DNA from: Escherichia phage JLBYU43
DNA length: 64,000 nt
Sequence record: NC_105512.1
Strand: one strand, 5' to 3'
In this document: in pieces, positions 1 through 64,000 of the stretch
How the letters are laid out: every line of letters begins with the position of its first letter
Numbering within the stretch: the first letter of the stretch is position 1
The notes under the pieces: generated by a model
What the model was told of the DNA's origin: nothing
What the model saw: only the letters and a program-made list of their open reading frames with translations
The model's database searches: none
Program-made: the position numbers and the translations under genes

Positions 1-124
1 GTGCAGTGGGTTGGGGGAGAATACTTAGTCTGCTAACCGCCACCCCCGTTACTATTACCTTGCTAACTGTTTCATCCTGTAACCATTATTTAATTACAGG
101 ATGAAACTATTTTATTTTTAATTG

Positions 125-859
125 TTAGGCAACTTTTAATTTCTCAATATATTGTTGCGGGCTGCAACTATATTCTGCGCGTTCTTCTTCGGTCATACCT
201 TCCCAGCATAATTTTAAACGGTCAGCTAGGAATTGATAATCATTATCATCGTCGAGAGATTCATCAATAAAGGTTTCACCTATCAATGCCACGCCGATTG
301 ATAGAATATCGTTAATGGCTTGCGCGTCCAGCGTTTTAAATCCGTATGATGCCGCCGCTGATAATACGCCTTTATGATCATCAATCATCGTAAAATCAGC
401 GTTCGGATATAACTGTTTAAACAGTTCAAAGTAATAGCTTTTGTACACTGCATCTTTACTATGATATATATCGCTAACCTTATCAGCTTTAAAATATTTA
501 TGCAGTGTATCACGGGAAAATACGCGAATATTGCTTTTATCACGACCGCGTAAACCTTGTTTGCGCAGGAAGTAATAATCTGATTTGCTCATTAGTCGAG
601 CGGTACAAATAATGTTTAAAGTATTTGCGTCATTCATGCACTGGCGCATGTATTCAACTAATGGTAATAATGTATCTTGCATTATTAAATGATGTTTGCA
701 GGCTTCATTTTTATATTTATTTAAATCTAAATTGCCCTCATTATCAAAGCAAGGCGCTACACGATGGAAAGAATTAATGATAGTGCCGTCTAAATCCCAA
801 ATCATGACGCGGGAAATATGCGGGAAGCTGCGGGAAATAGTCATAATAGCTTTATTCAT
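125..859 (-). CDS. dmp: 5'-deoxyribonucleotidase Dmp (HAD-like)
   Basis: 244 aa; N-terminal HAD motif I (WDLDGTI); size and position match my recollection of T5 Dmp; GGAG RBS. Confidence 0.8.
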   Translation of the reverse strand: MNKAIMTISRSFPHISRVMIWDLDGTIINSFHRVAPCFDNEGNLDLNKYKNEACKHHLIMQDTLLPLVEYMRQCMNDANTLNIICTARLMSKSDYYFLRKQGLRGRDKSNIRVFSRDTLHKYFKADKVSDIYHSKDAVYKSYYFELFKQLYPNADFTMIDDHKGVLSAAASYGFKTLDAQAINDILSIGVALIGETFIDESLDDDNDYQFLADRLKLCWEGMTEEERAEYSCSPQQYIEKLKVA

Positions 860-938
860 TTGTTACGTTCTCCATTTAAGGGATTAGATTAATTCAGCAT
901 TACCCGCTATTTATAAGCGGGTAATAATAAATTAACTA

Positions 939-1331
939 TTAAAGACCAAAAGCAAGAGCATCGGCGATAAAACTAATATCCTCGCCGGATACACTGGAAC
1001 GAATGCCAGCGCAGGTGTATACCTTTGCACTGGTCAATTGATCATCAAGGCAGGCGAGGCAAGGCGCGACTACTGCAAAAGCTAAACCGGATTTTACGGC
1101 GTCGATGATAATCGTTTCTTGTTTCATCGTGTCAACATAAACACCTTTTGCTTTAATATGGCTTGTTAGTTTGCCTTGCATATATGCAAACGTTGTTACC
1201 TGTAGCGCCTCGTTAAAGTCTAGCAGTTCATCAATAATATGACCCGATTCAACGTGATAACGCTCGCCATTAGAATAAACCAGAACAATGGAAGATTGAG
1301 CGCGATCGAATGGAATATTTTGCTTTTTCAT
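939..1331 (-). CDS. hypothetical pre-early protein
   Basis: 130-aa ORF with the conserved TAATCCCTTAA-GGAG leader upstream. Confidence 0.55.
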   Translation of the reverse strand: MKKQNIPFDRAQSSIVLVYSNGERYHVESGHIIDELLDFNEALQVTTFAYMQGKLTSHIKAKGVYVDTMKQETIIIDAVKSGLAFAVVAPCLACLDDQLTSAKVYTCAGIRSSVSGEDISFIADALAFGL

Positions 1332-1368
1332 AGTTATAAAACTCCAGATTATTTAATAAGGGATTAAT

Positions 1369-1659
1369 TTATTTAATTTCAATACTAGCTGAATGGTTAG
1401 TTAATTCAACTGGTACATTAAATGATTCTTGTGAAAGGGTGTAACAATCAATAGTGATAAGAGAATCACAACCGATAATTATTACCCCATTATAGGCCAT
1501 TACTATAAAATCCCCTTTCCTGATTGGGTAATCGGGATAATCGTAACAATCAGAGCAAGCGCGGTAAACATGGTTATTTAAATATGCGTCACTGATTGGA
1601 ATATCAGATAATAAAAGGGATTTAGGCGAAAAGTCATTAATAGGTAGTACAATATTCAT
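1369..1659 (-). CDS. hypothetical pre-early protein
   Basis: 96-aa ORF in the leftward pre-early gene array. Confidence 0.5.
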   Translation of the reverse strand: MNIVLPINDFSPKSLLLSDIPISDAYLNNHVYRACSDCYDYPDYPIRKGDFIVMAYNGVIIIGCDSLITIDCYTLSQESFNVPVELTNHSASIEIK

Positions 1660-1716
1660 TTGATTAACCTTTTATTAATGGCGGTATATTTCAACCGCTA
1701 GGATGTTAATTAGTTA

Positions 1717-3387
1717 TTATGCAAAGAATTTTCCATTCTTAAAGTCAATCAAAGTACGTTGCCCGTTTGCATATGTAATTAAATGCGTTTGCGTCCAGCT
1801 TGACGCGCCAACGTTGTAACCCATATCCAGACTACCAGCAACGCCCGCGGTATATACGCCACCGTAAATGCTTGCCGTATGCGTATGCCCCGTGTTTAAC
1901 TTGCCCAATTTCTTAAATTGCTTAGGATTACCACGGCTGCCGTTAATGCCGTTGTGACCATGTACGCCGCATTCAATGCCTGCAATCTTGAAAGATTGAT
2001 CAGTGGTCAGGAAAATGGCGTTAAATTCACAACCTGCAACATTACGCAAGGCATAATCTAGCACGTTAAACGTTTCGTCGTGTTCACCGATTGCCGCGTA
2101 AATAGCCGCATTCAGGCGGTGATATATTTCCGCGTTTGCGGGATCGTCCTTAATGTTAGCATTACGATCATCAAGCCAACGGGATAGCGCCAAATCGTGA
2201 TTCGATTCGACAATGATCGTTTGACTAAAATCACGTTCCATCGATTCCAGCACGCGCCCCGTATCGATAAGATCATCCAGAACTTTATCACGTCCGGCGG
2301 CATACTGTTTTGCTAGGAATACACCGGATGCGCGGTTATGATGATTGCGGGATGTAAAATCATGCACGTCATGCACAAACTGATATTTTGGTTTAAGAAT
2401 ATCCACAAGCCCATAAGTATCACCATGCCCCCAAGATGCGGCGGCGCACTCTTCATCTAATTTTTCGGCGTGAATATCACCATACTGCAAGCCTAAAACA
2501 TGCCCCGATGTCTCATAGCATCCGGCAGGAGTAGCGCACACATTCAGATCATAAAATACCCCGCTTTCGTCCATCGTTTCGAGCTGGCGTACAAAAAATT
2601 CGCCGTCGTCGTCAAATTCTACCAGCAAAGCGCCGTAATTATGCAGCGCCTCAGCTTTTTGACCTGCTTTCTGCTGAATATAGTTTTTAAGTGTAGCCGT
2701 TCCGGTGGAGTACATACGGCGCACTACTTCACCTTTTAACGCTGGCACACTTTCAGCGGTAATTTTTGCGTGACCAATTGCCAGCCCTTCAATATTTAAA
2801 GCGGTGGCAGTTTCTGCGAATCCTGAAAGCGGGTAGTCTGCCGTTGGTAATACGTTAATTTCAGCCATGAAAGCAAAACGGCGATTGTTTAAAAATACAT
2901 TTTTCTCGCAGATATATTTATCAAATGCGGAGTCATATTTGATTTTTTCGCCGCCTTCCCCGTTCTGGAAGCCGTTTTTATTATAAATATACTTAGAAAC
3001 AAGCAAATCGGCACCGATATATTCAGCGAATTTTTCCAGACTTGCTAAAAAGTTTTTATGCGGGAAAGTATTATTCTGAATCGACGTAATAATAAAACGT
3101 TTACCCTGTTTTACTTCCCATTGCTCAACCGTACTAGAAACAATCCCAGCCGCTTCGGGGCGCTCGTCGTTTTTAATGGCTTTTGCTACTTTTGCCGCTT
3201 TCGGTTTAGCTGGTTTGTTTGCTTCCAGCCAATCACAAATGGCGGTAGAATGTTTCGTTGTATCGTAGACTGCTTTTGATATATCGTCGCAGACCTCCAG
3301 TTTAGTAGCGCGCAGACGTTTACCATAAAAATTAAAGTCAGCGGCCATTTTCAGGATAACGGTTTGTTTTTCTGCGGAAATAATCAT
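1717..3387 (-). CDS. A1: A1 protein, metallophosphoesterase-like
   Basis: 556 aa, the size I recall for T5 A1; calcineurin-like motifs GDIH and SNHD; conserved leader and GGAG RBS. Confidence 0.8.
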   Translation of the reverse strand: MIISAEKQTVILKMAADFNFYGKRLRATKLEVCDDISKAVYDTTKHSTAICDWLEANKPAKPKAAKVAKAIKNDERPEAAGIVSSTVEQWEVKQGKRFIITSIQNNTFPHKNFLASLEKFAEYIGADLLVSKYIYNKNGFQNGEGGEKIKYDSAFDKYICEKNVFLNNRRFAFMAEINVLPTADYPLSGFAETATALNIEGLAIGHAKITAESVPALKGEVVRRMYSTGTATLKNYIQQKAGQKAEALHNYGALLVEFDDDGEFFVRQLETMDESGVFYDLNVCATPAGCYETSGHVLGLQYGDIHAEKLDEECAAASWGHGDTYGLVDILKPKYQFVHDVHDFTSRNHHNRASGVFLAKQYAAGRDKVLDDLIDTGRVLESMERDFSQTIIVESNHDLALSRWLDDRNANIKDDPANAEIYHRLNAAIYAAIGEHDETFNVLDYALRNVAGCEFNAIFLTTDQSFKIAGIECGVHGHNGINGSRGNPKQFKKLGKLNTGHTHTASIYGGVYTAGVAGSLDMGYNVGASSWTQTHLITYANGQRTLIDFKNGKFFA

Positions 3388-3478
3388 AGTAATAAAACTC
3401 CATTAAAGGGATTAGATTAATAATGGCAATATTGCCAAATATAACGCCTCAAATAATAGGCGTTATAATTTGCAATAT

Positions 3479-3676
3479 TTAACTAATAGGCATCAGGCTA
3501 GAACTAACACCACAAACAACGGCGGCAATAAAACAAAGTAAGCCTAACCGCTTTGCTAACTTAGATTTGCGTTTAAAATAATACGAATCTAGATCATTTT
3601 GAAAATAAGTGAACAATAATGAGGCCGCCATAATAAACAAGCCTAGAATCAAAGATTCAGTAGGGAAGAAAATCAT
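3479..3676 (-). CDS. small membrane protein
   Basis: 65 aa, two hydrophobic helices, conserved pre-early leader. Confidence 0.45.
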   Translation of the reverse strand: MIFFPTESLILGLFIMAASLLFTYFQNDLDSYYFKRKSKLAKRLGLLCFIAAVVCGVSSSLMPIS

Positions 3677-3732
3677 TTTTAAAACTCCTGATTTAAGGGA
3701 AATTAGTGGGGAGTATTCCCCACTAATTAAAT

Positions 3733-4140
3733 TTATTCACCTGCGGCCTGTTTTACTTCATCGGCAACGCCTAACAATTGCGCCACGGCTTCCAGCGTTT
3801 CAAGTTTTGCACTTTCCAGCGATGCCAGATCATCGGCGTCTTTGATAATGCCGGAATCGATAGCATGTTTAGCGATAACGCGCACATAGTGAGCTTTACG
3901 CACAGAGCTACCGCCGCCAACTTTACGCGGCTTATCGCTTTTTTGATAGGCTTTTGCACTGGTCAATTTTGACCGAACGGATACGGGAGAAGCCGCGCCT
4001 ACTGCTTTTGCAATCTCTTTTAAACCGTCGCTATTTGCGAAATCTAAACCGTTTTCATTGATTAACTGCTGGTACATAGAAACAGCTTTCTGAGTGTTTT
4101 CTTCGTTCCATGCGAATTTTGCGGTTTTTGCGTTAGTCAT
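3733..4140 (-). CDS. A2: A2-like DNA-binding protein
   Basis: 135 aa directly upstream of A1 with an HTH-like segment; the A2 assignment rests on size and position. Confidence 0.6.
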   Translation of the reverse strand: MTNAKTAKFAWNEENTQKAVSMYQQLINENGLDFANSDGLKEIAKAVGAASPVSVRSKLTSAKAYQKSDKPRKVGGGSSVRKAHYVRVIAKHAIDSGIIKDADDLASLESAKLETLEAVAQLLGVADEVKQAAGE

Positions 4141-4240
4141 GGTAAAAACTCCTATTAGTTTAATTTAAGGGATTAAATGATTAACTAATGTTAATCGTTA
4201 TATGCCCCGAACTACTGGGGCATATAAAGTTAACACTAAA

Positions 4241-4492
4241 TTATAAAACAGCTTCCCACTTTTCGTTACGTTGAACAACCTTTACAACGTCGCCAGATTT
4301 AACGCGAACGTTATAAATTGGCTTGCCGTTGTTACTGCGTTCCGTTTCAGCGTATACCGCTTCGATTGTATCGAACGGCATAAGCGCCGCACCTTTAATA
4401 CGTTCGGCTTTTCCGGTTAATTCATCCATTTTAGTAACGAAAGGAATGAAGACGGATTGACCAACTTTCGGCGCGGTAATAACGTTTTGCAT
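4241..4492 (-). CDS. hypothetical pre-early protein
   Basis: 83-aa ORF with GGAG RBS; a 10-bp stem / GAAA loop hairpin lies upstream at ~4527-4552. Confidence 0.5.
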   Translation of the reverse strand: MQNVITAPKVGQSVFIPFVTKMDELTGKAERIKGAALMPFDTIEAVYAETERSNNGKPIYNVRVKSGDVVKVVQRNEKWEAVL

Positions 4493-4719
4493 AGTATAAA
4501 CTCCTAGTTATTTGGGGATTGTTCCGCATTACCTGCTAGAAAGTAGCAGGTAATAAGTAACAATCCGCTCGCCAATATAATAAAGTTAAAGAACTCCACG
4601 TAGGCCGCTATATCCCAGTTAGGGGGCGGGATGCATTATGGTAAGCACCGACCGTCAAATTGTATCAAGTTATCGCTCTTGTCGAACTGGGTATATCTTA
4701 AAGCCTATCGGCTAGGGTG

Positions 4720-4923
4720 TCAAACTGTTTTTTGCAGTTTTTTATGATTTTCTTTCAGGTCAATCATAATGTTTCGCCAGATCATTTCTAAACCTTGCTG
4801 GCGACCTTTCTTGTACTGCTTGAATCGGTATTTTACCGATCTTTGCGCTACGGTCAACAAATTTTTTGTTTTGCTATCTAGTGCCTTGCTAGGCTTGCCA
4901 GTGATCAATAAAGTTTGTTTCAT
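4720..4923 (-). CDS. small basic protein inside an inverted-repeat-flanked segment
   Basis: 67-aa Lys/Arg-rich ORF bracketed by perfect 25-bp inverted repeats (4688-4712 / 4956-4980). Confidence 0.3.
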   Translation of the reverse strand: MKQTLLITGKPSKALDSKTKNLLTVAQRSVKYRFKQYKKGRQQGLEMIWRNIMIDLKENHKKLQKTV

Positions 4924-5492
4924 ATCGTCGATTCCTTATAGTAGATAAGTTTACCGCCGATAGGCTTTAAGATATACCCAATTTTTAAAGAGCGCGGCGG
5001 TAAACTTCCCGCCGTGTAGTTCGTCATTGCCGCCCTACGAGATAAATAATAGGGGATTCCCGAAAATGGCGCAACCTTATTTTTGTAAAGAAACGTAAAG
5101 ACACGATTCACCGCACCACGTCCGGCGACGGCCTAAAATTAAAAGAAACGGGCGCGCAAATACCACAAAACATAGCAGATAAGCAAGTAATTTTTTCATT
5201 TATATTTGCTTTGCCCTAATTGACAAAATCCAAAAAGCTCATGGCAGCGATAAACGGCTTATCCCTTTATGATTGGATGGCTAAAAACTTTATTGCGTTC
5301 TGGAGCGTTTTCTCACTGCTGCCCTTATTATAATAAAGCCTTGTGTACGCTTACAGGACGCTAGAAATAGAAAACGCGCGGCTATCATAAAATTAGACGC
5401 TAGGCAAGGAAAATAAAAAAGTAAAATAATCTTTGCCCCTAGAAAGAAAATACCTTTATCATTCTTCTACCGATTAACGAGGAGGCCAACAA

Positions 5493-5819
5493 ATGCGGCT
5501 ATATAAACCAGATAACGCAACCGTCTTAAAAGGTGCACTGCGTAACCTGCTGGATGGTAGCAGAACAACCAGCATCCGGCATTTTGTTTTCAATTTTGAA
5601 ACTATTCATCAAAACTTTTTTGATGAATATGACGCTCATAATATGAATAGTTTTCTACCGTTATATAAACAAGGGGCAACGCTTGTTTTGTATAATCAGG
5701 ATTATCAATTGCTCACTAGTCGGGGGCCGGATACTGATTTCATAATCGTAAAAGGCAACACAGTAAAAGCCTATGATACTGGGGCGGGCTTAGAAGTTTT
5801 TTTCAATAGAAAACTATGA
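5493..5819 (+). CDS. hypothetical protein
   Basis: 108-aa ORF, strong GAGGAGG RBS. Confidence 0.55.
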   Translation: MRLYKPDNATVLKGALRNLLDGSRTTSIRHFVFNFETIHQNFFDEYDAHNMNSFLPLYKQGATLVLYNQDYQLLTSRGPDTDFIIVKGNTVKAYDTGAGLEVFFNRKL

Positions 5820-6129
5820 AGCCAATGATAATGATCTTTATGACGTAGAAAATTTTCTTGATTCATTTTGGCGTTATTTATCAGTTGGCTGGAATCGGTC
5901 GGATTATGACGGGTATTGTTTTGCGGCTATAATGGCCTTCGATGATAACGGTAATTTTTTGCTACCGTCGGAACTATGCCCGTATGTTTATAATGATCTG
6001 ATACAGGAGGCCGGTTTTACTTTCTGGAAAGATGAGGATCAGATTATTAACAGTATAGAAAAACATGCTGTAAATTCTAACACTCAAAGCGTTATCACTC
6101 AAACTACTGAAAATAAAGGAAAAAACACT

Positions 6130-6486
6130 ATGACCAAGATCGCTAACATCGTTGCCGCCAATAAGTCTGCCGTTGTAAACGCTGCAAAACTGGAAGCGGG
6201 TAAAATTGCACTAACTCAAATCACGAAAGTAGCGGCTAAAAAAGCACCGTTCATGATCAAAGGTTATATCGATACGCCGATTGGTCGCGTAGTAATCGCT
6301 AACCTGCTGAGTGTAGTGGTTGACCAGTACGCCCCTAACAACCAAAAAGCGAAAGCGGTAGCAGGCGCGGCTATGGAAGCGGCAATGCTGGAAATGGTAC
6401 AGAGTTTCAATATTGCTGAAATGATCGATGAAATGGTAAAAGGTATTGACATTTCAACCTTTACCCAAAATGCTGAAAGCGAGTAA
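6130..6486 (+). CDS. hypothetical protein
   Basis: in-frame ATG with an AAGGA RBS inside track ORF 5932-6486; start uncertain. Confidence 0.4.
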   Translation: MTKIANIVAANKSAVVNAAKLEAGKIALTQITKVAAKKAPFMIKGYIDTPIGRVVIANLLSVVVDQYAPNNQKAKAVAGAAMEAAMLEMVQSFNIAEMIDEMVKGIDISTFTQNAESE

Positions 6487-6605
6487 TAATTAGTCTAATG
6501 TAAAGTTTTGTAAAGGTCGCCTATTATGGCGGCCTTTTTTGTTATAATGCCTTTACACCGAAACGGTGGATTGAAAATTTTCCCTGATTTCTAGGAGGCG
6601 TTAAA

Positions 6606-6833
6606 ATGGTACATTCATCATCTTCTGCAATTTTTAATGGTATGGAATGGGTATCCGTTCCCGCTATTATCAGCGTTATGGTTTCTGAATTTGGGATTGG
6701 TAAAACTTATGTTACCATTCAGGAGCTTTACGACAATGACAAGATTGATCAGCAAACAGCCGGATTTTTGCTGGATGAATTGAAAGCTAACTACTGCACC
6801 AAAAAGCAAGCGGTAAAAATTGTTTTAATGTAA
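6606..6833 (+). CDS. hypothetical protein
   Basis: 75 aa, AGGAGG RBS. Confidence 0.5.
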   Translation: MVHSSSSAIFNGMEWVSVPAIISVMVSEFGIGKTYVTIQELYDNDKIDQQTAGFLLDELKANYCTKKQAVKIVLM

Positions 6834-6879
6834 TTATTAAAGGGGATAATATATCCCCTAATTTCTAGGAGCTAATGAA

Positions 6880-7062
6880 ATGGTTATTTTTCGATCTATT
6901 CTGGCTAGTATCTTGGGCGCTATTTTATCGCTGTTTGTAATAGCTTTCGGTATTCAGGATTCCTATTGCGGTTTGGTAAACACAAAACCTATGGTTATTA
7001 TTGGAGCAGGTATCGCTGTATTTTCTTATCTGCTGGGCTGCATGACTAGTAAAGGAGAATAA
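6880..7062 (+). CDS. small membrane protein
   Basis: 60 aa, hydrophobic, AGGAG RBS. Confidence 0.5.
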   Translation: MVIFRSILASILGAILSLFVIAFGIQDSYCGLVNTKPMVIIGAGIAVFSYLLGCMTSKGE

Positions 7063-7064
7063 AA

Positions 7065-7277
7065 ATGATCCGCAACGTTTCTCTTGCACGTTCGAAAGGC
7101 TTTAAGCTGGTGGATGCTAACACGTTCGAGCGGGAAGATTGTAAAATCGAATATGTAGCACGTAATAAAAATGCCTTTCGTGTTACCGAGAAAAAATTTG
7201 ATAAGCGCGGCAACGTGATCCTTGAAACGGTTAGGCACTTTGCCACCTTTTACGCTGCATTTCGTGGGGTACTATGA
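7065..7277 (+). CDS. hypothetical protein
   Basis: 70 aa, AAGGAGA RBS. Confidence 0.45.
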   Translation: MIRNVSLARSKGFKLVDANTFEREDCKIEYVARNKNAFRVTEKKFDKRGNVILETVRHFATFYAAFRGVL

Positions 7278-7400
7278 AAAGCGTTATTGTTGTTCTCCTT
7301 GCAATGGCTGGCGGTTTTATCGCCACCTTATTTAAGAATGATCCCACTTCGTTGGGGATCTTTATGTTATTATCTGGCTATCTGATCGGGAGGTTATAAA

Positions 7401-7745
7401 ATGGTTATTTATGAGGGCAATCGTTTTGTTGCTAACTGCCGCCCGGCATTGTTAGCAAACTATTTGAACCAGCTTTCGCCAGCTTATAAGGGCGTTATTA
7501 ATATTTATGAGGGCAAGGCGCATTATAAAATTAATGCGGTCGTTGCCCGTGAACTAGCGTTTCAATTTTTAACCTTTGCAGCTTGCGACGTTCAGGTTAT
7601 GGGTGAGGCATTAATCGCAGAAAATGAAGATGATTTTATTAATATTTTTCGCAAGATATGCACCGAGCGCCTGATAATGAAAGGCGCATATATTCAATCC
7701 ACGGCTGATAGTATTGAAACAGCGTTTCGAAAAATAGGTAAATAA
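7401..7745 (+). CDS. hypothetical protein
   Basis: 114 aa, GGGAGG RBS. Confidence 0.5.
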   Translation: MVIYEGNRFVANCRPALLANYLNQLSPAYKGVINIYEGKAHYKINAVVARELAFQFLTFAACDVQVMGEALIAENEDDFINIFRKICTERLIMKGAYIQSTADSIETAFRKIGK

Positions 7746-8018
7746 TATGGCTGTTTATATTGCTTTGCTAGGATATGCGCTATCCCTTATTGCTGGTATG
7801 GTTACTTATAACATGATCGGCAATATTGTGTTACCCCTTGTTGTCTGCACTATCTTAGGTCAGTTTTGCGGAATGTTCGTTATGTATAAATTAATGCAAG
7901 GAAAATAATACTAATGAAACTATATATTTTCGTTGGTAATGCTGAGGCAGCTAATGATTCCGCTGGTGGCGGTAACGTTCGCCACTATTGGCAAAAATAT
8001 ATTTACTAGGGCGTTATT

Positions 8019-8222
8019 ATGAGCAATAAAATTGTTGTAACCAAAACTACTACGATGGTAGACGTTTTCTACGTGCCCGATACGCCGGAAAACCGACAAG
8101 CGGTTGAGCGTGGGGAGTATGATAAAGTGATTTATGATCACGATGGTTATTATCAGTATTTAGTGGATTCATATGGGGAGGAGGAAAAAATCACGCATCG
8201 ACTACCAGAGGAGGATTTATGA
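8019..8222 (+). CDS. hypothetical acidic protein
   Basis: 67-aa ORF. Confidence 0.45.
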   Translation: MSNKIVVTKTTTMVDVFYVPDTPENRQAVERGEYDKVIYDHDGYYQYLVDSYGEEEKITHRLPEEDL

Positions 8223-8375
8223 AACGATGGTTTAATCACTGGTATAAACGGTTTTTAGTACGCCGTCGCAAGTCTAGATATCAAGATGAGTGGCGGGAGT
8301 GGGCAAAGCGTAACGATTGCCCACTACTATAATAATCACGGGGCGCAACTCTCAGGGAGTGCCCCCGTTTCTCAA

Positions 8376-8396
8376 ATGAGAATCATTCTCATTTGA
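8376..8396. repeat. palindrome AAATGAGAAT-C-ATTCTCATTT
   Basis: perfect 10-bp inverted arms with a 1-nt centre; first member of a repeat family recurring to ~8910. Confidence 0.7.
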
Positions 8397-8616
8397 CCGC
8401 GCCCGCGATGGTTAGCCTGCTAATGGTTAGGGTGTTACGTGTCGCCTTGTGTGATCGTTAGCGAGCTAACTAATTTTCAAGCCTCCTCCAATTTTGCCCT
8501 TGTTTTAGTATCCCCACCAAAATTAAACGCGTTAGAATGCGATCTAGGACGTTTTAGCGGTATATTAGAATTATTCACTGCGTAGGAATACTGTATATTT
8601 ATACAGTAGGATAAGC

Positions 8617-8625
8617 TGTGGATAA
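8617..8625 (-). promoter_or_regulatory. DnaA box (TTATCCACA on minus strand)
   Basis: exact 9-mer TGTGGATAA read on plus strand. Confidence 0.6.
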
Positions 8626-8689
8626 GTCTGTTAATAACGCCTCAAAATGGCTAGGGTTTTATCAAGTCAAATCGTGCTGTTAATAAACC

Positions 8690-8698
8690 TGTGGATAA
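8690..8698 (-). promoter_or_regulatory. DnaA box (TTATCCACA on minus strand)
   Basis: second exact TGTGGATAA, 73 bp from the first, same orientation. Confidence 0.6.
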
Positions 8699-8719
8699 CT
8701 TAAATAACAGTGTTTCTCA

Positions 8720-8910
8720 CTTCCATTCTTAAATGCGAATCATTATCATTATCATTTGTATTTCACTTCCTAAATGAGAATCATTCCACTTTTTAACTGA
8801 GAATCACTCCACTTTTTAAATGATTCTCATTTCACTTTCTAAATGCGAATTACTATCATTCTCATTCCGCTTTTTAAATGAGAATGATTCTTATTTTTAT
8901 TCTCATTTAG
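8720..8910. repeat. array of AAATG(A/C)GAAT(C/G)ATT partial palindromes
   Basis: about 6 degenerate copies at ~20-35 bp spacing, several self-complementary. Confidence 0.6.
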
Positions 8911-8932
8911 CGCAGGGCAAATTGCCCTGCGC
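8910..8932. repeat. perfect 23-bp palindrome GCGCAGGGCAA-A-TTGCCCTGCGC
   Basis: exact 11-bp inverted arms around one central base. Confidence 0.75.
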
Positions 8933-8936
8933 TTTT

Positions 8937-9672
8937 GTGCAAATCCGACATTGCTCCACGGGTGTTACGTGCGGGCGTGTATGTGCGAATCCGACAATTT
9001 TTGGTAGTGTGCAAATCCGACCCCAAAATTTTTTATAGTGTGCAAATCCGACAATGAATTTTCCCAAAAACTCCAGCAATCTCGAACTGCGTTCGAATCC
9101 TGTGGAATATGTGCAAATCCGACATGGTTTTTCTAGGATTAAGATGTGCGAATCCGACAAGATTTTTGTGACTTCGATGAGAAGGTGTGTGATTGTGTGA
9201 GTTTGGGGAGAAGTTGAGAGAGCGAGAGAAAATTAGGGGAACTGCGAGAGGGGCAGCAGTGGTGGCGTGCAACGCCTGATTTGCTGCGTTTTTGGGGAAG
9301 AGTTGAGAAGATTTGGGTTAATTTGAGATTAGGGGAGATAAAGTAAAATTTTATTAGCAAAATGGGGCAAAATAGCTTGACAAGTGAAAATTTCTGTGGC
9401 TCTAAAAAACTCAGGCAATCATGGGCCTTCGGCCCGAAATAATGCTGCCATTTTCAATATCCATAGAAACTCTGGAGACCCCTATCAATGTGCAAATCCG
9501 ACCATAAATTTCTAGAAACACAATGTGCAAATCCGATAGTAATTTCTGGAAATGTGTTTTGGAAAAATGCCTTCTAGAAATAACCGCCCTCCCTATAACC
9601 GCCCTGTATAGGAAAACCGGCCTAGGATATGTGACGTTGAGAGAAACTGCCCTAGAACATGTGCAAATCCGA
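8937..9672 (+). repeat. iteron-like direct repeats GTGC(A/G)AATCCGA, 9 copies
   Basis: copies at 8937, 8983, 9009, 9040, 9111, 9146, 9490, 9525 and 9661, all in the same orientation, mostly as TGTGCAAATCCGACA. Confidence 0.8.
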
Positions 9673-10126
9673 TTTAAAGTTTAGTATAAACGCTAGAGTT
9701 AGTGTTTAACTATTTAACTATTCCTAGAAACTTAGGAGTCTACTAGAAAGTGTTGAGCCATCCTAGCAGATGAGCGGCAACTGAGTGTATCATCTTGAAC
9801 GTTAATTTACCTATTTGACAATATCAGTTTTTATGTAAGTATAAGATCCCCAGGGTTCTCATATAGAGCTTTGCCCCCGCCAGAAGGTCTCGTGATGTTT
9901 CTAGTAATCTTTATTAAATTACCTGTTGACTTGTCCTGTCGCTCCGTAACCTACGCTACAAGTCAGTAATTTAAGATTCCTGAACCACCACACCTTCTGT
10001 GTGGCAACTCTAAATGGTTAATTCTATTAACTCATAGAGTTATGATAACATACATTTAGCTATCTGTCAACGAGAGTTTGTATTATTGTCTCGGTACAGG
10101 TATTGTGCACCGAGACTTGCAAGATC

Positions 10127-11008
10127 TTACAGTAACTCTTGGTATGCTTTTTGATACGCCTCAGTGTCAGTAGGTGTATCTTTTGCAATAGCTATTAATT
10201 CATCTGTGATCTGAATATTCGTGTTATAACGTGTGTGGAACTCGTTAGGAATTTCTAGGTATCTATTGATGAATGCTGCAGCAAGCGGTGAAGCTATACC
10301 CATTTCTAGAACCCATCCAACTTGTTTCTCAAACTTCAGATAAGGAGATTCTGTTTGAGTAGTAGAAGTTTTGGTTTCCTTGACTTCTTTAGTTGGTAGA
10401 ATTGGATTTTCATAACGTGCTTCTTCTGGAATAGCAGATCTACGTTCTTTATAAATATAAGTTTCTAGATCCGATGCTTTAGACCCTGAGTATACTGCAA
10501 AGACACTTGCTTTACCTTGTGATGCTCTAATTGGAAGATAACAATTTGGATAGCTTCTTAAGGCATCATGGAACGGGCTTCCAGAATATTGATAACGATC
10601 TCCATATAAATCATCAATATTCATTCGTTCATCTTCAAAGATGTGGAATGCACTAAATGAAGGTAGCGTAAAATATTCTGTCTCTAGCGCACGAATTAAG
10701 AAACGATGTGCATATGCACTAATCTTAATAACTGTGTAAGGTTTTTCTCCTTCTTTAAGAGCGTTACCCTTAGATGTAACTTGATAACGTTTCCCAAAGA
10801 ACTCTACTAAACGTTTCTCATTTAACGAGAGCGTAGAGTATAAACGTCCATTTAGTCCTAGCAAAGTATCAAACATAAATGCTAGCTTATCTTTTTCTTC
10901 TTTGGTTAATTCAGGGAATGGTAGGATCTTAGCATTTGGAATGTTATTTGTTTCCTTTGCCTTTCCTTTACCAGCATTTTGTCTTAGTTTATCTTTAAAG
11001 TTATACAT
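10127..11008 (-). CDS. hypothetical early protein
   Basis: 293-aa ORF. Confidence 0.55.
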   Translation of the reverse strand: MYNFKDKLRQNAGKGKAKETNNIPNAKILPFPELTKEEKDKLAFMFDTLLGLNGRLYSTLSLNEKRLVEFFGKRYQVTSKGNALKEGEKPYTVIKISAYAHRFLIRALETEYFTLPSFSAFHIFEDERMNIDDLYGDRYQYSGSPFHDALRSYPNCYLPIRASQGKASVFAVYSGSKASDLETYIYKERRSAIPEEARYENPILPTKEVKETKTSTTQTESPYLKFEKQVGWVLEMGIASPLAAAFINRYLEIPNEFHTRYNTNIQITDELIAIAKDTPTDTEAYQKAYQELL

Positions 11009-11085
11009 TATTTATCTCTCGTTTTTAAGGTCATTGTGACCTTCTTTTTATTTTAGAGCCTCCGTAGAGGCTCGTGCTTTTATTA

Positions 11086-11436
11086 CTAGATATCACAGGC
11101 TTGATCACCTGTAAATTTTTTAACTGGTCTTTCTTTTAATGTTATGACTCTATCTATAGCGGGATCTAATTTAATCCATATTAGATTTAGTTGAGCAACA
11201 ATATGAGACATGTTTCTAGCTGTGAAAGGTATATCTTTTGGCAATCTAAATACTAGCTCTTTGAGATCATTCATTAAATGACCATCAGCAAAGAATAAAT
11301 ACGCTAGCCTTTCCACACGTTCATATTCATCCTCCTTAATTTCAAAGATCCCAATAGTTTCTTCGTTATTAAAAGACTTTTCATTGAGAAAAGCCACCTT
11401 GCAGTGGCCTATAGTAAATTCAGTAACTAGTTCCAT
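11086..11436 (-). CDS. hypothetical protein
   Basis: 116-aa ORF. Confidence 0.5.
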   Translation of the reverse strand: MELVTEFTIGHCKVAFLNEKSFNNEETIGIFEIKEDEYERVERLAYLFFADGHLMNDLKELVFRLPKDIPFTARNMSHIVAQLNLIWIKLDPAIDRVITLKERPVKKFTGDQACDI

Positions 11437-12047
11437 TAATTAAAACCCTTACTATTAGTCAGATCAACAAGAGCTTCCATAACTGCATCAGCAAAGCTCT
11501 CATTCCTGCTAGATGGTGTGCTCAGATGAATAGTATATGAGTTCCTAGAAACTCCAGCATCCGCTGGTGCTACGCTTCGCATATCAGATTCAAGAGCTTC
11601 TTGAGTATGTTTCAGTTGTACGGAAGGACTGCAATCTTCCCCAAACTTATATGACTGCGTACTACTTACCACACCCCCACAAGGAACATTGTGCATATCC
11701 GACATTAATCTTTTATCAGAATTAGTTAGTGCAGTAATATGCCAAGGGTCATTACGAGGAATAGTTGTAGTACTCGGGCGGTTCACTTCAGTCTTCACGA
11801 GTTTGTATCCTGCATCGATCAGTGCATTAATCAGATTATCCGCCGGGATGCGAGCTGTGCCAAAGATATTACGAGCATTCATGAGCTTAGCCTGAAACTC
11901 TTTGCAAGCCTGAAGATCAGTGTGCAAAAACGACAGTTGCATAGATTTAAACTGTACTGTAGCAGTCAGATCTTTAAAGCTATAATCCCATGTGTCGAGT
12001 TCGTGGTCTGGTACTACTTGAATAGATTGTTGTGTATTAAAAGTCAT
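11436..12047 (-). CDS. hypothetical protein
   Basis: 203-aa ORF, start overlaps the downstream gene. Confidence 0.55.
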   Translation of the reverse strand: MTFNTQQSIQVVPDHELDTWDYSFKDLTATVQFKSMQLSFLHTDLQACKEFQAKLMNARNIFGTARIPADNLINALIDAGYKLVKTEVNRPSTTTIPRNDPWHITALTNSDKRLMSDMHNVPCGGVVSSTQSYKFGEDCSPSVQLKHTQEALESDMRSVAPADAGVSRNSYTIHLSTPSSRNESFADAVMEALVDLTNSKGFN

Positions 12048-12232
12048 TATTTATTCTCCAGTTTGTCTAACAGTTTATGAGCTGCGATATTATATTGTTT
12101 AAGTTCACGATTAAGGATTTGGTTCTCACACTTTAGCTCTAGATTCTTGTTGTTAAGAATATTGCAGATTAGTAGAAGTGCTAGTATTAGTAACAGAGAA
12201 CCTACGAGCATTAAAAGAAAAAGAGTTTCCAT
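12047..12232 (-). CDS. small membrane protein
   Basis: 61 aa with an N-terminal hydrophobic helix. Confidence 0.4.
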   Translation of the reverse strand: METLFLLMLVGSLLLILALLLICNILNNKNLELKCENQILNRELKQYNIAAHKLLDKLENK

Positions 12233-12672
12233 TATTTTATCTCCATTCTTAACTTTGAAAACTTATTATACCAAACTATATGATTATCGTCAATTACAAA
12301 CTTATGATAACATGCTGGTACGGTATAAGTTCCATAATCCGTGACACGCTGCACAACCTTGTGTGCACACAGTCGACAACCATGCCCTTCTAAATGAGAT
12401 CTAGCAGTTTGCCAGTAATACCCTTCATGATCTGGACAGTAGATCTCGACTTGCTGTTGCATTGTTTTGTAATTTACACGCTCATACCCAAAGAAAGCTC
12501 CATGAACTGCAACAGCTTTCTTGATAAATATAAGGTTTAGTGCTTCTTGTTGAAAGTCGGGATGTAGCTGTTTAATCTTAGTTCTATTAATAGATCCATC
12601 CGATTTGATAAACCTATTTATTGGGAAGTTGTTAGCTTCCTCGATTAGTAATTCATTTATTTTATCACGCAT
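12232..12672 (-). CDS. Cys/His-rich hypothetical protein
   Basis: 146 aa with a CPDH...HGCRLCAH cluster. Confidence 0.5.
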   Translation of the reverse strand: MRDKINELLIEEANNFPINRFIKSDGSINRTKIKQLHPDFQQEALNLIFIKKAVAVHGAFFGYERVNYKTMQQQVEIYCPDHEGYYWQTARSHLEGHGCRLCAHKVVQRVTDYGTYTVPACYHKFVIDDNHIVWYNKFSKLRMEIK

Positions 12673-12673
12673 G

Positions 12674-12892
12674 TTACTTATTAAATAACTTATTTAGTTT
12701 ACAGTATAAGTCTTTTGCTTGTTCTTCGGATAGCCAAATAATATTGGGGGATGTTCCTCCACCTTTTTGAGCTAATCGTACTGTTTTATTTTTGCTTATT
12801 TCACAGGTTACAGCAGATTGATCTTCCGTAGGGCTATATCTAGCCTTTAGGTAGTTATCTAATGTTTTCATACTAAGTTCCTTGAAACACAA
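12674..12892 (-). CDS. hypothetical protein
   Basis: 72-aa ORF. Confidence 0.45.
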   Translation of the reverse strand: MCFKELSMKTLDNYLKARYSPTEDQSAVTCEISKNKTVRLAQKGGGTSPNIIWLSEEQAKDLYCKLNKLFNK

Positions 12893-12918
12893 AAGGCCAG
12901 AACAATTAAGTCCTGGCC
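12885..12918 (-). terminator. rho-independent terminator
   Basis: GGCCAG/CTGGCC stem followed by a U-tract on the minus strand. Confidence 0.5.
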
Positions 12919-12925
12919 TCTAGAA

Positions 12926-13297
12926 TTAATGAAGTTGTTTACCACTTCTTAAAATAGTGGCCGTTTCCATAAGATTTAGTGTTGTATCACGCTTTTTGAT
13001 TTGTTTGTCGAGTTCATCGGTACGTTTGCCAATGTAAGCGTTAATAGCCATATTCATAGCTGAGGCGAGATCTTCTTTGGTTATCTCTTCATCATCTAAA
13101 GCTAATTTAGCCAAAGAATCGAAAGTACTAGAAAGTCCTATAAGATCTGAGGTTTCACTAGCCAAAATAGGATTTATATTATCTATTGTTACTTCTAGCA
13201 TAGAGTTAACAATATCTTCTCCGTCTACCAGACCAGATTCAATATTACTCTCCCATTCCCTCATCTGCTCCAGCAATGGATTTTTCTTTTCTGTCAT
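12926..13297 (-). CDS. hypothetical acidic protein
   Basis: start moved to the internal ATG at 13297 with an AGGAAA RBS. Confidence 0.45.
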   Translation of the reverse strand: MTEKKNPLLEQMREWESNIESGLVDGEDIVNSMLEVTIDNINPILASETSDLIGLSSTFDSLAKLALDDEEITKEDLASAMNMAINAYIGKRTDELDKQIKKRDTTLNLMETATILRSGKQLH

Positions 13298-13706
13298 GGT
13301 AAAGGTTTCCTGTGTCAGTGGGTAAGAAGGACGATTGAGCTTTAGGTGGATGTTGTTTAGCAATCCAGTTAAGAATCAGCACACGACTAGGAACAATATC
13401 GGTGTTGTACCAGAAATCATGAACCCATTGACGAGCATCCTCAAACTTACCAAATTTATACGCTTTCTTAAATAATTCAAACCCAAAACAATCTGGTGTG
13501 AAGTCTACTTCACGATACTGAATTACTTTAGAACCAGTTAGATCTTGGATCGCTGCATTAATTTCTGTATGCGAGAATTTTGTTTCGTGAAACTTATTAA
13601 AGAATCGGTAGTTGAAGCGTCCGTTCGTTTCGACAAACAACTGGATGAAGAGATCGTTAAATTGGTTATCAAACCAGTAATTCTGTAGTTGTTGTAGTGC
13701 TGTCAT
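13245..13706 (-). CDS. hypothetical protein
   Basis: 153-aa ORF. Confidence 0.5.
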   Translation of the reverse strand: MTALQQLQNYWFDNQFNDLFIQLFVETNGRFNYRFFNKFHETKFSHTEINAAIQDLTGSKVIQYREVDFTPDCFGFELFKKAYKFGKFEDARQWVHDFWYNTDIVPSRVLILNWIAKQHPPKAQSSFLPTDTGNLYHDRKEKSIAGADEGMGE

Positions 13707-13903
13707 TTACGAACTCCGTTAATTGCCACAATGATGCCTTCGTACATAAAAGGAAGAACTTGTGAAATGTGGAAATCTTGGACTGTCCAACCAGCTTCTT
13801 GATACATAATGTTAATGATTGCACAACTTAACATAAAAGCTGGTAGAATTATAAAGTAATCCCACGTTGCTTTCTGCAAGTTAGGGTTATAAAAATTAAT
13901 CAT
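13703..13903 (-). CDS. small membrane protein
   Basis: 66 aa, hydrophobic. Confidence 0.45.
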   Translation of the reverse strand: MINFYNPNLQKATWDYFIILPAFMLSCAIINIMYQEAGWTVQDFHISQVLPFMYEGIIVAINGVRK

Positions 13904-14003
13904 CTGTTTTTAAGTCTCCGTATTACTTTGGCCTGCTCAACGATTATGAAAACGGCAATCACTAAACCGAAGATTAGGATTGCCGTAACAGTTGTTAAAT
14001 CAA

Positions 14004-14336
14004 TCAAGGCAGACGCCAAATATAATGGGCTGTCCAAAGTGTTTCTGGTTCATCGTCATGATGCATCACTATGGACTCTGGAGAATAACTATTAGCCAGT
14101 TCTTTACGAACCATCTCACGTTCTTCACCAGTTTCAATATTTTTAACAATCACTTTCATATTAAGAGGAGTTAGCTCAGAAAGTGGTCGCCATAAGTCTT
14201 CCAGATCTGTTTTAGTTTTATTCTGGATGGATTGCAAGACTTCTAGTGTCTGAGGATCTACATTAATAGACCCACGTTCAGTAACAAAACCTAGAAACTC
14301 GTCCAGCAGGGTTAATTCACTAAAATTAAGCTTCAT
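14004..14336 (-). CDS. hypothetical protein
   Basis: 110-aa ORF. Confidence 0.5.
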   Translation of the reverse strand: MKLNFSELTLLDEFLGFVTERGSINVDPQTLEVLQSIQNKTKTDLEDLWRPLSELTPLNMKVIVKNIETGEEREMVRKELANSYSPESIVMHHDDEPETLWTAHYIWRLP

Positions 14337-14571
14337 CTTTCAGAATATCCTCGATCATGTCTGAAGATTGCTGTAGTTCATCTACAATGCGTTTAACGTC
14401 AGTTTTCGTCACTTTACCGGCCAACATCGTGAACAGCATTGCAACGATGATGATAGGAACTGGCAGAACAAACAGTGCTACTTTACCAACGTTCTTCGGG
14501 GTCCAGGTATGATACTTAGTAACCAGAACACCAACAATAACCAGATAAAAAGCTAAGATAATTAACATCAT
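14326..14571 (-). CDS. membrane protein
   Basis: 81 aa with two predicted TM helices. Confidence 0.45.
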   Translation of the reverse strand: MMLIILAFYLVIVGVLVTKYHTWTPKNVGKVALFVLPVPIIIVAMLFTMLAGKVTKTDVKRIVDELQQSSDMIEDILKDEA

Positions 14572-14849
14572 TTCTTAATCTCCGTGATTACCTGAGCGCG
14601 CAGGACTTTAATAGGAAGTTTAGTGTTACCAACAAGAGTTTCAATATTCATTAGCTTTTCTTTAAGGAGATCTGAACGTCTTTGGGCTAATTCGATATCT
14701 TCTTCCTGTTCGACAAGGCGTTTAACTAGCCCATCATTGGTGAGGCGCATCCTCTCCATATTTTTATTAGCATTAAGAATGCCAATGATTCCACCAATTG
14801 CTGCTAAAGTCGTGAGAACCAGCAATCCAATTAAAATTTCTGTAATCAT
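14568..14849 (-). CDS. membrane-anchored coiled-coil protein
   Basis: 93 aa with an N-terminal TM helix. Confidence 0.45.
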   Translation of the reverse strand: MITEILIGLLVLTTLAAIGGIIGILNANKNMERMRLTNDGLVKRLVEQEEDIELAQRRSDLLKEKLMNIETLVGNTKLPIKVLRAQVITEIKK

Positions 14850-15262
14850 TAATCCGTTACTCCATTACTACATTTAATGTAGGGGCTTATAGTTTCATAA
14901 AACTTAATTTTTACTAAGGAGGAATCATTCATTTTACAGAATCTTTTACCCTCTTCAATTTGAAGCTTGACTTCAATTGAGTCTTCTATTTTGTAGGCAT
15001 CTAATACTTCAACCCCAGAATATTTCGATAACGCTTCATCTAATTCTATTTGTTTAAGTGCAACGTTTGCTTCTGCGAGCACTCTATTACGTTCCGCTAT
15101 TGCTTGTACTTCAGGGCTAGCATAAACGTATACTTCTTTAGTTACTGGTTTTGGTAAATCTGCATCTCTTTGACTAAGCATATAGCCCGTCGTGCCCATC
15201 GAAATACAGAGTGAAACTAGGGCACCAAGCCCTAGTGAATAGAAGAATTGGCTGTAAGTCAT
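14849..15262 (-). CDS. hypothetical protein with N-terminal TM segment
   Basis: 137-aa ORF. Confidence 0.5.
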   Translation of the reverse strand: MTYSQFFYSLGLGALVSLCISMGTTGYMLSQRDADLPKPVTKEVYVYASPEVQAIAERNRVLAEANVALKQIELDEALSKYSGVEVLDAYKIEDSIEVKLQIEEGKRFCKMNDSSLVKIKFYETISPYIKCSNGVTD

Positions 15263-15531
15263 TATTTCTTACCTTTCAGTTGCTTAACTTCACGCTCAAA
15301 AGATGCTGCACGACGTTCGGCAGTTGCCTGATGCTCTTTCGCAAAACGTGCTTCCTGTTTTGCTAGGTTGAATGCCATAGCATTCTTGTTCAGAGAATCA
15401 TACATCTTTTTCATTGCCGGAATAGACATCTTCATGAGCTGACCTTCAAACCCTTGCATGTCCAGCAGGATAGCCAATACGTTTGCCATTTCAGTTTTAG
15501 TCATGTTTTCCATTTGAACTTCCTCTCTCAT
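15262..15531 (-). CDS. hypothetical protein
   Basis: 89 aa, directly behind an early promoter-leader cassette. Confidence 0.5.
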   Translation of the reverse strand: MREEVQMENMTKTEMANVLAILLDMQGFEGQLMKMSIPAMKKMYDSLNKNAMAFNLAKQEARFAKEHQATAERRAASFEREVKQLKGKK

Positions 15532-15545
15532 TAATTTATAAATAT

Positions 15546-15574
15546 ATTATATAAGATTTCTGGACATTTAGCAA
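15546..15574 (-). promoter_or_regulatory. sigma70 early promoter (TTGCTA-17-TATAAT)
   Basis: consensus -10, near-consensus -35, exact 17-bp spacer, AT-rich upstream, conserved leader into RBS. Confidence 0.7.
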
Positions 15575-15587
15575 GTAAATTATTTAT

Positions 15588-16019
15588 TTACCAATCGTTA
15601 ACGAAACCTGAGAACTCCGAAGCAAATACTAACTCAAATTTCTCAGCAATTTCAGGATAATCCTTACAGATCAGTTCGATGCACTTCTCAGGTTCCATAC
15701 CGTCTTCTTCAGGATCACCGTAATACTTATCCCAAAGATCATCAGGAATGATATGCTCCGCCAAATCCTGAAAAGAGATTAACTGATAACGTTCTGCCTC
15801 CTCAGCGATAAGAATTTCGCACAGATCTTTATCTATATCGCTACGATAATCCGCAATTAATAGGGCATTGCAAGCATGACATTCCCAGACCATCAAACGT
15901 TCAGAGATAGGATTAGACTTATCTTGAACGTAAGACTGGAACAAGGTTCGGAAAGTTGCCTTAACTTGTTCAAACTTATCTGCTGCTGCGAAAACTAGAG
16001 CTTTATCAACTTTGTTCAT
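15588..16019 (-). CDS. hypothetical protein
   Basis: 143-aa ORF. Confidence 0.5.
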   Translation of the reverse strand: MNKVDKALVFAAADKFEQVKATFRTLFQSYVQDKSNPISERLMVWECHACNALLIADYRSDIDKDLCEILIAEEAERYQLISFQDLAEHIIPDDLWDKYYGDPEEDGMEPEKCIELICKDYPEIAEKFELVFASEFSGFVNDW

Positions 16020-16186
16020 TTTGATTCCTTCTCATCAATTTATAAAGTAATTATACAGAAACTTAAGCATTTTAGCAAATAAAACTTTTAATTAAAATGC
16101 CTAATCCTGTACCAATAGCAATACAAATGATTATAAGTATTGCTATCGCTTGTATGATTCGTTTAATAATAGCCTCAGCTATATAC

Positions 16187-16777
16187 TTAGACATTTATAT
16201 CGCCACGTAATACAGCAGCTACATCTTCCCCTATTTGTAATACTTCGCCAGTAGTACAATTAACTACTCTATCGTAACTAGTAAACTTACCAGACACAAT
16301 ATCCTCTAATGGAATTGGAGTTTTACTCATTTCAAACGAGACATTGATATAACGTGGGTCACGTAAAGAAGTAGTATGTACATGTCCGTGAATATTTAGT
16401 TTGCCACGAAGTTCATTGGGGTGCAAAGGGCAGTGAGATAGCCAAAACTTTTTGCCACCTCCAGTCTGTTTACCCAGAGCCTGAATATCATCATAAACTT
16501 CTGCTAAGTCCCTAATGCTCAGTCCTTGACGTTCCGCATCATGATTACCCATAATAAGTTGATTAGGAACATTGTGGATAACCGACTTTAATTTGGCCAG
16601 GCCTTCACGACCTACTGCAATATCTCCTAGCAAAATAAGTTTTGTTCGTTTACCAATATGCTTCGAAAGAGTATCTAGAATATACTCATCGTGCTCTTTC
16701 ATGTTCTTAAACCATGGACGAAAACGTAGTGCTCCGGGGTGGTCTAGGTGCAAGTCTGACCAGAATTTAACTTTCAT
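16187..16777 (-). CDS. metallophosphoesterase (calcineurin-like)
   Basis: motifs SDLHLD, GD, GNHD and GHVH. Confidence 0.7.
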   Translation of the reverse strand: MKVKFWSDLHLDHPGALRFRPWFKNMKEHDEYILDTLSKHIGKRTKLILLGDIAVGREGLAKLKSVIHNVPNQLIMGNHDAERQGLSIRDLAEVYDDIQALGKQTGGGKKFWLSHCPLHPNELRGKLNIHGHVHTTSLRDPRYINVSFEMSKTPIPLEDIVSGKFTSYDRVVNCTTGEVLQIGEDVAAVLRGDINV

Positions 16778-17066
16778 TACTCTTTTCCTTATTCTGTATT
16801 AAACTATCAACCCAAGAGGTTAACACTTTGGTTTTAAACTCTTCGTGGGTCTCTCCTTCCTTAAGGTCTACCTCATTAAGGTAGGTAGTAAGCCTTGTTT
16901 CTATCTCTATTTCAGCAGGAGAATTAAAACAAAAATTGACTGCTATTCCAGAATATATTACTCCGGTATCTCCTTTGACGAAAGCATTAACTAATGCCCT
17001 CCAACGAAGGGCATCAATACGCATTGCTCGTAATTCTTCTCGTACTTCTTTCATTCTATCATTCAT
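16767..17066 (-). CDS. hypothetical protein
   Basis: 99-aa ORF. Confidence 0.45.
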   Translation of the reverse strand: MNDRMKEVREELRAMRIDALRWRALVNAFVKGDTGVIYSGIAVNFCFNSPAEIEIETRLTTYLNEVDLKEGETHEEFKTKVLTSWVDSLIQNKEKSNES

Positions 17067-17929
17067 TAAAGAATCCTCTGTACACCGCAGCTATCTTCCC
17101 GGAGTGTAGTAAATGTGGTGATTTTGCCAGTTTCATCGTTAACTTGCGCAACCGTCAACTGCCCGTTGAAAACACCGCCAGTATCAAGATAAACACGGTT
17201 CTGGTATAAAATCGGGTAGGGTACTCCAGTATGCCCATGAAATACAAAGTCTACTCCATTAACTGGGGGTACTTCTACCATGTATTTTTCCTTAAATCCT
17301 GCATAACGCTGGAAATATGGGTGTTCCTCACCATTTTTGGACAAGTAGAAGCCTATTTCTTGGATTACATCTCGATCCCATAAATATGGTTCAACATGAT
17401 ATCCCGGATGGTCATGTGGGTCTTCCTTAGCTGCTTCTACTTGCGCAATAAGATTATCCCATACTGGGGTTTCTACTTCATTACCGCATTCTTTGTATGT
17501 AAAAGGTACACCACCATGAACAACACCAAACTTCTTACCACGATGTCTAACAGTTAGGAATACTGGCATTTTTTCAGCCATATCTTCGGCAATATTTTTA
17601 ATTGTGTCTGCATCTAGTTCATTCATGGCCCACATACCACCATTATACATCCAATTAGCCCAATCTCCTACAATCATAAATTGGTCATGATTACCACGTA
17701 CACTGATAAAACGTGGATTATACAGGAATTTGGCTAAAACTTGTAGGTTTTGTGTGCCTCGGTCTATTAAGTCGCCGACACATACTACGCAATCTTTTTT
17801 GCTATTATACCCAGCTAATTTCAACGCATCTTCTAGCAAATCATTGCATCCATGAATATCACCAACGAAAAATAAATTAGCGTCATCCGGCACTACTAGA
17901 GTTTTATGTACATTAAATTCTTTTTTCAT
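17066..17929 (-). CDS. Ser/Thr protein phosphatase (lambda-PPase-like)
   Basis: GDIHG, GDLIDRG and GNHD motifs; start set to the ATG at 17929 because the track start codon is TTG. Confidence 0.75.
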   Translation of the reverse strand: MKKEFNVHKTLVVPDDANLFFVGDIHGCNDLLEDALKLAGYNSKKDCVVCVGDLIDRGTQNLQVLAKFLYNPRFISVRGNHDQFMIVGDWANWMYNGGMWAMNELDADTIKNIAEDMAEKMPVFLTVRHRGKKFGVVHGGVPFTYKECGNEVETPVWDNLIAQVEAAKEDPHDHPGYHVEPYLWDRDVIQEIGFYLSKNGEEHPYFQRYAGFKEKYMVEVPPVNGVDFVFHGHTGVPYPILYQNRVYLDTGGVFNGQLTVAQVNDETGKITTFTTLREDSCGVQRIL

Positions 17930-17931
17930 AA

Positions 17932-18177
17932 TTATTCCCAAATAACAGTTAAAATAGTTGTGCCATAGTCATTAGATAGTTGGAGAGTATAACCCTCTTT
18001 ATAGAGGGCTTTTATAGCTTCATAACTAATTTCATCACGATTAAACTGCACAAAAGAACCCCCAATCCCTACAGAAGAAACTATTCTCTTTTTAACATAC
18101 TTATATGGTTTCTTTCTGCTATTAAGAAGTGCAGCTCTATTTATCCTGGCTAAACGTTTTGCTTGTTCCGCTAACAT
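17932..18177 (-). CDS. hypothetical protein
   Basis: 81-aa ORF. Confidence 0.45.
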   Translation of the reverse strand: MLAEQAKRLARINRAALLNSRKKPYKYVKKRIVSSVGIGGSFVQFNRDEISYEAIKALYKEGYTLQLSNDYGTTILTVIWE

Positions 18178-18274
18178 TTAATCCTCCAATCAATTTATAT
18201 AACTATTATACCAAAATTTTTAGCAAAAAGCAAGTAAAATAAAAGCCTGATCAGCTAAGATCAGGCTTTGTTTA

Positions 18275-18565
18275 TTAGTCCTCTGGATTATCATCTAGGA
18301 AATTTTTAATAGCTTCGTGCATAGTTTCTTTACGAAGCTGACGTCCAATCAGAATATGATTAGCTTCTACTCGACCATTAGGTAAACGATCCGCCAGAAC
18401 TACTACAGGAACTTGGCGCACACCAAATTTCTGCATTAATTCTGTATTATCAGTCTCTTTATGGATTTCTAAATTATAGTCATTGACTACTTTATCAAAT
18501 ACTGGCTCGAAAAGTTTGCAAGGGTTGCAAGTGGAACCTTTTAATAGATATACTAATTTACTCAT
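18275..18565 (-). CDS. thioredoxin/glutaredoxin-like protein
   Basis: 96 aa with a CNPC redox motif near the N-terminus. Confidence 0.55.
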   Translation of the reverse strand: MSKLVYLLKGSTCNPCKLFEPVFDKVVNDYNLEIHKETDNTELMQKFGVRQVPVVVLADRLPNGRVEANHILIGRQLRKETMHEAIKNFLDDNPED

Positions 18566-18989
18566 AGTTATTAATGGCCTCTAAGAAGTTTCTCATGGTT
18601 TTTACGGTTGCGGTGCTTAGATCAAGATTTACACCCAAACACTCGGTTAATGCTTCCTGATAAGGAGCCTTTAATCTGCCTTCCGGGACTTCTACCTTCT
18701 TATACTCTTTATTTTTGACCTTTTTAATCATAGTCTCTAGTACAAGAAGCGGTAATTTAGCACCTTCAATATCAGTACCCAAAAGTTCAGTTAAAATTTT
18801 ATTAAGATCAAGACGAGTTAACTTTTTGCCCTTAGACATAGATGCACCTACCTTTGTATCAATAGATTTTTCCGCTTTCTTTTCGAGCTTTTTGTACTCA
18901 GGAGAGTCATGATCACGGAGTGCAATGTTTAGCTCGTAATGTGGTATACGAAAATGTTCCGCCATTTGAGTATAGAAACGATCAGACAT
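18558..18989 (-). CDS. hypothetical protein
   Basis: 143-aa ORF. Confidence 0.5.
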   Translation of the reverse strand: MSDRFYTQMAEHFRIPHYELNIALRDHDSPEYKKLEKKAEKSIDTKVGASMSKGKKLTRLDLNKILTELLGTDIEGAKLPLLVLETMIKKVKNKEYKKVEVPEGRLKAPYQEALTECLGVNLDLSTATVKTMRNFLEAINNYE

Positions 18990-19064
18990 AATATATACCT
19001 CTCTTAACTAATTTATGTATATATTATATAATAACGAGGGCTAAAAGTCAACTACTTTTTTATC

Positions 19065-19481
19065 TTAATCTACTGCATGTATAAATCTTTTCCTAACTAG
19101 ATACATAGTTATTGGGTAAATTGAGTACATAAGTATCGGGGAGAAAAGGGTGAAATACGCTGTAACTCCCCCAGCTAACATCAAAGGTATTAATGCTAGA
19201 ATAAGGGCCATAAGAATCATGCCGAATGAAACAGCCAAAGCTATGGATATAGGATTCTCTAGTTCCATCCATAACCAACAATATTTCGTATCTCTATGGC
19301 AATTGCATTTACAAACGCCGAATGAACCCATAATTATATACTCTAGTCCGTGAATAACCTTTATTAATAAGCTATTTCGGGTAGTTAATGCAAGGATAGT
19401 AAAGACTATCATTAAAACGAATACTACTAGACTTATTTTCCAGATACCTAGCAGCATCATAGTGAATAGTTCTGCAAACAT
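19065..19481 (-). CDS. multi-pass membrane protein
   Basis: 138 aa with 3-4 hydrophobic helices. Confidence 0.45.
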   Translation of the reverse strand: MFAELFTMMLLGIWKISLVVFVLMIVFTILALTTRNSLLIKVIHGLEYIIMGSFGVCKCNCHRDTKYCWLWMELENPISIALAVSFGMILMALILALIPLMLAGGVTAYFTLFSPILMYSIYPITMYLVRKRFIHAVD

Positions 19482-19558
19482 GGCTTTCTCCTATCTTTAA
19501 AAATTATTAAAGCCCCCTTTGCCTAAAAAGGCGGGAATATTCCCGCCTAAGTTATTAA

Positions 19559-19972
19559 TTAAACTAGTTCGACATGACCGCCATCATAGGTACCACGTTT
19601 TATTTCATCGTGATAATCTCCCGAAGCATCCCAATCAGCACCAAAACGAAGTTTAATGCCTAGTTCTTTACCTGCTTGTTCAAAAGCCTTTTTAACTGCC
19701 CAAAATGCTTCTAAGTCATTCCAATCAATTTTGCCATTAATGTATGGAGCAAAATCAAGGGCATCTCCAGTAATATGCTTACTTTTACTAGGGTCTTTTA
19801 AAAATGAAGTACCATTAGCAATATTCTGGGCACTTTGTGCTACTGTACGAATACCCTGTACGATCGTGAAATCATACGGGGATAATTCTAAAGCTCTACG
19901 AGCTACTTTTTGTAGCTCTGGCTTAACAGTAGCTAATTGTTTTTCGCTATTTTTACCAAATTTAAAACTCAT
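19559..19972 (-). CDS. lys: endolysin, L-alanyl-D-glutamate peptidase (M15-like)
   Basis: 137 aa; H...D...H zinc-ligand pattern (SKHITGDALDF, DGGHVE); sits just downstream of a holin-like gene. Confidence 0.75.
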   Translation of the reverse strand: MSFKFGKNSEKQLATVKPELQKVARRALELSPYDFTIVQGIRTVAQSAQNIANGTSFLKDPSKSKHITGDALDFAPYINGKIDWNDLEAFWAVKKAFEQAGKELGIKLRFGADWDASGDYHDEIKRGTYDGGHVELV

Positions 19973-20625
19973 ATTGATCTACCTAAAGATCTCTGTTGTG
20001 GGGAACAGAGCTTTGTTAAATACTCGTTAAATTTCTCAGAATCGGCTGCATCTACAGGATTATCTTTCCAAGCAATACCAATATATCCAGCATAGATATT
20101 GTTTAGATTGAAATATGGACAAGTGTATATGTAATTAAAAGTAACGTTCTTAAACGCAGGTATATTTAACCCCATGTATTTATTTACTTTTACACTTAAA
20201 TCCGATGCGTAGTTAAAGCCGTCTAAGTGACGTCTATATAGCTCAGACGTCTTATTTACCGCTTTATCGGCCAAGTCAGCCCTATCTAATTGCGCATTGC
20301 TTTCCCATGCAATAATGTTAGAATAATCATTAATGGCATCGGGTTTATACTTGACTACAAAAACAGCATCCGCACCCGTTTGGGAAAAAAGCACCATGCT
20401 CTTTTCTCTAGCTACGTTAGGAAAATTACTTATCCTTTGAGTTTGAACATCCTGTAGAACCGCAGACGTGGAGAAAGTCTTTAAGAATGACATCACCTCA
20501 CTAGTATTACTAACAAATAAGAAAATAATGACAGCAACTAAGATAGTTAGCAGACGTTTAAGAAGCGATGCTGGATCTTTCGCTTCTTGGAGCAGTACCG
20601 TTAATAATTGTAAGAACTTTTCCAA
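19969..20625 (-). CDS. putative holin
   Basis: 218 aa with a TM segment, start/stop overlap with the endolysin gene. Confidence 0.55.
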   Translation of the reverse strand: MEKFLQLLTVLLQEAKDPASLLKRLLTILVAVIIFLFVSNTSEVMSFLKTFSTSAVLQDVQTQRISNFPNVAREKSMVLFSQTGADAVFVVKYKPDAINDYSNIIAWESNAQLDRADLADKAVNKTSELYRRHLDGFNYASDLSVKVNKYMGLNIPAFKNVTFNYIYTCPYFNLNNIYAGYIGIAWKDNPVDAADSEKFNEYLTKLCSPQQRSLGRSI

Positions 20626-20781
20626 TTGTAACCTCCTCTAACCAATACCATTATACTAATTTTGGAGGAAAATTACAATGTGTTTTTAAAGATCACTTCT
20701 GGAGCATAAAATTTTGTCGTTGTCAAGAAGAATTTTAGATAAAAGAAAAGCCAGGGTCGTTAAACCCTGGCTTAAAACTAC

Positions 20782-21381
20782 TTACTCTTCTTTATGCTCC
20801 TCTGATTGAGGTAACTGGGCTTTGTTATATTGCTCAGATCGATATTTTGCCAAGATTTCAATACGCTTATGGATTTCTTTGCTATCTAGATAGATATTTT
20901 TGTTGTCTTTTACCATCTCGTCTATTTCGTCTATTGAGAAGAACGGATAGTAGACATCTAGCATCATATCTTCTACGAACTTGTTGTAAGATTCATAGGC
21001 TTTCTTGATTTCCTGACCTTTCTCACAGAACCCACCAGAGAACGTGTGGCCCATTAGCGTAGCATGTGGATGTACTACCCATCCATGACAGGATAGAAAA
21101 ATTGTGCAGTAAGCAGAAGCACTAGGACCAACCAGATGTCCTATAACTGTTCCACGGCAATTAGCAATTAAGTTAGATAACTGTGCAGCAGTATCAACAT
21201 AACCACCTGGACCATTAATCATCAGATTAATTTCGTCGTCCTCATTTGCTTGCATAAGTACCATTGATAAATCACGGTATTCATCTGGCGGGCCTAATTC
21301 CTCATCAAAGAAAAAGGTATACTCGTTAGATTGGCGAATGGAGTGAAACAGGTTAGTCTTTTCTTCTTTTTTATTAGTCAT
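20782..21381 (-). CDS. ClpP-like serine peptidase family protein
   Basis: INGPGG and GPSASA motifs resemble the ClpP/S14 fold. Confidence 0.45.
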   Translation of the reverse strand: MTNKKEEKTNLFHSIRQSNEYTFFFDEELGPPDEYRDLSMVLMQANEDDEINLMINGPGGYVDTAAQLSNLIANCRGTVIGHLVGPSASAYCTIFLSCHGWVVHPHATLMGHTFSGGFCEKGQEIKKAYESYNKFVEDMMLDVYYPFFSIDEIDEMVKDNKNIYLDSKEIHKRIEILAKYRSEQYNKAQLPQSEEHKEE

Positions 21382-21393
21382 AGCGATCCTTGA

Positions 21394-22143
21394 TTATCCA
21401 ACTAGTGGTTCTAGCTCTAAGTCACAGAAGTTATAAACTTCTAGTTTAAGGTTATTGATACCATCGAATTTATTAACTAATTCGTGAGTAATATATTTTG
21501 CAGGAATACCACTTTCAGATGGATGATCTGATTTAATAGTGAACTTCTGCTCAGCGGGTACTACATTTACTATCAAAGAATCCATATCTAGAGTATTGGT
21601 TTCCATAATTAGCTCTCCCTCATTGGGAAAACGCACATCGGTAACGATTGCGACGTCTGGGTCGTCTTTATCGATGGATTGCTCCAGAATTATGAGCCAA
21701 ATGCGTTCATGCACCAGCTGCCTTCCCAACTCAGTACCTACGAGCTGTAGCATTTTTCTTGGGGAGATAAATACGCTATACAGCGCATCATCAGCTTGCC
21801 CAATTAACTGCTGAGGATCAAGGTATTTTCCTTCAAAAATAGGCCAAACGTACGAGAAGTCCTCAAACTTATCGATACCATACTTAAACCATACGTCTCT
21901 AGCTCGCTCCAGCTGAGATTGTGTGACCGTAAACCATTGGTCAATCTCCTTTCCCCTGCGCTCTCCTAGAAACTCTGGAGTTACACCGAGGATTACGGAT
22001 GCAAGTTCATAAACGGGCTTAGCAAAACTATAACGACGAGAAAAACACGTTGGATACGTGTCATTACACCAATCGATAATTAATTTTGCAACGGTATCTT
22101 TTCCCGAACCAGCTTCACCATGTAAACCGACTAATACTGACAT
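21394..22143 (-). CDS. dnk: deoxynucleoside monophosphate kinase
   Basis: P-loop GLHGEAGSGKDT at the N-terminus; ~250 aa as for T5 Dnk. Confidence 0.75.
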   Translation of the reverse strand: MSVLVGLHGEAGSGKDTVAKLIIDWCNDTYPTCFSRRYSFAKPVYELASVILGVTPEFLGERRGKEIDQWFTVTQSQLERARDVWFKYGIDKFEDFSYVWPIFEGKYLDPQQLIGQADDALYSVFISPRKMLQLVGTELGRQLVHERIWLIILEQSIDKDDPDVAIVTDVRFPNEGELIMETNTLDMDSLIVNVVPAEQKFTIKSDHPSESGIPAKYITHELVNKFDGINNLKLEVYNFCDLELEPLVG

Positions 22144-22496
22144 TAATCTTTCCTATTGTTAATTGGTGGATAATATACTAAACAACGTTTTTCTTGCAAA
22201 TCTTGACGATAGAAGCAAACCATACTTGTCAGTCGTGAAATATAAGAGTAAACTGCTTCCTCGCATTTTGCTTTTGCATTCCAATCTTTGTAAGGTACAA
22301 CAACTACTACGCCATCTTCACCATTTGTAGCTAATTTCTTTTCGAATTTGAAATCAAAACTACACGGCTGAAGTCCTTTAGGCCAATCTACATGGGCTTG
22401 CTTTAACTCATGGGATGGCTCCGGTTTTATTTCTTCTGCACAGCCTGTGATTGTGATTGCGGCTGCAAGCAGTACTCCAAGTTTCCAGTTAAACAC
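22143..22496 (-). CDS. putative lipoprotein
   Basis: signal peptide with lipobox ITGC. Confidence 0.5.
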   Translation of the reverse strand: MFNWKLGVLLAAAITITGCAEEIKPEPSHELKQAHVDWPKGLQPCSFDFKFEKKLATNGEDGVVVVVPYKDWNAKAKCEEAVYSYISRLTSMVCFYRQDLQEKRCLVYYPPINNRKD

Positions 22497-22870
22497 GCTA
22501 ATCTTTCCTCGAACTCTTTATTCTGCTTTTTAGCAATTAATGTTACCAATCCAGGCTTTGCAGCGATAATATCTTGACGACTAAGAGCTTTATCTAACTG
22601 CTTAATCTTTTTGTCTAGATCTGCTTGCGAAATATTATTCATTGTAAAATACTGGTTCATTCGAGTCTCACGAAGTTCACTCTCAGTTTTCACTTTATTA
22701 AGAGAAGTCTCTAGAGTGGAGATCTTTTTAGTCGCAACTGCAAGATCTCCCGCTAAAGTTTCGACCTTATTTACTAAATGATAAGCACCGAATCCGATAC
22801 CTATCGCAAGACCAGCTCCCAGGATATACCACTTACCTTGCCATAGAGAACTAATAAAGTTTTTTATCAT
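22427..22870 (-). CDS. membrane-anchored coiled-coil protein
   Basis: 147 aa with an N-terminal TM helix. Confidence 0.45.
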   Translation of the reverse strand: MIKNFISSLWQGKWYILGAGLAIGIGFGAYHLVNKVETLAGDLAVATKKISTLETSLNKVKTESELRETRMNQYFTMNNISQADLDKKIKQLDKALSRQDIIAAKPGLVTLIAKKQNKEFEERLACLTGNLEYCLQPQSQSQAVQKK

Positions 22871-23547
22871 CTTTTCATATTCCTGAATGACGTAACCGTA
22901 TCAAATCCATGTGCTGCTAGGCGGTCTTTATCAGAAATGGTAATAATATCTGGTTCTCCTGTTCCAAGCACGCCCCAGATATATTGTTCAATTCTCTGGT
23001 GTAATCGATATAGGTTGCTTTCAATTTCCTGCCACGGAGTACCTGATAGGTGTAGACGCGGATTAGTTATAACCTTGAAGTATTTATTGTTATCTTTATC
23101 ATTTGGAACTAATGAATCTAGAACTGCTAACGGTACTCTTAGCTCAGATAAGGCTTCTTTAGCTTTCGGGGTAACTTCATCTTGCCATGATAAGATAGAC
23201 TCTTTTGGCTTCCCTCTATTTATATCTAGTAGAGAAAATCCCGTTGACCATCCATTCTCTTTCAAAACTTCTAATGCTTTGTCTAGGTTGAAAGTTTTTA
23301 CTTGAGTATCCAATACATCAATATGGTACATCCAGTAAATCTCTCCTGCTAGGAAAAACGGTAGAATTTTAAAGTAGCCTTTCTTTTCACCAACACGAGC
23401 AATCATACGTTCTTGCATAATCATGTAGTTGCCATCATCTGGAGCCTTTATTATTAGCTCTTCAGTTTTACGCTCCCAAGCACGATCGGGGTCAAACAAG
23501 CTGTTCTGCAAATCGTATACATCTGCCCATTTACTAATAATTCTCAT
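22867..23547 (-). CDS. hypothetical protein
   Basis: 226-aa ORF. Confidence 0.5.
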   Translation of the reverse strand: MRIISKWADVYDLQNSLFDPDRAWERKTEELIIKAPDDGNYMIMQERMIARVGEKKGYFKILPFFLAGEIYWMYHIDVLDTQVKTFNLDKALEVLKENGWSTGFSLLDINRGKPKESILSWQDEVTPKAKEALSELRVPLAVLDSLVPNDKDNNKYFKVITNPRLHLSGTPWQEIESNLYRLHQRIEQYIWGVLGTGEPDIITISDKDRLAAHGFDTVTSFRNMKR

Positions 23548-23699
23548 ATTTAATCCTCTTGCCTCAATCTATAAACATATTATACAATACTTGTGGCATC
23601 TGAGCAACTGAAATTTTATTACAAAAAATAGCCCAGTCGCAAAATTGCAGGCTGGGCTTTGTCATTATTATTCTTGCTAGGAGGTGATTATCATCACTC

Positions 23700-24083
23700 T
23701 TATTTACTTAATTCTCTAGCACGACGTAGCGATCCAGCGGTTCTCCATAGTTTAATGTCGTCAATAACGTCTTTGTAAGGAGCAATAGTAAGACCTAGCG
23801 GTCCTGCTACCAACAGTCCAAAGAAACCAATTACACGCATGTAGAGCAAGCATTCTTTGGGAGTCATTGACTGGACAGCCTGCCTTTCCTCATCACTGTC
23901 GAACTCATATTCTTGATCGTCTAAACGTAGGTACTTAATAAACCATTCAGCAGAATATTCATCCAGATGACGAATAACTGCAATAGCATAGCCTAAACCA
24001 ATAATAAACCATGCTGCTACAATGAATAAAATAAAGCTCATGATATCTCCAGTTAAAGTTGAGGTCAGCGACCAACTCACCAC
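23700..24083 (-). CDS. membrane protein
   Basis: 127 aa, two TM helices. Confidence 0.45.
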   Translation of the reverse strand: MVSWSLTSTLTGDIMSFILFIVAAWFIIGLGYAIAVIRHLDEYSAEWFIKYLRLDDQEYEFDSDEERQAVQSMTPKECLLYMRVIGFFGLLVAGPLGLTIAPYKDVIDDIKLWRTAGSLRRARELSK

Positions 24084-24157
24084 TTACCGCACTAAGGGGC
24101 ACGACTCCCTTATCCGTAACAGTTGCAGGTGACGCAACTCGGTCCTACGCGAGTTCT

Positions 24158-24433
24158 TTACTTGTTATGCATTTCAGCTTTGAATTGCTTAACCTTTAAG
24201 GTCTTGCGATAAAAGCCCCAAATAGCTACTGGCCCCATTAAGGTATCCATTGCTATCCAAACACACATCAAGATTTTAAATACTTTGGTATCATCCCAGG
24301 GAATAACGTTACTTTGACGGAACTTCCAGACCATAACTTCTTTGTTCTTGGAAATAAAGACATCATCAATAACACTATAGATACCTACAACAGCACCAAT
24401 GATAAACCATAGAGCAAAAGGTGAAACAATCAT
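24158..24433 (-). CDS. membrane protein
   Basis: 91 aa, two TM helices. Confidence 0.45.
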   Translation of the reverse strand: MIVSPFALWFIIGAVVGIYSVIDDVFISKNKEVMVWKFRQSNVIPWDDTKVFKILMCVWIAMDTLMGPVAIWGFYRKTLKVKQFKAEMHNK

Positions 24434-24726
24434 TTAAGATCCTTTTCGTCAATTAAAATATTAGTAAAGAATGGTTCGCAGCCTGGAAACATAGATGCTC
24501 CGAACTTCTCCATTACACTCCATAATGGCATTGTGATCATACCATTTTTAACTTTAGGATCTTTATACTCAGCTATTCGTTTATCCGCGAATGTTATTGC
24601 ACTAGAAGTTTCTTCGTACTGTTCTGTATAGTTAGTCCAGAATTTAACATGATCCTTTCTAAGATATTCTAGTACAGCATCAGTTGCTGGAATCTGTACT
24701 AGACTGTTGATGTTTAGTCTTTTCAC
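24430..24726 (-). CDS. hypothetical protein
   Basis: 98-aa ORF. Confidence 0.45.
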   Translation of the reverse strand: MKRLNINSLVQIPATDAVLEYLRKDHVKFWTNYTEQYEETSSAITFADKRIAEYKDPKVKNGMITMPLWSVMEKFGASMFPGCEPFFTNILIDEKDLK

Positions 24727-25099
24727 GTTCTTCTCTCCGACGTTTGCGTTCTTTCATCATATGAGCTGCTACAACTTCATGGTAGTAGTCATTAATGTTA
24801 CCTTCTGGCAAGAAATGCTTAATAGTCACTAGCTGACAAATAACTCGATGAAGATGGTTATTTGGTAGACACAATTTTATACCTGCAACAAATCCAGAGA
24901 AGCCTGGAACACTGAACATGGGTTGGGCTTCTACTCTACCTTCAGAGTTGATATTAAGCTCAATTGAGATACCCATTTTCATGCTATAAAGCTGACAACC
25001 TTCACCATTACCAAATTTTGACCAAACAGTGAAATCCTCATCGATTTGATCTTGGATTTCTTCAACTGCAAGTTTAATTCTAGGGTCTAAATTACTCAT
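24680..25099 (-). CDS. hypothetical protein
   Basis: start set to the internal ATG with a GAAGGTGAAG RBS; start uncertain. Confidence 0.4.
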   Translation of the reverse strand: MSNLDPRIKLAVEEIQDQIDEDFTVWSKFGNGEGCQLYSMKMGISIELNINSEGRVEAQPMFSVPGFSGFVAGIKLCLPNNHLHRVICQLVTIKHFLPEGNINDYYHEVVAAHMMKERKRRREEREKTKHQQSSTDSSN

Positions 25100-25397
25100 C
25101 TTCACCTTCAAAGCCACAGTCATAACGGCAAGTAAAAGAATCAGAACTATTAGTACGTTGAGTAGTGATTTCACCACGTTTGCTAACAGTAACAGCCGGA
25201 GTAGAGAAGTTTTTATTAGTATAGATTTCTACTTTGCCGTTACGTTCTTTAACATCACGCACTTTACCATATTCGGTGGTAATGCCGTTCTGTTGAACTT
25301 TAACATTACCATTTTTCATAGAAACTTTGGTAGTTGCCTGAGAACCGAAACTAACTGCTGAGATTACTAGAGCAATAATAAACTTATTCATCTTCAT
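25092..25397 (-). CDS. secreted small protein
   Basis: signal peptide MKMNKFIIALVISAVSFGSQA; AAGAGGA RBS. Confidence 0.45.
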   Translation of the reverse strand: MKMNKFIIALVISAVSFGSQATTKVSMKNGNVKVQQNGITTEYGKVRDVKERNGKVEIYTNKNFSTPAVTVSKRGEITTQRTNSSDSFTCRYDCGFEGEDE

Positions 25398-25683
25398 CGT
25401 CCTCTTTACAGTCACGGCATACATCATAATCATTGAAAGAATGTTCGTGAGCTTCACACCACCAAGAACAAGAATCGCACAAGAAAATTTCTGTTTTCTC
25501 TATTGACTGTCCAAGCAGTTCGTCTGCTTCATCTTCTGTGATTTTCAAACTACAAACATCAGCAACACGTTTAACAATCATTTTACCTGCTTCATGATAA
25601 GACATACAAGTCCCAACAACATCATGCTCAAGTACGTGAACAGCACAGTCTAGGCGAGTTTTCATTTCAAAGCTCCTTATCAA
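25384..25683 (-). CDS. Cys-rich acidic protein
   Basis: 99 aa with CDSCSWWC and CRDC motifs. Confidence 0.45.
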   Translation of the reverse strand: MIRSFEMKTRLDCAVHVLEHDVVGTCMSYHEAGKMIVKRVADVCSLKITEDEADELLGQSIEKTEIFLCDSCSWWCEAHEHSFNDYDVCRDCKEDDEDE

Positions 25684-25736
25684 TTTATGTAAATATTATA
25701 TCAATAAAGAGGACTTTCGTCAAGTAAATTTTTAAG

Positions 25737-26255
25737 TTATCTACTCTTTTCTTTTATAATATTAGATATAGTAGGTTGGCTAACACCAAACATAGCAGCT
25801 AAAGCCGATTGTCCAAATTCTTTGCTTCTAGGTTGATAATGTGTGCGTATCCAATATACATCTGCATCTGATAACTTACACCTTCCGTGCTGCTCTCCTT
25901 TAGCTCTCTTTTCAGGGCTATTTAATCCAGTATTGTACGCATGTTCCATATTTTCTTCTGCCGTCACCCACTCTAGGTTACTTTCCTCGTTGTTATACTT
26001 ATTGCCATCTAGGTGGTTAACAAAAGGTTTGTTATCTGGGTTAGACACATAATGCTCTGCAACTAGCCTATGTATCCTATACTTTCTACACTTACCTGTC
26101 TCATAGTAAAGATTTACTATTAAGTAACCTTGTCTATTCACTTGAGGTTTAAGAATTTTACCAGATAAGTAACTCAGAACATTTCCTTTATTACTTATCT
26201 GATATTTACCCTCAAAACCTGTTATATCTTTCCAGGTTTCCACTAGTATCCTCAA
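25737..26255 (-). CDS. HNH homing endonuclease
   Basis: NUMOD4-like N-terminus, HNH core (HRLVAEHY...NHLDGNK), C-terminal HTH. Confidence 0.7.
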   Translation of the reverse strand: MRILVETWKDITGFEGKYQISNKGNVLSYLSGKILKPQVNRQGYLIVNLYYETGKCRKYRIHRLVAEHYVSNPDNKPFVNHLDGNKYNNEESNLEWVTAEENMEHAYNTGLNSPEKRAKGEQHGRCKLSDADVYWIRTHYQPRSKEFGQSALAAMFGVSQPTISNIIKEKSR

Positions 26256-26599
26256 TCATATACCCACCATAACCCACGCTTACGCATGTCATGGTCGCGA
26301 TTATAATCATAATTTTCTGGATCTTTCATCACGCGGTGGAGTTCTTGACGATTCCCTTGACGAACCATCTTATTAGAATGCCACTTAACATTCTTACTAA
26401 TGGAATTCCAGTTATAACCATCCTTTTTCTCATTACGAATGGTTGCTTCCTTCATTTCTTTTTTGATGTCGTCCCAGGATTTGGCATAAATAACACGAAT
26501 CCAGTAGCCATTTTCTTTGAGGAAAGAATATTCTTGAGAGAATTGTTCTTTAGACTTCCACCACTGATCACCAGATTGTTTACGATAAGTACGGCTCAT
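26252..26599 (-). CDS. hypothetical protein
   Basis: 115-aa ORF. Confidence 0.45.
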   Translation of the reverse strand: MSRTYRKQSGDQWWKSKEQFSQEYSFLKENGYWIRVIYAKSWDDIKKEMKEATIRNEKKDGYNWNSISKNVKWHSNKMVRQGNRQELHRVMKDPENYDYNRDHDMRKRGLWWVYD

Positions 26600-26720
26600 A
26601 TTACCTCCATTAAGTCTTTTAAATTAACCTAATGTGGATGAATTTTATTATACATATATTATGTACCTTTATACAGAAAAACCCCAGACTACTTATTCAA
26701 TAGCTGGGGTTTGTTATTAA

Positions 26721-27035
26721 TTACAGATCGGGGCGTTCATCTTCGAAACAGCCTGAGCTGATTCCTTCTCCGAATCCTACAAAGCCGTCAAATTCATCGT
26801 TTGAGATGCCCATAATCATTGCTTCCATTTTCCTGATCTCCGAGATTTTCATACCTGCTTTACTATTCTTATAGTATTTGCGAGGATTCCCACACATCCA
26901 ACAAGAACAGATGCAAGGAGTGGTAGTAATAATGCCTAACCGCTTAGGACTTTCTTCATGTGGGAAGACTGTCCAATACTTTTTGCGATTGTTTTTCACA
27001 CGTTGCCGGTGATGGCGTCTTAATGCTCGATCCAC
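26721..27035 (-). CDS. hypothetical Cys-containing protein
   Basis: 104-aa ORF. Confidence 0.45.
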   Translation of the reverse strand: MDRALRRHHRQRVKNNRKKYWTVFPHEESPKRLGIITTTPCICSCWMCGNPRKYYKNSKAGMKISEIRKMEAMIMGISNDEFDGFVGFGEGISSGCFEDERPDL

Positions 27036-27116
27036 ACATTTCTCCTAAAACTTGGGAGATAAATGGAGTTTGCTCGACTACCTTGCGTAGTTGGGAGAAA
27101 TCGTATCCAAATCCCA

Positions 27117-27485
27117 TTATATCGCCTGAGTAAATGTACGACTAATAACGTCGTTCTGTTGTTCACGCGTCAATGCGTTAAATCGAACAGCATAGCCAGA
27201 GACACGGATGGTCAACTGAGGATATTTTTCAGGATGTTTCTGTGCATCCAAAAGCTGATCACGGCTTAACACATTGACATTTAGGTGCTGACCACACTCG
27301 ACTTGAGGAACCACTTCTACATCTACAATGCGGAAGGCCTCAGGGTCAAAATGAGGTGTGATACCCTCTAGATCTTCAACTAGAACCTTTTGTTTAAGTT
27401 CACCATCTTTAGAATATAGCTGAATGATCTGGTTATCATGAACAAGGTTAATTACGCCAGACTTAAGACTTTGATATGCTTTCAT
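27117..27485 (-). CDS. autonomous glycyl radical cofactor (GrcA/YfiD-like)
   Basis: 122 aa; C-terminus [27 protein letters not shown] closely matches my recollection of E. coli GrcA (glycyl-radical RVSGYAV). Confidence 0.7.
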
Positions 27486-27668
27486 TAGATCTCCCTGATG
27501 TTAGAATTTGGCTCAGCTTTTTGTTAACCCAGAAGCAAGATAAAAACTGGGAGGCAGGCTGTTTATTAAGTGAATACCCGATAATCGCTCGTAGTCCGGC
27601 TTGTGGATTGATAGTCCCATTCAGTTTAATAAACACAGAGATCTGGCACAAAGGCCTGATCTTATCTT

Positions 27669-27744
27669 TGGTAGTTAGTAGTGGAGTTGAACCACTGTAG
27701 TCGCTCCGTATGAAGGAGGTGCATAACCACTCTGCCAACTAACT
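27669..27744 (-). tRNA. tRNA with anticodon CAU (Met or Ile2)
   Basis: 7-bp acceptor stem, T-arm AGTGG-TTCAACT-CCACT, encoded CCA, loop TTCATAC. Confidence 0.55.
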
Positions 27745-27750
27745 ATAATT

Positions 27751-27825
27751 TGGTACCCAATCTAGGTTACGATCCTAGGTCTGAGAGTTATCGGCTCTCT
27801 GTTCTACCATTGAACTAATCGGGCT
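27751..27825 (-). tRNA. tRNA-Ile (GAU)
   Basis: perfect D-arm and anticodon stem, encoded CCA; unusual T-loop ATCGTAA. Confidence 0.5.
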
Positions 27826-28390
27826 TTTTAATACTTTTGGGATCTTTTCCTGTTAAGGCTTTATATCTTTTTCTTAAGCCATTATCAGAATAACCAAGTT
27901 CTTTAGCTGCTCTGACCCAGGAATAGTTAGATACCCAATATTCAATTTGTTCAGCAGATACACTATTATCTTTTACTTTTGACTCGCTATAATGTTTAAG
28001 ACAATAAGTAGACTTACCCGCTATTCTTATTCCACAGACTTTGCAAAAACTTTGTTTGGGCGGAGATATTCCCCTATCAAAACAAGTTTTCTCATAATGA
28101 TCCAGTTTAGACCTCACTATCAGGTTATCTAAATCATTATTAGATATATCTGTATCATCGTGATCTACTTCTAAATCAGAGGTTAATGAGGGTAGATCTT
28201 TATATACTCTCGCTAATGCTCTGCTTAGTAGTATATTTTTAGTTCCATTTTCGACGCCGAAATATTTATACCCAGTAGTATTAGTACGTATACTAAGTAA
28301 TTTATTACTTATTTTGGAATATACTCTACCCTCTCTAGAAATTAAATAATCTGGATACTCTGGTATTTCCTTAAATTCTGTTAAGTCCAT
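27815..28390 (-). CDS. HNH homing endonuclease
   Basis: NUMOD4-like N-terminus and HNH motif (EVDHDD...N). Confidence 0.7.
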   Translation of the reverse strand: MDLTEFKEIPEYPDYLISREGRVYSKISNKLLSIRTNTTGYKYFGVENGTKNILLSRALARVYKDLPSLTSDLEVDHDDTDISNNDLDNLIVRSKLDHYEKTCFDRGISPPKQSFCKVCGIRIAGKSTYCLKHYSESKVKDNSVSAEQIEYWVSNYSWVRAAKELGYSDNGLRKRYKALTGKDPKSIKKPD

Positions 28391-28683
28391 TACATCATCT
28401 CGTCTAGGTAAGAAGTATACTGGTATTTAGCTTCACCAGTTTTAGCTACTTCGACTTCTGTTCTAGGTACTTTTCGTACCAGACCATGAATCATCTTATA
28501 GTTAAGAGACTTAGATGGTTCGTGATCTTTTGGAAAGACTTGTTTAACCGTTACTACTTTGAAGCCTTCACGAGGTGTTAATACAACAACTTGATCACCT
28601 TCTTTAATTTTCCAGGACTCAGGAAATTCATAAGTGTAGCGTTGACCACCAGTTTGGAACACGACAGAAAGATAACGTTTCAT
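28390..28683 (-). CDS. hypothetical protein
   Basis: 97-aa ORF behind an early promoter. Confidence 0.5.
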   Translation of the reverse strand: MKRYLSVVFQTGGQRYTYEFPESWKIKEGDQVVVLTPREGFKVVTVKQVFPKDHEPSKSLNYKMIHGLVRKVPRTEVEVAKTGEAKYQYTSYLDEMM

Positions 28684-28757
28684 TTGGTTTCCCTCTCATT
28701 AATTTATATAAATATTATAACAAGAAATAAGAGAGAAGGCAAATGAATTTTTAAATT

Positions 28758-28832
28758 TGGTGCTCCCACCAGGAGTCGAACCTAGTTCAGATGCTTACAA
28801 GGCAACTGCATCGCCAGCAATGCTTTAGGAGC
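28758..28832 (-). tRNA. tRNA-Thr (UGU)
   Basis: acceptor and T-arm fold, CCA encoded, loop CTTGTAA. Confidence 0.6.
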
Positions 28833-28999
28833 AATAAACCCGTCATTTCAACGGGATTTCTTTTTCAAATACAGGAGACTTATCAGACATTACTGTCATC
28901 GCCAACTGCTGAAGAAACTCGAAGGATAGTGCTAGGCGTTCGTCACCAAGCTCAATCTCTACACGTTTCTTTTGTTTGTCAACCTTTAGTTTCAGGTTA

Positions 29000-29221
29000 T
29001 CAGCCATCTTCGGATTCTAGTTGCTCGGCTACTGCTAGCCAGTCTGGTAAAAGAAACTTAGTACGAAACTCTTCATAAGGTTCTTCTGGATAAAAGCTAA
29101 AATTTGCTTTCTCATCATTTAATAAAACCGAACCGTCTTCCTGTTCATAAGCTCGGTATGTTTCACCAATAATTAAAACTCGTCTATTAGGATTTTTATT
29201 ACGAAACTCAAAAACGTCCAT
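29000..29221 (-). CDS. hypothetical protein
   Basis: 73-aa ORF. Confidence 0.45.
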   Translation of the reverse strand: MDVFEFRNKNPNRRVLIIGETYRAYEQEDGSVLLNDEKANFSFYPEEPYEEFRTKFLLPDWLAVAEQLESEDG

Positions 29222-29236
29222 AACGTTTCCTTAAAT

Positions 29237-29311
29237 TGGTGCGGGATACGAGAGTCGAACTCGTGTCTACTGGTTGGAAGCCAGTTATTCTAGCCACTGA
29301 ACTAATCACGC
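29237..29311 (-). tRNA. tRNA-Gly (UCC)
   Basis: T-arm ACGAG-TTCGACT-CTCGT, CCA encoded, loop CTTCCAA. Confidence 0.6.
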
Positions 29312-29318
29312 ATTCGTT

Positions 29319-29394
29319 TGGCTGGAGAAGGAGGAATCGAACCTACCATTAACGGAGTCAAAGGCCGCTGTGCTAACCGTTACACTACTCTCCA
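29319..29394 (-). tRNA. tRNA-Gln (UUG)
   Basis: U1-A72 acceptor with discriminator G as in Gln tRNAs; loop CTTTGAC. Confidence 0.55.
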
Positions 29395-29400
29395 ATTGTT

Positions 29401-29476
29401 TGGCTGGAGTGCCTGGGATCGAACCAGGAACCTTCGGAGTCAGAGGCCGACGATCTGCCAATTGATCTACACTCCA
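29401..29476 (-). tRNA. tRNA-Gln (CUG)
   Basis: perfect acceptor TGGAGTG/CACTCCA, discriminator G, loop CTCTGAC. Confidence 0.55.
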
Positions 29477-29484
29477 ATAATTCT

Positions 29485-29685
29485 TCACTCTACAGGAACC
29501 GTGGCTATTGGTTCTGGTTCTTCTAGACGTTTGCCTTCATGATCTACACGAATAACACCACAACCTTCACAGATTACAACAGCACCGTAGCCTTCTTTAA
29601 CTTCGGCTTCTGTAATCAGACCAGAAAGATCACCAGTATCTCTACCCCACATATCAATGGAGCATTGTTTGCAGAAATCAGCCAT
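29485..29685 (-). CDS. small zinc-ribbon protein
   Basis: 66 aa with CxxC...CxxC. Confidence 0.45.
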   Translation of the reverse strand: MADFCKQCSIDMWGRDTGDLSGLITEAEVKEGYGAVVICEGCGVIRVDHEGKRLEEPEPIATVPVE

Positions 29686-29710
29686 ATTTTATTTCCTATT
29701 TAAGTTAACT

Positions 29711-29787
29711 TGGGGTGGCTAGTGGAATTCGAATCCACATAGGCCTGATTCACAATCAGGATCATTAACCAATTATGATATAGCCAC
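29711..29787 (-). tRNA. tRNA-His (GUG)
   Basis: extra 5' G (G-1), discriminator C, loop TTGTGAA, CCA encoded. Confidence 0.7.
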
Positions 29788-30255
29788 AATTGAAAACTCG
29801 CAGTGTTAGCGAAACCATCCTCAAATAGCATTTTCTAGAATACTAATCAAGTTATCTCCTATTGCACGCAGCTCAAGACGAGTACGAATTTTCAATTGTG
29901 GCGGCTCTCCGAAACTCATCACACTAACAACTAGTTGATTACACCTGGATTCTCGCCCAGGAAATTCTCTAGAAAGGCGCACCGTTACACTTTGAGCCAT
30001 TGAATGGGATGGTCTCTCATCCCTACTAACTACTTGATCCTTACGATCCGTCGGTTAGCACGAGCAGCGACCCTTCATATATTGTATAGTGCTCAGAAGG
30101 TCATTAGAAGCACTTATCAAGAAGCAGAAGGACTTGAACCTTCACGAGATAGACCATTTATCTCAGCCTCGTTTTCGGGTATCTTATGAGGAGTGGATGT
30201 TCCCCTTACGCCCTTTAGGAAGCCCCGTCTACCGATTCCGGCATACTTCAAGATT

Positions 30256-30350
30256 TGGAGGTAGGTAAGGGGATCGAACCCTTACACCGTATCACTACGA
30301 TCAACCGATTTCAAGTCGGAGTCCAGCGCCAGCCATTGGATTGACCTACC
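30256..30350 (-). tRNA. tRNA-Ser (UGA), long variable arm
   Basis: perfect acceptor GGTAGGT/ACCTACC, CCA encoded, loop CTTGAAA, 95 nt. Confidence 0.55.
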
Positions 30351-30362
30351 GTATAAATTGTT

Positions 30363-30456
30363 TGGCGGAAAAGATGGGAGTTGAACCCATAAGGCGGTAT
30401 TGCTACCACTCAACCGATTTCCAATCGGGTTTAGTCACCAGTCTATTTGCTTTTCC
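30363..30456 (-). tRNA. tRNA-Ser (GGA), long variable arm
   Basis: perfect acceptor GGAAAAG/CTTTTCC, CCA encoded, loop TTGGAAA. Confidence 0.5.
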
Positions 30457-31027
30457 GTTGTTCTGTTAATACTTTTGGGCTTAATCCGGTTAGTTTAGTA
30501 TATCGTCTACGTAAAGTGGACTCTGATACTTCTAGATCTTTAGCTGCCTTAACCCACCCCATTAATAATACCTTTTCAGTTATGTCTTCTAAGGACAATT
30601 CTGGTTTTATTAACTTTCCTGTAGGTTTTGGCTTACAATTTGTACATGTTACTGATCTCTGAAGCATTAGATTTCCACATAAGGGGCAAGGTACTCTACT
30701 ATCAGACCATCCATTATCTTTATTAGTTTTCTTCTGATGTTCTATTTTTGATAAAACTTGAAGATTATCTTTAGATAGATTCAGCCTATCTCTATCCTTG
30801 TGATCTACTTCTAATTCAGGGTCAAATAGATTATATAAGTCCCCAAATACATGAGAAATAATTCGGTGTATAAGTACCGAAGTTTGCTTACCATTTATCT
30901 GTAATTTTACAGCAGGGTATCCATCAACTATATATCTTGATAAAATTTTATTAGTAAATGTAGATAACACATCCCCTGTTTCATTTACTAAATACCCTGG
31001 TGCATCTTTTATTGGTACAAACTGCAT
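30443..31027 (-). CDS. HNH homing endonuclease
   Basis: NUMOD4-like N-terminus, HNH motif EVDHKDRDRLN, Cys-rich zinc ribbon. Confidence 0.7.
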   Translation of the reverse strand: MQFVPIKDAPGYLVNETGDVLSTFTNKILSRYIVDGYPAVKLQINGKQTSVLIHRIISHVFGDLYNLFDPELEVDHKDRDRLNLSKDNLQVLSKIEHQKKTNKDNGWSDSRVPCPLCGNLMLQRSVTCTNCKPKPTGKLIKPELSLEDITEKVLLMGWVKAAKDLEVSESTLRRRYTKLTGLSPKVLTEQRKSK

Positions 31028-31043
31028 ACATTACCCTATAAGT

Positions 31044-31128
31044 TGGTGGGGCTAGGGAGACTCGAACTCCCACGCATTTAAGCTACGGAATCTAAGGCCG
31101 TATTGTCTACCAGTTCCAGCATAGCCCC
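31044..31128 (-). tRNA. tRNA-Leu (UAG), long variable arm
   Basis: perfect acceptor GGGGCTA/TAGCCCC, CCA encoded, loop CTTAGAT. Confidence 0.55.
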
Positions 31129-31133
31129 AAATT

Positions 31134-31207
31134 TGGTGGAGAAAGAGGGAGTTGAACCCTCGTCTTCTGCGTGCAAAGCAGATGTTCTACCATTAAACTA
31201 TATCCCC
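31134..31207 (-). tRNA. tRNA-Ala (UGC)
   Basis: G3-U70 wobble (Ala identity element), loop TTTGCAC, CCA encoded. Confidence 0.6.
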
Positions 31208-31467
31208 AAATTCTTTAGTTTACTAAGGCTATTAGCTCGGTGTGCGTATTACCCTCAGACATTAGCCAGTAGAGGATAACCGCTCTTCACAAACCCGATA
31301 CACTATTCAGTTGCCGCTGAATCTAGTGGACTAATCTAGAACTTCTCCCGAGTCGTAGGGATTGTGCTTTTTGGCAGCCAGTCCTAGGTCGAGCTAATAC
31401 CTTAGTGAACTTTGATGAGGATTTCTCCTCATCAATTTATATAAATATTATAACAAGAAATTAAACA

Positions 31468-31827
31468 TTAAGCAAGTACATTTTTGCAGATTTCTTGTAT
31501 TTCCTTAACGTCACTAACGAAAAGGTAATCAGAGCTTCCAGAGTGCATACTCTGCATAACCACACCACCATCCGGTGCATCTTCTTTCAAAGTAATACCT
31601 AACCAGAACTTGGCAAAACTAGGTGTTACCTCACCTTGACTTGCCTTGAACACATCGCCTTCTGTGATCTCTTGACCAGTGGAGAGTCCCATGTATGGTA
31701 CGTTCAGATCAATATCTTTGTAGAACTCAGCTAGATCTTGCTCGAAATCCCAACCTTTAGAGATAGCGAACTCCATTGTTACATGACCGAAATAGCCTTG
31801 AACCTTGCTTGATAATTGCATTTGCAA
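31468..31827 (-). CDS. hypothetical protein
   Basis: 119-aa ORF. Confidence 0.5.
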   Translation of the reverse strand: MQMQLSSKVQGYFGHVTMEFAISKGWDFEQDLAEFYKDIDLNVPYMGLSTGQEITEGDVFKASQGEVTPSFAKFWLGITLKEDAPDGGVVMQSMHSGSSDYLFVSDVKEIQEICKNVLA

Positions 31828-31846
31828 TTCCTTATTTTGAGTTAAT

Positions 31847-31920
31847 TGGTACTCGGTGATAGAATCGAACTATCGCAACCGCCGTGTAAAGACGGGGTTC
31901 TCCCATTAAACTAACCGAGC
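31847..31920 (-). tRNA. tRNA-Val (UAC)
   Basis: T-arm GATAG-TTCGATT-CTATC, loop TTTACAC, CCA encoded. Confidence 0.55.
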
Positions 31921-31924
31921 AATT

Positions 31925-32002
31925 TGGTGGATTGCCTGGGATTCGAACCCAGAACTGACGGATTAAAGGTCCGCTACTCTTATCCAGTTGAGCTAGCAAT
32001 CC
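31925..32002 (-). tRNA. tRNA-Lys (UUU)
   Basis: perfect acceptor GGATTGC/GCAATCC, loop CCTTTAA (C at position 33), CCA encoded. Confidence 0.5.
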
Positions 32003-32466
32003 AATTTTTCTACTAATAATTTAAAAGCATCTAGTACAGGTACTTCAAACCATTCTCCAGATACTATATAATCTTTAAGAAGATTATGTAATTCTTTCTC
32101 TGTACGTCTTTTATCCGACGAAAATCTGAAATGGTATAGCTTGTAGTCTCTATTAGGTGAATAAGTTTGATAACTTGCTAACCTCTCATTCACATCTATA
32201 GTCATACCTATTTTATACATGCCTGGCCATGCTGGATTACCAATTACATATACAAAACCTTCCGTTATAGGTATTTTATGCTCCCTTTTATACTTTAAGA
32301 GATTTAAGGCTGCCATTCGATAACAGAATCTAAACTCTGAAGTTTTTAACTTACCTTCTTTACCTGAAATTTCGTTATATTTGCTCATATAAGCTCTTAT
32401 GAGCTTATCATCTATAATGAAGTTATCAGGAAGGTTTAAGGCAGATAAAACTTTATTAATTAGCAT
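31993..32466 (-). CDS. T5orf172-domain protein (GIY-YIG-like)
   Basis: motif VYVIGNPAWPGMYKIGMT...ERL...YQTYSP. Confidence 0.55.
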   Translation of the reverse strand: MLINKVLSALNLPDNFIIDDKLIRAYMSKYNEISGKEGKLKTSEFRFCYRMAALNLLKYKREHKIPITEGFVYVIGNPAWPGMYKIGMTIDVNERLASYQTYSPNRDYKLYHFRFSSDKRRTEKELHNLLKDYIVSGEWFEVPVLDAFKLLVEKLDC

Positions 32467-32641
32467 AGACTTCCTTAATAGAATAAACTTTTAAGTAAGG
32501 GTGATTAATACCAAATTCCGCCATCACTTCGTTTTCATCTTTACCGTAATGGGCTAGTGGATACTTCTTACGATCTTTGCTAGAACGCAGATCACTTACT
32601 TTTAAACGAAATAATTTCATTTCGAAATCCTTCTATTAAAT

Positions 32642-32719
32642 TGGAAGCGGGTGTAGGAATCGAACCTACCTCTTTCTAGCTTATGAGACTAGCGATCTCT
32701 ACCAGAGATCTAACCCGCA
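32642..32719 (-). tRNA. tRNA-Met (CAU)
   Basis: loop CTCATAA, T-arm GTAGG-TTCGATT-CCTAC, CCA encoded; 1-72 pair mismatched. Confidence 0.5.
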
Positions 32720-32725
32720 ATTGTT

Positions 32726-32803
32726 TGGTCTCCGTGGGAGGATTTGAACCCCCGACCCTACCGCCCCAAACGGAACGCTCTGGCCAAACTGAGCTACACG
32801 GAG
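32726..32803 (-). tRNA. tRNA-Pro (UGG)
   Basis: perfect acceptor CTCCGTG/CACGGAG, loop TTTGGGG, CCA encoded. Confidence 0.6.
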
Positions 32804-33119
32804 AATATTCTTTGTTAACTCACTTTATAAGATATATTATACAGAGAATTAAGTGAAATAGCAAATGAATTTTTAATAAATTTACTTATTGCGTAGGCCA
32901 CCTGGAGGGTTCAAGCCCCACGGCTGACAAAGAAGTTTGCGAGACTTCTCTTAAATGCCAGAATAGACCCGCCGATCTATCGGAACCTACATAATAAGTA
33001 AACTTTCGTTTACCTACACCTACCTGGTCGGGAGGATTTTCAGCGACTAGAACCGGCCGGAAACTCATCGCCTTGTTTACCCTGTAGTCCCACTATAAGT
33101 GACGCGACCTACAAAGATT

Positions 33120-33193
33120 TGGTGCGGTCGGAGGGAATCGAACCCTCAACTTCTGGTTGGCAACCAAAAATTATACCTTTTAACTACGAACGC
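33120..33193 (-). tRNA. tRNA-Gly (GCC)
   Basis: T-arm GAGGG-TTCGATT-CCCTC, loop TTGCCAA, CCA encoded. Confidence 0.5.
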
Positions 33194-33406
33194 ATAATGA
33201 GTCAATCTAGGTAGGACTTGAACCTACTATCACTTGTGCGGATTTACGAGAACCATTCTTTCACTCGAATCGAACGAGCTTCTACCCTCGGCAAGCTGGT
33301 GTCCCCTCTCCACCACGCTAGAATGATAATTAATGCCTGCTCCTTTGAATCAAGAAGTCCACCCCGGACTTTGGGTCTTTGCAGTACATCACGCTGCTCT
33401 GATGTT

Positions 33407-33483
33407 TGGTACACCCACTAGGACTTGAACCTAGAACCCTCCGCTTAAGAGGCGGTAGCTCTAACCAATTGAGCTATGGATGT
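33407..33483 (-). tRNA. tRNA-Lys (CUU)
   Basis: acceptor ACATCCA/TGGGTGT, loop CTCTTAA, CCA encoded. Confidence 0.5.
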
Positions 33484-33489
33484 ATAATT

Positions 33490-33542
33490 TGGCGGTACTA
33501 AGGGTAATCGAAACCCTACCTCTCCCGTGACAGGGGAGTACC
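33490..33542 (-). tRNA. compact tRNA-like element without D-arm (anticodon loop GUC, Asp-like)
   Basis: 53 nt: acceptor-like stem, hairpin CTCCC-CTGTCAC-GGGAG, T-arm AGGGT-TTCGATT-ACCCT, CCA encoded; no room for a D-arm. Confidence 0.3.
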
Positions 33543-33574
33543 ATTACCAAGCCAGCCCCGATCGCATAATTTAT

Positions 33575-33760
33575 TTACTCAGCTTTGAGTTTTTCGATAG
33601 CTTCCTCAACCTCTTTTAGAGCTTCACGACGCTCTACTTGACCTTGAAGTTCTTCAAGAAGTTCAGCTTTCAGAGCCTTAATAATATTACCACGAACCTT
33701 AATATTATTAATCATATTATCACGATCAGCTTCTAGTCGAGCAATTGCACGAGTTGTCAT
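33575..33760 (-). CDS. small coiled-coil protein
   Basis: 61-aa charged ORF. Confidence 0.35.
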   Translation of the reverse strand: MTTRAIARLEADRDNMINNIKVRGNIIKALKAELLEELQGQVERREALKEVEEAIEKLKAE

Positions 33761-33787
33761 ATCTATTTCCTCAGTTGTTAGTGAAAT

Positions 33788-33873
33788 TGGCGGGCCGTGT
33801 AGGAGTTGAACCTACTTTATCCTTGCGGATACGGATTAACAGTCCGGCGCTTAAACCGTTCAGCCAACGACCC
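33788..33873 (-). tRNA. tRNA with anticodon GUU (Asn-type loop) and long variable arm
   Basis: 86 nt; acceptor GGGTCGT/ACGGCCC, loop CTGTTAA, variable hairpin ATCC-GCAA-GGAT, CCA encoded. Confidence 0.5.
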
Positions 33874-34025
33874 TAAATTTATATTGCTGACTAGGATTTT
33901 CACCTAGACGGAGTTAGCACCGTAGCGTGTAGCGGCATACCTCTCCAAACCGTGCCTCATCTTTCAATTACTGAGGCAGTGTTCCTACGCGTGCCTGAAC
34001 TGTTTTAACAATTCTTTCAGCAAAT

Positions 34026-34101
34026 TGGACGACCGCATGAGATTCGAACTCACATAAAAAGGATTTGCAATCCTTCGCCTAAGCCATTCAGCCAACAGTC
34101 G
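34026..34101 (-). tRNA. tRNA-Cys (GCA)
   Basis: loop TTGCAAA on a perfect AAGGA/TCCTT stem, discriminator U, CCA encoded. Confidence 0.6.
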
Positions 34102-34282
34102 ATTTATCTTGTTTTTCGAGATCTTCAAATTCTAGATTTATAGAATGTCCTATGGACCTAGCATAATAGCTATCTCCAGCATCAGTATCTCTTTCAATTT
34201 GGTACAACCTGTACGCAACGATCGTACCTCTTCTCCTTTTCAGGGAGATACTAATCCTTCTCAGTTAAAGTTGCATATTATC

Positions 34283-34353
34283 TGGCAGGGGTAAAGGTAT
34301 TCGAAACCTTTTCATGGGTTTTGGAGGCCCACTAGCAACCTATGCGTACCCCA
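34283..34353 (-). tRNA. tRNA-Trp (CCA)
   Basis: 3' end CCCCTGCCA as in E. coli tRNA-Trp, loop CTCCAAA. Confidence 0.55.
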
Positions 34354-34362
34354 ATTATTAAT

Positions 34363-34437
34363 TGGCACACCCACGGAGAATTGAACTCCGATTCTCAGAT
34401 TGAAATCCTGATGTCCTAACCATTAGACGATAGGTGC
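34363..34437 (-). tRNA. tRNA-Glu (UUC)
   Basis: Glu-type D-arm GTCTAATGGTTAGGAC, loop ATTTCAA, CCA encoded. Confidence 0.55.
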
Positions 34438-34445
34438 ATTAATTT

Positions 34446-34526
34446 TGGTGGGGGATGGAGGACTCGAACCTCCGCGTGGTATACCCGGTCTACAGCCAGG
34501 CGCCGTCGCCACTGAGCCAATCCCCC
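34446..34526 (-). tRNA. tRNA, probable anticodon GUA (Tyr)
   Basis: perfect acceptor GGGGGAT/ATCCCCC and T-arm, CCA encoded; anticodon arm fold ambiguous. Confidence 0.45.
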
Positions 34527-34632
34527 ATATTTGAATGAAAAGTAAGTCGGTTAAACTCAAAGTGGAATATTTCAGGAAATCCTGACTTTACCCCTAAAAG
34601 CAACTCGCTTAATTACTTCTCATTCAGATATG

Positions 34633-34661
34633 TTTCCAAAGTAGATAACTATTATATCAAG
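34633..34661 (-). promoter_or_regulatory. sigma70 promoter upstream of the tRNA cluster (TTGCTC-17-TATAAT)
   Basis: consensus -10 and 17-bp spacer on the minus strand; a 13-bp-stem hairpin lies immediately upstream at 34662-34701; ~110-nt leader before tRNA-Tyr. Confidence 0.5.
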
Positions 34662-34715
34662 TTTTATGGCACTGAGCAAGTCAGATTTTAAAGAACTTGC
34701 TCAGTGCTATATCAG

Positions 34716-35009
34716 TTAATCAAATGAAGGAGTGACTTTCAAAGTGAATGGAAGTTCGAATACCTCTTCACCTTCATCAGTAACAGTGACTACTCGACCC
34801 TCTAGATTATTCATGCTGATTTCAACATCAGCCGTAGCATCAGGAGCCATACCAGCCTCAATACATTGAGCTTTGATCTCTGGAAGAAGTTCTACATTGT
34901 AGAAATAAAGCCACTCGATCTCACCTTCCCAACCACCCCAGGATTTACATACTGAGCTTTCAATACCAGTTGCTGTAACACGTTTTGACATTCTGATTCC
35001 TCTCATCAA
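34716..35009 (-). CDS. hypothetical protein
   Basis: 97-aa ORF. Confidence 0.5.
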   Translation of the reverse strand: MMRGIRMSKRVTATGIESSVCKSWGGWEGEIEWLYFYNVELLPEIKAQCIEAGMAPDATADVEISMNNLEGRVVTVTDEGEEVFELPFTLKVTPSFD

Positions 35010-35080
35010 TTTATATAACTATTATATCAGAAATTTAAGGCAAAAGGCAAGTACATTTTTAAAAATTCTGTTTGGAGGAG

Positions 35081-35287
35081 TTAAAGACCGGATTCATCAG
35101 CCAGATCTAGACCAATAAGGGTGATTGCCATGATTGCAGCAGCCTGTTCTTTTTCACTCACATCTTTAGCAGACGCGATAATCTTTTCAAATTGTGATTT
35201 AAAATCTGCTACTTCAGCTTCTAAACCAGCTTCAGCAATAATGCCTTTCACCATAATACGCTGCGTCATAATTTCAGGATTTGCCAT
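35081..35287 (-). CDS. hypothetical protein
   Basis: 68-aa ORF. Confidence 0.4.
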   Translation of the reverse strand: MANPEIMTQRIMVKGIIAEAGLEAEVADFKSQFEKIIASAKDVSEKEQAAAIMAITLIGLDLADESGL

Positions 35288-35462
35288 TTGTTTTCTCCAG
35301 TTTCATTTTTAGTATTTTGCAAACAAAGTCAATATCTTCATCCGTGCCTAGATCTCTATCTTCAAGGGTTGCCTTGAAATTTTTTGTTAGTTCCATAAGA
35401 ATAACTTCCCTGGAACGACGTGTTGGCGGAGGTGGATGTCTATACATCTTAATTCCTTAATT

Positions 35463-35537
35463 TGGTGGGTCGGAGGAGAATCTAACTCCTACTCGTTAGC
35501 TTATGAGGCCACCGCTTTAACTTTAAGCTACCGACCC
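35463..35537 (-). tRNA. tRNA with anticodon CAU (Met/fMet/Ile2)
   Basis: perfect acceptor GGGTCGG/CCGACCC, loop CTCATAA, CCA encoded; anticodon stem weak. Confidence 0.5.
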
Positions 35538-35543
35538 TATGTT

Positions 35544-35632
35544 TGGAGGAAGAAGTGGGAATCGAACCCACAAGGCTATATTTCAAACTGACAGATTAGC
35601 AATCTGCTGCAATACCGTTATGCTATTCTTCC
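35544..35632 (-). tRNA. tRNA-Ser (GCU), long variable arm
   Basis: perfect acceptor GGAAGAA/TTCTTCC, loop TTGCTAA, CCA encoded. Confidence 0.55.
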
Positions 35633-35653
35633 GAATTTATAAGATATATTATA

Positions 35654-36172
35654 TTAGAAATTTAGCTTCATAGCAAGAAAATTTTTCAAGTTTTCGGTAG
35701 ACATCTCATCCACATCTACAGGAGAAACAAATCCATTTAATTGTTTAGCAAATTTTTCACCTGCAGGATCATTATCCCCAACAGCTACCAATTTAAAAGG
35801 TAGTAATTTCAATTGCTTTAACAACGCTTTTCCAGGGGAAGAACCCAACATTGCTAGGGCTGGATAACCAGCATTATGTAATGCAACTGCCTTAAATACA
35901 GATTCAGCAATCAATACTACTTTTTCATCTCCATTGAGAGTTTCTAGTCCCCATACACACTGGGTAGTAGAATAAGTAAAATATTTAGCTTCAAAGGGAC
36001 ACTTACCATGACCTTTTGGAGCAGAAGGATTATAAGTTTGATAGCCCCTCAACATCCCAGAGAAATCATATAACGGGACTGTTAGCCATCCTTCCGGACT
36101 TAACCAGCAATGATATTTTTCTGTATCAAATCCCCTAGATAGAAGGTGCTGTGTTAGCTCATCAACACTCAT
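35654..36172 (-). CDS. Toprim-domain protein (primase-like)
   Basis: conserved Glu (LIAES) and DxD (VAVGDNDPAG) typical of DnaG-type Toprim. Confidence 0.45.
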   Translation of the reverse strand: MSVDELTQHLLSRGFDTEKYHCWLSPEGWLTVPLYDFSGMLRGYQTYNPSAPKGHGKCPFEAKYFTYSTTQCVWGLETLNGDEKVVLIAESVFKAVALHNAGYPALAMLGSSPGKALLKQLKLLPFKLVAVGDNDPAGEKFAKQLNGFVSPVDVDEMSTENLKNFLAMKLNF

Positions 36173-36210
36173 ATTTGATCTCCTAGTTAGTTTTATAAAT
36201 ACATTATATA

Positions 36211-36242
36211 GAAAAGCCCGCGCTCTCGGAGGAAACGCGGGC
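36211..36242 (-). terminator. rho-independent terminator
   Basis: AGCCCGCG/CGCGGGCT stem followed by a U-tract on the minus strand. Confidence 0.5.
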
Positions 36243-36267
36243 TTGTTTCGAAGATTACGTGTAACTA

Positions 36268-37284
36268 TTACTTATTACGCATATCCATAATCATCTGGCC
36301 ATCATAACCAGTACCTACAACAGTCTGAGGAACGCCACCCTGATATTTTTCAGCGCGTTTCATATCAACTTCCAGCTGCTTCCAACGAATCATTTCAGGA
36401 GTAATGGTACGTTGCAGAGCGGCGTTAGCTTCAGCTTCTTTCTTAGCTGCGTACAGTTTAGCATCTGCGTCACGTTCGTTAGCTACTGCCATATTTTCAC
36501 GAGCAGAACGATCAGCTTCAGCTTGCTTAACTTTCTGCTGTGCTTCTTGTTCAACACGAGCTAGTTCAGCTTTTGCAGCGTTAACTTGTTCTTCACGAAC
36601 TTTTGTGTTTTGTACCTGTTCCATGATTACCGGTGGCAGAGTAATATCCTGAAGGAATACTTGCTTAACGGTGTAACCATAAGGACGCGCGTACTCTTCT
36701 ACTTCTTGCTGAATAGCGGTTTGCAGTTGAGCCTGAATCTTAGCGTCGAACAGATCTTGTGCTTTTGGTACAGACTTACCAAACTCACGAATCGTAGACA
36801 GCATCTTCTCTTCAACGTACTTGTTCAGAGCTTGATCCTGAGTACCTGCGTTAATACGGTTAATCGGTGCCTTAGAACCATCAAACTGCAACATAACAGT
36901 CAAGTCAACAGTGGATTTAAACTTATCCTGGCTAGGAACCTGAAGTTTATCTAATTTTACAGCAATATCTTTTGTACTAAAAGTATCGAAAGATGCAAAC
37001 GGGTTTACAAGATGGAAACCAGGCAATACTGGATTAGGATCTACTTTACCCAGAAATGTTTGGGTTTTAACCGTACCATCAGAAACAATAGTATATGAAT
37101 TAAAAGCTAGAATCAAGCCTGCTAAACCAACTACAGCACCAATACCCCAACGTTTAATAGTATATGAATTAAAAGCTAGAATCAAGCCTGCTAAACCAAC
37201 TACAGCACCAATACCCCAACGTTTAATAGTACGAATTACTTTCTGCTCAGAAGTCAGTTCTTTCATATTTTTAGTATTAAACAT
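36268..37284 (-). CDS. SPFH/band-7 (prohibitin, HflC-like) membrane protein
   Basis: N-terminal TM anchor, SPFH core, C-terminal coiled coil; contains an exact 69-bp tandem duplication. Confidence 0.7.
   Translation of the reverse strand: MFNTKNMKELTSEQKVIRTIKRWGIGAVVGLAGLILAFNSYTIKRWGIGAVVGLAGLILAFNSYTIVSDGTVKTQTFLGKVDPNPVLPGFHLVNPFASFDTFSTKDIAVKLDKLQVPSQDKFKSTVDLTVMLQFDGSKAPINRINAGTQDQALNKYVEEKMLSTIREFGKSVPKAQDLFDAKIQAQLQTAIQQEVEEYARPYGYTVKQVFLQDITLPPVIMEQVQNTKVREEQVNAAKAELARVEQEAQQKVKQAEADRSARENMAVANERDADAKLYAAKKEAEANAALQRTITPEMIRWKQLEVDMKRAEKYQGGVPQTVVGTGYDGQMIMDMRNK
37087..37231. repeat. 69-bp perfect tandem duplication (2.1 copies)
   Basis: 37088-37156 is identical to 37157-37225; in frame, duplicating the TM segment of the SPFH protein. 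Confidence 0.85.
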
Positions 37285-37318
37285 ATGTTTCCTTTGTTTT
37301 AGTTACAGTTAATAAAAT

Positions 37319-37393
37319 TGGCCGAGGTGACAGGATTCGAACCTGCATAAAGGAATTTAGAAGACTCCTGCCTATCCCTTAGACTACACCCCG
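37319..37393 (-). tRNA. tRNA-Arg (UCU)
   Basis: T-arm GCAGG-TTCGAAT-CCTGT, loop CTTCTAA, CCA encoded. Confidence 0.55.
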
Positions 37394-37995
37394 TTTAGGT
37401 ATTTTTAAGAACTCTCGTAAAAGTCCTTAAAGATACCCAACGGTAGGTAGGGTCAGCCCCCTCAGATTAAGCTCTGCAGCCCTTCCGTCAGACAATATCT
37501 TCCAGTTTAAGTCAAGGTGACTTTGTGGTTATGTTCTCCGTATGTGAAGAACTCGGTTAGGCTTAGGTCATGACTCCCAGCCTACTGCTGCCGCTCAACA
37601 GGAATTATCGCGAATTACCTGTACTATTGGGCACCATTAGTGACATCTCTCATGTCAGCATTTCCCACTTTGTGGATAGCTTGAAAAACTACTCCGATAT
37701 GGAGAAAGAACTTCACTATCCTAGAAATACCTTCTAAAGTTCTTCTTTAGCCTGGACATAGTTAAATCGTAATAAAACTATTCAGCAGACTAGTTGGTTA
37801 GCCTGGAACCAACTACCGCGTGGTTTAGGCAGTGCGTAACTAACCTAGGAAGCTTTTACGTTAAAAGCATCAGTTATCCAGTTCTTACCGACCGTAGGAT
37901 TCGAACCTACATCTTCCACCAGTTACGGCTTGATAATACCAATTATACTAGGACGGCAGTGTTACTACATAAGTGATTTCCACACACCACTATTA

Positions 37996-38478
37996 CTAAC
38001 CAAAGTTAGTAAATTCTTTATGTAAGGATTCTCTTAATATCTTAGAGGCCTCGAAAGCCTCTTCCGCAGTTTTAAACCCTCTTTTACTGTAATTTTTTCC
38101 TTCATGTCTTACTTGGTATCTCCAGGAAGAGCCTTCCCAACTTACTCCTTTGTACCCAGAAGTATTATTGCATTGTTGGTTTCTATTCGCATTGTTTTGC
38201 GATCTAGAGGCGTCCCTTAGATTATTTTTCCTATTATTTCTAGGATTAGTATCCTTATGATCTACTTCTTCAGGCCTATATCCATAGTACATAATAAACA
38301 ATAAGACATGCAGTTGATAGGTGTCGCCCTGAAATCCCACATCTGGGTGTGATTTCTTATTATTGGCACAACACTCTTTCAAACCTTTCTTTGTTTTCCT
38401 ATATAGTACCCCATTATCAGGATCAGCTACAAAATATTTTTCAAGTATTTCTTTAGTAGGGTATTCTTTCCTTTTCAT
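37996..38478 (-). CDS. HNH endonuclease with AP2-like domain
   Basis: HNH motif (EVDHKDTNPRNN) plus C-terminal YKGVSWEGSSWRYQV. Confidence 0.65.
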   Translation of the reverse strand: MKRKEYPTKEILEKYFVADPDNGVLYRKTKKGLKECCANNKKSHPDVGFQGDTYQLHVLLFIMYYGYRPEEVDHKDTNPRNNRKNNLRDASRSQNNANRNQQCNNTSGYKGVSWEGSSWRYQVRHEGKNYSKRGFKTAEEAFEASKILRESLHKEFTNFG

Positions 38479-38521
38479 GAAACTATTATATCAACTTTTT
38501 CGATGTTAAGCAAATCAATTT

Positions 38522-38965
38522 TTAATTAAATTCGCCAGCAACCTGAGCAGCAATGCCACCGTCGTAACGACCAGGAAACTCTTCCTTAATCGCTTTCATC
38601 AGCATACCTTTTGTAATCCCAGGATTCAACTTAACTAATTCTGCAAAGTATTTGCGAATCTCAGAATCAGATAACTGAGGCGGCAGATACTGCTGTAACC
38701 ATTTGTTCAGTATATATTCATACTGAGCAGACTGCAAGCTATAATTATCAAGGTCTTGACCGTGAAGTTTAGCTTTCGTCTGATTAATGCTTTTCAGTTG
38801 AGCTTTTAGATAAGATACAAACTGTTCAGAAGTAATGAAGTCTTTATCAACACGCTGAAGATCTCCGATTATGGTCTGGTAGCTTTTAGCTACTTCTTTA
38901 TCAGAACCATTAAACTTGGATTCCTGCAAAGCCCTACGCAAAACATCTAGAATATTCTCTTCCAT
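38522..38965 (-). CDS. GatB/YqeY-domain protein
   Basis: 147 aa; C-terminal pattern (GITKGMLMKAIKEEFPGRYDG) resembles the YqeY family. Confidence 0.5.
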   Translation of the reverse strand: MEENILDVLRRALQESKFNGSDKEVAKSYQTIIGDLQRVDKDFITSEQFVSYLKAQLKSINQTKAKLHGQDLDNYSLQSAQYEYILNKWLQQYLPPQLSDSEIRKYFAELVKLNPGITKGMLMKAIKEEFPGRYDGGIAAQVAGEFN

Positions 38966-39156
38966 TATTTAATTCCCAGTGCTTGGTTAAAAGATTGTTC
39001 TGTCATAACTGCTGAGACTTTGGCGAAATCAAACTTCTTAGGATTTGTAGTAATTTCAGCAACGTTAGTAGTTTTAACTGTTTTCGTAGTACGAATACCG
39101 TGAGTGTTAACACCAATAATTACTAAGGTTTTCATTGTTCGCTTTCCTCTCATCAA
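38965..39156 (-). CDS. hypothetical protein
   Basis: 63-aa ORF. Confidence 0.4.
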   Translation of the reverse strand: MMRGKRTMKTLVIIGVNTHGIRTTKTVKTTNVAEITTNPKKFDFAKVSAVMTEQSFNQALGIK

Positions 39157-39204
39157 TTTATACAGTTATTATACAGAATTTTAAGGCTTAAAGCAATTGA
39201 ATTT

Positions 39205-39651
39205 TTAAATTTTCTTAGTCACAGGCTTATAGAACGTGTGGCCTTGAATTTTAGTTGTTTTCTTGAACGTTTTCGTCCAGTACGGCTTTTCTTTACCACT
39301 ATGGAAGTATAACGCTCCATATGTTGGATCATGTGGTAAATCAACGTAGTATATCACTCTAGCTACATTCTTAGCAGTTTGCCAAGCCGCATCGGTTTTA
39401 TCAACTTTTGGTCTCTTAGATACCCAAGAGAACTGGTTAGACTGATATACTACTTTACAGTAAGAATCCGGGAATGTGCCAGAGTTAACACGGTTTTTAG
39501 TGACCTGTGCAACTGCAACCATTCCCTTCGTGCCCTCACCTCGGCTCTCAAAATAGACATTTTTTGCAATGCAATCAATCTGTTTAGCGTCGTAGGTAGC
39601 ATGACTCTGAAAGCTAAAGGTTAGGGCAGCCATTAGTAAGACTGCCTTCAT
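39205..39651 (-). CDS. secreted cell-wall hydrolase (SleB-like)
   Basis: signal peptide plus Hydrolase_2-like core (NVYFESRGEG...GALYFH). Confidence 0.6.
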   Translation of the reverse strand: MKAVLLMAALTFSFQSHATYDAKQIDCIAKNVYFESRGEGTKGMVAVAQVTKNRVNSGTFPDSYCKVVYQSNQFSWVSKRPKVDKTDAAWQTAKNVARVIYYVDLPHDPTYGALYFHSGKEKPYWTKTFKKTTKIQGHTFYKPVTKKI

Positions 39652-39663
39652 TCTTTTTACTCC

Positions 39664-40485
39664 TTAAAATAGATCATATTCTAATCTATTGGGATTTTCT
39701 CGGTATCCATAAGACGTAAGGGTTCCTCTCATGTACTCTGCGTCAACAGGATTAGATGTTACTAGAACCACTTTTAGTGGTCTTTGACCTAAAAATAGTA
39801 TATGATCTAATAAATCTTTTCCTTGTACCTCTGGATCCCCTAAATCTGAGTCCATAAATAAATAGGATCCTGTGAAACTAAACATATCTGATAGTTCCAG
39901 CGCACCTATAACTGTACGACAAATAATGGACATTTCAGGTAGATCTCTAACATCGTCTATTAGAATATTGGTCTGCTTCCCAATTTCTGCATTACATAAA
40001 CCATTTACTAGTTTTTCTCTTTCCCCTTTAGCTTGTTCGAAAGTGGTGAAGCCAGGAGATACGAAAAACTTTCCACCTAATGTAATGCTATACGCAAAAC
40101 CCTCGGAGAGGAGTTCTACACCTACGGTTTTATCAGTATTAATCCTATTTAACTTAAAATTTGTCTCTCTTAGATTAAGAATTCTGTTATCCCACGGTAT
40201 GGTATTTATATGGTCGATCATATCAGGTGGCTCTTCACCATAATGGAGCAACCACGCTATTCGGTGCCCATAAATAATTGTGGGTTTATTACCTAAGAGC
40301 AAGCTAACTCTGATGTACCCATTAGAGTTCTTACTACATATTTCTCTCCCAGCATATAGGGTGTGCCAAGTTTTATTCTTGTATTTATTAGGCTTATAAA
40401 ATAATTTACCTGTATAAGGATTATATTCTATAATTTCTCGAATATAATCTATATATGATAGTATTTGTTTTTGTAATTTACCCAT
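39664..40485 (-). CDS. HNH homing endonuclease
   Basis: HNH motif (HRIAWLLHYG...IDHIN...N). Confidence 0.65.
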   Translation of the reverse strand: MGKLQKQILSYIDYIREIIEYNPYTGKLFYKPNKYKNKTWHTLYAGREICSKNSNGYIRVSLLLGNKPTIIYGHRIAWLLHYGEEPPDMIDHINTIPWDNRILNLRETNFKLNRINTDKTVGVELLSEGFAYSITLGGKFFVSPGFTTFEQAKGEREKLVNGLCNAEIGKQTNILIDDVRDLPEMSIICRTVIGALELSDMFSFTGSYLFMDSDLGDPEVQGKDLLDHILFLGQRPLKVVLVTSNPVDAEYMRGTLTSYGYRENPNRLEYDLF

Positions 40486-40936
40486 AATAGCCTCGTCTCA
40501 TCAATTTAAAAATATATTATATAGAAAACTAAACTAATTAGCAAATACATTTTTAAATTGAGAGACTAGTAAACCGATAAACAGCCTAGAGGCGCCACAG
40601 GCCATATCTTATGAGCCATGTACCTTTGATCTAGGGTTTGAATCATCAACGAATACTTTGCATCTTTTAGCTTTAGAAGGTTAGAAGTTTGAGTGCTTTT
40701 AACTTTTCAGCTTTCATACTTGAGCGTTGATCTTTGAAGTTGTGTTGGTACTACCAACGACGTCTTGTTTTATTTTGACAGATGCAACATCTGCCGAAAA
40801 ATAAATTAAGATAATCTCCAATAGATTATACTGTATCTAGTATGGTCAGCGGTCTTATTTAACCTCGTATTTCAACCGCTGCTGCGAGGTAAGATGCTTG
40901 GGCTTTCGTCTACCGATTTACTAGTCTTTTAAATTA

Positions 40937-41575
40937 TTACTCTACTTCGATAAAAGTAGAGGCGTTGGACTCAGACAGAACAAAGTCAACGTTGGTTGCA
41001 AAGTCCTGGTATTCTTCGTCGTGTTGCTTGATCAGCTTTTCCAGCTCCAGCGGATCGATCAGGAACGGAGTGTTCTTGAGTTCCAGCAGGTTAAGCTGCA
41101 TCTTAACTTCATCCTCGGAAGTCTTCTTGTCGCGGGTAGCCATGGTATCCTGCAAACGCTCATACTTAGCATCAAACTGAGCTTTCTGAGTGTTAAACTT
41201 AACAGTAGCAGCATGGAACTGCTTACGCATGTTAGCCAGCAACTGAGCTTTGAGTTCCATAGAACGCTTAGCTTCGATTGCTTCCGCAACAGTCATAGAG
41301 CGCGAACCGATCTCTACAACAGTTTCAGCATTGCTCTTGATCAGCGCAGCTTTCAGACGATCACGCTGGGACATCATATCCAGCAGAGACTGGAAATCAG
41401 TCTTAATACGGGTAGACAGATCGTCTACTTCGATTGCAGCGCCAACTACAACCTGGTTCTTGTCCTTACCTTCACCAACAGCGATCAAAAGCTGTTGTTC
41501 AGTAGCTTTACGGATTTTAGCTTCCAGAGACTTGATAGTTGCCAGAGCACGAGTTTTAGAGATACGAGTAGTCAT
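40937..41575 (-). CDS. hypothetical protein
   Basis: 212-aa ORF in a locally GC-richer segment. Confidence 0.5.
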   Translation of the reverse strand: MTTRISKTRALATIKSLEAKIRKATEQQLLIAVGEGKDKNQVVVGAAIEVDDLSTRIKTDFQSLLDMMSQRDRLKAALIKSNAETVVEIGSRSMTVAEAIEAKRSMELKAQLLANMRKQFHAATVKFNTQKAQFDAKYERLQDTMATRDKKTSEDEVKMQLNLLELKNTPFLIDPLELEKLIKQHDEEYQDFATNVDFVLSESNASTFIEVE

Positions 41576-41628
41576 TATTTGCTTCCTTATATGAAGTTTG
41601 AGATTTGAATTTGTTTAAATTTGGTCTA

Positions 41629-41811
41629 TTACAGACCAATTGCCAGCAGAGTGCGCAGAACAGTATCGTTACTGTTATCAATTTTAGGATTAGCACGATT
41701 TAGCAGATCAAAGATTTTCTGGATACCTGATTGACGTTCAGCCATACGACGGATACCCAGATTACGAGTAGCTTTCTTACCATTTTTACGAACATTTTTA
41801 GATACTGGCAT
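41629..41811 (-). CDS. hypothetical basic protein
   Basis: 60-aa ORF. Confidence 0.4.
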   Translation of the reverse strand: MPVSKNVRKNGKKATRNLGIRRMAERQSGIQKIFDLLNRANPKIDNSNDTVLRTLLAIGL

Positions 41812-41881
41812 ATTTGTTTTCCTTTTATTGTTTTCTCAAATTTATGAATATATTATACAGAATTTTGGAGCCGGAAGCAAA

Positions 41882-42583
41882 TCAAATTTTCATTTTTTCG
41901 ATCATAGCTGCAACACAATAGCTCTCAACTAGGGCATCGAATGCTGGGTCGTGCTTAACCGGATAGATCCCATAACGAATGGTGTCCATCTTCTCCATTT
42001 TAGCTATTGCCCAGCTAATACCTTCGGTTTCTAGAGCTTTATAACTATAGCCAGTTTGCATCCAGAGATTACGAAGAGATCTAACATTACCCAAGTTCCA
42101 GAATTTCCACGGAACTATTTCTTCATTGGTTCCAGCATGGAAAGTGTTTGCAGAGTAGATAGTCATATCAAACTCTGGGCCATTGCCATAATACAAAGCA
42201 TTTTCGCCTAGAGCCAACTCCATAATATTTTGAGCCATAGAGAAGGCAGCATGGTTAGAGCCAAGTTTATTAGTGCAATGATGTTTACCATTTTGGAAGG
42301 CAACCAGTTTTGGATTAGGCTCATTCATAGCTTCCATAATGTGGATAGCAGACGGGCTATGTTTAGCCTGATCCATCCAGAATGCTAGAGTAGATGCTGT
42401 AACTTTGGCACCAGAATTAAGTTGATCTTGTACATCTAAAGTAACAAATACTAGATCAGGGTCTTTATCAATTCCATGCATAGCCACAAAAGCGAATGAA
42501 GGCATTGCGATATGGGTAGTACCACAATCTCCTGGAGTTCCTAGAGATTCAATATCTAGCATACCAAATGGTTTTACTTTCAT
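41882..42583 (-). CDS. putative 3'-5' exonuclease (DEDD-like)
   Basis: Exo I-like LDIESLG and Exo III-like HDPAFDAL motifs. Confidence 0.45.
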   Translation of the reverse strand: MKVKPFGMLDIESLGTPGDCGTTHIAMPSFAFVAMHGIDKDPDLVFVTLDVQDQLNSGAKVTASTLAFWMDQAKHSPSAIHIMEAMNEPNPKLVAFQNGKHHCTNKLGSNHAAFSMAQNIMELALGENALYYGNGPEFDMTIYSANTFHAGTNEEIVPWKFWNLGNVRSLRNLWMQTGYSYKALETEGISWAIAKMEKMDTIRYGIYPVKHDPAFDALVESYCVAAMIEKMKI

Positions 42584-42611
42584 AACTTATCCTTTATTGT
42601 GTAGAAAACTA

Positions 42612-42833
42612 TTAAAGAGCTGTCTCTTTAATAGACTCCCACTTCTTGGGGTCTTTAAAACCAGGAAGCATATCCTCACTGACATCCCAGTTCTCTTCCA
42701 TATAGAGATCATCTAAGTCTAGCTCATCCACTGCTAAATCCATTATCTCATGACTAGAAAGTCGTGTATAATCTCTAGCGGACTTATGAGTGCTAGCACG
42801 GTTAAAATCATTCTTTGCTACAAAATTACGCAT
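42612..42833 (-). CDS. hypothetical protein
   Basis: 73-aa ORF. Confidence 0.4.
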   Translation of the reverse strand: MRNFVAKNDFNRASTHKSARDYTRLSSHEIMDLAVDELDLDDLYMEENWDVSEDMLPGFKDPKKWESIKETAL

Positions 42834-42874
42834 AGTTTCTCCGATTAAGAGGGGCTTTCGCCCCTATTTATCTA

Positions 42875-43390
42875 TTACTTCGCTTTACGCTTGCGAGCTG
42901 GTTTAGCAGATTTACGAGCAGAATCACCCGTGAACTTAATGCCTACACCGTAACACAGAGCACGAACGTTATCTTTACTATACTCTACGCCAAAGATATT
43001 TGGCTTAACAGAACCAAACTGCCCGCGAGTATCACGCAATACATCTGCCGTTGGTTTACGCTTCTGGTTAACTGCCTTCTCATAGTCTTTCATAGACATA
43101 CCATTACGAGAGAACAATTCAGCCCCAGCGTTGAAGCTCAGGGAAACTGGGACAGATTTGTGGCCGTAATTTTCTACATACATAACCATTTTGTAGGATT
43201 TACGGGTGGCATTTTTAGCTTTAGGCTTCTGACGAATCGGAGCCGGATTATTCAGTGCTTGCGCAGCCTGAGCATCGGTGGGATGCTTACGCAGGTGGCG
43301 TTCCAGACGAGCCTTGCGATTAGCCTCAGTCTTCGGGAAAGTTTTAACTGCCGGAGCTGCTTGAGTTTTTGCGTTTTTCTGCTTAGCCAT
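42875..43390 (-). CDS. hypothetical basic protein
   Basis: 171-aa ORF, Lys/Arg-rich. Confidence 0.5.
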   Translation of the reverse strand: MAKQKNAKTQAAPAVKTFPKTEANRKARLERHLRKHPTDAQAAQALNNPAPIRQKPKAKNATRKSYKMVMYVENYGHKSVPVSLSFNAGAELFSRNGMSMKDYEKAVNQKRKPTADVLRDTRGQFGSVKPNIFGVEYSKDNVRALCYGVGIKFTGDSARKSAKPARKRKAK

Positions 43391-43473
43391 TATTTGTTTT
43401 CCTTTTTGTTTATCAATTTATGAAGTATATTATACGAGAATTTGAAGCGTTTAGCAAATGAATTTTTTAAAAA

Positions 43474-43752
43474 TTATCTACCAACCATCTTAGCTTGTTC
43501 GGCATCTGAGACATATTGATACGCCCCTTTATTATACGCCGGAGCAGTACACATTTTCTTACGCTCAATCTCTTCCTGAGCTTTTCTTTCACGTTCAGCT
43601 AATTCTTCATCCAGATAAACTAAACGTTGCTCTGGAGGAGGTGGAAGACGTGTTTCTGGCTCACCAATATTAGCCTTTCTTATTTGACGAGGTGATTGTG
43701 CACGTTTTCTCAATGGTTTAAATCCTAATGAATTTGAGTTATAAATTCGCAT
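43474..43752 (-). CDS. hypothetical protein
   Basis: 92-aa ORF. Confidence 0.45.
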   Translation of the reverse strand: MRIYNSNSLGFKPLRKRAQSPRQIRKANIGEPETRLPPPPEQRLVYLDEELAERERKAQEEIERKKMCTAPAYNKGAYQYVSDAEQAKMVGR

Positions 43753-43828
43753 AAAGCCCTCCTCACTTTCAATACGAATATTATACTAAATTAGAGGGCT
43801 TTAAGCAAGAAAATTTTTAATTTATTTA

Positions 43829-44305
43829 TCACATCTCAGCCATTTCAGCTTCAGTAATAACTGTGTTGCACAATGCATCTACAGCTTCATTACCACTAAT
43901 ACCAGAATGCCCTTTAACCTTAATAAAGGTAGGATTAGTATTATGAAAGTTGATATACTGCTGTGTTAATTTAAATGCTTCCTGCCAAAGTTCTAGATTA
44001 AGAGGAACTTCACCATCTGCTTTCTTCCAGCCTTTCCTTTGCCAAGAAAACATCCAACTTTCCATACCATTTTTGCAATAAGCAGAATCAGTATAGATAG
44101 CAATTGGTCTATTATCTTTTTTAACAGACCAACGTAGAGCTTCTACAATAGCTGTGAGTTCCATCTCATTATTTGTAGTTTTAGGATTATAACCAGATTT
44201 AGAACCTAAACGATCGTCGTTATCATCATAGACAATAAAACCCCAAGCACCTGGACCTGGGTTAGACTTACAAGCACCATCTGTGTAAATGTGGAAAACG
44301 CTCAC
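43829..44305 (-). CDS. rnh: ribonuclease H
   Basis: RNase HI signature (YTDGAC...ELTA...TDS). Confidence 0.8.
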   Translation of the reverse strand: MSVFHIYTDGACKSNPGPGAWGFIVYDDNDDRLGSKSGYNPKTTNNEMELTAIVEALRWSVKKDNRPIAIYTDSAYCKNGMESWMFSWQRKGWKKADGEVPLNLELWQEAFKLTQQYINFHNTNPTFIKVKGHSGISGNEAVDALCNTVITEAEMAEM

Positions 44306-44850
44306 TTATTAAGTTCCTCTATTGGTGGGTAATAGTTGGTATAGAAATCTTCTATAACTGCTTCGCTACCATGAAGTGTTTTTCTTAGTTCATTAGCCTT
44401 TATGACCGCACTTTCTAGGTCTAAGTAGTCAAAAACACACCCGTAAATATTTTTACCATTATTATCAATCACCTGTACTTGCCATTTCTGTAGTTGTTTG
44501 TTCCAGTGTACGCCTAGATATCCAGATTTACTCGATGCGGTACAATTTCTGTTATTAGACTGGCTTGTAGCTTCTCTTAGATTTATCCACCTATTATCTG
44601 ACCTAATTCTATTTTTGTGGTCTATTAAATCAGGTATTGATCCTGTCATGTATAGAAAGGCTAACCTATGAGCTAAATAATCTATTTTATCTATCTTAAT
44701 AGTTATATAGCCATCTTTTCTTAGGTATCCAGCGGGCGAACCTGCTTTTCCTCCCCTACCACGACTTATCTTATTAGTAAATATACCGGTATCTGGGTCA
44801 TAGATTAGTATTTCTTTTAATCTTTCTTGGCTAGGTAACTTTTTACTCAT
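44302..44850 (-). CDS. HNH homing endonuclease with AP2-like domain
   Basis: HNH motif (DHKNRIRSDN) plus YLGVHWNKQLQKWQVQV. Confidence 0.7.
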   Translation of the reverse strand: MSKKLPSQERLKEILIYDPDTGIFTNKISRGRGGKAGSPAGYLRKDGYITIKIDKIDYLAHRLAFLYMTGSIPDLIDHKNRIRSDNRWINLREATSQSNNRNCTASSKSGYLGVHWNKQLQKWQVQVIDNNGKNIYGCVFDYLDLESAVIKANELRKTLHGSEAVIEDFYTNYYPPIEELNK

Positions 44851-45226
44851 CTAACCATCCTATGTCTATACTAAGTAATGCTTTTATTCCTGTAATACCT
44901 GTACCATAAGTATTATATCGAATAGCACTTCTGCTCTTTACTTCAAGTATATTTTCATACTCTGTATTTTCTAGAATTTCTGTAGATATACCTAAATATC
45001 CTAATTGATCTTCCTCGTCCCAACCCATATCTTCTAGAAGATTTAGACGTAACTCTACCTTCTCATCTCCATTGCCTACAGAGTGGTAGTCTTCTAAAGT
45101 CCTGAATTTAGAAGTGATAGAGTCTAGTATTAATAATACCTGTTCCTTAGTAATAGTTTCTTTATCACTCTGCAAGTAATTGGAGTAATTCAGAAGGGCT
45201 TGTTCTAATTCAATTTCTTTACTCAT
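44843..45226 (-). CDS. hypothetical acidic protein
   Basis: 127-aa ORF. Confidence 0.45.
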   Translation of the reverse strand: MSKEIELEQALLNYSNYLQSDKETITKEQVLLILDSITSKFRTLEDYHSVGNGDEKVELRLNLLEDMGWDEEDQLGYLGISTEILENTEYENILEVKSRSAIRYNTYGTGITGIKALLSIDIGWLDE

Positions 45227-45325
45227 TTTATTATCCTTTTGTACTTATTGAGTATATTATATTTGAAATTGTACTTAATAAGCAAATACAATTTCAAATA
45301 TAATAGTCCCGAAGGACTATTTAAG

Positions 45326-46165
45326 TTAAGAAGACATTTTAGCTTTAAGAGCTGGATGCGGATCATATCCTTCCAGCTTGAAAGACCAAGCCGCAGTATT
45401 ATTCTCTAATAAATCATAGAGATCTACAAATTCTGGCATTACTAGAGTTGGCAAGGGACGTGGTTTACGTTTCAATTGCTCCTCTACTTGCTCTATATGA
45501 TCACTGTAAATATGTGTATCTCCACCACTAAAGATGAGATAACGGGGTTTTAATCCAGTCAGTTTTGCCAGGATATGTGTTAATAAAGCATAACTAGCAA
45601 TATTGAAAGGTAGGCCTAGAAAACAGTCTACAGAACGTTGTGTCCATTTAAGATCTAAGTATCCATCATTACTTACGTAACATTGGAAACCATAGTGACA
45701 TGGTGGTAATGCCATCTTATCCAGTTCAGCTACATTCCATGCAGATACTAGGTGTCTACGACCATGTGGATTATTCTTGAGACCCTCAATGAGTTCTAGA
45801 ATCTGATCTCGTCCACCAAAGTTACGCCATTGTTTGCCATATACTGGCCCTAGATTACCCTTGTCATATCCCATACTTATGGCTTGGTCTTCATAATTTG
45901 GAGTCCAGATGGTCCACTGTCCTTCGTCACGCCCAAATGTGAATACTCGTAGATCATGGAGATTTGTAGATCCAGATAAAAACCATAAGAGTTCTCCAAC
46001 TACCGATTTCCAAGCTAGACGTTTAGTAGTTACAGCTGGGAATCCCTCACGTAAATCGAACTTAGCATAGGAATCAAAAATTGAAACTGTGCCTGTTCCT
46101 GTACGATCGTTACGTGGTTCACCTAGTAGAATTACATCTGTTAGAATTTTTAAATATTGTTGCAT
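45326..46165 (-). CDS. thyA: thymidylate synthase
   Basis: 279 aa with canonical ThyA motifs. Confidence 0.9.
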   Translation of the reverse strand: MQQYLKILTDVILLGEPRNDRTGTGTVSIFDSYAKFDLREGFPAVTTKRLAWKSVVGELLWFLSGSTNLHDLRVFTFGRDEGQWTIWTPNYEDQAISMGYDKGNLGPVYGKQWRNFGGRDQILELIEGLKNNPHGRRHLVSAWNVAELDKMALPPCHYGFQCYVSNDGYLDLKWTQRSVDCFLGLPFNIASYALLTHILAKLTGLKPRYLIFSGGDTHIYSDHIEQVEEQLKRKPRPLPTLVMPEFVDLYDLLENNTAAWSFKLEGYDPHPALKAKMSS

Positions 46166-46698
46166 TAATAAGTAACCAATTCCTGTACAAATCGCAGGCT
46201 GTTATCACTGTTTGCGCCAGTTGCGTAAACTAAACGAGTAGATTCATAGTTGTAATCTAGAATCATATTATCCAGATGTACATCTGCATCTAGTTTTTGA
46301 TTACTAAAGATTGTTGATACAAAAGCACTTTCAATATGTCCATGAATATACATTTCGTATAGTAATGTTGCGCCACCTAAAACCACTGTCTGTTGATCTT
46401 TTAAGAATGTAGGTAATGTATCCCCAATCTTAGAAATTGGAGTGTAAATACCATGTTTAATATCATCAGGCAGAGGACGATCCGCACGAATAAAGAGGTC
46501 AGATTCTCCAATCATACGTTGCCGAACAACTTCTGGAAGTGCTAAATAAGTACCCACACCAATGATGATGTTATCTGGGTTCAACACGTCCAGTTGAGAG
46601 TAGAAAGCATCTAGTTCTTCTTTGAAGGAACCCCAGGGGAGTTTACCTCGGAGGCCGAACTCCCCATTCGGCCCAACTGCATATAATGCCGTTATCAT
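46165..46698 (-). CDS. frd: dihydrofolate reductase
   Basis: DHFR N-terminus (ITALYAVGPNGEFG...LPW); start at ATG 46698 in an ATGA overlap with the nrdB stop. Confidence 0.8.
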   Translation of the reverse strand: MITALYAVGPNGEFGLRGKLPWGSFKEELDAFYSQLDVLNPDNIIIGVGTYLALPEVVRQRMIGESDLFIRADRPLPDDIKHGIYTPISKIGDTLPTFLKDQQTVVLGGATLLYEMYIHGHIESAFVSTIFSNQKLDADVHLDNMILDYNYESTRLVYATGANSDNSLRFVQELVTY

Positions 46699-47840
46699 AA
46701 GAAATCTCCAAATTCGTTGCCAAGATCTTTCAGAGTATCCATAGATGTTTCTGTGACTTGACCTACACGATATGCTGCGCCAATCTGAATCTCTTGCGGA
46801 GCAGGTTGTAAAGATGTAGTATCCAACCAGTTCATGATCCACGGAATAGGGTTTTTGGTGATTACTGGTAAATGACTAGGCCATTCTACACCAATGTGCA
46901 TAAACGCATTACGCCCCACAAAATATAGGTACTCTTCTAGAAGTTCTGCATTCAAGCCAATCAGACTACGACCTTTGAAAATGAAATGACCCCATTCAAT
47001 TTCAGTTTTCAGAGTTTTCAGGAGCTGTGCTGGTGCTTTAGCCACTGCTTCATCCACCAGATCTTTGTCAAACTGCTGGAACATAATCTGGATGATTGCT
47101 TTGGACATCTGAGTATGCAGAGCTTCATCTTTAGCGATTAATTGCAGATTTTTAGCAATACCCTGCAGAATATCATTCTCTGCTAATGCAAAGGTACATG
47201 CAAAGGATGCGTAAAACTGCATTGCTTCCAGACCGTAGATCGCAAAGTAAGCGTCTAATAGCTTAGCCTGAGTTTCACGTTTAACTTCAGGGAACTCAGT
47301 TTCTGGATATGTATTGTCGCCACGATGATCGCGTACTGCGATGAAATACTGACCTAACTGGTACAGTTCATCGAATAGTTCAACAGAATCAGCGATGCGT
47401 GCGAATGCTTCTTGGTTTTTGGTTACAGAATCAATAAATTCTGCTGGATCAGTTAGCACATTACGAATAATATTGCTATAAGCACGACTATGCAGATCTT
47501 CGAAGTAGCTCCACTGTTTGAGCATACCTTCTAGTTCTGGACGACTTACAAGCGGCATAATAGCTGCTTCAGGAGCACGACTGATAAAAGAATCTGTTTG
47601 AGTCTGCCATGCTAAGTTCAGGAGTGTAATTTCCTGAATTTCACGTGGGAGATTAGGCCATTGTTTCTTATCTGCTTCCAGACTGATTTCAGTTTCAGTC
47701 CAAAATTGAGAGCGTTGCAAAAGTGCCAGACGTTCTAGTTCTGGGTGTGCTACACGTACATAATCTGCGATACCGAGAGAATCGCCCAGGAAAAGGTCAG
47801 CGTTAGTATGGTCCCAATTCAGGTTTAGTAAAGTAGTCAT
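46695..47840 (-). CDS. nrdB: ribonucleotide reductase class Ia beta subunit
   Basis: 381 aa with the di-iron/tyrosyl-radical architecture. Confidence 0.85.
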   Translation of the reverse strand: MTTLLNLNWDHTNADLFLGDSLGIADYVRVAHPELERLALLQRSQFWTETEISLEADKKQWPNLPREIQEITLLNLAWQTQTDSFISRAPEAAIMPLVSRPELEGMLKQWSYFEDLHSRAYSNIIRNVLTDPAEFIDSVTKNQEAFARIADSVELFDELYQLGQYFIAVRDHRGDNTYPETEFPEVKRETQAKLLDAYFAIYGLEAMQFYASFACTFALAENDILQGIAKNLQLIAKDEALHTQMSKAIIQIMFQQFDKDLVDEAVAKAPAQLLKTLKTEIEWGHFIFKGRSLIGLNAELLEEYLYFVGRNAFMHIGVEWPSHLPVITKNPIPWIMNWLDTTSLQPAPQEIQIGAAYRVGQVTETSMDTLKDLGNEFGDFL

Positions 47841-47910
47841 TGATTTTCCTCTTTCTCACTATTTCAGGAATATTATAGCAAATCTGGTAGCGATTAGCAA
47901 GTAAAATTTC

Positions 47911-47948
47911 AAAGAAAAAGGAGACCCGAAGATCTCCTTGTTTTTATT
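47911..47948. terminator. bidirectional hairpin terminator between nrdA and nrdB
   Basis: AGGAGA/TCTCCT stem with A-tract on one side and T-tract on the other. Confidence 0.45.
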
Positions 47949-50277
47949 AAATAGTACAACCACCGGATGCACAACCGGCTGCTTCTTCTCCAGCACCTCC
48001 ACCATTTGCGGTATTGAAGTTTGCATAGTAGAAAGTTTTCCACCCATACTTAACAGCAGTCATGAAATCACGAACTACTACTGGGCCAGGAATGATTTCA
48101 TTCTCAAACTTGGTGTAGTCATAGTACATATTCGTACTGATAGACTGACTGAAGAATTTCTGCATAGTTGCTACCCATTTGATCCACTCGATACGATCTA
48201 CATCATAAGCCAGTTTATAGCTCATTAACGTTTCCCAATCAGTTGCACCTGGAGCAATTGCAATTACTTTATTAACTGCACTACCCTTGATAGATACAAT
48301 CTTACGAGGTGGTTCGATAGAGTTAGTAACACCTAACAGAACAGAAGAACTTTCTCCCGGCATCTGAGCAGTCAGAACAGAGTTACGCATACCATATTTC
48401 AGAATATCTGCACGCAGAGACTCCCAATCCATTTCTAGACCTACAGATACCAGTTCATCAACAGTTTTCTTGTACGTGTCGATTACCAGAATTCCTTTAG
48501 ACGGTTTAGTACGATCAAACCACTCACATGCACCCTGTTCTTTAGCTAGGCGTACAGAGGCTTTATGCAGGAAGTAAGACAGTTTTTCAGCCTCACGGTG
48601 GATCCAGTTACGGGCTTCAATACCTTCATAAGCCAGACCTTCTGCTGCCATTGCACCTGCTGCGTTCATTAGGCCAATACCAACATTACGACGTTTCTTA
48701 GCCGTATATTCCATAGTTGGGAACGGATAATCCTGAATTTCAATAATTGTATCAACGAATTTCAGGAGGATGTAGCAAGTTTTTTCCCACTCAGCCAGAG
48801 ATTCCATGCGTCCAAGTACAACACCACCTAAGTTACACAGAGATACTTCACCAATATCCTCCGGCTTCATTTGATCAAGCTGCTCTTTTGTCTTATACAG
48901 TTCTGTGATATGATGGAACGGGCGTGTAGGCTGAGTAATTTCAACACAAAGGTTTGTCATACGGATCGGATCAAGGAAGTTACCATGACGATTAGATTCC
49001 CCGATGTGATGAGCATACATACGTCCTGTTTCCATTCGGATACGTAGCCAAGTATCTAGGATTTCTTTTGCGGAAACTTTAGGAGCTGCTGGAACTGTTT
49101 TTCCTTCATGATCGATCTTTGTAAGAGATGCCACACGTTTCTCCGCTGCCACGTAGATTTCTTCAAATTTAGCCTCGTCATCACTATAAAACGCTTCATG
49201 AACTTCTGGAGCATAGAAGTATGACATTAGCGTAATATCTTCGTTTTTAAGATAACGTTTTAACAAAAGATTGTTAAAGCTCAGAGAATAATCCATCTTA
49301 TCGATTTTATTCTCATCTGTAGCACGTTGTTGCTTAACCTGCATCAATTGAATGATTTCAGGGTCGAAGTATGGATAAGACACTGTGGCAGAACCACCAC
49401 GAGTTTGCTGAGTATTGGCCTTTACTGAGCGGTCAATGTGTCGATAATATGGCAGTTTTCCGGAATGCGGGAATGCCCCATTTCGCACCGGATCAGCAAT
49501 TGATCGGCTTTCAAGATGATACCCGATTCCCGCTCTGGCTGCGACCATTTTGAAGACGATGTGCTCGGCGGTGTCGATTGAATCCAACGTGTCAGTGGAA
49601 TCCACGAGGCAGCAACTAGCAAATCCACGGTCACTAGAGCGCAGACCAACCAGTGGCGGCGTAGGAACGTTGATTTTGTGGAGTGACATTGCGTTGTAGA
49701 GGTCGATTGCATCTAGAATTGTCCAGTTAGGTTGAGATAGCATCGCCATTGCCATACCCATGTAGGCAAACTGCGGAGTTTCGTAAATTTCACCAGTGGC
49801 TATGTTGCGACGGGAATACTTATCAAAGAACTGCTTCAGTCCACCACTAGTAAAAAGACGATCACGATCATGGTCGATAACCTGATTCAGAGCTTCAAAT
49901 TGCTCATCGGTAATCCATGCACTCATGTCTTCCCATGCACCTACGCTAACCATATGGTCATGGAAGAAGCGTAGAGAAGGTGGTTCGAAAGAGTCATAGA
50001 GGCGCTTACGCATTTGCGCAAGACGTAATTCCTTTGCTGGCACATCGTATGCTGGGTTATCTTTAATAAGACTTTCAGCAGCTTTAATTAATGCATCCAT
50101 CAGAGTGTCGGAATCTACAACCCCTTTAGGCAGAGTTTTTTGAGCAGCCATAGTAATGGCTGACCAACTTACATCAACTGTTTTGCAACCATACTCTGCC
50201 CAACCATTGATTTTTTCAGGAGCAAAGTCTTCTACAGTACCGTCACGTTTAATTACTTTTTCAATGCGATGGCTCAT
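47947..50277 (-). CDS. nrdA: ribonucleotide reductase class Ia alpha subunit
   Basis: ATP-cone N-terminus; start set to ATG 50277 (AGGAAAG RBS), trimming a 35-aa upstream extension in the track. Confidence 0.85.
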   Translation of the reverse strand: MSHRIEKVIKRDGTVEDFAPEKINGWAEYGCKTVDVSWSAITMAAQKTLPKGVVDSDTLMDALIKAAESLIKDNPAYDVPAKELRLAQMRKRLYDSFEPPSLRFFHDHMVSVGAWEDMSAWITDEQFEALNQVIDHDRDRLFTSGGLKQFFDKYSRRNIATGEIYETPQFAYMGMAMAMLSQPNWTILDAIDLYNAMSLHKINVPTPPLVGLRSSDRGFASCCLVDSTDTLDSIDTAEHIVFKMVAARAGIGYHLESRSIADPVRNGAFPHSGKLPYYRHIDRSVKANTQQTRGGSATVSYPYFDPEIIQLMQVKQQRATDENKIDKMDYSLSFNNLLLKRYLKNEDITLMSYFYAPEVHEAFYSDDEAKFEEIYVAAEKRVASLTKIDHEGKTVPAAPKVSAKEILDTWLRIRMETGRMYAHHIGESNRHGNFLDPIRMTNLCVEITQPTRPFHHITELYKTKEQLDQMKPEDIGEVSLCNLGGVVLGRMESLAEWEKTCYILLKFVDTIIEIQDYPFPTMEYTAKKRRNVGIGLMNAAGAMAAEGLAYEGIEARNWIHREAEKLSYFLHKASVRLAKEQGACEWFDRTKPSKGILVIDTYKKTVDELVSVGLEMDWESLRADILKYGMRNSVLTAQMPGESSSVLLGVTNSIEPPRKIVSIKGSAVNKVIAIAPGATDWETLMSYKLAYDVDRIEWIKWVATMQKFFSQSISTNMYYDYTKFENEIIPGPVVVRDFMTAVKYGWKTFYYANFNTANGGGAGEEAAGCASGGCTI

Positions 50278-50419
50278 TTGGCTTTCCTTTTTATAGTTAT
50301 CAGGATTTAAGGAATATTCTACTTTATTATCGGTCATTAGGCAAATAAAATTTTCTGATAGAAAAGGCCCGAGTATTTTCATACCCAGGCCCTGTGTATT
50401 ACCAGTCTAGCTTTTTAGC

Positions 50420-50641
50420 TTATTCAATTACTTTAGCTCTAGCTACTTCTTTTAATAGAATATCTATGGAGGTGCTCAGCTCGTTATAATTGAATGGTTT
50501 ATTTGGATTTGAGGTTACAATTTTCCACGCTAGGGTTGTCTTAGGACTTTCTTCCCCTTCCTTACGTGTAATAATATTAGCAGCACTCAGTGAAGTACGA
50601 TGTATTTTAGTTTTACGGCTCAGATGAACGACGTTTCCCAT
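50420..50641 (-). CDS. hypothetical protein
   Basis: start set to the internal ATG with a GGGGAAGGTG RBS just after the phoH stop. Confidence 0.4.
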   Translation of the reverse strand: MGNVVHLSRKTKIHRTSLSAANIITRKEGEESPKTTLAWKIVTSNPNKPFNYNELSTSIDILLKEVARAKVIE

Positions 50642-50642
50642 A

Positions 50643-51404
50643 TTACACCTTCCCCATGTCTTTAAAAATACCATAGAATGCTTTAGACTCAACAGAACGA
50701 ACGTTATCAATCAATTCGATCATTGAGAATGGGGCATTTTCATATTTCTCATAGACTTCCATAAGGAGTGCTAGACCTGAGTCACCTTTAATGTCTTTCT
50801 GAGCTATATCTCCGCAGATAATTAAACGGCAGTCTTGTCCTACACGAGTTAGGAGACAAATCATTGCCTCAACGGAAATATTCTGAGCTTCATCGACAAT
50901 TACATAGGAGTTGTTGAAAGTTCTGCCACGAGCATGTTCGATAGCCAAAAATTTAATTTTCTGACGTTCGACATATCCCTTATATGCATGATCTCCGATG
51001 GCCCATTTCATACCATCAGCTATTGGCTCCAACCAAGGCTCTAGCTTTTCCGCTAGATCACCAGGAAGCATACCAAGAGACTTACCTAGAGGTTCATTAG
51101 GACGTACGAGGATCACTTGCTCAATATCTGAGTGAATGTCTACGAGTTCCTGAGCTGCAAGAACGGACGGAATAAAGGTTTTACCAGTACCTGGCTCACC
51201 GATACCCACAGTCACTGTGTTGTTCTTGATCATATTGATATATGATTTTTGCTCGCGGTTTTTACCTACTAGGGATTTAGCAACTGGGTTAGCGTAATCA
51301 TTAGAAAAATCAGCCTGAATTACGTTATTCTCATATTTGTTGCCACGCTTTCTTGAACCATTGCGGTTCTCTCTTTTTTGACGTGCTTTTCCCATAAATA
51401 ACAC
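50643..51404 (-). CDS. phoH: PhoH-like ATPase
   Basis: Walker A GEPGTGKT, PhoH-like architecture. Confidence 0.8.
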   Translation of the reverse strand: MLFMGKARQKRENRNGSRKRGNKYENNVIQADFSNDYANPVAKSLVGKNREQKSYINMIKNNTVTVGIGEPGTGKTFIPSVLAAQELVDIHSDIEQVILVRPNEPLGKSLGMLPGDLAEKLEPWLEPIADGMKWAIGDHAYKGYVERQKIKFLAIEHARGRTFNNSYVIVDEAQNISVEAMICLLTRVGQDCRLIICGDIAQKDIKGDSGLALLMEVYEKYENAPFSMIELIDNVRSVESKAFYGIFKDMGKV

Positions 51405-51694
51405 TCCTATAGTGTACTTCGCTTCTAACAGAGGATCAACAAAAAGATCTTGTTTATCAACTTACAAATATATTATACCAATATATGTGGGAGAAAGCAA
51501 CTACAATTTTAAATAAGCATATGATATTGCATTTAAATAAAAAATTTGCTTGCTTATAGAGGCAGAAATATGATACTAGATAATCATTTATTTATACGCA
51601 AAATATTACAGTATTAGATGACGAAAGAAAATTTTAATTGACATAGTGGATAATGTTTAGTATAATAGGTGTAAAAATTCTGTGGAGAAGGGGA

Positions 51695-52558
51695 ATGCCG
51701 AAAAAATTAACTCAAGAAGAAGTAGATAAATGCCTAGCCGAACGTGGTTTTACTATGGTGGATAAGCCTTACCAAAATTCTAGGTATAGGCATACGTATC
51801 AGTGTGAATATGGTCATCAATGGACATCTAAATTTGATGCTATTAGGAATGGAAAGACCAATTGTCCTACTTGTTCTATTAATAGCCGTAAACTAGATAT
51901 CGATAAAATTAATACTGTATTACAGGGTAGGGGTATTACATTGTTGGAGGGCTATAAAAATAGTGCCGATATAAATACTAAATTTAGGTGTGTTTGTGGT
52001 CATGAGTGGGCTACTACACTTAATAGTATAATTAATAGAGGTAGTGGCTGCCCCTCTTGTGCTATTAATAAACAAAAACTTAGTATTAATACTATAAACG
52101 ATCGTCTTACTGCTAGGAATATTAGAATAGTAGGTGAATATAGTAATGCGAATATTAAGACCACCTTTCTCTGTGGTGCAGGGCATCAGTGGGAAGCTAC
52201 TCCAGGATCCGTGTTAGGAGGAAATGGTTGTCCTTACTGTAAGTATAGGGATTTAGAAAATACTAAGGTATATATTATGCATAGCCCTTCACATGGTGTT
52301 AAAATAGGAAGGTCTAACAATCCAGAGCGCAGACTTTTACATATTAAATCTAGTAGTCACCTTACTGATCTGGAAGTAATTAAAGTATTTGAAATTGGAG
52401 AATATAGTGATGCTGTTCAAATCGAAAAATTAGCTCATAATTACTTTAAAGAACAGAATTGCCAATACAAAGATTTTGATGGTGCTACGGAATTCTTCAA
52501 TATTGAGCCAGAAGTAGCTATAAAATTTATCGAGGAAATAATCAATGACAGAAAATGA
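51695..52558 (+). CDS. T5orf172-domain protein with three zinc-ribbon repeats
   Basis: three ~47-aa repeats CxxGHxW...GxGCPxC followed by a T5orf172/GIY-YIG-like C-terminus; start at ATG 51695 with a GGAGAAGGGG RBS. Confidence 0.55.
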   Translation: MPKKLTQEEVDKCLAERGFTMVDKPYQNSRYRHTYQCEYGHQWTSKFDAIRNGKTNCPTCSINSRKLDIDKINTVLQGRGITLLEGYKNSADINTKFRCVCGHEWATTLNSIINRGSGCPSCAINKQKLSINTINDRLTARNIRIVGEYSNANIKTTFLCGAGHQWEATPGSVLGGNGCPYCKYRDLENTKVYIMHSPSHGVKIGRSNNPERRLLHIKSSSHLTDLEVIKVFEIGEYSDAVQIEKLAHNYFKEQNCQYKDFDGATEFFNIEPEVAIKFIEEIINDRK

Positions 52559-54371
52559 ACTAATTGAAAATTGCAAAGGTTTACTTACTCTAACTGCTGA
52601 CAAAGACTTGCAGCATAATAATGCTAATAAACCTAGCGAGATGTTTCATACACAGAGGGACTTACTAGCTGGAGAAATCAACAAGTATTTAGTAGCACAA
52701 GAATTACCTAAACATTTATTAGACGCCCATAATCTAGGTAAAATACACATCCATGATATGGATTATAGAGCACAGGGGTACACTAACTGTTGTTTAGTAG
52801 ACCTAGGTGGTATGTTGAAAAATGGTACTAAAATTGGTAATGCGAATATTGAAACTCCTAAATCTATAACTACTGCATGTGCGATTACTGCTCAGATTAT
52901 TGCTCAGGTATCAGGCGCTCAGTATGGGGGTACTTCTATTGATCGTATTGATGAAGTTCTAGCTCCGTATGTTAGGAAGTCCTACAATAAACATCTGGGG
53001 CGTGGCCTACGTTGGCTTAAGGATGAGAGAAAAGCTGCTGTATATGCTACTGAACTTACTGAAAAAGAATGTTATGATGCATTCCAAGCTCTAGAGTATG
53101 AAACTAATTCATTATTTAACTCTAATGGGCAGACTCCTTTTATTACGCTGGGCTTTGGATTAGGGCAGGAGTGGGAGGAAAGGATGATTCAGAAAGCCAT
53201 CCTCCAAAATCGTATTAAAGGTTTAGGTGCTGCTGAGTCAACTCCTATCTTCCCTAAACTAGTATTCTCAGTTAAAGAAGGGTTAAATAAAAATCCAGGT
53301 GATCCTAACTATGATATAAAACAACTAGCACTTGAGTGTTCTGCTACTCGTATGTACCCAGACTATTTAAGTTACGAGAAAGTTGTAGCTGTTACTGGTG
53401 ATTTTAAAGCCCCTATGGGTTGTCGTAGTTTTTTATCTGCCATCCCCTCTGGAGAAATTGCAGGACGTAATAATTTAGGTGTTGTGTCTATCAATCTACC
53501 TATGGTTGCTGCTGAGGCAGATGGAGTTTTTGAAGATTTCTGGGATATTCTAGACAAATATGTGGATGAGGCTTTTGAAGCACATGACTTCTTCTTAAAC
53601 AGACTGAAGAAAGTTAAGGCTAAACAAGCCCCTATTCTTTATATGCACGGTGGTTTTGGTGTACGTTTAGAAGGAGAAGAATATGTATGGCCTATTTTTG
53701 AGGGTAGATCTTCTGTATCTCTTGGGTATATTGGGGTCTATGAGATGTGCCAAATAATGTTTAGTTTACCACAGACTCATAGGGACTGTATTGAATTTAC
53801 AGAGGAAGTTCTCACTCACCTAAAAAATCGTTGCGAAGTTAAAGCTACTGAAACTAATCTTGGGTTTAGCTTGTATGCTACTCCTAGTGAGTCTCTGTGT
53901 AATCGCTTTAATAAACTACTGGAGCGTAGATTCCCAGAGTATTCTTGGTTAGCAGATAAAGGTTATCTTACTAATAGCCATCATTTGGACGTGAGGGAGA
54001 AGGTAGCTCCAGATACTAAATTTGAGTATGAGGCTCATTTTACTAAAATAGCTAATGGTGGTAATATATCATTTGTGGAACTACCTCAAATGAAAAAGTT
54101 CCACAAAGCTCTTGAGTATGTGGTGGATAAGGGGCTAGAATGTAGTCATTATATTGGTGTTAATATACCAATTGATGAGTGCTTCAATTGTGGGTATATG
54201 GGTGAATCTATTGCTTCTGAGCGTGGGTTTGTATGTCCAAGTTGTGGGTCTGAAGAAATAGAGGTTACACGTAGGGTTTGCGGGTACCTGGGATCCCCTG
54301 GCAGTAGGCCTTTCAATTCTGGGAAACAAAAAGAAGTTCTTGGTAGAGTAAAACACTTAAATTTCAAGTAA
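52545..54371 (+). CDS. nrdD: anaerobic ribonucleoside-triphosphate reductase (class III)
   Basis: 608 aa; C-terminal zinc ribbon CxxC...CPxCG and glycyl-radical motif RRVCGYLGS. Confidence 0.85.
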   Translation: MTENELIENCKGLLTLTADKDLQHNNANKPSEMFHTQRDLLAGEINKYLVAQELPKHLLDAHNLGKIHIHDMDYRAQGYTNCCLVDLGGMLKNGTKIGNANIETPKSITTACAITAQIIAQVSGAQYGGTSIDRIDEVLAPYVRKSYNKHLGRGLRWLKDERKAAVYATELTEKECYDAFQALEYETNSLFNSNGQTPFITLGFGLGQEWEERMIQKAILQNRIKGLGAAESTPIFPKLVFSVKEGLNKNPGDPNYDIKQLALECSATRMYPDYLSYEKVVAVTGDFKAPMGCRSFLSAIPSGEIAGRNNLGVVSINLPMVAAEADGVFEDFWDILDKYVDEAFEAHDFFLNRLKKVKAKQAPILYMHGGFGVRLEGEEYVWPIFEGRSSVSLGYIGVYEMCQIMFSLPQTHRDCIEFTEEVLTHLKNRCEVKATETNLGFSLYATPSESLCNRFNKLLERRFPEYSWLADKGYLTNSHHLDVREKVAPDTKFEYEAHFTKIANGGNISFVELPQMKKFHKALEYVVDKGLECSHYIGVNIPIDECFNCGYMGESIASERGFVCPSCGSEEIEVTRRVCGYLGSPGSRPFNSGKQKEVLGRVKHLNFK

Positions 54372-54378
54372 GCTAATC

Positions 54379-54411
54379 AGCCAGGTTGCTAGTCGACCTG
54401 GCTTTTATTTT
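54379..54411 (+). terminator. rho-independent terminator after nrdD
   Basis: AGCCAGGT/ACCTGGCT stem followed by TTTATTTTATTT. Confidence 0.65.
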
Positions 54412-54412
54412 A

Positions 54413-54441
54413 TTTGCTTTCAGCTAAAAATTTATGTATAA
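54413..54441 (+). promoter_or_regulatory. sigma70 early promoter (TTGCTT-17-TATAAT)
   Basis: consensus -10, near-consensus -35, 17-bp spacer, conserved leader into RBS. Confidence 0.65.
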
Positions 54442-54469
54442 TAGATTTATAAATTTAAGAGGAGGGTAT

Positions 54470-54829
54470 ATGAAATTAAAACCATTTATTGTTGTATCTA
54501 AACTAGGGCATTATCACGTAGGAGTAGATACAATTCAGGAAGCTATTTTTGCTGCTACAGGTGATTACTCATTACTAGAAGGTATTGGGTATCCTACACT
54601 ACTAGGCGACTTCGTAGAGCAAGAACTAGATATTACTGTCTATAATCCTATATATGAAGAACCTGAATACTTAAAAGAGACTCTAGAATTTGTATATTGG
54701 AACCACTTACAAGTATTTAATGTTACCTCTAATGGCACAGAGGATTTCTCTTCTGTTATTAAATGCCATATTAAACAAGTTTACTACGATTATTTCTACG
54801 AGGATATTGGAGCGGAGCTAAAAGTATGA
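54470..54829 (+). CDS. hypothetical protein
   Basis: start at ATG 54470 with a GAGGAGGG RBS directly behind the promoter. Confidence 0.5.
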   Translation: MKLKPFIVVSKLGHYHVGVDTIQEAIFAATGDYSLLEGIGYPTLLGDFVEQELDITVYNPIYEEPEYLKETLEFVYWNHLQVFNVTSNGTEDFSSVIKCHIKQVYYDYFYEDIGAELKV

Positions 54830-55029
54830 AAAACGTAAAACATCTTAAATATCGCTTAATTTACAACGGACGTATGGAAACAGAAGATCTAGCACAGCTA
54901 GCGATCAATTCAGATGAAGTTACAGTTCGTGCTTTGTCCATTGAGAAGCTGCGTGCTTCTTACGAAAATCGTATTATGGAATTAGAGGAGAAACTTTATG
55001 GCATTCTCGAGTCAGAAGCTACCAAGTGA
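54826..55029 (+). CDS. hypothetical protein
   Basis: 67 aa, ATGA overlap with the upstream gene. Confidence 0.45.
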   Translation: MKNVKHLKYRLIYNGRMETEDLAQLAINSDEVTVRALSIEKLRASYENRIMELEEKLYGILESEATK

Positions 55030-55243
55030 AAATGTTAGTCTTATTGACCTGAGTAAACTCAATGTAGAGTTTCAGGGGGTTTTAATGAAGCACTGGGAAA
55101 CTGGCTATAAGGATGGTGTTGAATCCTGTGCTACTATGCTAGAATTTATTGCTAATACCTTAGTGGAGAAAGGCAATAAAGAATTAGCTGAGCTGTTAGA
55201 CAGTATTGGGCAAAACTTCAGAGAGCAGGTGAAAAATGCGTAG
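54998..55243 (+). CDS. hypothetical protein
   Basis: 81-aa ORF. Confidence 0.45.
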   Translation: MAFSSQKLPSENVSLIDLSKLNVEFQGVLMKHWETGYKDGVESCATMLEFIANTLVEKGNKELAELLDSIGQNFREQVKNA

Positions 55244-56012
55244 ACTAATCATTGTTAGTGGTGCTGGTTTAAGTGTTGATAGTGGTATCCGTGCATTCCG
55301 TACAGATACTGCTAGTGGTAAAGCAATGTGGGACGAGTACGATCTAGAAGAGGTGTGTGATATTCATGCTTTTCGTGGCCAGTTCTACTGGAAAACCCAC
55401 GAGTTCTACAACAAGCGTCGTCAGGAGTTGCGGACTGTTGAACCTAACATTGCGCACCTTCGTATTGGGGAATGGTTCCAGCGGTATCCAGAAGCGGTAC
55501 TAAACATTACTACTAACGTAGATGACTTGCTGGAAAGAGCTGGTGTGCCGAAAAGTGAGGTTCTCCACGTTCATGGCTATTTACCGGAAGTTCGTATTAA
55601 GGAATTGCCAGACCGAAAAGAGTACATCCTAGATGTGGGCTATACTGCTATTGATCCTGATGAATTTTATTGGGCAAAGCCTAACGTTGTATTCTTTGGT
55701 GAAGCAGCCCCCGAATATGCTCTGATGCATGCCACTTTTGATAGTCTTACAGCTAACGATATGGTTATCGTGGTTGGGTGTAGTAACCAAGTTATCAACT
55801 TCAACTGGGAACTTTTTCCTGCACTAGCTCGTGGTACTAAGATGATGGTTGTTAACCCAACTATTAACTACTTGGAACAATCCCTGTACGAAGAGCGTGG
55901 TGTTACTGTATGGCGTGCTGGGGCTGCCGAAGTTTTCGGTAACAAACACTTTATTGGCCAGGTAGAAGCTTTTATGGAAGGAACTATTTATGCCCCAGAA
56001 AAGCATGTGTGA
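55236..56012 (+). CDS. SIR2-family (sirtuin-like) NAD-binding protein
   Basis: sirtuin motifs GAGLSVDSGIRAFR, VVFFGE and VVGCS; no CxxC zinc-ribbon insert visible. Confidence 0.65.
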   Translation: MRRLIIVSGAGLSVDSGIRAFRTDTASGKAMWDEYDLEEVCDIHAFRGQFYWKTHEFYNKRRQELRTVEPNIAHLRIGEWFQRYPEAVLNITTNVDDLLERAGVPKSEVLHVHGYLPEVRIKELPDRKEYILDVGYTAIDPDEFYWAKPNVVFFGEAAPEYALMHATFDSLTANDMVIVVGCSNQVINFNWELFPALARGTKMMVVNPTINYLEQSLYEERGVTVWRAGAAEVFGNKHFIGQVEAFMEGTIYAPEKHV

Positions 56013-56182
56013 TCTTTTAGTATGGCCGGACGGTAGTTGGTGCTACCGTTTCGAATTTGCTACCGATGACTTCTCATGGAAAAGTGATGATTTCTGCGTT
56101 ATCTAAGAGGATACAGCAGAATGGAAAGAGTTCCTTATTAAGGAGGGAGAGTATGGTGAAGAAGATTTTTAAGGGTATCTGG

Positions 56183-56338
56183 AAGGGTCTATTATGGTTT
56201 GTCAACCTAATCGGTATGATTACCATTTATTCTCTGTTCCTATCTGTTATGTGGGGTAAAGGTGAACTGAAGGTTCCAGTTCCTTTTACTGATGAAGTTA
56301 AAGTCTGGACGTGGGATGCTACTGGTGGAAATAAGTAA
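56183..56338 (+). CDS. small membrane protein
   Basis: AAGGAGGGAG RBS, one TM helix; start moved inside the track ORF. Confidence 0.4.
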   Translation, partial: KGLLWFVNLIGMITIYSLFLSVMWGKGELKVPVPFTDEVKVWTWDATGGNK

Positions 56339-56528
56339 TACTCCTGTGATTTTCCTGGATATTGATGGGGTGCTCAATTCGAGCATCTCTCACCATCATG
56401 CTCGAGATAATGAAAAGCTGTTCTTTGGCAGTGATTGGGTTTATAAGCCATTACTCCAGGCTTTTCAGAACTTCCTCAAACCTTCTCCAATAATGATTGT
56501 TGGGGTATCTTCATGGTTTTCTGTATGA
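56316..56528 (+). CDS. HAD-like fragment (motif I DIDGVLN), N-terminal part
   Basis: ends at an in-frame TGA; continues in the same frame as 56535-56831. Confidence 0.35.
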   Translation: MLLVEISNTPVIFLDIDGVLNSSISHHHARDNEKLFFGSDWVYKPLLQAFQNFLKPSPIMIVGVSSWFSV

Positions 56529-56534
56529 AATGAA

Positions 56535-56831
56535 ATGGAGAACGTTCAGATTATGACCGGACTCGGTTTGATCGATCGTTTTCTTGGTACAACAGATTTT
56601 ACTGGAGGTGGTTTATCTAGGGGTAATTCTGTTTTACGTTTTGTCGAAAAATATAAGCTCAAACATTGGTGTGTGCTGGATGATGCCGGTGCTATGATGT
56701 ATCAGTATCCAACGGTTATAGTCAATGGTAGAACTGGGATAAATCTTCAAGATTTAAGAGCTGTTAGCTATATGTTAGAATTTAGTCCAGATCTTGAAAT
56801 GTGTAAAGCCCTACAGCAATTTAAGGTGTAA
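56535..56831 (+). CDS. hypothetical protein (possible C-terminal part of split HAD-like protein)
   Basis: 98 aa in the same frame as the upstream fragment; contains VLDDAG. Confidence 0.4.
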   Translation: MENVQIMTGLGLIDRFLGTTDFTGGGLSRGNSVLRFVEKYKLKHWCVLDDAGAMMYQYPTVIVNGRTGINLQDLRAVSYMLEFSPDLEMCKALQQFKV

Positions 56832-56833
56832 AT

Positions 56834-57262
56834 ATGTTTAATAATGTATTCTCTAAAGAAGCTAACCCAATTTTGGTTAACTTTTGGCGTACTCTCCCAG
56901 CTAGCCTGTATAATGAGGCTATTAACTCTTTGAAAATATGGTGTGAGAATAACGAAATCTCCTTTGCTTTTAAAGATGATATTGATGAGGCCCCTTGTAT
57001 TGGTTTAATTGTTCAGGTAGAGGAGGGTCTTGAAGAGATTGTCGGCTGGAAAGAGTTAGATGAAATGGGCTTAGTTTTTGCATTAAATTATAAGCTGTTT
57101 ATGCCTGCTAAGCATCGCCTCGTTGTTAACTATAAAACTAGTGAGTCTCCTGGTTTTCAGGTTAATGAACGTGAGGGCTGGTCATATTCGCCCGAGGAAG
57201 TAAATGAAGGGATTCAGAAACTTCGTCGTTTCGGGTATATGATCCCAGGTTTAACTGCTTAA
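56834..57262 (+). CDS. hypothetical protein
   Basis: 142-aa ORF. Confidence 0.5.
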   Translation: MFNNVFSKEANPILVNFWRTLPASLYNEAINSLKIWCENNEISFAFKDDIDEAPCIGLIVQVEEGLEEIVGWKELDEMGLVFALNYKLFMPAKHRLVVNYKTSESPGFQVNEREGWSYSPEEVNEGIQKLRRFGYMIPGLTA

Positions 57263-57271
57263 GGAGGCAGA

Positions 57272-57667
57272 ATGGAACAAGTATTTTGGCGTCAGATAGA
57301 TCCTAGTTTGGTAGAGCGTGCTGAGGGGCTCCTTGCACATTGGTTGGGGGTTGACAAGGTTAGTGTAACATTTCCGTTTACTTCTGTAACAGACCCTAGT
57401 GTAGGTGTATTTGTGGACGAAGATGAAGATGATGGTTGGGAAGCTGACTGGAATGAATTGTCCAGCATGGGCTTGATTGTTGCCATCAACTTCTCTATAT
57501 TCCATCCACGTGGCTTAGCCATTACACGTGACCCCGAAACTGGTGAATCCCCTTATCTTTTGCAAGTAGAAGATGATATTTGGGAGTACACCGAAGATAT
57601 TCTCGAAGAAGCTAAAGGTCAATTAAATCGCATTGGGATCTATGTTCCAGGCCTAAATGATGATTGA
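57272..57667 (+). CDS. hypothetical acidic protein
   Basis: 131 aa, AGGAGG RBS. Confidence 0.5.
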   Translation: MEQVFWRQIDPSLVERAEGLLAHWLGVDKVSVTFPFTSVTDPSVGVFVDEDEDDGWEADWNELSSMGLIVAINFSIFHPRGLAITRDPETGESPYLLQVEDDIWEYTEDILEEAKGQLNRIGIYVPGLNDD

Positions 57668-57690
57668 TTTTCATTAGCCCAATCCTGATT

Positions 57691-57718
57691 ACCGAGTCAT
57701 TTTGGCTCGGTTTTCTCT
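57691..57718 (+). terminator. rho-independent terminator
   Basis: ACCGAG/CTCGGT stem followed by a T-tract. Confidence 0.55.
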
Positions 57719-57753
57719 GTGCTCAAAGACACTGATAGCACCTTCGTAAAAAA

Positions 57754-57782
57754 TTTTGTTGCACGATGCTCAAAATCTTGGT
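57754..57782 (+). promoter_or_regulatory. candidate sigma70 promoter (TTGCAC-17-TATAAT)
   Basis: consensus -10, 17-bp spacer, upstream A-tract; ~590 nt before the next start codon. Confidence 0.45.
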
Positions 57783-58380
57783 ATAATATTTATATTGAAT
57801 TGAGAGACATTAGTAAAAATTGATTTTGCTAATTTTTCTTAGTGAAGCTGACAATGGATTTACGGCGAGAGTGGTCGATGACCCGTAAATAGCTGCATAA
57901 GGTACGTTGCTAGAGCTTTATGAAAAAGTTTTTCTTGTTTACAATCCGCGATACGGAACAGTTAGGCTGCCCCATTAAGGGTTGTTTTAACTATTACTAG
58001 TGTTTATATTGCATTAGTTAATCTTCAATTAAGTGATCTGTGTACCCTGAATTCGGAAAGGTAAATCCAAACCGTGCATATTTAGCTCGTTATATAGGCA
58101 GAGCTTTATATGGGGGTGCGAACGAAAAGAGCAGCGAATGGCGGCACGTACAGTAGTCACCTACCAATAGGATAGCGAGGACAAATAGAATCGGCTTAGC
58201 GGCCAATGACCTAGGTTCTATTCTGTATATGAGCGAAGAGAGCACAGCACTGAGATATGATAACTTATTCATATTGTTTGATGATAATTGATGTTTACGT
58301 AAATAGTAGTAATAGTTGTTCTATTCTTTCTGAATAGTCCTAAAGAAAAGATTTCGATTAATCAACACAGGAGTATTGTT

Positions 58381-61170
58381 GTGTTTTCTATCCTCCAAGG
58401 TCACGCCGGGTTTTCTCGTGATTTAGCAACAGGTATTTGGCGAGAAATCAAAGCGGAAGATTATACCTTTGCCAAACGATTCTCGAAAGAGCATCCAGAA
58501 GGTAAACCAGCTTCTATGCCCTTCAAATTTGATGTAATAGAAGAGCACGACCCACAAAGCCTTGCTGAAATGTTACCACTTATGAGACGTTTAACGTCTG
58601 ACCCTCATATCGTTGTGGTACGAGGTCGATGTCTTGCACCTAAAAATAATGTGCGACGTAAGAAAGGTAACTTTAATGTATCCAACCCTAGCAATATTAT
58701 TGCTATGGACGTGGATGGTATCCTGGATACCGGTGGGTACGACAAGTTTAATCTTGTAGGTATGGCCCGTCACATTATTAAGATGTTGAATAGTATTAGT
58801 GAGGACATGTTTCCTCTTGATGCAGGGTTTATTGCTCATGCATCGTCTTCGGCTGGCCTAAAACCAGGTATCCGAATGCACTTAATGCTAGAATCTAACG
58901 TCAAGGTAACTCAAGGTCAGTTAAAGTTCTTATTTACGTCTATCAATGATAGTAGTAAGCAAAAATTCGGTTTTGATATTGCCGACTTAGCTTATTATTC
59001 ATCTGTCCAGCTTCACTATTTTGCCGACCCTTTATTTAGCGATGGTATTGTTGATCCGTTTAAAGCGGAGAGTAAGCCACGTCTGGTGTATGTTAAAGGT
59101 TCGAAAGTAAATTTGCCTAATAATCTGGTTGACTATGAAACAACTAGAGGGGAGTTTAAGGAAGAGTTTTATTCTTTACTTGATCAAATTAAAGGCAAAA
59201 AGATTGCTTCTGATAAAGTAGAAGAAACCATCAGCGAATTGGAAGAAGCTGAGGATGGGGTGTACTTGCGTATTATCCCCAAACTATACCATAGAGCATT
59301 AGAGGATGGTGTTGATTTCGCATGGCTAGAACGTGAGATTAAACCCGCTTTATCTGAATATATTGCAACTAAAGATAACAGTCGTAATATTCAAGATTAC
59401 TTTAATAACGGTCGTAAGCAGGCTCTCAAAGCGTTTGTTAATAATTCTAAACGCGAGATTCCATTAAATCTGAAAGGTGTTCCTCTTAAGAAATTAGAAG
59501 TGGATTCTCCACCAGAAGTTCCATACCTGAAGATTAACATTGTGCCCCCAAAAGGGCATATAACATTTGTTAAGGCAAGTCTTGGTACTGGCAAAACTAC
59601 GGCAGTAACTAAATGGCTGGACGCAGGTGTTCTTCCTGGCAACTTTTTAGCAGTTACAAATACTAGAGCGCTGGTATCTTCAAACGCTAAGAAATTTAGC
59701 GCAGGACAATATGATAAGTCTGTAGATATGCTCAACTTTAAACGTGGAGCTATTGATCGTATGTCCACAACTATTCACTCTTTGCATAAGTTCAAGAGTT
59801 TTATTGGTCAAATTGATGCAATCTTTATCGATGAATGTGATGCTGTAATGAATGACCTATTATTCGCCCCGGTTGTTAAACAGCGTCGTGAATGTATTCA
59901 AGTTCTACGTGACATCCTCATGACAGCTAAAACTGTAATTCTATCAGATGGTGATATTAGTGCCGAAACTATTGAAGCATATGGTTCTCTAATTGATTTT
60001 GATAAACCAGTAGCATTTTATAATCATCACCGTAAAATGCTGTCAAAAGCTCATGCTTATGAGTTCCCTGACGAATCCAGTATTTGGGTTGCACTTCAAA
60101 CATCTCTAGAGATGGGTGAGAAGTCAATCCTAGTATCTGACTGTGGACCTGATGAATTAAATGAAAAGGGAATGGCATTACGTCGTAATACCGGTGCGTT
60201 AGTTAAAGAAATTCACTCAAACTCTACGTCTGATGTAGATATCCGACGTATTCTGGATTATACAACTAATGAGCTAATTGATCAACAGATTGATTGTTTG
60301 TTATGTAGTCCATCTGTAACGAGTGGTGTTGACTTTAACTATTTTGATAACGTATTCGTAATCACTAGAACCTCAAACCAAGCGCCAAACATGCGTTTCC
60401 AAGCAATCAGGCGCGACCGTGGTGCTCAGAACATTTATTATTTTATTGATAAATCTACGAGTGGATTTTCTGCAGGTTCCGAGCAATATAATATTGACGA
60501 GGGTTGGATTGAGTTAGCCCAACAACTGTACGCACGTCGTCGTGAGCTGGAATCTAGAAACTATACCAGTACTTTGCGTTATTATCTTCTCGATCAAGGT
60601 GCAACTATTGATATCTTCAGTGAAAGCTGGGGGACTATCGAAGGTGCAGGCAAAGAGTATACAGAAGAGCGAATCAAAGCCATTTTGTATTCAACTCCTG
60701 ATTATTGTGCTCCACGCCATGCAGATGCGTATGAAGCTAAACTACTTCTTGTTCGCTATTATCATCTTGAGTCTATTAAAGATGTAACAGTTGAGCATGT
60801 TGAGCAATATATCAAGGATAAACCTAATGATCGAGCTGCATTCTTCCATAAAATGCACGAGATGTTCTGGGAAGATATTAAGAAGTGTTCAAATGTCACT
60901 ATCAAACCATTCATAGAAGCTCTGAAAGGTAAGAAGAAAGATTTCTTCCTTAAAACAGGTCAGAGTGCTAACCCAAAATACGCCAGAATGTATCTTGGTA
61001 TGATGGGTATTGGTAAGGATATGAACACGGAGAATATTGTAGACTGGTACAGAACCTATTGTAAAATCGAATGTATGCCAATCCCGTATAAGTTTATGAC
61101 TGATGAGGAGAAACATATGCATGATGAAGCAATGGCAGAGCTAGGCGCTAGAAATGACAGTGAAGAATAA
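58381..61170 (+). CDS. large Walker-ATPase/helicase-like protein (putative replication initiator or origin-binding protein)
   Basis: 929 aa; GTG start after an AGGAG RBS; Walker A SLGTGKTT and Walker B-like IFIDECD. Confidence 0.6.
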   Translation: MFSILQGHAGFSRDLATGIWREIKAEDYTFAKRFSKEHPEGKPASMPFKFDVIEEHDPQSLAEMLPLMRRLTSDPHIVVVRGRCLAPKNNVRRKKGNFNVSNPSNIIAMDVDGILDTGGYDKFNLVGMARHIIKMLNSISEDMFPLDAGFIAHASSSAGLKPGIRMHLMLESNVKVTQGQLKFLFTSINDSSKQKFGFDIADLAYYSSVQLHYFADPLFSDGIVDPFKAESKPRLVYVKGSKVNLPNNLVDYETTRGEFKEEFYSLLDQIKGKKIASDKVEETISELEEAEDGVYLRIIPKLYHRALEDGVDFAWLEREIKPALSEYIATKDNSRNIQDYFNNGRKQALKAFVNNSKREIPLNLKGVPLKKLEVDSPPEVPYLKINIVPPKGHITFVKASLGTGKTTAVTKWLDAGVLPGNFLAVTNTRALVSSNAKKFSAGQYDKSVDMLNFKRGAIDRMSTTIHSLHKFKSFIGQIDAIFIDECDAVMNDLLFAPVVKQRRECIQVLRDILMTAKTVILSDGDISAETIEAYGSLIDFDKPVAFYNHHRKMLSKAHAYEFPDESSIWVALQTSLEMGEKSILVSDCGPDELNEKGMALRRNTGALVKEIHSNSTSDVDIRRILDYTTNELIDQQIDCLLCSPSVTSGVDFNYFDNVFVITRTSNQAPNMRFQAIRRDRGAQNIYYFIDKSTSGFSAGSEQYNIDEGWIELAQQLYARRRELESRNYTSTLRYYLLDQGATIDIFSESWGTIEGAGKEYTEERIKAILYSTPDYCAPRHADAYEAKLLLVRYYHLESIKDVTVEHVEQYIKDKPNDRAAFFHKMHEMFWEDIKKCSNVTIKPFIEALKGKKKDFFLKTGQSANPKYARMYLGMMGIGKDMNTENIVDWYRTYCKIECMPIPYKFMTDEEKHMHDEAMAELGARNDSEE

Positions 61171-61387
61171 AAAATGGGAAACAAGGAAGTTTCCAGTAAA
61201 AGAGCGTAAAGTTCCTGTTTACGACACTTCGGAAAAGCTATGTAGGGTGGTACCACACAGATTAGCTGGCATCCCTAACATATCCGAGTGGTTACTTAAA
61301 CAACGGAAAACTAACGTGTCTCTTCGCATCGGCTTTGAGTTAGATAAAGTCTATGCTGAACTTGCTTCTTTGCTCAAGGAACAATAA
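61154..61387 (+). CDS. hypothetical protein
   Basis: 77-aa ORF overlapping the end of the ATPase gene. Confidence 0.4.
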   Translation: MTVKNKKWETRKFPVKERKVPVYDTSEKLCRVVPHRLAGIPNISEWLLKQRKTNVSLRIGFELDKVYAELASLLKEQ

Positions 61388-61959
61388 TGTTTATAAGAAT
61401 TCCCGAATTTCCTGACTATGCAGTGAATGAAAATGGAGATGTATACTCTTTTCTCTCCAACAAATTTCTTGCTCCAGGTCAAAATACTGCGGGGTACTTA
61501 CAAGTTAACTTAATGAAAGATGGCTCCCCTATAAATGTGAGAGTGCATAGGCTAGTGGCTTATTGTTTTGGTCTACTTCCTGAGTTAGAATCAGAGTTGG
61601 TAGTAGACCATATAAATGATAATAAGTTAGATCCTAGATTAGTTAACCTACAGGTATTAACCCACAAAGCTAATGCAATAAAATTCCATAATAAAAACTG
61701 GAGAGAACATCCAGATTTCTTAGCAGAGATTAAGAAATTAGAAAGTATGGGTATAACTAAAGCAGCTGCATCTTATAGGTGTAGGGCTATGTTTAAATAT
61801 AATGTGGTTATTCCTTCCGGTGATACTCTAACCTTAGAGTTAATAGAATCTACATATCAGAAAACCAATTCTTGGAGAAAAACCGCGAGAGTACTTGGAT
61901 TTAAAAGCGCTCCTGCCATTCTTTATAGATATAACAAGCTGAAAGCAGCTTCTTTATAA
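61387..61959 (+). CDS. HNH homing endonuclease
   Basis: NUMOD4-like N-terminus and HNH motif VVDHINDNKLDPRLVN. Confidence 0.7.
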   Translation: MFIRIPEFPDYAVNENGDVYSFLSNKFLAPGQNTAGYLQVNLMKDGSPINVRVHRLVAYCFGLLPELESELVVDHINDNKLDPRLVNLQVLTHKANAIKFHNKNWREHPDFLAEIKKLESMGITKAAASYRCRAMFKYNVVIPSGDTLTLELIESTYQKTNSWRKTARVLGFKSAPAILYRYNKLKAASL

Positions 61960-61965
61960 ATTTAT

Positions 61966-61994
61966 TTGCTTTCAGGAAAAAATTTCTGTATAAT
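61966..61994 (+). promoter_or_regulatory. P_N25-like sigma70 promoter (TTGCTT-17-TATAAT)
   Basis: TTTATTTGCTTTCAGGAAAAAATTTCTGTATAATAGATTCATAAATTTGAGAGAGGAG closely matches my recollection of T5 P_N25. Confidence 0.75.
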
Positions 61995-62025
61995 AGATTC
62001 ATAAATTTGAGAGAGGAGTTTAAAT

Positions 62026-62730
62026 ATGGCTGGTTCTCGTAGAAAGAAACACATTCATGAAATCCCGGATGAAGTCTTTAAAAAGGTTATAGAGCATCTG
62101 GAGAACGGCGGTACTAAGAAAGCAGCATGTGAAATGCTCGGCGTATCATCCAATCCAACTATGGAAAGGATGATTGAGGAATGGCAAGACCGCCAAATTC
62201 AAGTTGCCGAGATGAAGAAAAAGAAACGTGGCACACTCATTGAAGGCATTGAGTTAGCTAACGTTATTGAGCAGTATTTATCTGGTGATTCTTTTGAAGA
62301 AATTGCCGATCGTAATTATCGTTCTGTAGCAATGGTTAAATCTGTTTTGGAACGCTATGGTGCTCTGCTTCGTTTGAACGATATTGTAGATCCATTGAAT
62401 CCTCCAATTATTCCTGATGATGCTGTAGCAGAAGAATTTGAGGTTGGAGAACTAGTTTGGGTTCCTGGATACCAGTGTATTGGTGAAATCAAAAAAGCAA
62501 TGGATAATCCTGTTGGTTGTTACCGTGTATGGCTTCTATCAGAAGGCAAACAACAGAACGTCCATTATATGAATTACGAGCTGGCTTCTGTTAAACATCT
62601 GGAAAAGCTAGGGGTTGATGTAAAATCTCTAGGGTATAAATGGACTCGTGAAGAAATTATTACGTTGATTAATGAAGCTGTTAAGGCTGCCCTGAAACTT
62701 GATAAAGAAAAAGGAAAACGCCGTGAGTAA
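62026..62730 (+). CDS. HTH DNA-binding protein
   Basis: 234 aa with an N-terminal helix-turn-helix (GGTKKAACEMLGVS); first gene behind the P_N25-like promoter. Confidence 0.55.
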   Translation: MAGSRRKKHIHEIPDEVFKKVIEHLENGGTKKAACEMLGVSSNPTMERMIEEWQDRQIQVAEMKKKKRGTLIEGIELANVIEQYLSGDSFEEIADRNYRSVAMVKSVLERYGALLRLNDIVDPLNPPIIPDDAVAEEFEVGELVWVPGYQCIGEIKKAMDNPVGCYRVWLLSEGKQQNVHYMNYELASVKHLEKLGVDVKSLGYKWTREEIITLINEAVKAALKLDKEKGKRRE

Positions 62731-62959
62731 GCTAACTGATTTGCTTAAAGATGGGGATGTAAAATATCTTCAACGGGATAGCTGGGAGAATAATAAAGAG
62801 TATACTGTACTGTTAAAATTTGACGTAGACAGCAATACTGTACGTCAATACGTGTGGATGCCTCCAGATACTACGCTGCTGCCTAGTGATGAAGAGGTTG
62901 AATTAACCCTAGACGAAGCTCTAGCGGATGATTGGGAGATTGTTGAGCTAGATGTGTAG
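62726..62959 (+). CDS. hypothetical acidic protein
   Basis: GTG start after an AAGGAAAA RBS; start uncertain. Confidence 0.4.
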   Translation, partial: SKLTDLLKDGDVKYLQRDSWENNKEYTVLLKFDVDSNTVRQYVWMPPDTTLLPSDEEVELTLDEALADDWEIVELDV

Positions 62960-62977
62960 CAATTACCGAAAAATTTC

Positions 62978-63008
62978 AGTTGCTTAATCCTATAATTCTT
63001 GATATAAT
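62978..63008 (+). promoter_or_regulatory. sigma70 early promoter (TTGCTT-17-TATAAT)
   Basis: consensus elements upstream of the AAGGAAA RBS of gene 63066. Confidence 0.55.
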
Positions 63009-63065
63009 ATTCTCATAGTTTGAAAGAACTATTCTGTTTAATTCTTAATTAAGGAAATATAAAAT

Positions 63066-63476
63066 ATGACTACTCCAACTCAGTGGACTGATGAACTGTT
63101 CGAAAAAATGTCTTCCGAATACGTTGCTCGTATGGAGCAATTCCCAGAGGATGAACGTCCGGGTGTTAGCATGGAAATTGTTAGCGAAATTGCCCAGGAA
63201 AATGGTGTAACTCCGAACGGTTTTCGTATGAAGCTGACTAAAGCAGGTTTGTATATCAAGAAAGCTGCTGGCTCTGCTTCTAAATCTAGTGCATCTACTG
63301 GAGAAAAAGCTTCTGGTGGTTCTCGCACTTCTAAAGCTCAAGCCCATGCCGACCTTCGTTCAGCATTCTCTGATGCTGGCCTAGCACCAGATTTTCTGGA
63401 TGATGCAATTATTGACAAACTGACCGGTAAAGCGGCTGCTCATCTGGCAGAAGCAATCCGAGCTATCACTAAGTAA
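63066..63476 (+). CDS. hypothetical protein
   Basis: 136-aa ORF. Confidence 0.5.
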   Translation: MTTPTQWTDELFEKMSSEYVARMEQFPEDERPGVSMEIVSEIAQENGVTPNGFRMKLTKAGLYIKKAAGSASKSSASTGEKASGGSRTSKAQAHADLRSAFSDAGLAPDFLDDAIIDKLTGKAAAHLAEAIRAITK

Positions 63477-63512
63477 TTTTTAGATAAATCCACCAACAAA
63501 AGGAACACAGTT

Positions 63513-63809
63513 ATGACCAAAGCTGAAATTATCGCACAATGTGAAAAATTTGGTGAGTTTTATCTTCATTACGAGAAACTTCGTCAGAAAGGAACCACGT
63601 ACCTTCAGGGTACGATGGAATTTGATCCAGCCCAAGATAAATATCTGGCTGAGCGTATTAAACGTGAACGTATTCGTAAAGCGAAAGATGATGAGATCCT
63701 TGTCTTCTCTCGTACTAATGATAGCTTCCGTTTTATTCCTGTCGAGAAAGTCCGTCGTGTGACTAGCCTCCAATCAGAGTTAGATCGTGCTTCTCCAGTA
63801 GGCCGATAA
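63513..63809 (+). CDS. hypothetical protein
   Basis: 98 aa, AAGGAACACAG RBS. Confidence 0.5.
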   Translation: MTKAEIIAQCEKFGEFYLHYEKLRQKGTTYLQGTMEFDPAQDKYLAERIKRERIRKAKDDEILVFSRTNDSFRFIPVEKVRRVTSLQSELDRASPVGR

Positions 63810-63819
63810 GAAACCAATT

Positions 63820-63842
63820 AGCCCCTATATGGGGCTTTTTGT
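63820..63842 (+). terminator. rho-independent terminator
   Basis: AGCCCC-TATAT-GGGGCT hairpin followed by TTTTTG. Confidence 0.65.
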
Positions 63843-63859
63843 GTATTTGGGATATGTAA

Positions 63860-64000
63860 ATGAGCGAACAGGTAAATCAAAACTATGAAGGACACGTTGA
63901 TGACCAGTCCATCATACTTTGGGAGAAGGAGGGAGAACAAGTAAGATTAACAGTATCTGAATTTCGTGGGAATCTATACATGGGTATTCGTTACTGGCTT
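63860..64000 (+). CDS. hypothetical protein (partial, runs off window)
   Basis: ATG at 63860 with open frame to the window end. Confidence 0.35.
   Translation, partial: MSEQVNQNYEGHVDDQSIILWEKEGEQVRLTVSEFRGNLYMGIRYWL

What the first reader, a model, noticed from the sequence alone, without database searches (positions are those of the whole stretch)
57668..58380. ~700-bp non-coding region upstream of the 929-aa helicase-like gene
The region has a terminator (57691-57718), a candidate promoter (57754-57782) and then ~590 nt of AT-rich untranslated DNA before the GTG start at 58381. Its position in front of a putative origin-binding/helicase protein makes it a candidate replication origin or a structured 5' UTR.
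Basis: inference. Interest (0 to 1): 0.5.

Follow-up and report, generated by a model that had tools for sequence, protein, structure and literature searches.

The report
Conserved structured leader RNA, T5 helicase gene
The 700-bp gap in front of the phage T5-type "origin-binding" helicase gene is transcribed from its own strong promoter into a ~590-nt leader that folds into a structure conserved across T5-like phages and matching no catalogued RNA family; its function is unknown.

Summary
The window is a T5-like phage (Tequintavirus). The region 57668-58380 is non-coding. It holds a terminator, a conserved sigma-70 promoter and a ~587-nt leader ending at the GTG of the 929-aa helicase gene (T5.108, "replication origin binding" protein). 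The "AT-rich" description fails: the leader core is 42% GC against 39% for the window.

The leader is at least as conserved as the coding DNA beside it. Six diverged phage lineages (hosts Escherichia/Salmonella, Klebsiella, Pectobacterium) keep the same set of helices through compensatory changes. On an unsupervised alignment, 94% of cells are paired, against 31-46% in slid controls. 24 of 54 pairs change on both sides, and 0 of 500 shuffles reach the observed values.

G·U pairs place the structure on the sense strand. A covariance model built without the window's lineage finds the window's copy as the only hit in 64 kb (E = 5e-6). Rfam has no match and no ORF is conserved.

Origin hallmarks at the DNA level are absent: no iterons, no DnaA boxes, no GC-skew switch. 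The best reading is a new, large cis-acting leader RNA of the helicase mRNA. A transcript-primed origin, as in ColE1 RNA II, remains a live rival because the T5 origin has been mapped near the genome centre, where this locus lies.

The parts
57691..57718 (+). Intrinsic terminator ending the upstream DUF7415 operon
   Evidence: 9-bp stem with 3-nt loop and T-run. Conserved by covariation in relatives. Annotated in T5 and BF23.
57748..57787 (+). Sigma-70 early promoter: A/T tract, -35 TTGCAC (57759-57764), 17-nt spacer, extended -10 TGgTATAAT (57779-57787). Start inferred near A57794.
   Evidence: Read from the sequence. Conserved in all Demerecviridae loci examined, 500-800 nt upstream of the helicase gene in most (about 1,080 nt in Vibrio phage D260). 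Annotated as a promoter in T5 NC_005859. The start site is inferred, not measured.
57799..57843 (+). P1: 5'-terminal hairpin of the transcript (AUUAGUAAAA / UUUUGCUAAU with an extension)
   Evidence: Present in both MFE and centroid folds. Sugarland, DU_PP_V and Providencia phages have an equivalent hairpin of different sequence.
57841..57936 (+). Optional 96-nt insert module that folds on its own, flanked by the 8-nt direct repeat TTTTTCTT (57833-57840 and 57929-57936)
   Evidence: Absent from T5 (gap of 617 against 713 bp). Found in 49 of about 520 phage records, always once and at this site. Repeat coordinates. Forms local hairpins.
57942..57984 (+). Pa domain: stem CAAUCC/GGGUUG plus GAU/AUU enclosing the invariant hairpin ACGGAACAGUUAGGCUGCCCC
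   Evidence: Helix 1: 97.9% of cells paired. Pair 25:51 occurs as GU, AU, CG, GC and UA. Pair 30:46 occurs as GC and AU.
57989..58007 (+). Pb, 5' strand of the long-range closing helix (AACUAUUACUA, then UGUUUAU)
   Evidence: Pairs with 58299-58317 across about 300 nt. Duplex energy beats shuffles (p<=0.01) in four of the five main lineage groups (the two Tequintavirus sub-lineages count as one group in this test; Sugarland p=0.14). 6 of 11 pairs change on both sides.
58033..58047 (+). Px 5' strand (GUG-AU-CUGUGU, with a conserved 2-nt bulge), followed by the P2 5' strand ACCC
   Evidence: Px is helix 3: 98.1% paired, 6 of 9 pairs changed on both sides. This includes changes within one genus (CUGCG/CGCAG against CUACA/UGUAG). 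P2 (58044-58047 with 58114-58117) was read by eye and is only tentative.
58184..58222 (+). Pc: stem AAUAGAAUC/GGUUCUAUU carrying the invariant apex GGCU[UAGC]GGCC (CUUAGCGG at 58195-58202) and a 9-nt 3' bulge
   Evidence: The CUUAGCGG motif is invariant in all 35 sequences. In one search, 7 of the 9 outer-stem pairs (helix 4) and 1 of the 4 apical-hairpin pairs (helix 5) change on both sides. In the Infernal alignment the figures are 7 of 9 and 2 of 4. The motif occurs once in the window. It is the core of covariance model R1.
58242..58250 (+). Px 3' strand (GCACAG-CAC)
58255..58274 (+). Pd hairpin (AUAUGA / UCAUAU)
   Evidence: An A:U to G:C compensation occurs in the sister lineage L014. Other lineages have a hairpin at the same place with the conserved loop GUUGCCACC and pair 82:165 as UA, AU or GC.
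58299..58317 (+). Pb 3' strand (GUAAAUA, then UAGUAAUAGUU)
58321..58337 (+). Pe hairpin (CUAUUC-UUUCU-GAAUAG)
   Evidence: Helix 6 (93% paired). Sugarland and DU_PP_V have a hairpin of different sequence at the same place.
58338..58383 (+). AU-rich spacer, SD AGGAG (58369-58373) and GTG start (58381)
   Evidence: The start position is shared by all homologues.
58381..61170 (+). Downstream gene: 929-aa SF2 helicase annotated "replication origin binding protein" (T5.108)
   Evidence: ORF. Pfam Herpes_ori_bp at residues 389-533. PHROG 3712. The only PDB relatives are herpesvirus origin-binding proteins, over the same stretch. The domain position matches the T5 "D2" bipolar helicase of PMC3632103.

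Best explanation
The region is one transcription unit start. A terminator closes the upstream operon. A strong, conserved early promoter then fires. The first ~587 nt of the helicase mRNA (about 490 nt in T5, which lacks an optional 96-nt insert) form a large multi-helix RNA.

Its layout, 5' to 3':
- a 5' hairpin (P1);
- a small domain with an invariant hairpin (Pa);
- a ~330-nt domain closed by a long-range helix (Pb);
- inside that, a second closing helix (Px), an invariant CU[UAGC]GG-tipped hairpin (Pc) and a further hairpin (Pd);
- a last hairpin (Pe) about 30 nt before the ribosome-binding site.

I take it to be a new family of cis-acting leader RNA that sets how much helicase is made from a very strong promoter and a weak GTG start. 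The likely route is a protein, possibly the helicase itself, binding the invariant loops. The 5' hairpin would protect the message.

Shown: the non-coding status, the promoter and terminator, the conserved sense-strand structure, the constant geometry, and the absence from Rfam. Inferred: the transcription start, that the RNA acts in cis, and the regulatory mechanism.
For: **Identity and context**
- The window is a T5-like phage, and the gap lies between T5.107 and T5.108 homologues.

**Selection on the nucleotides**
- The leader core 57929-58380 is 99% identical to T5-group phages, whose helicase gene is 94-99% identical.
- It is 92% identical to the L014 group, whose helicase gene is only 85% identical.

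**Constant geometry**
- The two invariant motifs lie 233-243 nt apart in all lineages, although the sequence between them is only 40-60% identical.

**Covariation on an unsupervised MAFFT alignment of 35 distinct sequences**
- 54 pairs, with 94.4% of cells paired, against 31-46% when partners are slid.
- 24 pairs changed on both sides, against 7-11 in slid controls.
- Covariation score 0.277, against 0.04-0.07 in slid controls.
- 0 of 500 shuffles reach the observed values.

**Independent support**
- Each lineage's own minimum-energy fold recovers the long-range helix and the Pc and Pe hairpins.
- A covariance model built only from the other four lineages finds the window's copy at 58175-58295 with E = 5e-6. 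It is the only hit in the 64-kb window. Pair counts on the resulting alignment agree.

**Strand**
- 256 G·U cells against 12 A·C cells, so 94.4% are paired on the sense strand and 81.3% on the antisense strand.
- Fold z-score is -2.2 for the sense strand and -0.75 for the antisense strand.

**Other**
- No conserved ORF.
- A promoter lies far upstream of this gene throughout the family: 500-800 nt in most loci and about 1,080 nt in Vibrio phage D260.
Against: - No transcript data were available, so the start site, read-through into the gene and stability are all inferred.
- No anti-SD or terminator "expression platform" is shared by all lineages. The last conserved hairpin ends about 30 nt before the SD. 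The link between the structure and translation is therefore unproven.
- Only about six independent lineages carry the covariation, so counts of cells overstate the number of evolutionary events.
- The structure was drawn by me from these same sequences, which favours it over the slid controls.
- The interior of the central domain is only partly solved.
- ssDNA of the same strand could in principle form the same hairpins.
Confidence: 0.5

Rival explanations
1. Transcript-primed replication origin. The promoter's RNA folds and forms a persistent R-loop with the template, as ColE1 RNA II does or as at T4 oriF/oriG and the T7 primary origin. The RNA primes leading-strand synthesis and gives the adjacent helicase a place to load. 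Its structure is conserved because folding decides whether the R-loop forms.
For: - The locus is at the genome centre in T5, Sugarland, DU_PP_V and My1 (about 58-59 kb of 106-122 kb). T5 origins are reported near the centre of the molecule (bioRxiv 10.1101/866236).
- It lies directly upstream of the only "origin-binding"-type helicase, which the authors of PMC3632103 propose as the initiator.
- It has a strong promoter, a leader of about 500-600 nt similar in size to RNA II (my own knowledge), and a stretch of ~130 nt at 27% GC at its end.
- Conserved RNA structure fits an RNA-II-like pre-primer but not a purely protein-bound dsDNA origin.
Against: - There are no iterons, tandem repeats or DnaA boxes.
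- The GC-skew minimum is at 50-52 kb, not here.
- No G-run or C-run R-loop anchor is conserved. The G5 run at 58111-58115 is confined to the T5 lineage.
- Retron-based editing suggested dominant unidirectional T5 replication from one end (PMC10055335).
- No experimental mapping exists.
Confidence: 0.2
2. A stand-alone non-coding RNA, either trans-acting or a processed stable RNA. It happens to be co-transcribed with the helicase gene and would bind a host or phage factor, for example as a decoy or scaffold.
For: - It is large, with invariant loops (CUUAGCGG; GUUGCCACC in four lineages) typical of protein or RNA contact sites.
- It is modular: the central domain has been swapped between genera while the flanks stay 89-96% identical, and it tolerates a 96-nt insert.
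- Large structured RNAs of unknown role are known from phages (GOLLD, ROOL; my own knowledge).
Against: - No terminator or processing signal separates it from the gene. After Pe there is no U-run.
- It is always in the same place, directly upstream of the same gene, in every lineage.
- The window holds a single copy and no second CUUAGCGG site that could be a target.
Confidence: 0.12
3. A double-stranded DNA origin or protein-binding region. The apparent RNA helices would be by-products of inverted repeats bound by the initiator.
For: - The position next to the initiator-like gene.
- A 9-mer identical to the core of the herpesvirus UL9 box I (CGTTCGCAC, minus strand, 58116-58124) lies inside the region (the box sequence is from my own knowledge).
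Against: - The arms of the main helices lie up to 300 nt apart and change by compensation rather than staying fixed as binding sites.
- G·U pairs outnumber A·C 256 to 12, which a symmetric DNA site would not show.
- The UL9-like 9-mer is absent from the other four lineages. The 8-mer core occurs once in 64 kb, where about 2 are expected by my own estimate (one search gives the count).
- No repeated motif is present.
Confidence: 0.05

Closest known systems
ColE1 RNA II pre-primer; also the R-loop origins T4 oriF/oriG and the T7 primary origin
   Same: A strong promoter is followed by a long (~500-600 nt) structured untranslated RNA beside replication functions. Structure conservation would matter for function. 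The location agrees with the reported central T5 origins.
   Different: No sequence or Rfam relation. No conserved R-loop anchor. The RNA runs straight into a translated gene. No replication data exist. Comparison points about ColE1, T4 and T7 come from my own knowledge.
Autoregulated phage replication-gene leaders (T4 gene 32 pseudoknot, T4 gene 43 operator, RegA targets)
   Same: A structured 5' leader of a replication gene in a lytic coliphage. The plausible logic is limiting an initiator made from a strong promoter.
   Different: Those operators are tens of nucleotides long and overlap or abut the ribosome-binding site (my own knowledge). Here the conserved structure spans more than 450 nt and ends about 30 nt before the SD. 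No binding protein is known.
Large phage-associated structured RNAs of unknown function in Rfam (GOLLD, ROOL)
   Same: Hundreds of nucleotides long, multi-helix, phage-borne, and supported by covariation rather than by experiment.
   Different: No Rfam family matches at E<=1, either in the window or in four diverged homologues. This RNA is an mRNA leader at a fixed locus, not a free-standing gene.
Riboswitch-type leaders
   Same: A multi-helix junction with invariant unpaired nucleotides upstream of a gene. RNAalifold proposes an alternative pairing, GGAACAG (57955-57961) with UUGUUCU (58316-58322), which excludes the Pa hairpin and part of Pe.
   Different: No known aptamer matches. No shared terminator or anti-SD platform is present. 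The alternative pairing is kept in only three or four lineages.

Membership tests
Any Rfam 15 family | Covariance-model match at or near the family's gathering score | tested here: not met
   Permissive E-value scans of window 57200-58900 and of four diverged homologous loci were run. The only hit was Hrs1 at E=0.25 on the opposite strand over the terminator (21.6 bits against a gathering score of 56.4). Nothing else appeared.
Conserved structured RNA (generic criterion) | Helices maintained by compensatory changes beyond shuffled and slid controls | tested here: met
   94.4% of cells paired against 31-46% in slid controls. 24 pairs changed on both sides against 7-11. 0 of 500 shuffles reach the observed values. 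One search agrees on an Infernal alignment.
Conserved structured RNA (generic criterion) | The structure belongs to the transcribed (sense) strand | tested here: met
   256 G·U cells against 12 A·C cells. The sense fold has z=-2.2 and the antisense fold z=-0.75. The promoter faces the same way.
Conserved structured RNA (generic criterion) | Evidence that the RNA is made | not testable with these tools
   No transcript data are held. The promoter is inferred from the sequence, its conservation and the T5 annotation.
Iteron or DnaA-type dsDNA replication origin | Repeated initiator-binding sites (iterons) or DnaA boxes | tested here: not met
   Only short two-copy repeats at chance level. No tandem repeats. 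No DnaA box in 57668-58380.
Iteron or DnaA-type dsDNA replication origin | AT-rich unwinding element | tested here: inconclusive
   58250-58380 is 26.7% GC. It also contains the Pd and Pe hairpins and the ribosome-binding site, and no 13-mer-like repeats.
Iteron or DnaA-type dsDNA replication origin | Strand-compositional switch at the site | tested here: not met
   The cumulative GC-skew minimum is at about 50-52 kb, where transcription direction changes. It is not at 57.7-58.4 kb.
Transcript-primed (R-loop) origin, ColE1 RNA II / T4 oriF type | A promoter directing a structured untranslated RNA toward an easily melted region | tested here: met
   Promoter at 57759-57787, structured leader, and a 27% GC stretch at its 3' end.
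Transcript-primed (R-loop) origin, ColE1 RNA II / T4 oriF type | Persistent RNA-DNA hybrid and primer processing at the site, with initiation mapped there | not testable with these tools
   This needs DRIP, marker-frequency or 2D-gel data. The literature held says only that T5 origins are near the centre of the molecule.
Translational operator of T4 gene 32 / gene 43 type | The structured element overlaps or abuts the SD or start codon | tested here: not met
   The last conserved hairpin ends at 58337 and the SD is at 58369-58373. No SD-sequestering pairing is shared by all lineages.
Riboswitch | A known aptamer, or a conserved expression platform (terminator or anti-SD) coupled to the aptamer | tested here: not met
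   No Rfam aptamer matches. There is no terminator between 57794 and 58381. The alternative pairing is only partly conserved.

The most novel reading that the evidence does not exclude
This leader would be the long-sought origin element of phage T5. It would be a new class of large structured pre-primer RNA whose folding controls R-loop formation and loading of the adjacent bipolar helicase, a ColE1-RNA-II-like mechanism in a large lytic phage. An alternative novel reading is a new large riboregulator that senses a replication-related signal.
Probability: 0.2. Interest if true: 0.8.

Novelty: new variant of a known kind. Interest (0 to 1): 0.6.

Why it matters
T5 is a classic model phage, yet its origin and the control of its replication initiator are still unknown.

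This analysis turns an unannotated gap, labelled only "promoter" and "terminator" in T5 and BF23 and given dubious small ORFs in some other records, into a defined RNA of ~450-590 nt. The RNA has testable helices and two invariant loops. It is conserved in several hundred sequenced phages of Escherichia, Salmonella, Klebsiella and Pectobacterium, many of them being developed for therapy or biocontrol.

It offers direct experiments for two open questions: how the initiator helicase is regulated, and where T5 replication starts. It also adds a candidate family to the small set of large structured phage RNAs.

Tried and rejected
- **Rfam.** Scans of the window region and of four diverged homologues found nothing usable.
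- **Small proteins.** ORFs of 30-73 aa exist on both strands, but none is shared between lineages. The 60-aa minus-strand ORF of the window is already truncated in the sister lineage.
- **Mobile element for the 96-nt insert.** It is single-copy and always at this site, so it is an optional module rather than a MITE.
- **Origin hallmarks.** Iterons, tandem repeats, DnaA boxes and GC skew were all negative.
- **UL9 box-I-like 9-mer at 58116-58124.** It is confined to one lineage and occurs at chance frequency, so I treat it as coincidence.
- **SD-sequestering pairings.** They exist in single lineages (Sugarland UUCUUC/GGAGAA; DU_PP_V CUUCUUUCC/GAAGGAAG) but are not shared.
- **Pairing of GCGAUAC with GUAUUGU near the start codon.** It is seen only in the Tequintavirus and Epseptimavirus lineages, so I rejected it as general.
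- **Structure-aware alignment.** mafft-qinsi is not installed. The MAFFT alignment puts the Pd, Pe and P2 helices of some lineages out of register, so those are under-counted or were left out.
- **Collection scans with the motif patterns.**
  - The single-motif scan of viral contigs returned about 23 loci that lack the second motif.
  - The two-motif metagenome scan returned four contigs (L099, L106-L108) with no similarity to the family.
  - Model R1 did not match any of the nine it was run on, so I treat these loci as chance matches.
- **Distant relatives.** Vibrio and Aeromonas T5-like phages are not matched by model R1 and share no leader sequence with the T5 type.
- **Primary literature.** The 1976 electron-microscopy paper on T5 origins (PMC515544) is not held.

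Full report
**What is there**

The window is a T5-like phage. The 851 bases around the finding match 519 phage records, mostly Salmonella, Escherichia and Klebsiella phages of the Demerecviridae, at 80-99% identity.

The gap 57668-58380 lies between a DUF7415 gene (57272-57667) and a 929-aa ORF that starts with GTG at 58381. That ORF is the homologue of T5.108, annotated "replication origin binding" protein:
- Pfam Herpes_ori_bp matches residues 389-533.
- PHROG 3712 matches end to end.
- Its only relatives with solved structures are herpesvirus origin-binding proteins, over the same ~145 residues.
- The domain position equals that reported for the T5 "D2" bipolar helicase, which its authors regard as the likely replication initiator (PMC3632103).
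- Some GenBank records give the name D2 to a different 234-aa protein downstream.

**Checking the observation**

- *Terminator.* The stem is at 57691-57711 with a T-run to 57718. T5 and BF23 annotate it. Klebsiella phage Sugarland has a hairpin of different sequence at the same place.
- *Promoter.* The -35 TTGCAC is at 57759-57764, then a 17-nt spacer and TGgTATAAT at 57779-57787, preceded by an A/T tract.
  - The consensus scanner missed it because the -35 scores 3 of 6.
  - It is conserved in every relative, including phages whose helicase is only 57% identical.
  - T5 annotates a promoter there.
- *Leader length.* Taking A57794 as the start (an inference), the leader is about 587 nt.
- *Composition.* The leader is not AT-rich as a whole. 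It is 37.4% GC against 38.9% for the window, its core is 42.2%, and only the last ~130 nt drop to 26.7%.
- *Coding potential.* No ORF in the gap is conserved across lineages.

**The region is under selection as nucleotides**

Window 57929-58380 is about 99% identical to T5-group phages, whose helicase gene is 94-99% identical. It is 92% identical to a sister group (L014/L016/L035), whose helicase gene is only 85% identical.

In Epseptimavirus-type phages the flanks stay 89-96% identical, but the central ~300 nt are replaced by sequence of almost the same length that BLAST no longer aligns.

Two motifs survive everywhere: ACGGAACAGUnnGGCUGC and CUUAGCGG. The distance between them is 233-243 nt in all lineages, although the sequence between them is only 40-60% identical. 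That constant geometry is what a folded RNA would impose.

**Structure**

I collected 35 distinct leaders from IMG/VR, GenBank phages and metagenomes. They fall into six lineages, named through:

| Lineage | Representative | Phage group |
|---|---|---|
| A1 | window, T5 (L002) | Tequintavirus, T5-like |
| A2 | L014 | Tequintavirus sister group |
| B | L017 | Epseptimavirus-like |
| C | L029 | Klebsiella phage Sugarland |
| D | L031 | Pectobacterium phage DU_PP_V |
| F | L042 | Pectobacterium phage My1 |

Each lineage's own minimum-energy fold gives the same layout. In window coordinates:
- a 5' hairpin, P1 (57799-57843);
- a small domain, Pa (57942-57984);
- a long-range helix, Pb (57989-58007 with 58299-58317);
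- inside Pb, a second closing helix, Px (58033-58043 with 58242-58250, with a conserved 2-nt bulge);
- a hairpin, Pc (58184-58222), tipped by GGCU[UAGC]GGCC;
- a hairpin, Pd (58255-58274);
- outside Pb, a hairpin, Pe (58321-58337).

The Pb duplex beats composition-matched shuffles at p<=0.01 in four of the five main lineage groups (A1 and A2 taken together) and reaches p=0.14 in Sugarland.

I wrote these helices onto the unsupervised MAFFT alignment A1 and counted pairs:

| Measure | Observed | Slid controls |
|---|---|---|
| Cells paired | 94.4% | 31-46% |
| Pairs changed on both sides (of 54) | 24 | 7-11 |
| Covariation score | 0.277 | 0.04-0.07 |

None of 500 column shuffles reached the observed values.

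Several pairs occur in four or five types, for example 25:51 as GU, AU, CG, GC and UA, and 288:314 as AU, UA, UG and GC. Compensation also occurs between close relatives. In Px, CUGUG/CACAG (T5) becomes CUGCG/CGCAG (L014) and CUACA/UGUAG (some Epseptimavirus). In Pd, A:U becomes G:C in L014.

MAFFT puts some helices of Sugarland, DU_PP_V and My1 out of register, so these figures are conservative for those lineages.

**Independent checks**

- A covariance model built only from lineages B, C, D and F, covering Pc to Pd, finds the window's own lineage at 58175-58295 with 29 bits and E = 5e-6.
  - It is the only hit in the 64-kb window.
  - The model rejects every unrelated contig it was run on from the motif scans.
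- The Infernal alignment of 23 hits gives 92% paired against 32-49% in slid controls.
- The structure is on the sense strand.
  - G·U cells outnumber A·C cells 256 to 12, so 94.4% pair on the sense strand and 81.3% on the antisense strand.
  - The sense fold has z = -2.2 and the antisense fold z = -0.75.
- Rfam has no match in the window or in four diverged homologues.
- Full-text searches found no description of this element.

**Limits**

- About six lineages carry all the covariation.
- I drew the structure from the same sequences.
- The interior of the central domain, including a probable helix P2 at 58044-58047 with 58114-58117, is only partly solved.
- No transcript data were available.

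**Range**

- The homologous RNA is clear in phages of Escherichia, Salmonella, Klebsiella and Pectobacterium.
- Providencia phages keep the Pc hairpin and motif weakly (E 0.2-0.9).
- Proteus phage Stubb keeps Pc only (E 4).
- Aeromonas phage AhSzq-1 has a perfect hairpin with the same CU[UAGC]GG tip about 900 nt upstream of its helicase gene.
- Vibrio T5-like phages have equally long leaders (650-700 nt) with their own conserved islands but no detectable homology.
- A long promoter-proximal leader before this gene is thus a family trait. The specific fold belongs to the enterobacterial branch.

**Function**

The data show a conserved sense-strand RNA structure that begins at a strong promoter and runs into the helicase gene. 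No terminator or U-run lies between them. The simplest reading is a cis-acting leader.

It would work as a 5' hairpin for stability plus a large folded platform whose invariant loops are contact sites for a protein, possibly the helicase itself. That would limit output from a strong promoter through a weak GTG start. I give this reading about 0.5.

What weakens it is that no anti-SD or terminator platform is shared. The last conserved hairpin ends about 30 nt before the SD.

RNAalifold also proposes that the invariant GGAACAG (57955-57961) pairs with UUGUUCU (58316-58322), which would exclude the Pa hairpin and part of Pe. This possible switch is kept in three or four lineages only.

**The origin reading**

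DNA-level hallmarks are absent. There are no iterons, tandem repeats or DnaA boxes. The GC-skew minimum is at 50-52 kb, where gene orientation changes.

A 9-mer equal to the core of herpesvirus UL9 box I lies at 58116-58124 (minus strand). It is confined to the T5 lineage and occurs at chance frequency.

A transcript-primed origin is not excluded, however. The locus is at the genome centre in T5 and its relatives, where T5 origins are said to lie (bioRxiv 10.1101/866236). It sits next to the presumed initiator. An RNA-II-like pre-primer would explain conserved RNA folding. I give this about 0.2. A recent editing study inferred mostly unidirectional T5 replication from one end (PMC10055335), which argues against a dominant central origin.

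A stand-alone non-coding RNA (about 0.12) and a purely dsDNA site (about 0.05) are less likely.

**Verdict**

The "origin" half remains open.

The element is a previously uncatalogued large structured RNA in a classic model phage. It is a new variant of a known kind (a structured mRNA leader), with a modest chance of being something more unusual.

Noticed in passing
window 57841-57936 (repeats at 57833-57840 and 57929-57936): A 96-nt insert in the leader is flanked by the 8-nt direct repeat TTTTTCTT. It folds into its own hairpins. It is present in only 49 of about 520 related phage records, across different genera, and always at this one site. It looks like an optional RNA module gained or lost by slippage or recombination.
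   Followed up: partly
window 57955-57961 and 58316-58322: The invariant GGAACAG can pair with UUGUUCU about 360 nt downstream (RNAalifold). One-sided changes in Sugarland keep the pairing. This excludes the Pa hairpin and part of Pe, so it could be a conformational switch. It is only partly conserved in the Pectobacterium phages.
   Followed up: partly
window 58116-58124 (minus strand): CGTTCGCAC is identical to the core of the herpesvirus UL9 origin box I. It lies in the leader of a gene whose helicase core resembles UL9. It is present only in the T5-like lineage and the 8-mer occurs once in the window, so it is probably chance.
   Followed up: partly
L041 about 400-440 (Aeromonas phage AhSzq-1, ~900 nt upstream of its helicase gene): The perfect hairpin GGGAAUCUCC-UUAGC-GGGAGAUUCCC carries the same CU[UAGC]GG tip as the T5-type Pc hairpin. 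This phage's helicase is only 27% identical.
   Followed up: no
L037, L110-L114, L040 (Vibrio T5-like phages), 650-700 nt upstream of the helicase gene: These leaders are equally long and start at a strong promoter. They have their own conserved islands (for example GUAAGAGUG and ACGUAGAG) but no detectable homology to the T5-type leader. They may form a second, analogous RNA family.
   Followed up: partly
window 56834-57262 and 57272-57667: Two adjacent paralogous genes with a DUF7415 domain lie directly upstream. The second is 98-99% identical to the L014 group but only 72-76% identical to T5, while the leader shows the opposite pattern. A recombination boundary therefore lies near the terminator.
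   Followed up: no
window about 50000-52000: The cumulative GC skew reaches its minimum here, 6-8 kb upstream of the finding, where gene orientation switches. A published GC-skew "origin" call for phage phiLLS (PMC5519627) is likewise offset from its leader, by about 3 kb.
   Followed up: partly
window 27669-37393 (minus strand): A cluster of 23 tRNA genes, typical of T5-like phages.
   Followed up: no
window 8617-8625, 8690-8698, 16573-16581: Three perfect DnaA boxes (TTATCCACA) lie on the minus strand, two of them 73 nt apart. The total count of the relaxed motif in the window is at chance level.
   Followed up: no
L036 736-1441 (Proteus phage Stubb); also OZ196512 (Vibrio phage D153): Public records annotate several 30-55-aa "hypothetical proteins" inside the equivalent leader. 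The Stubb annotators themselves flagged some as doubtful. They are probably not genes.
   Followed up: no
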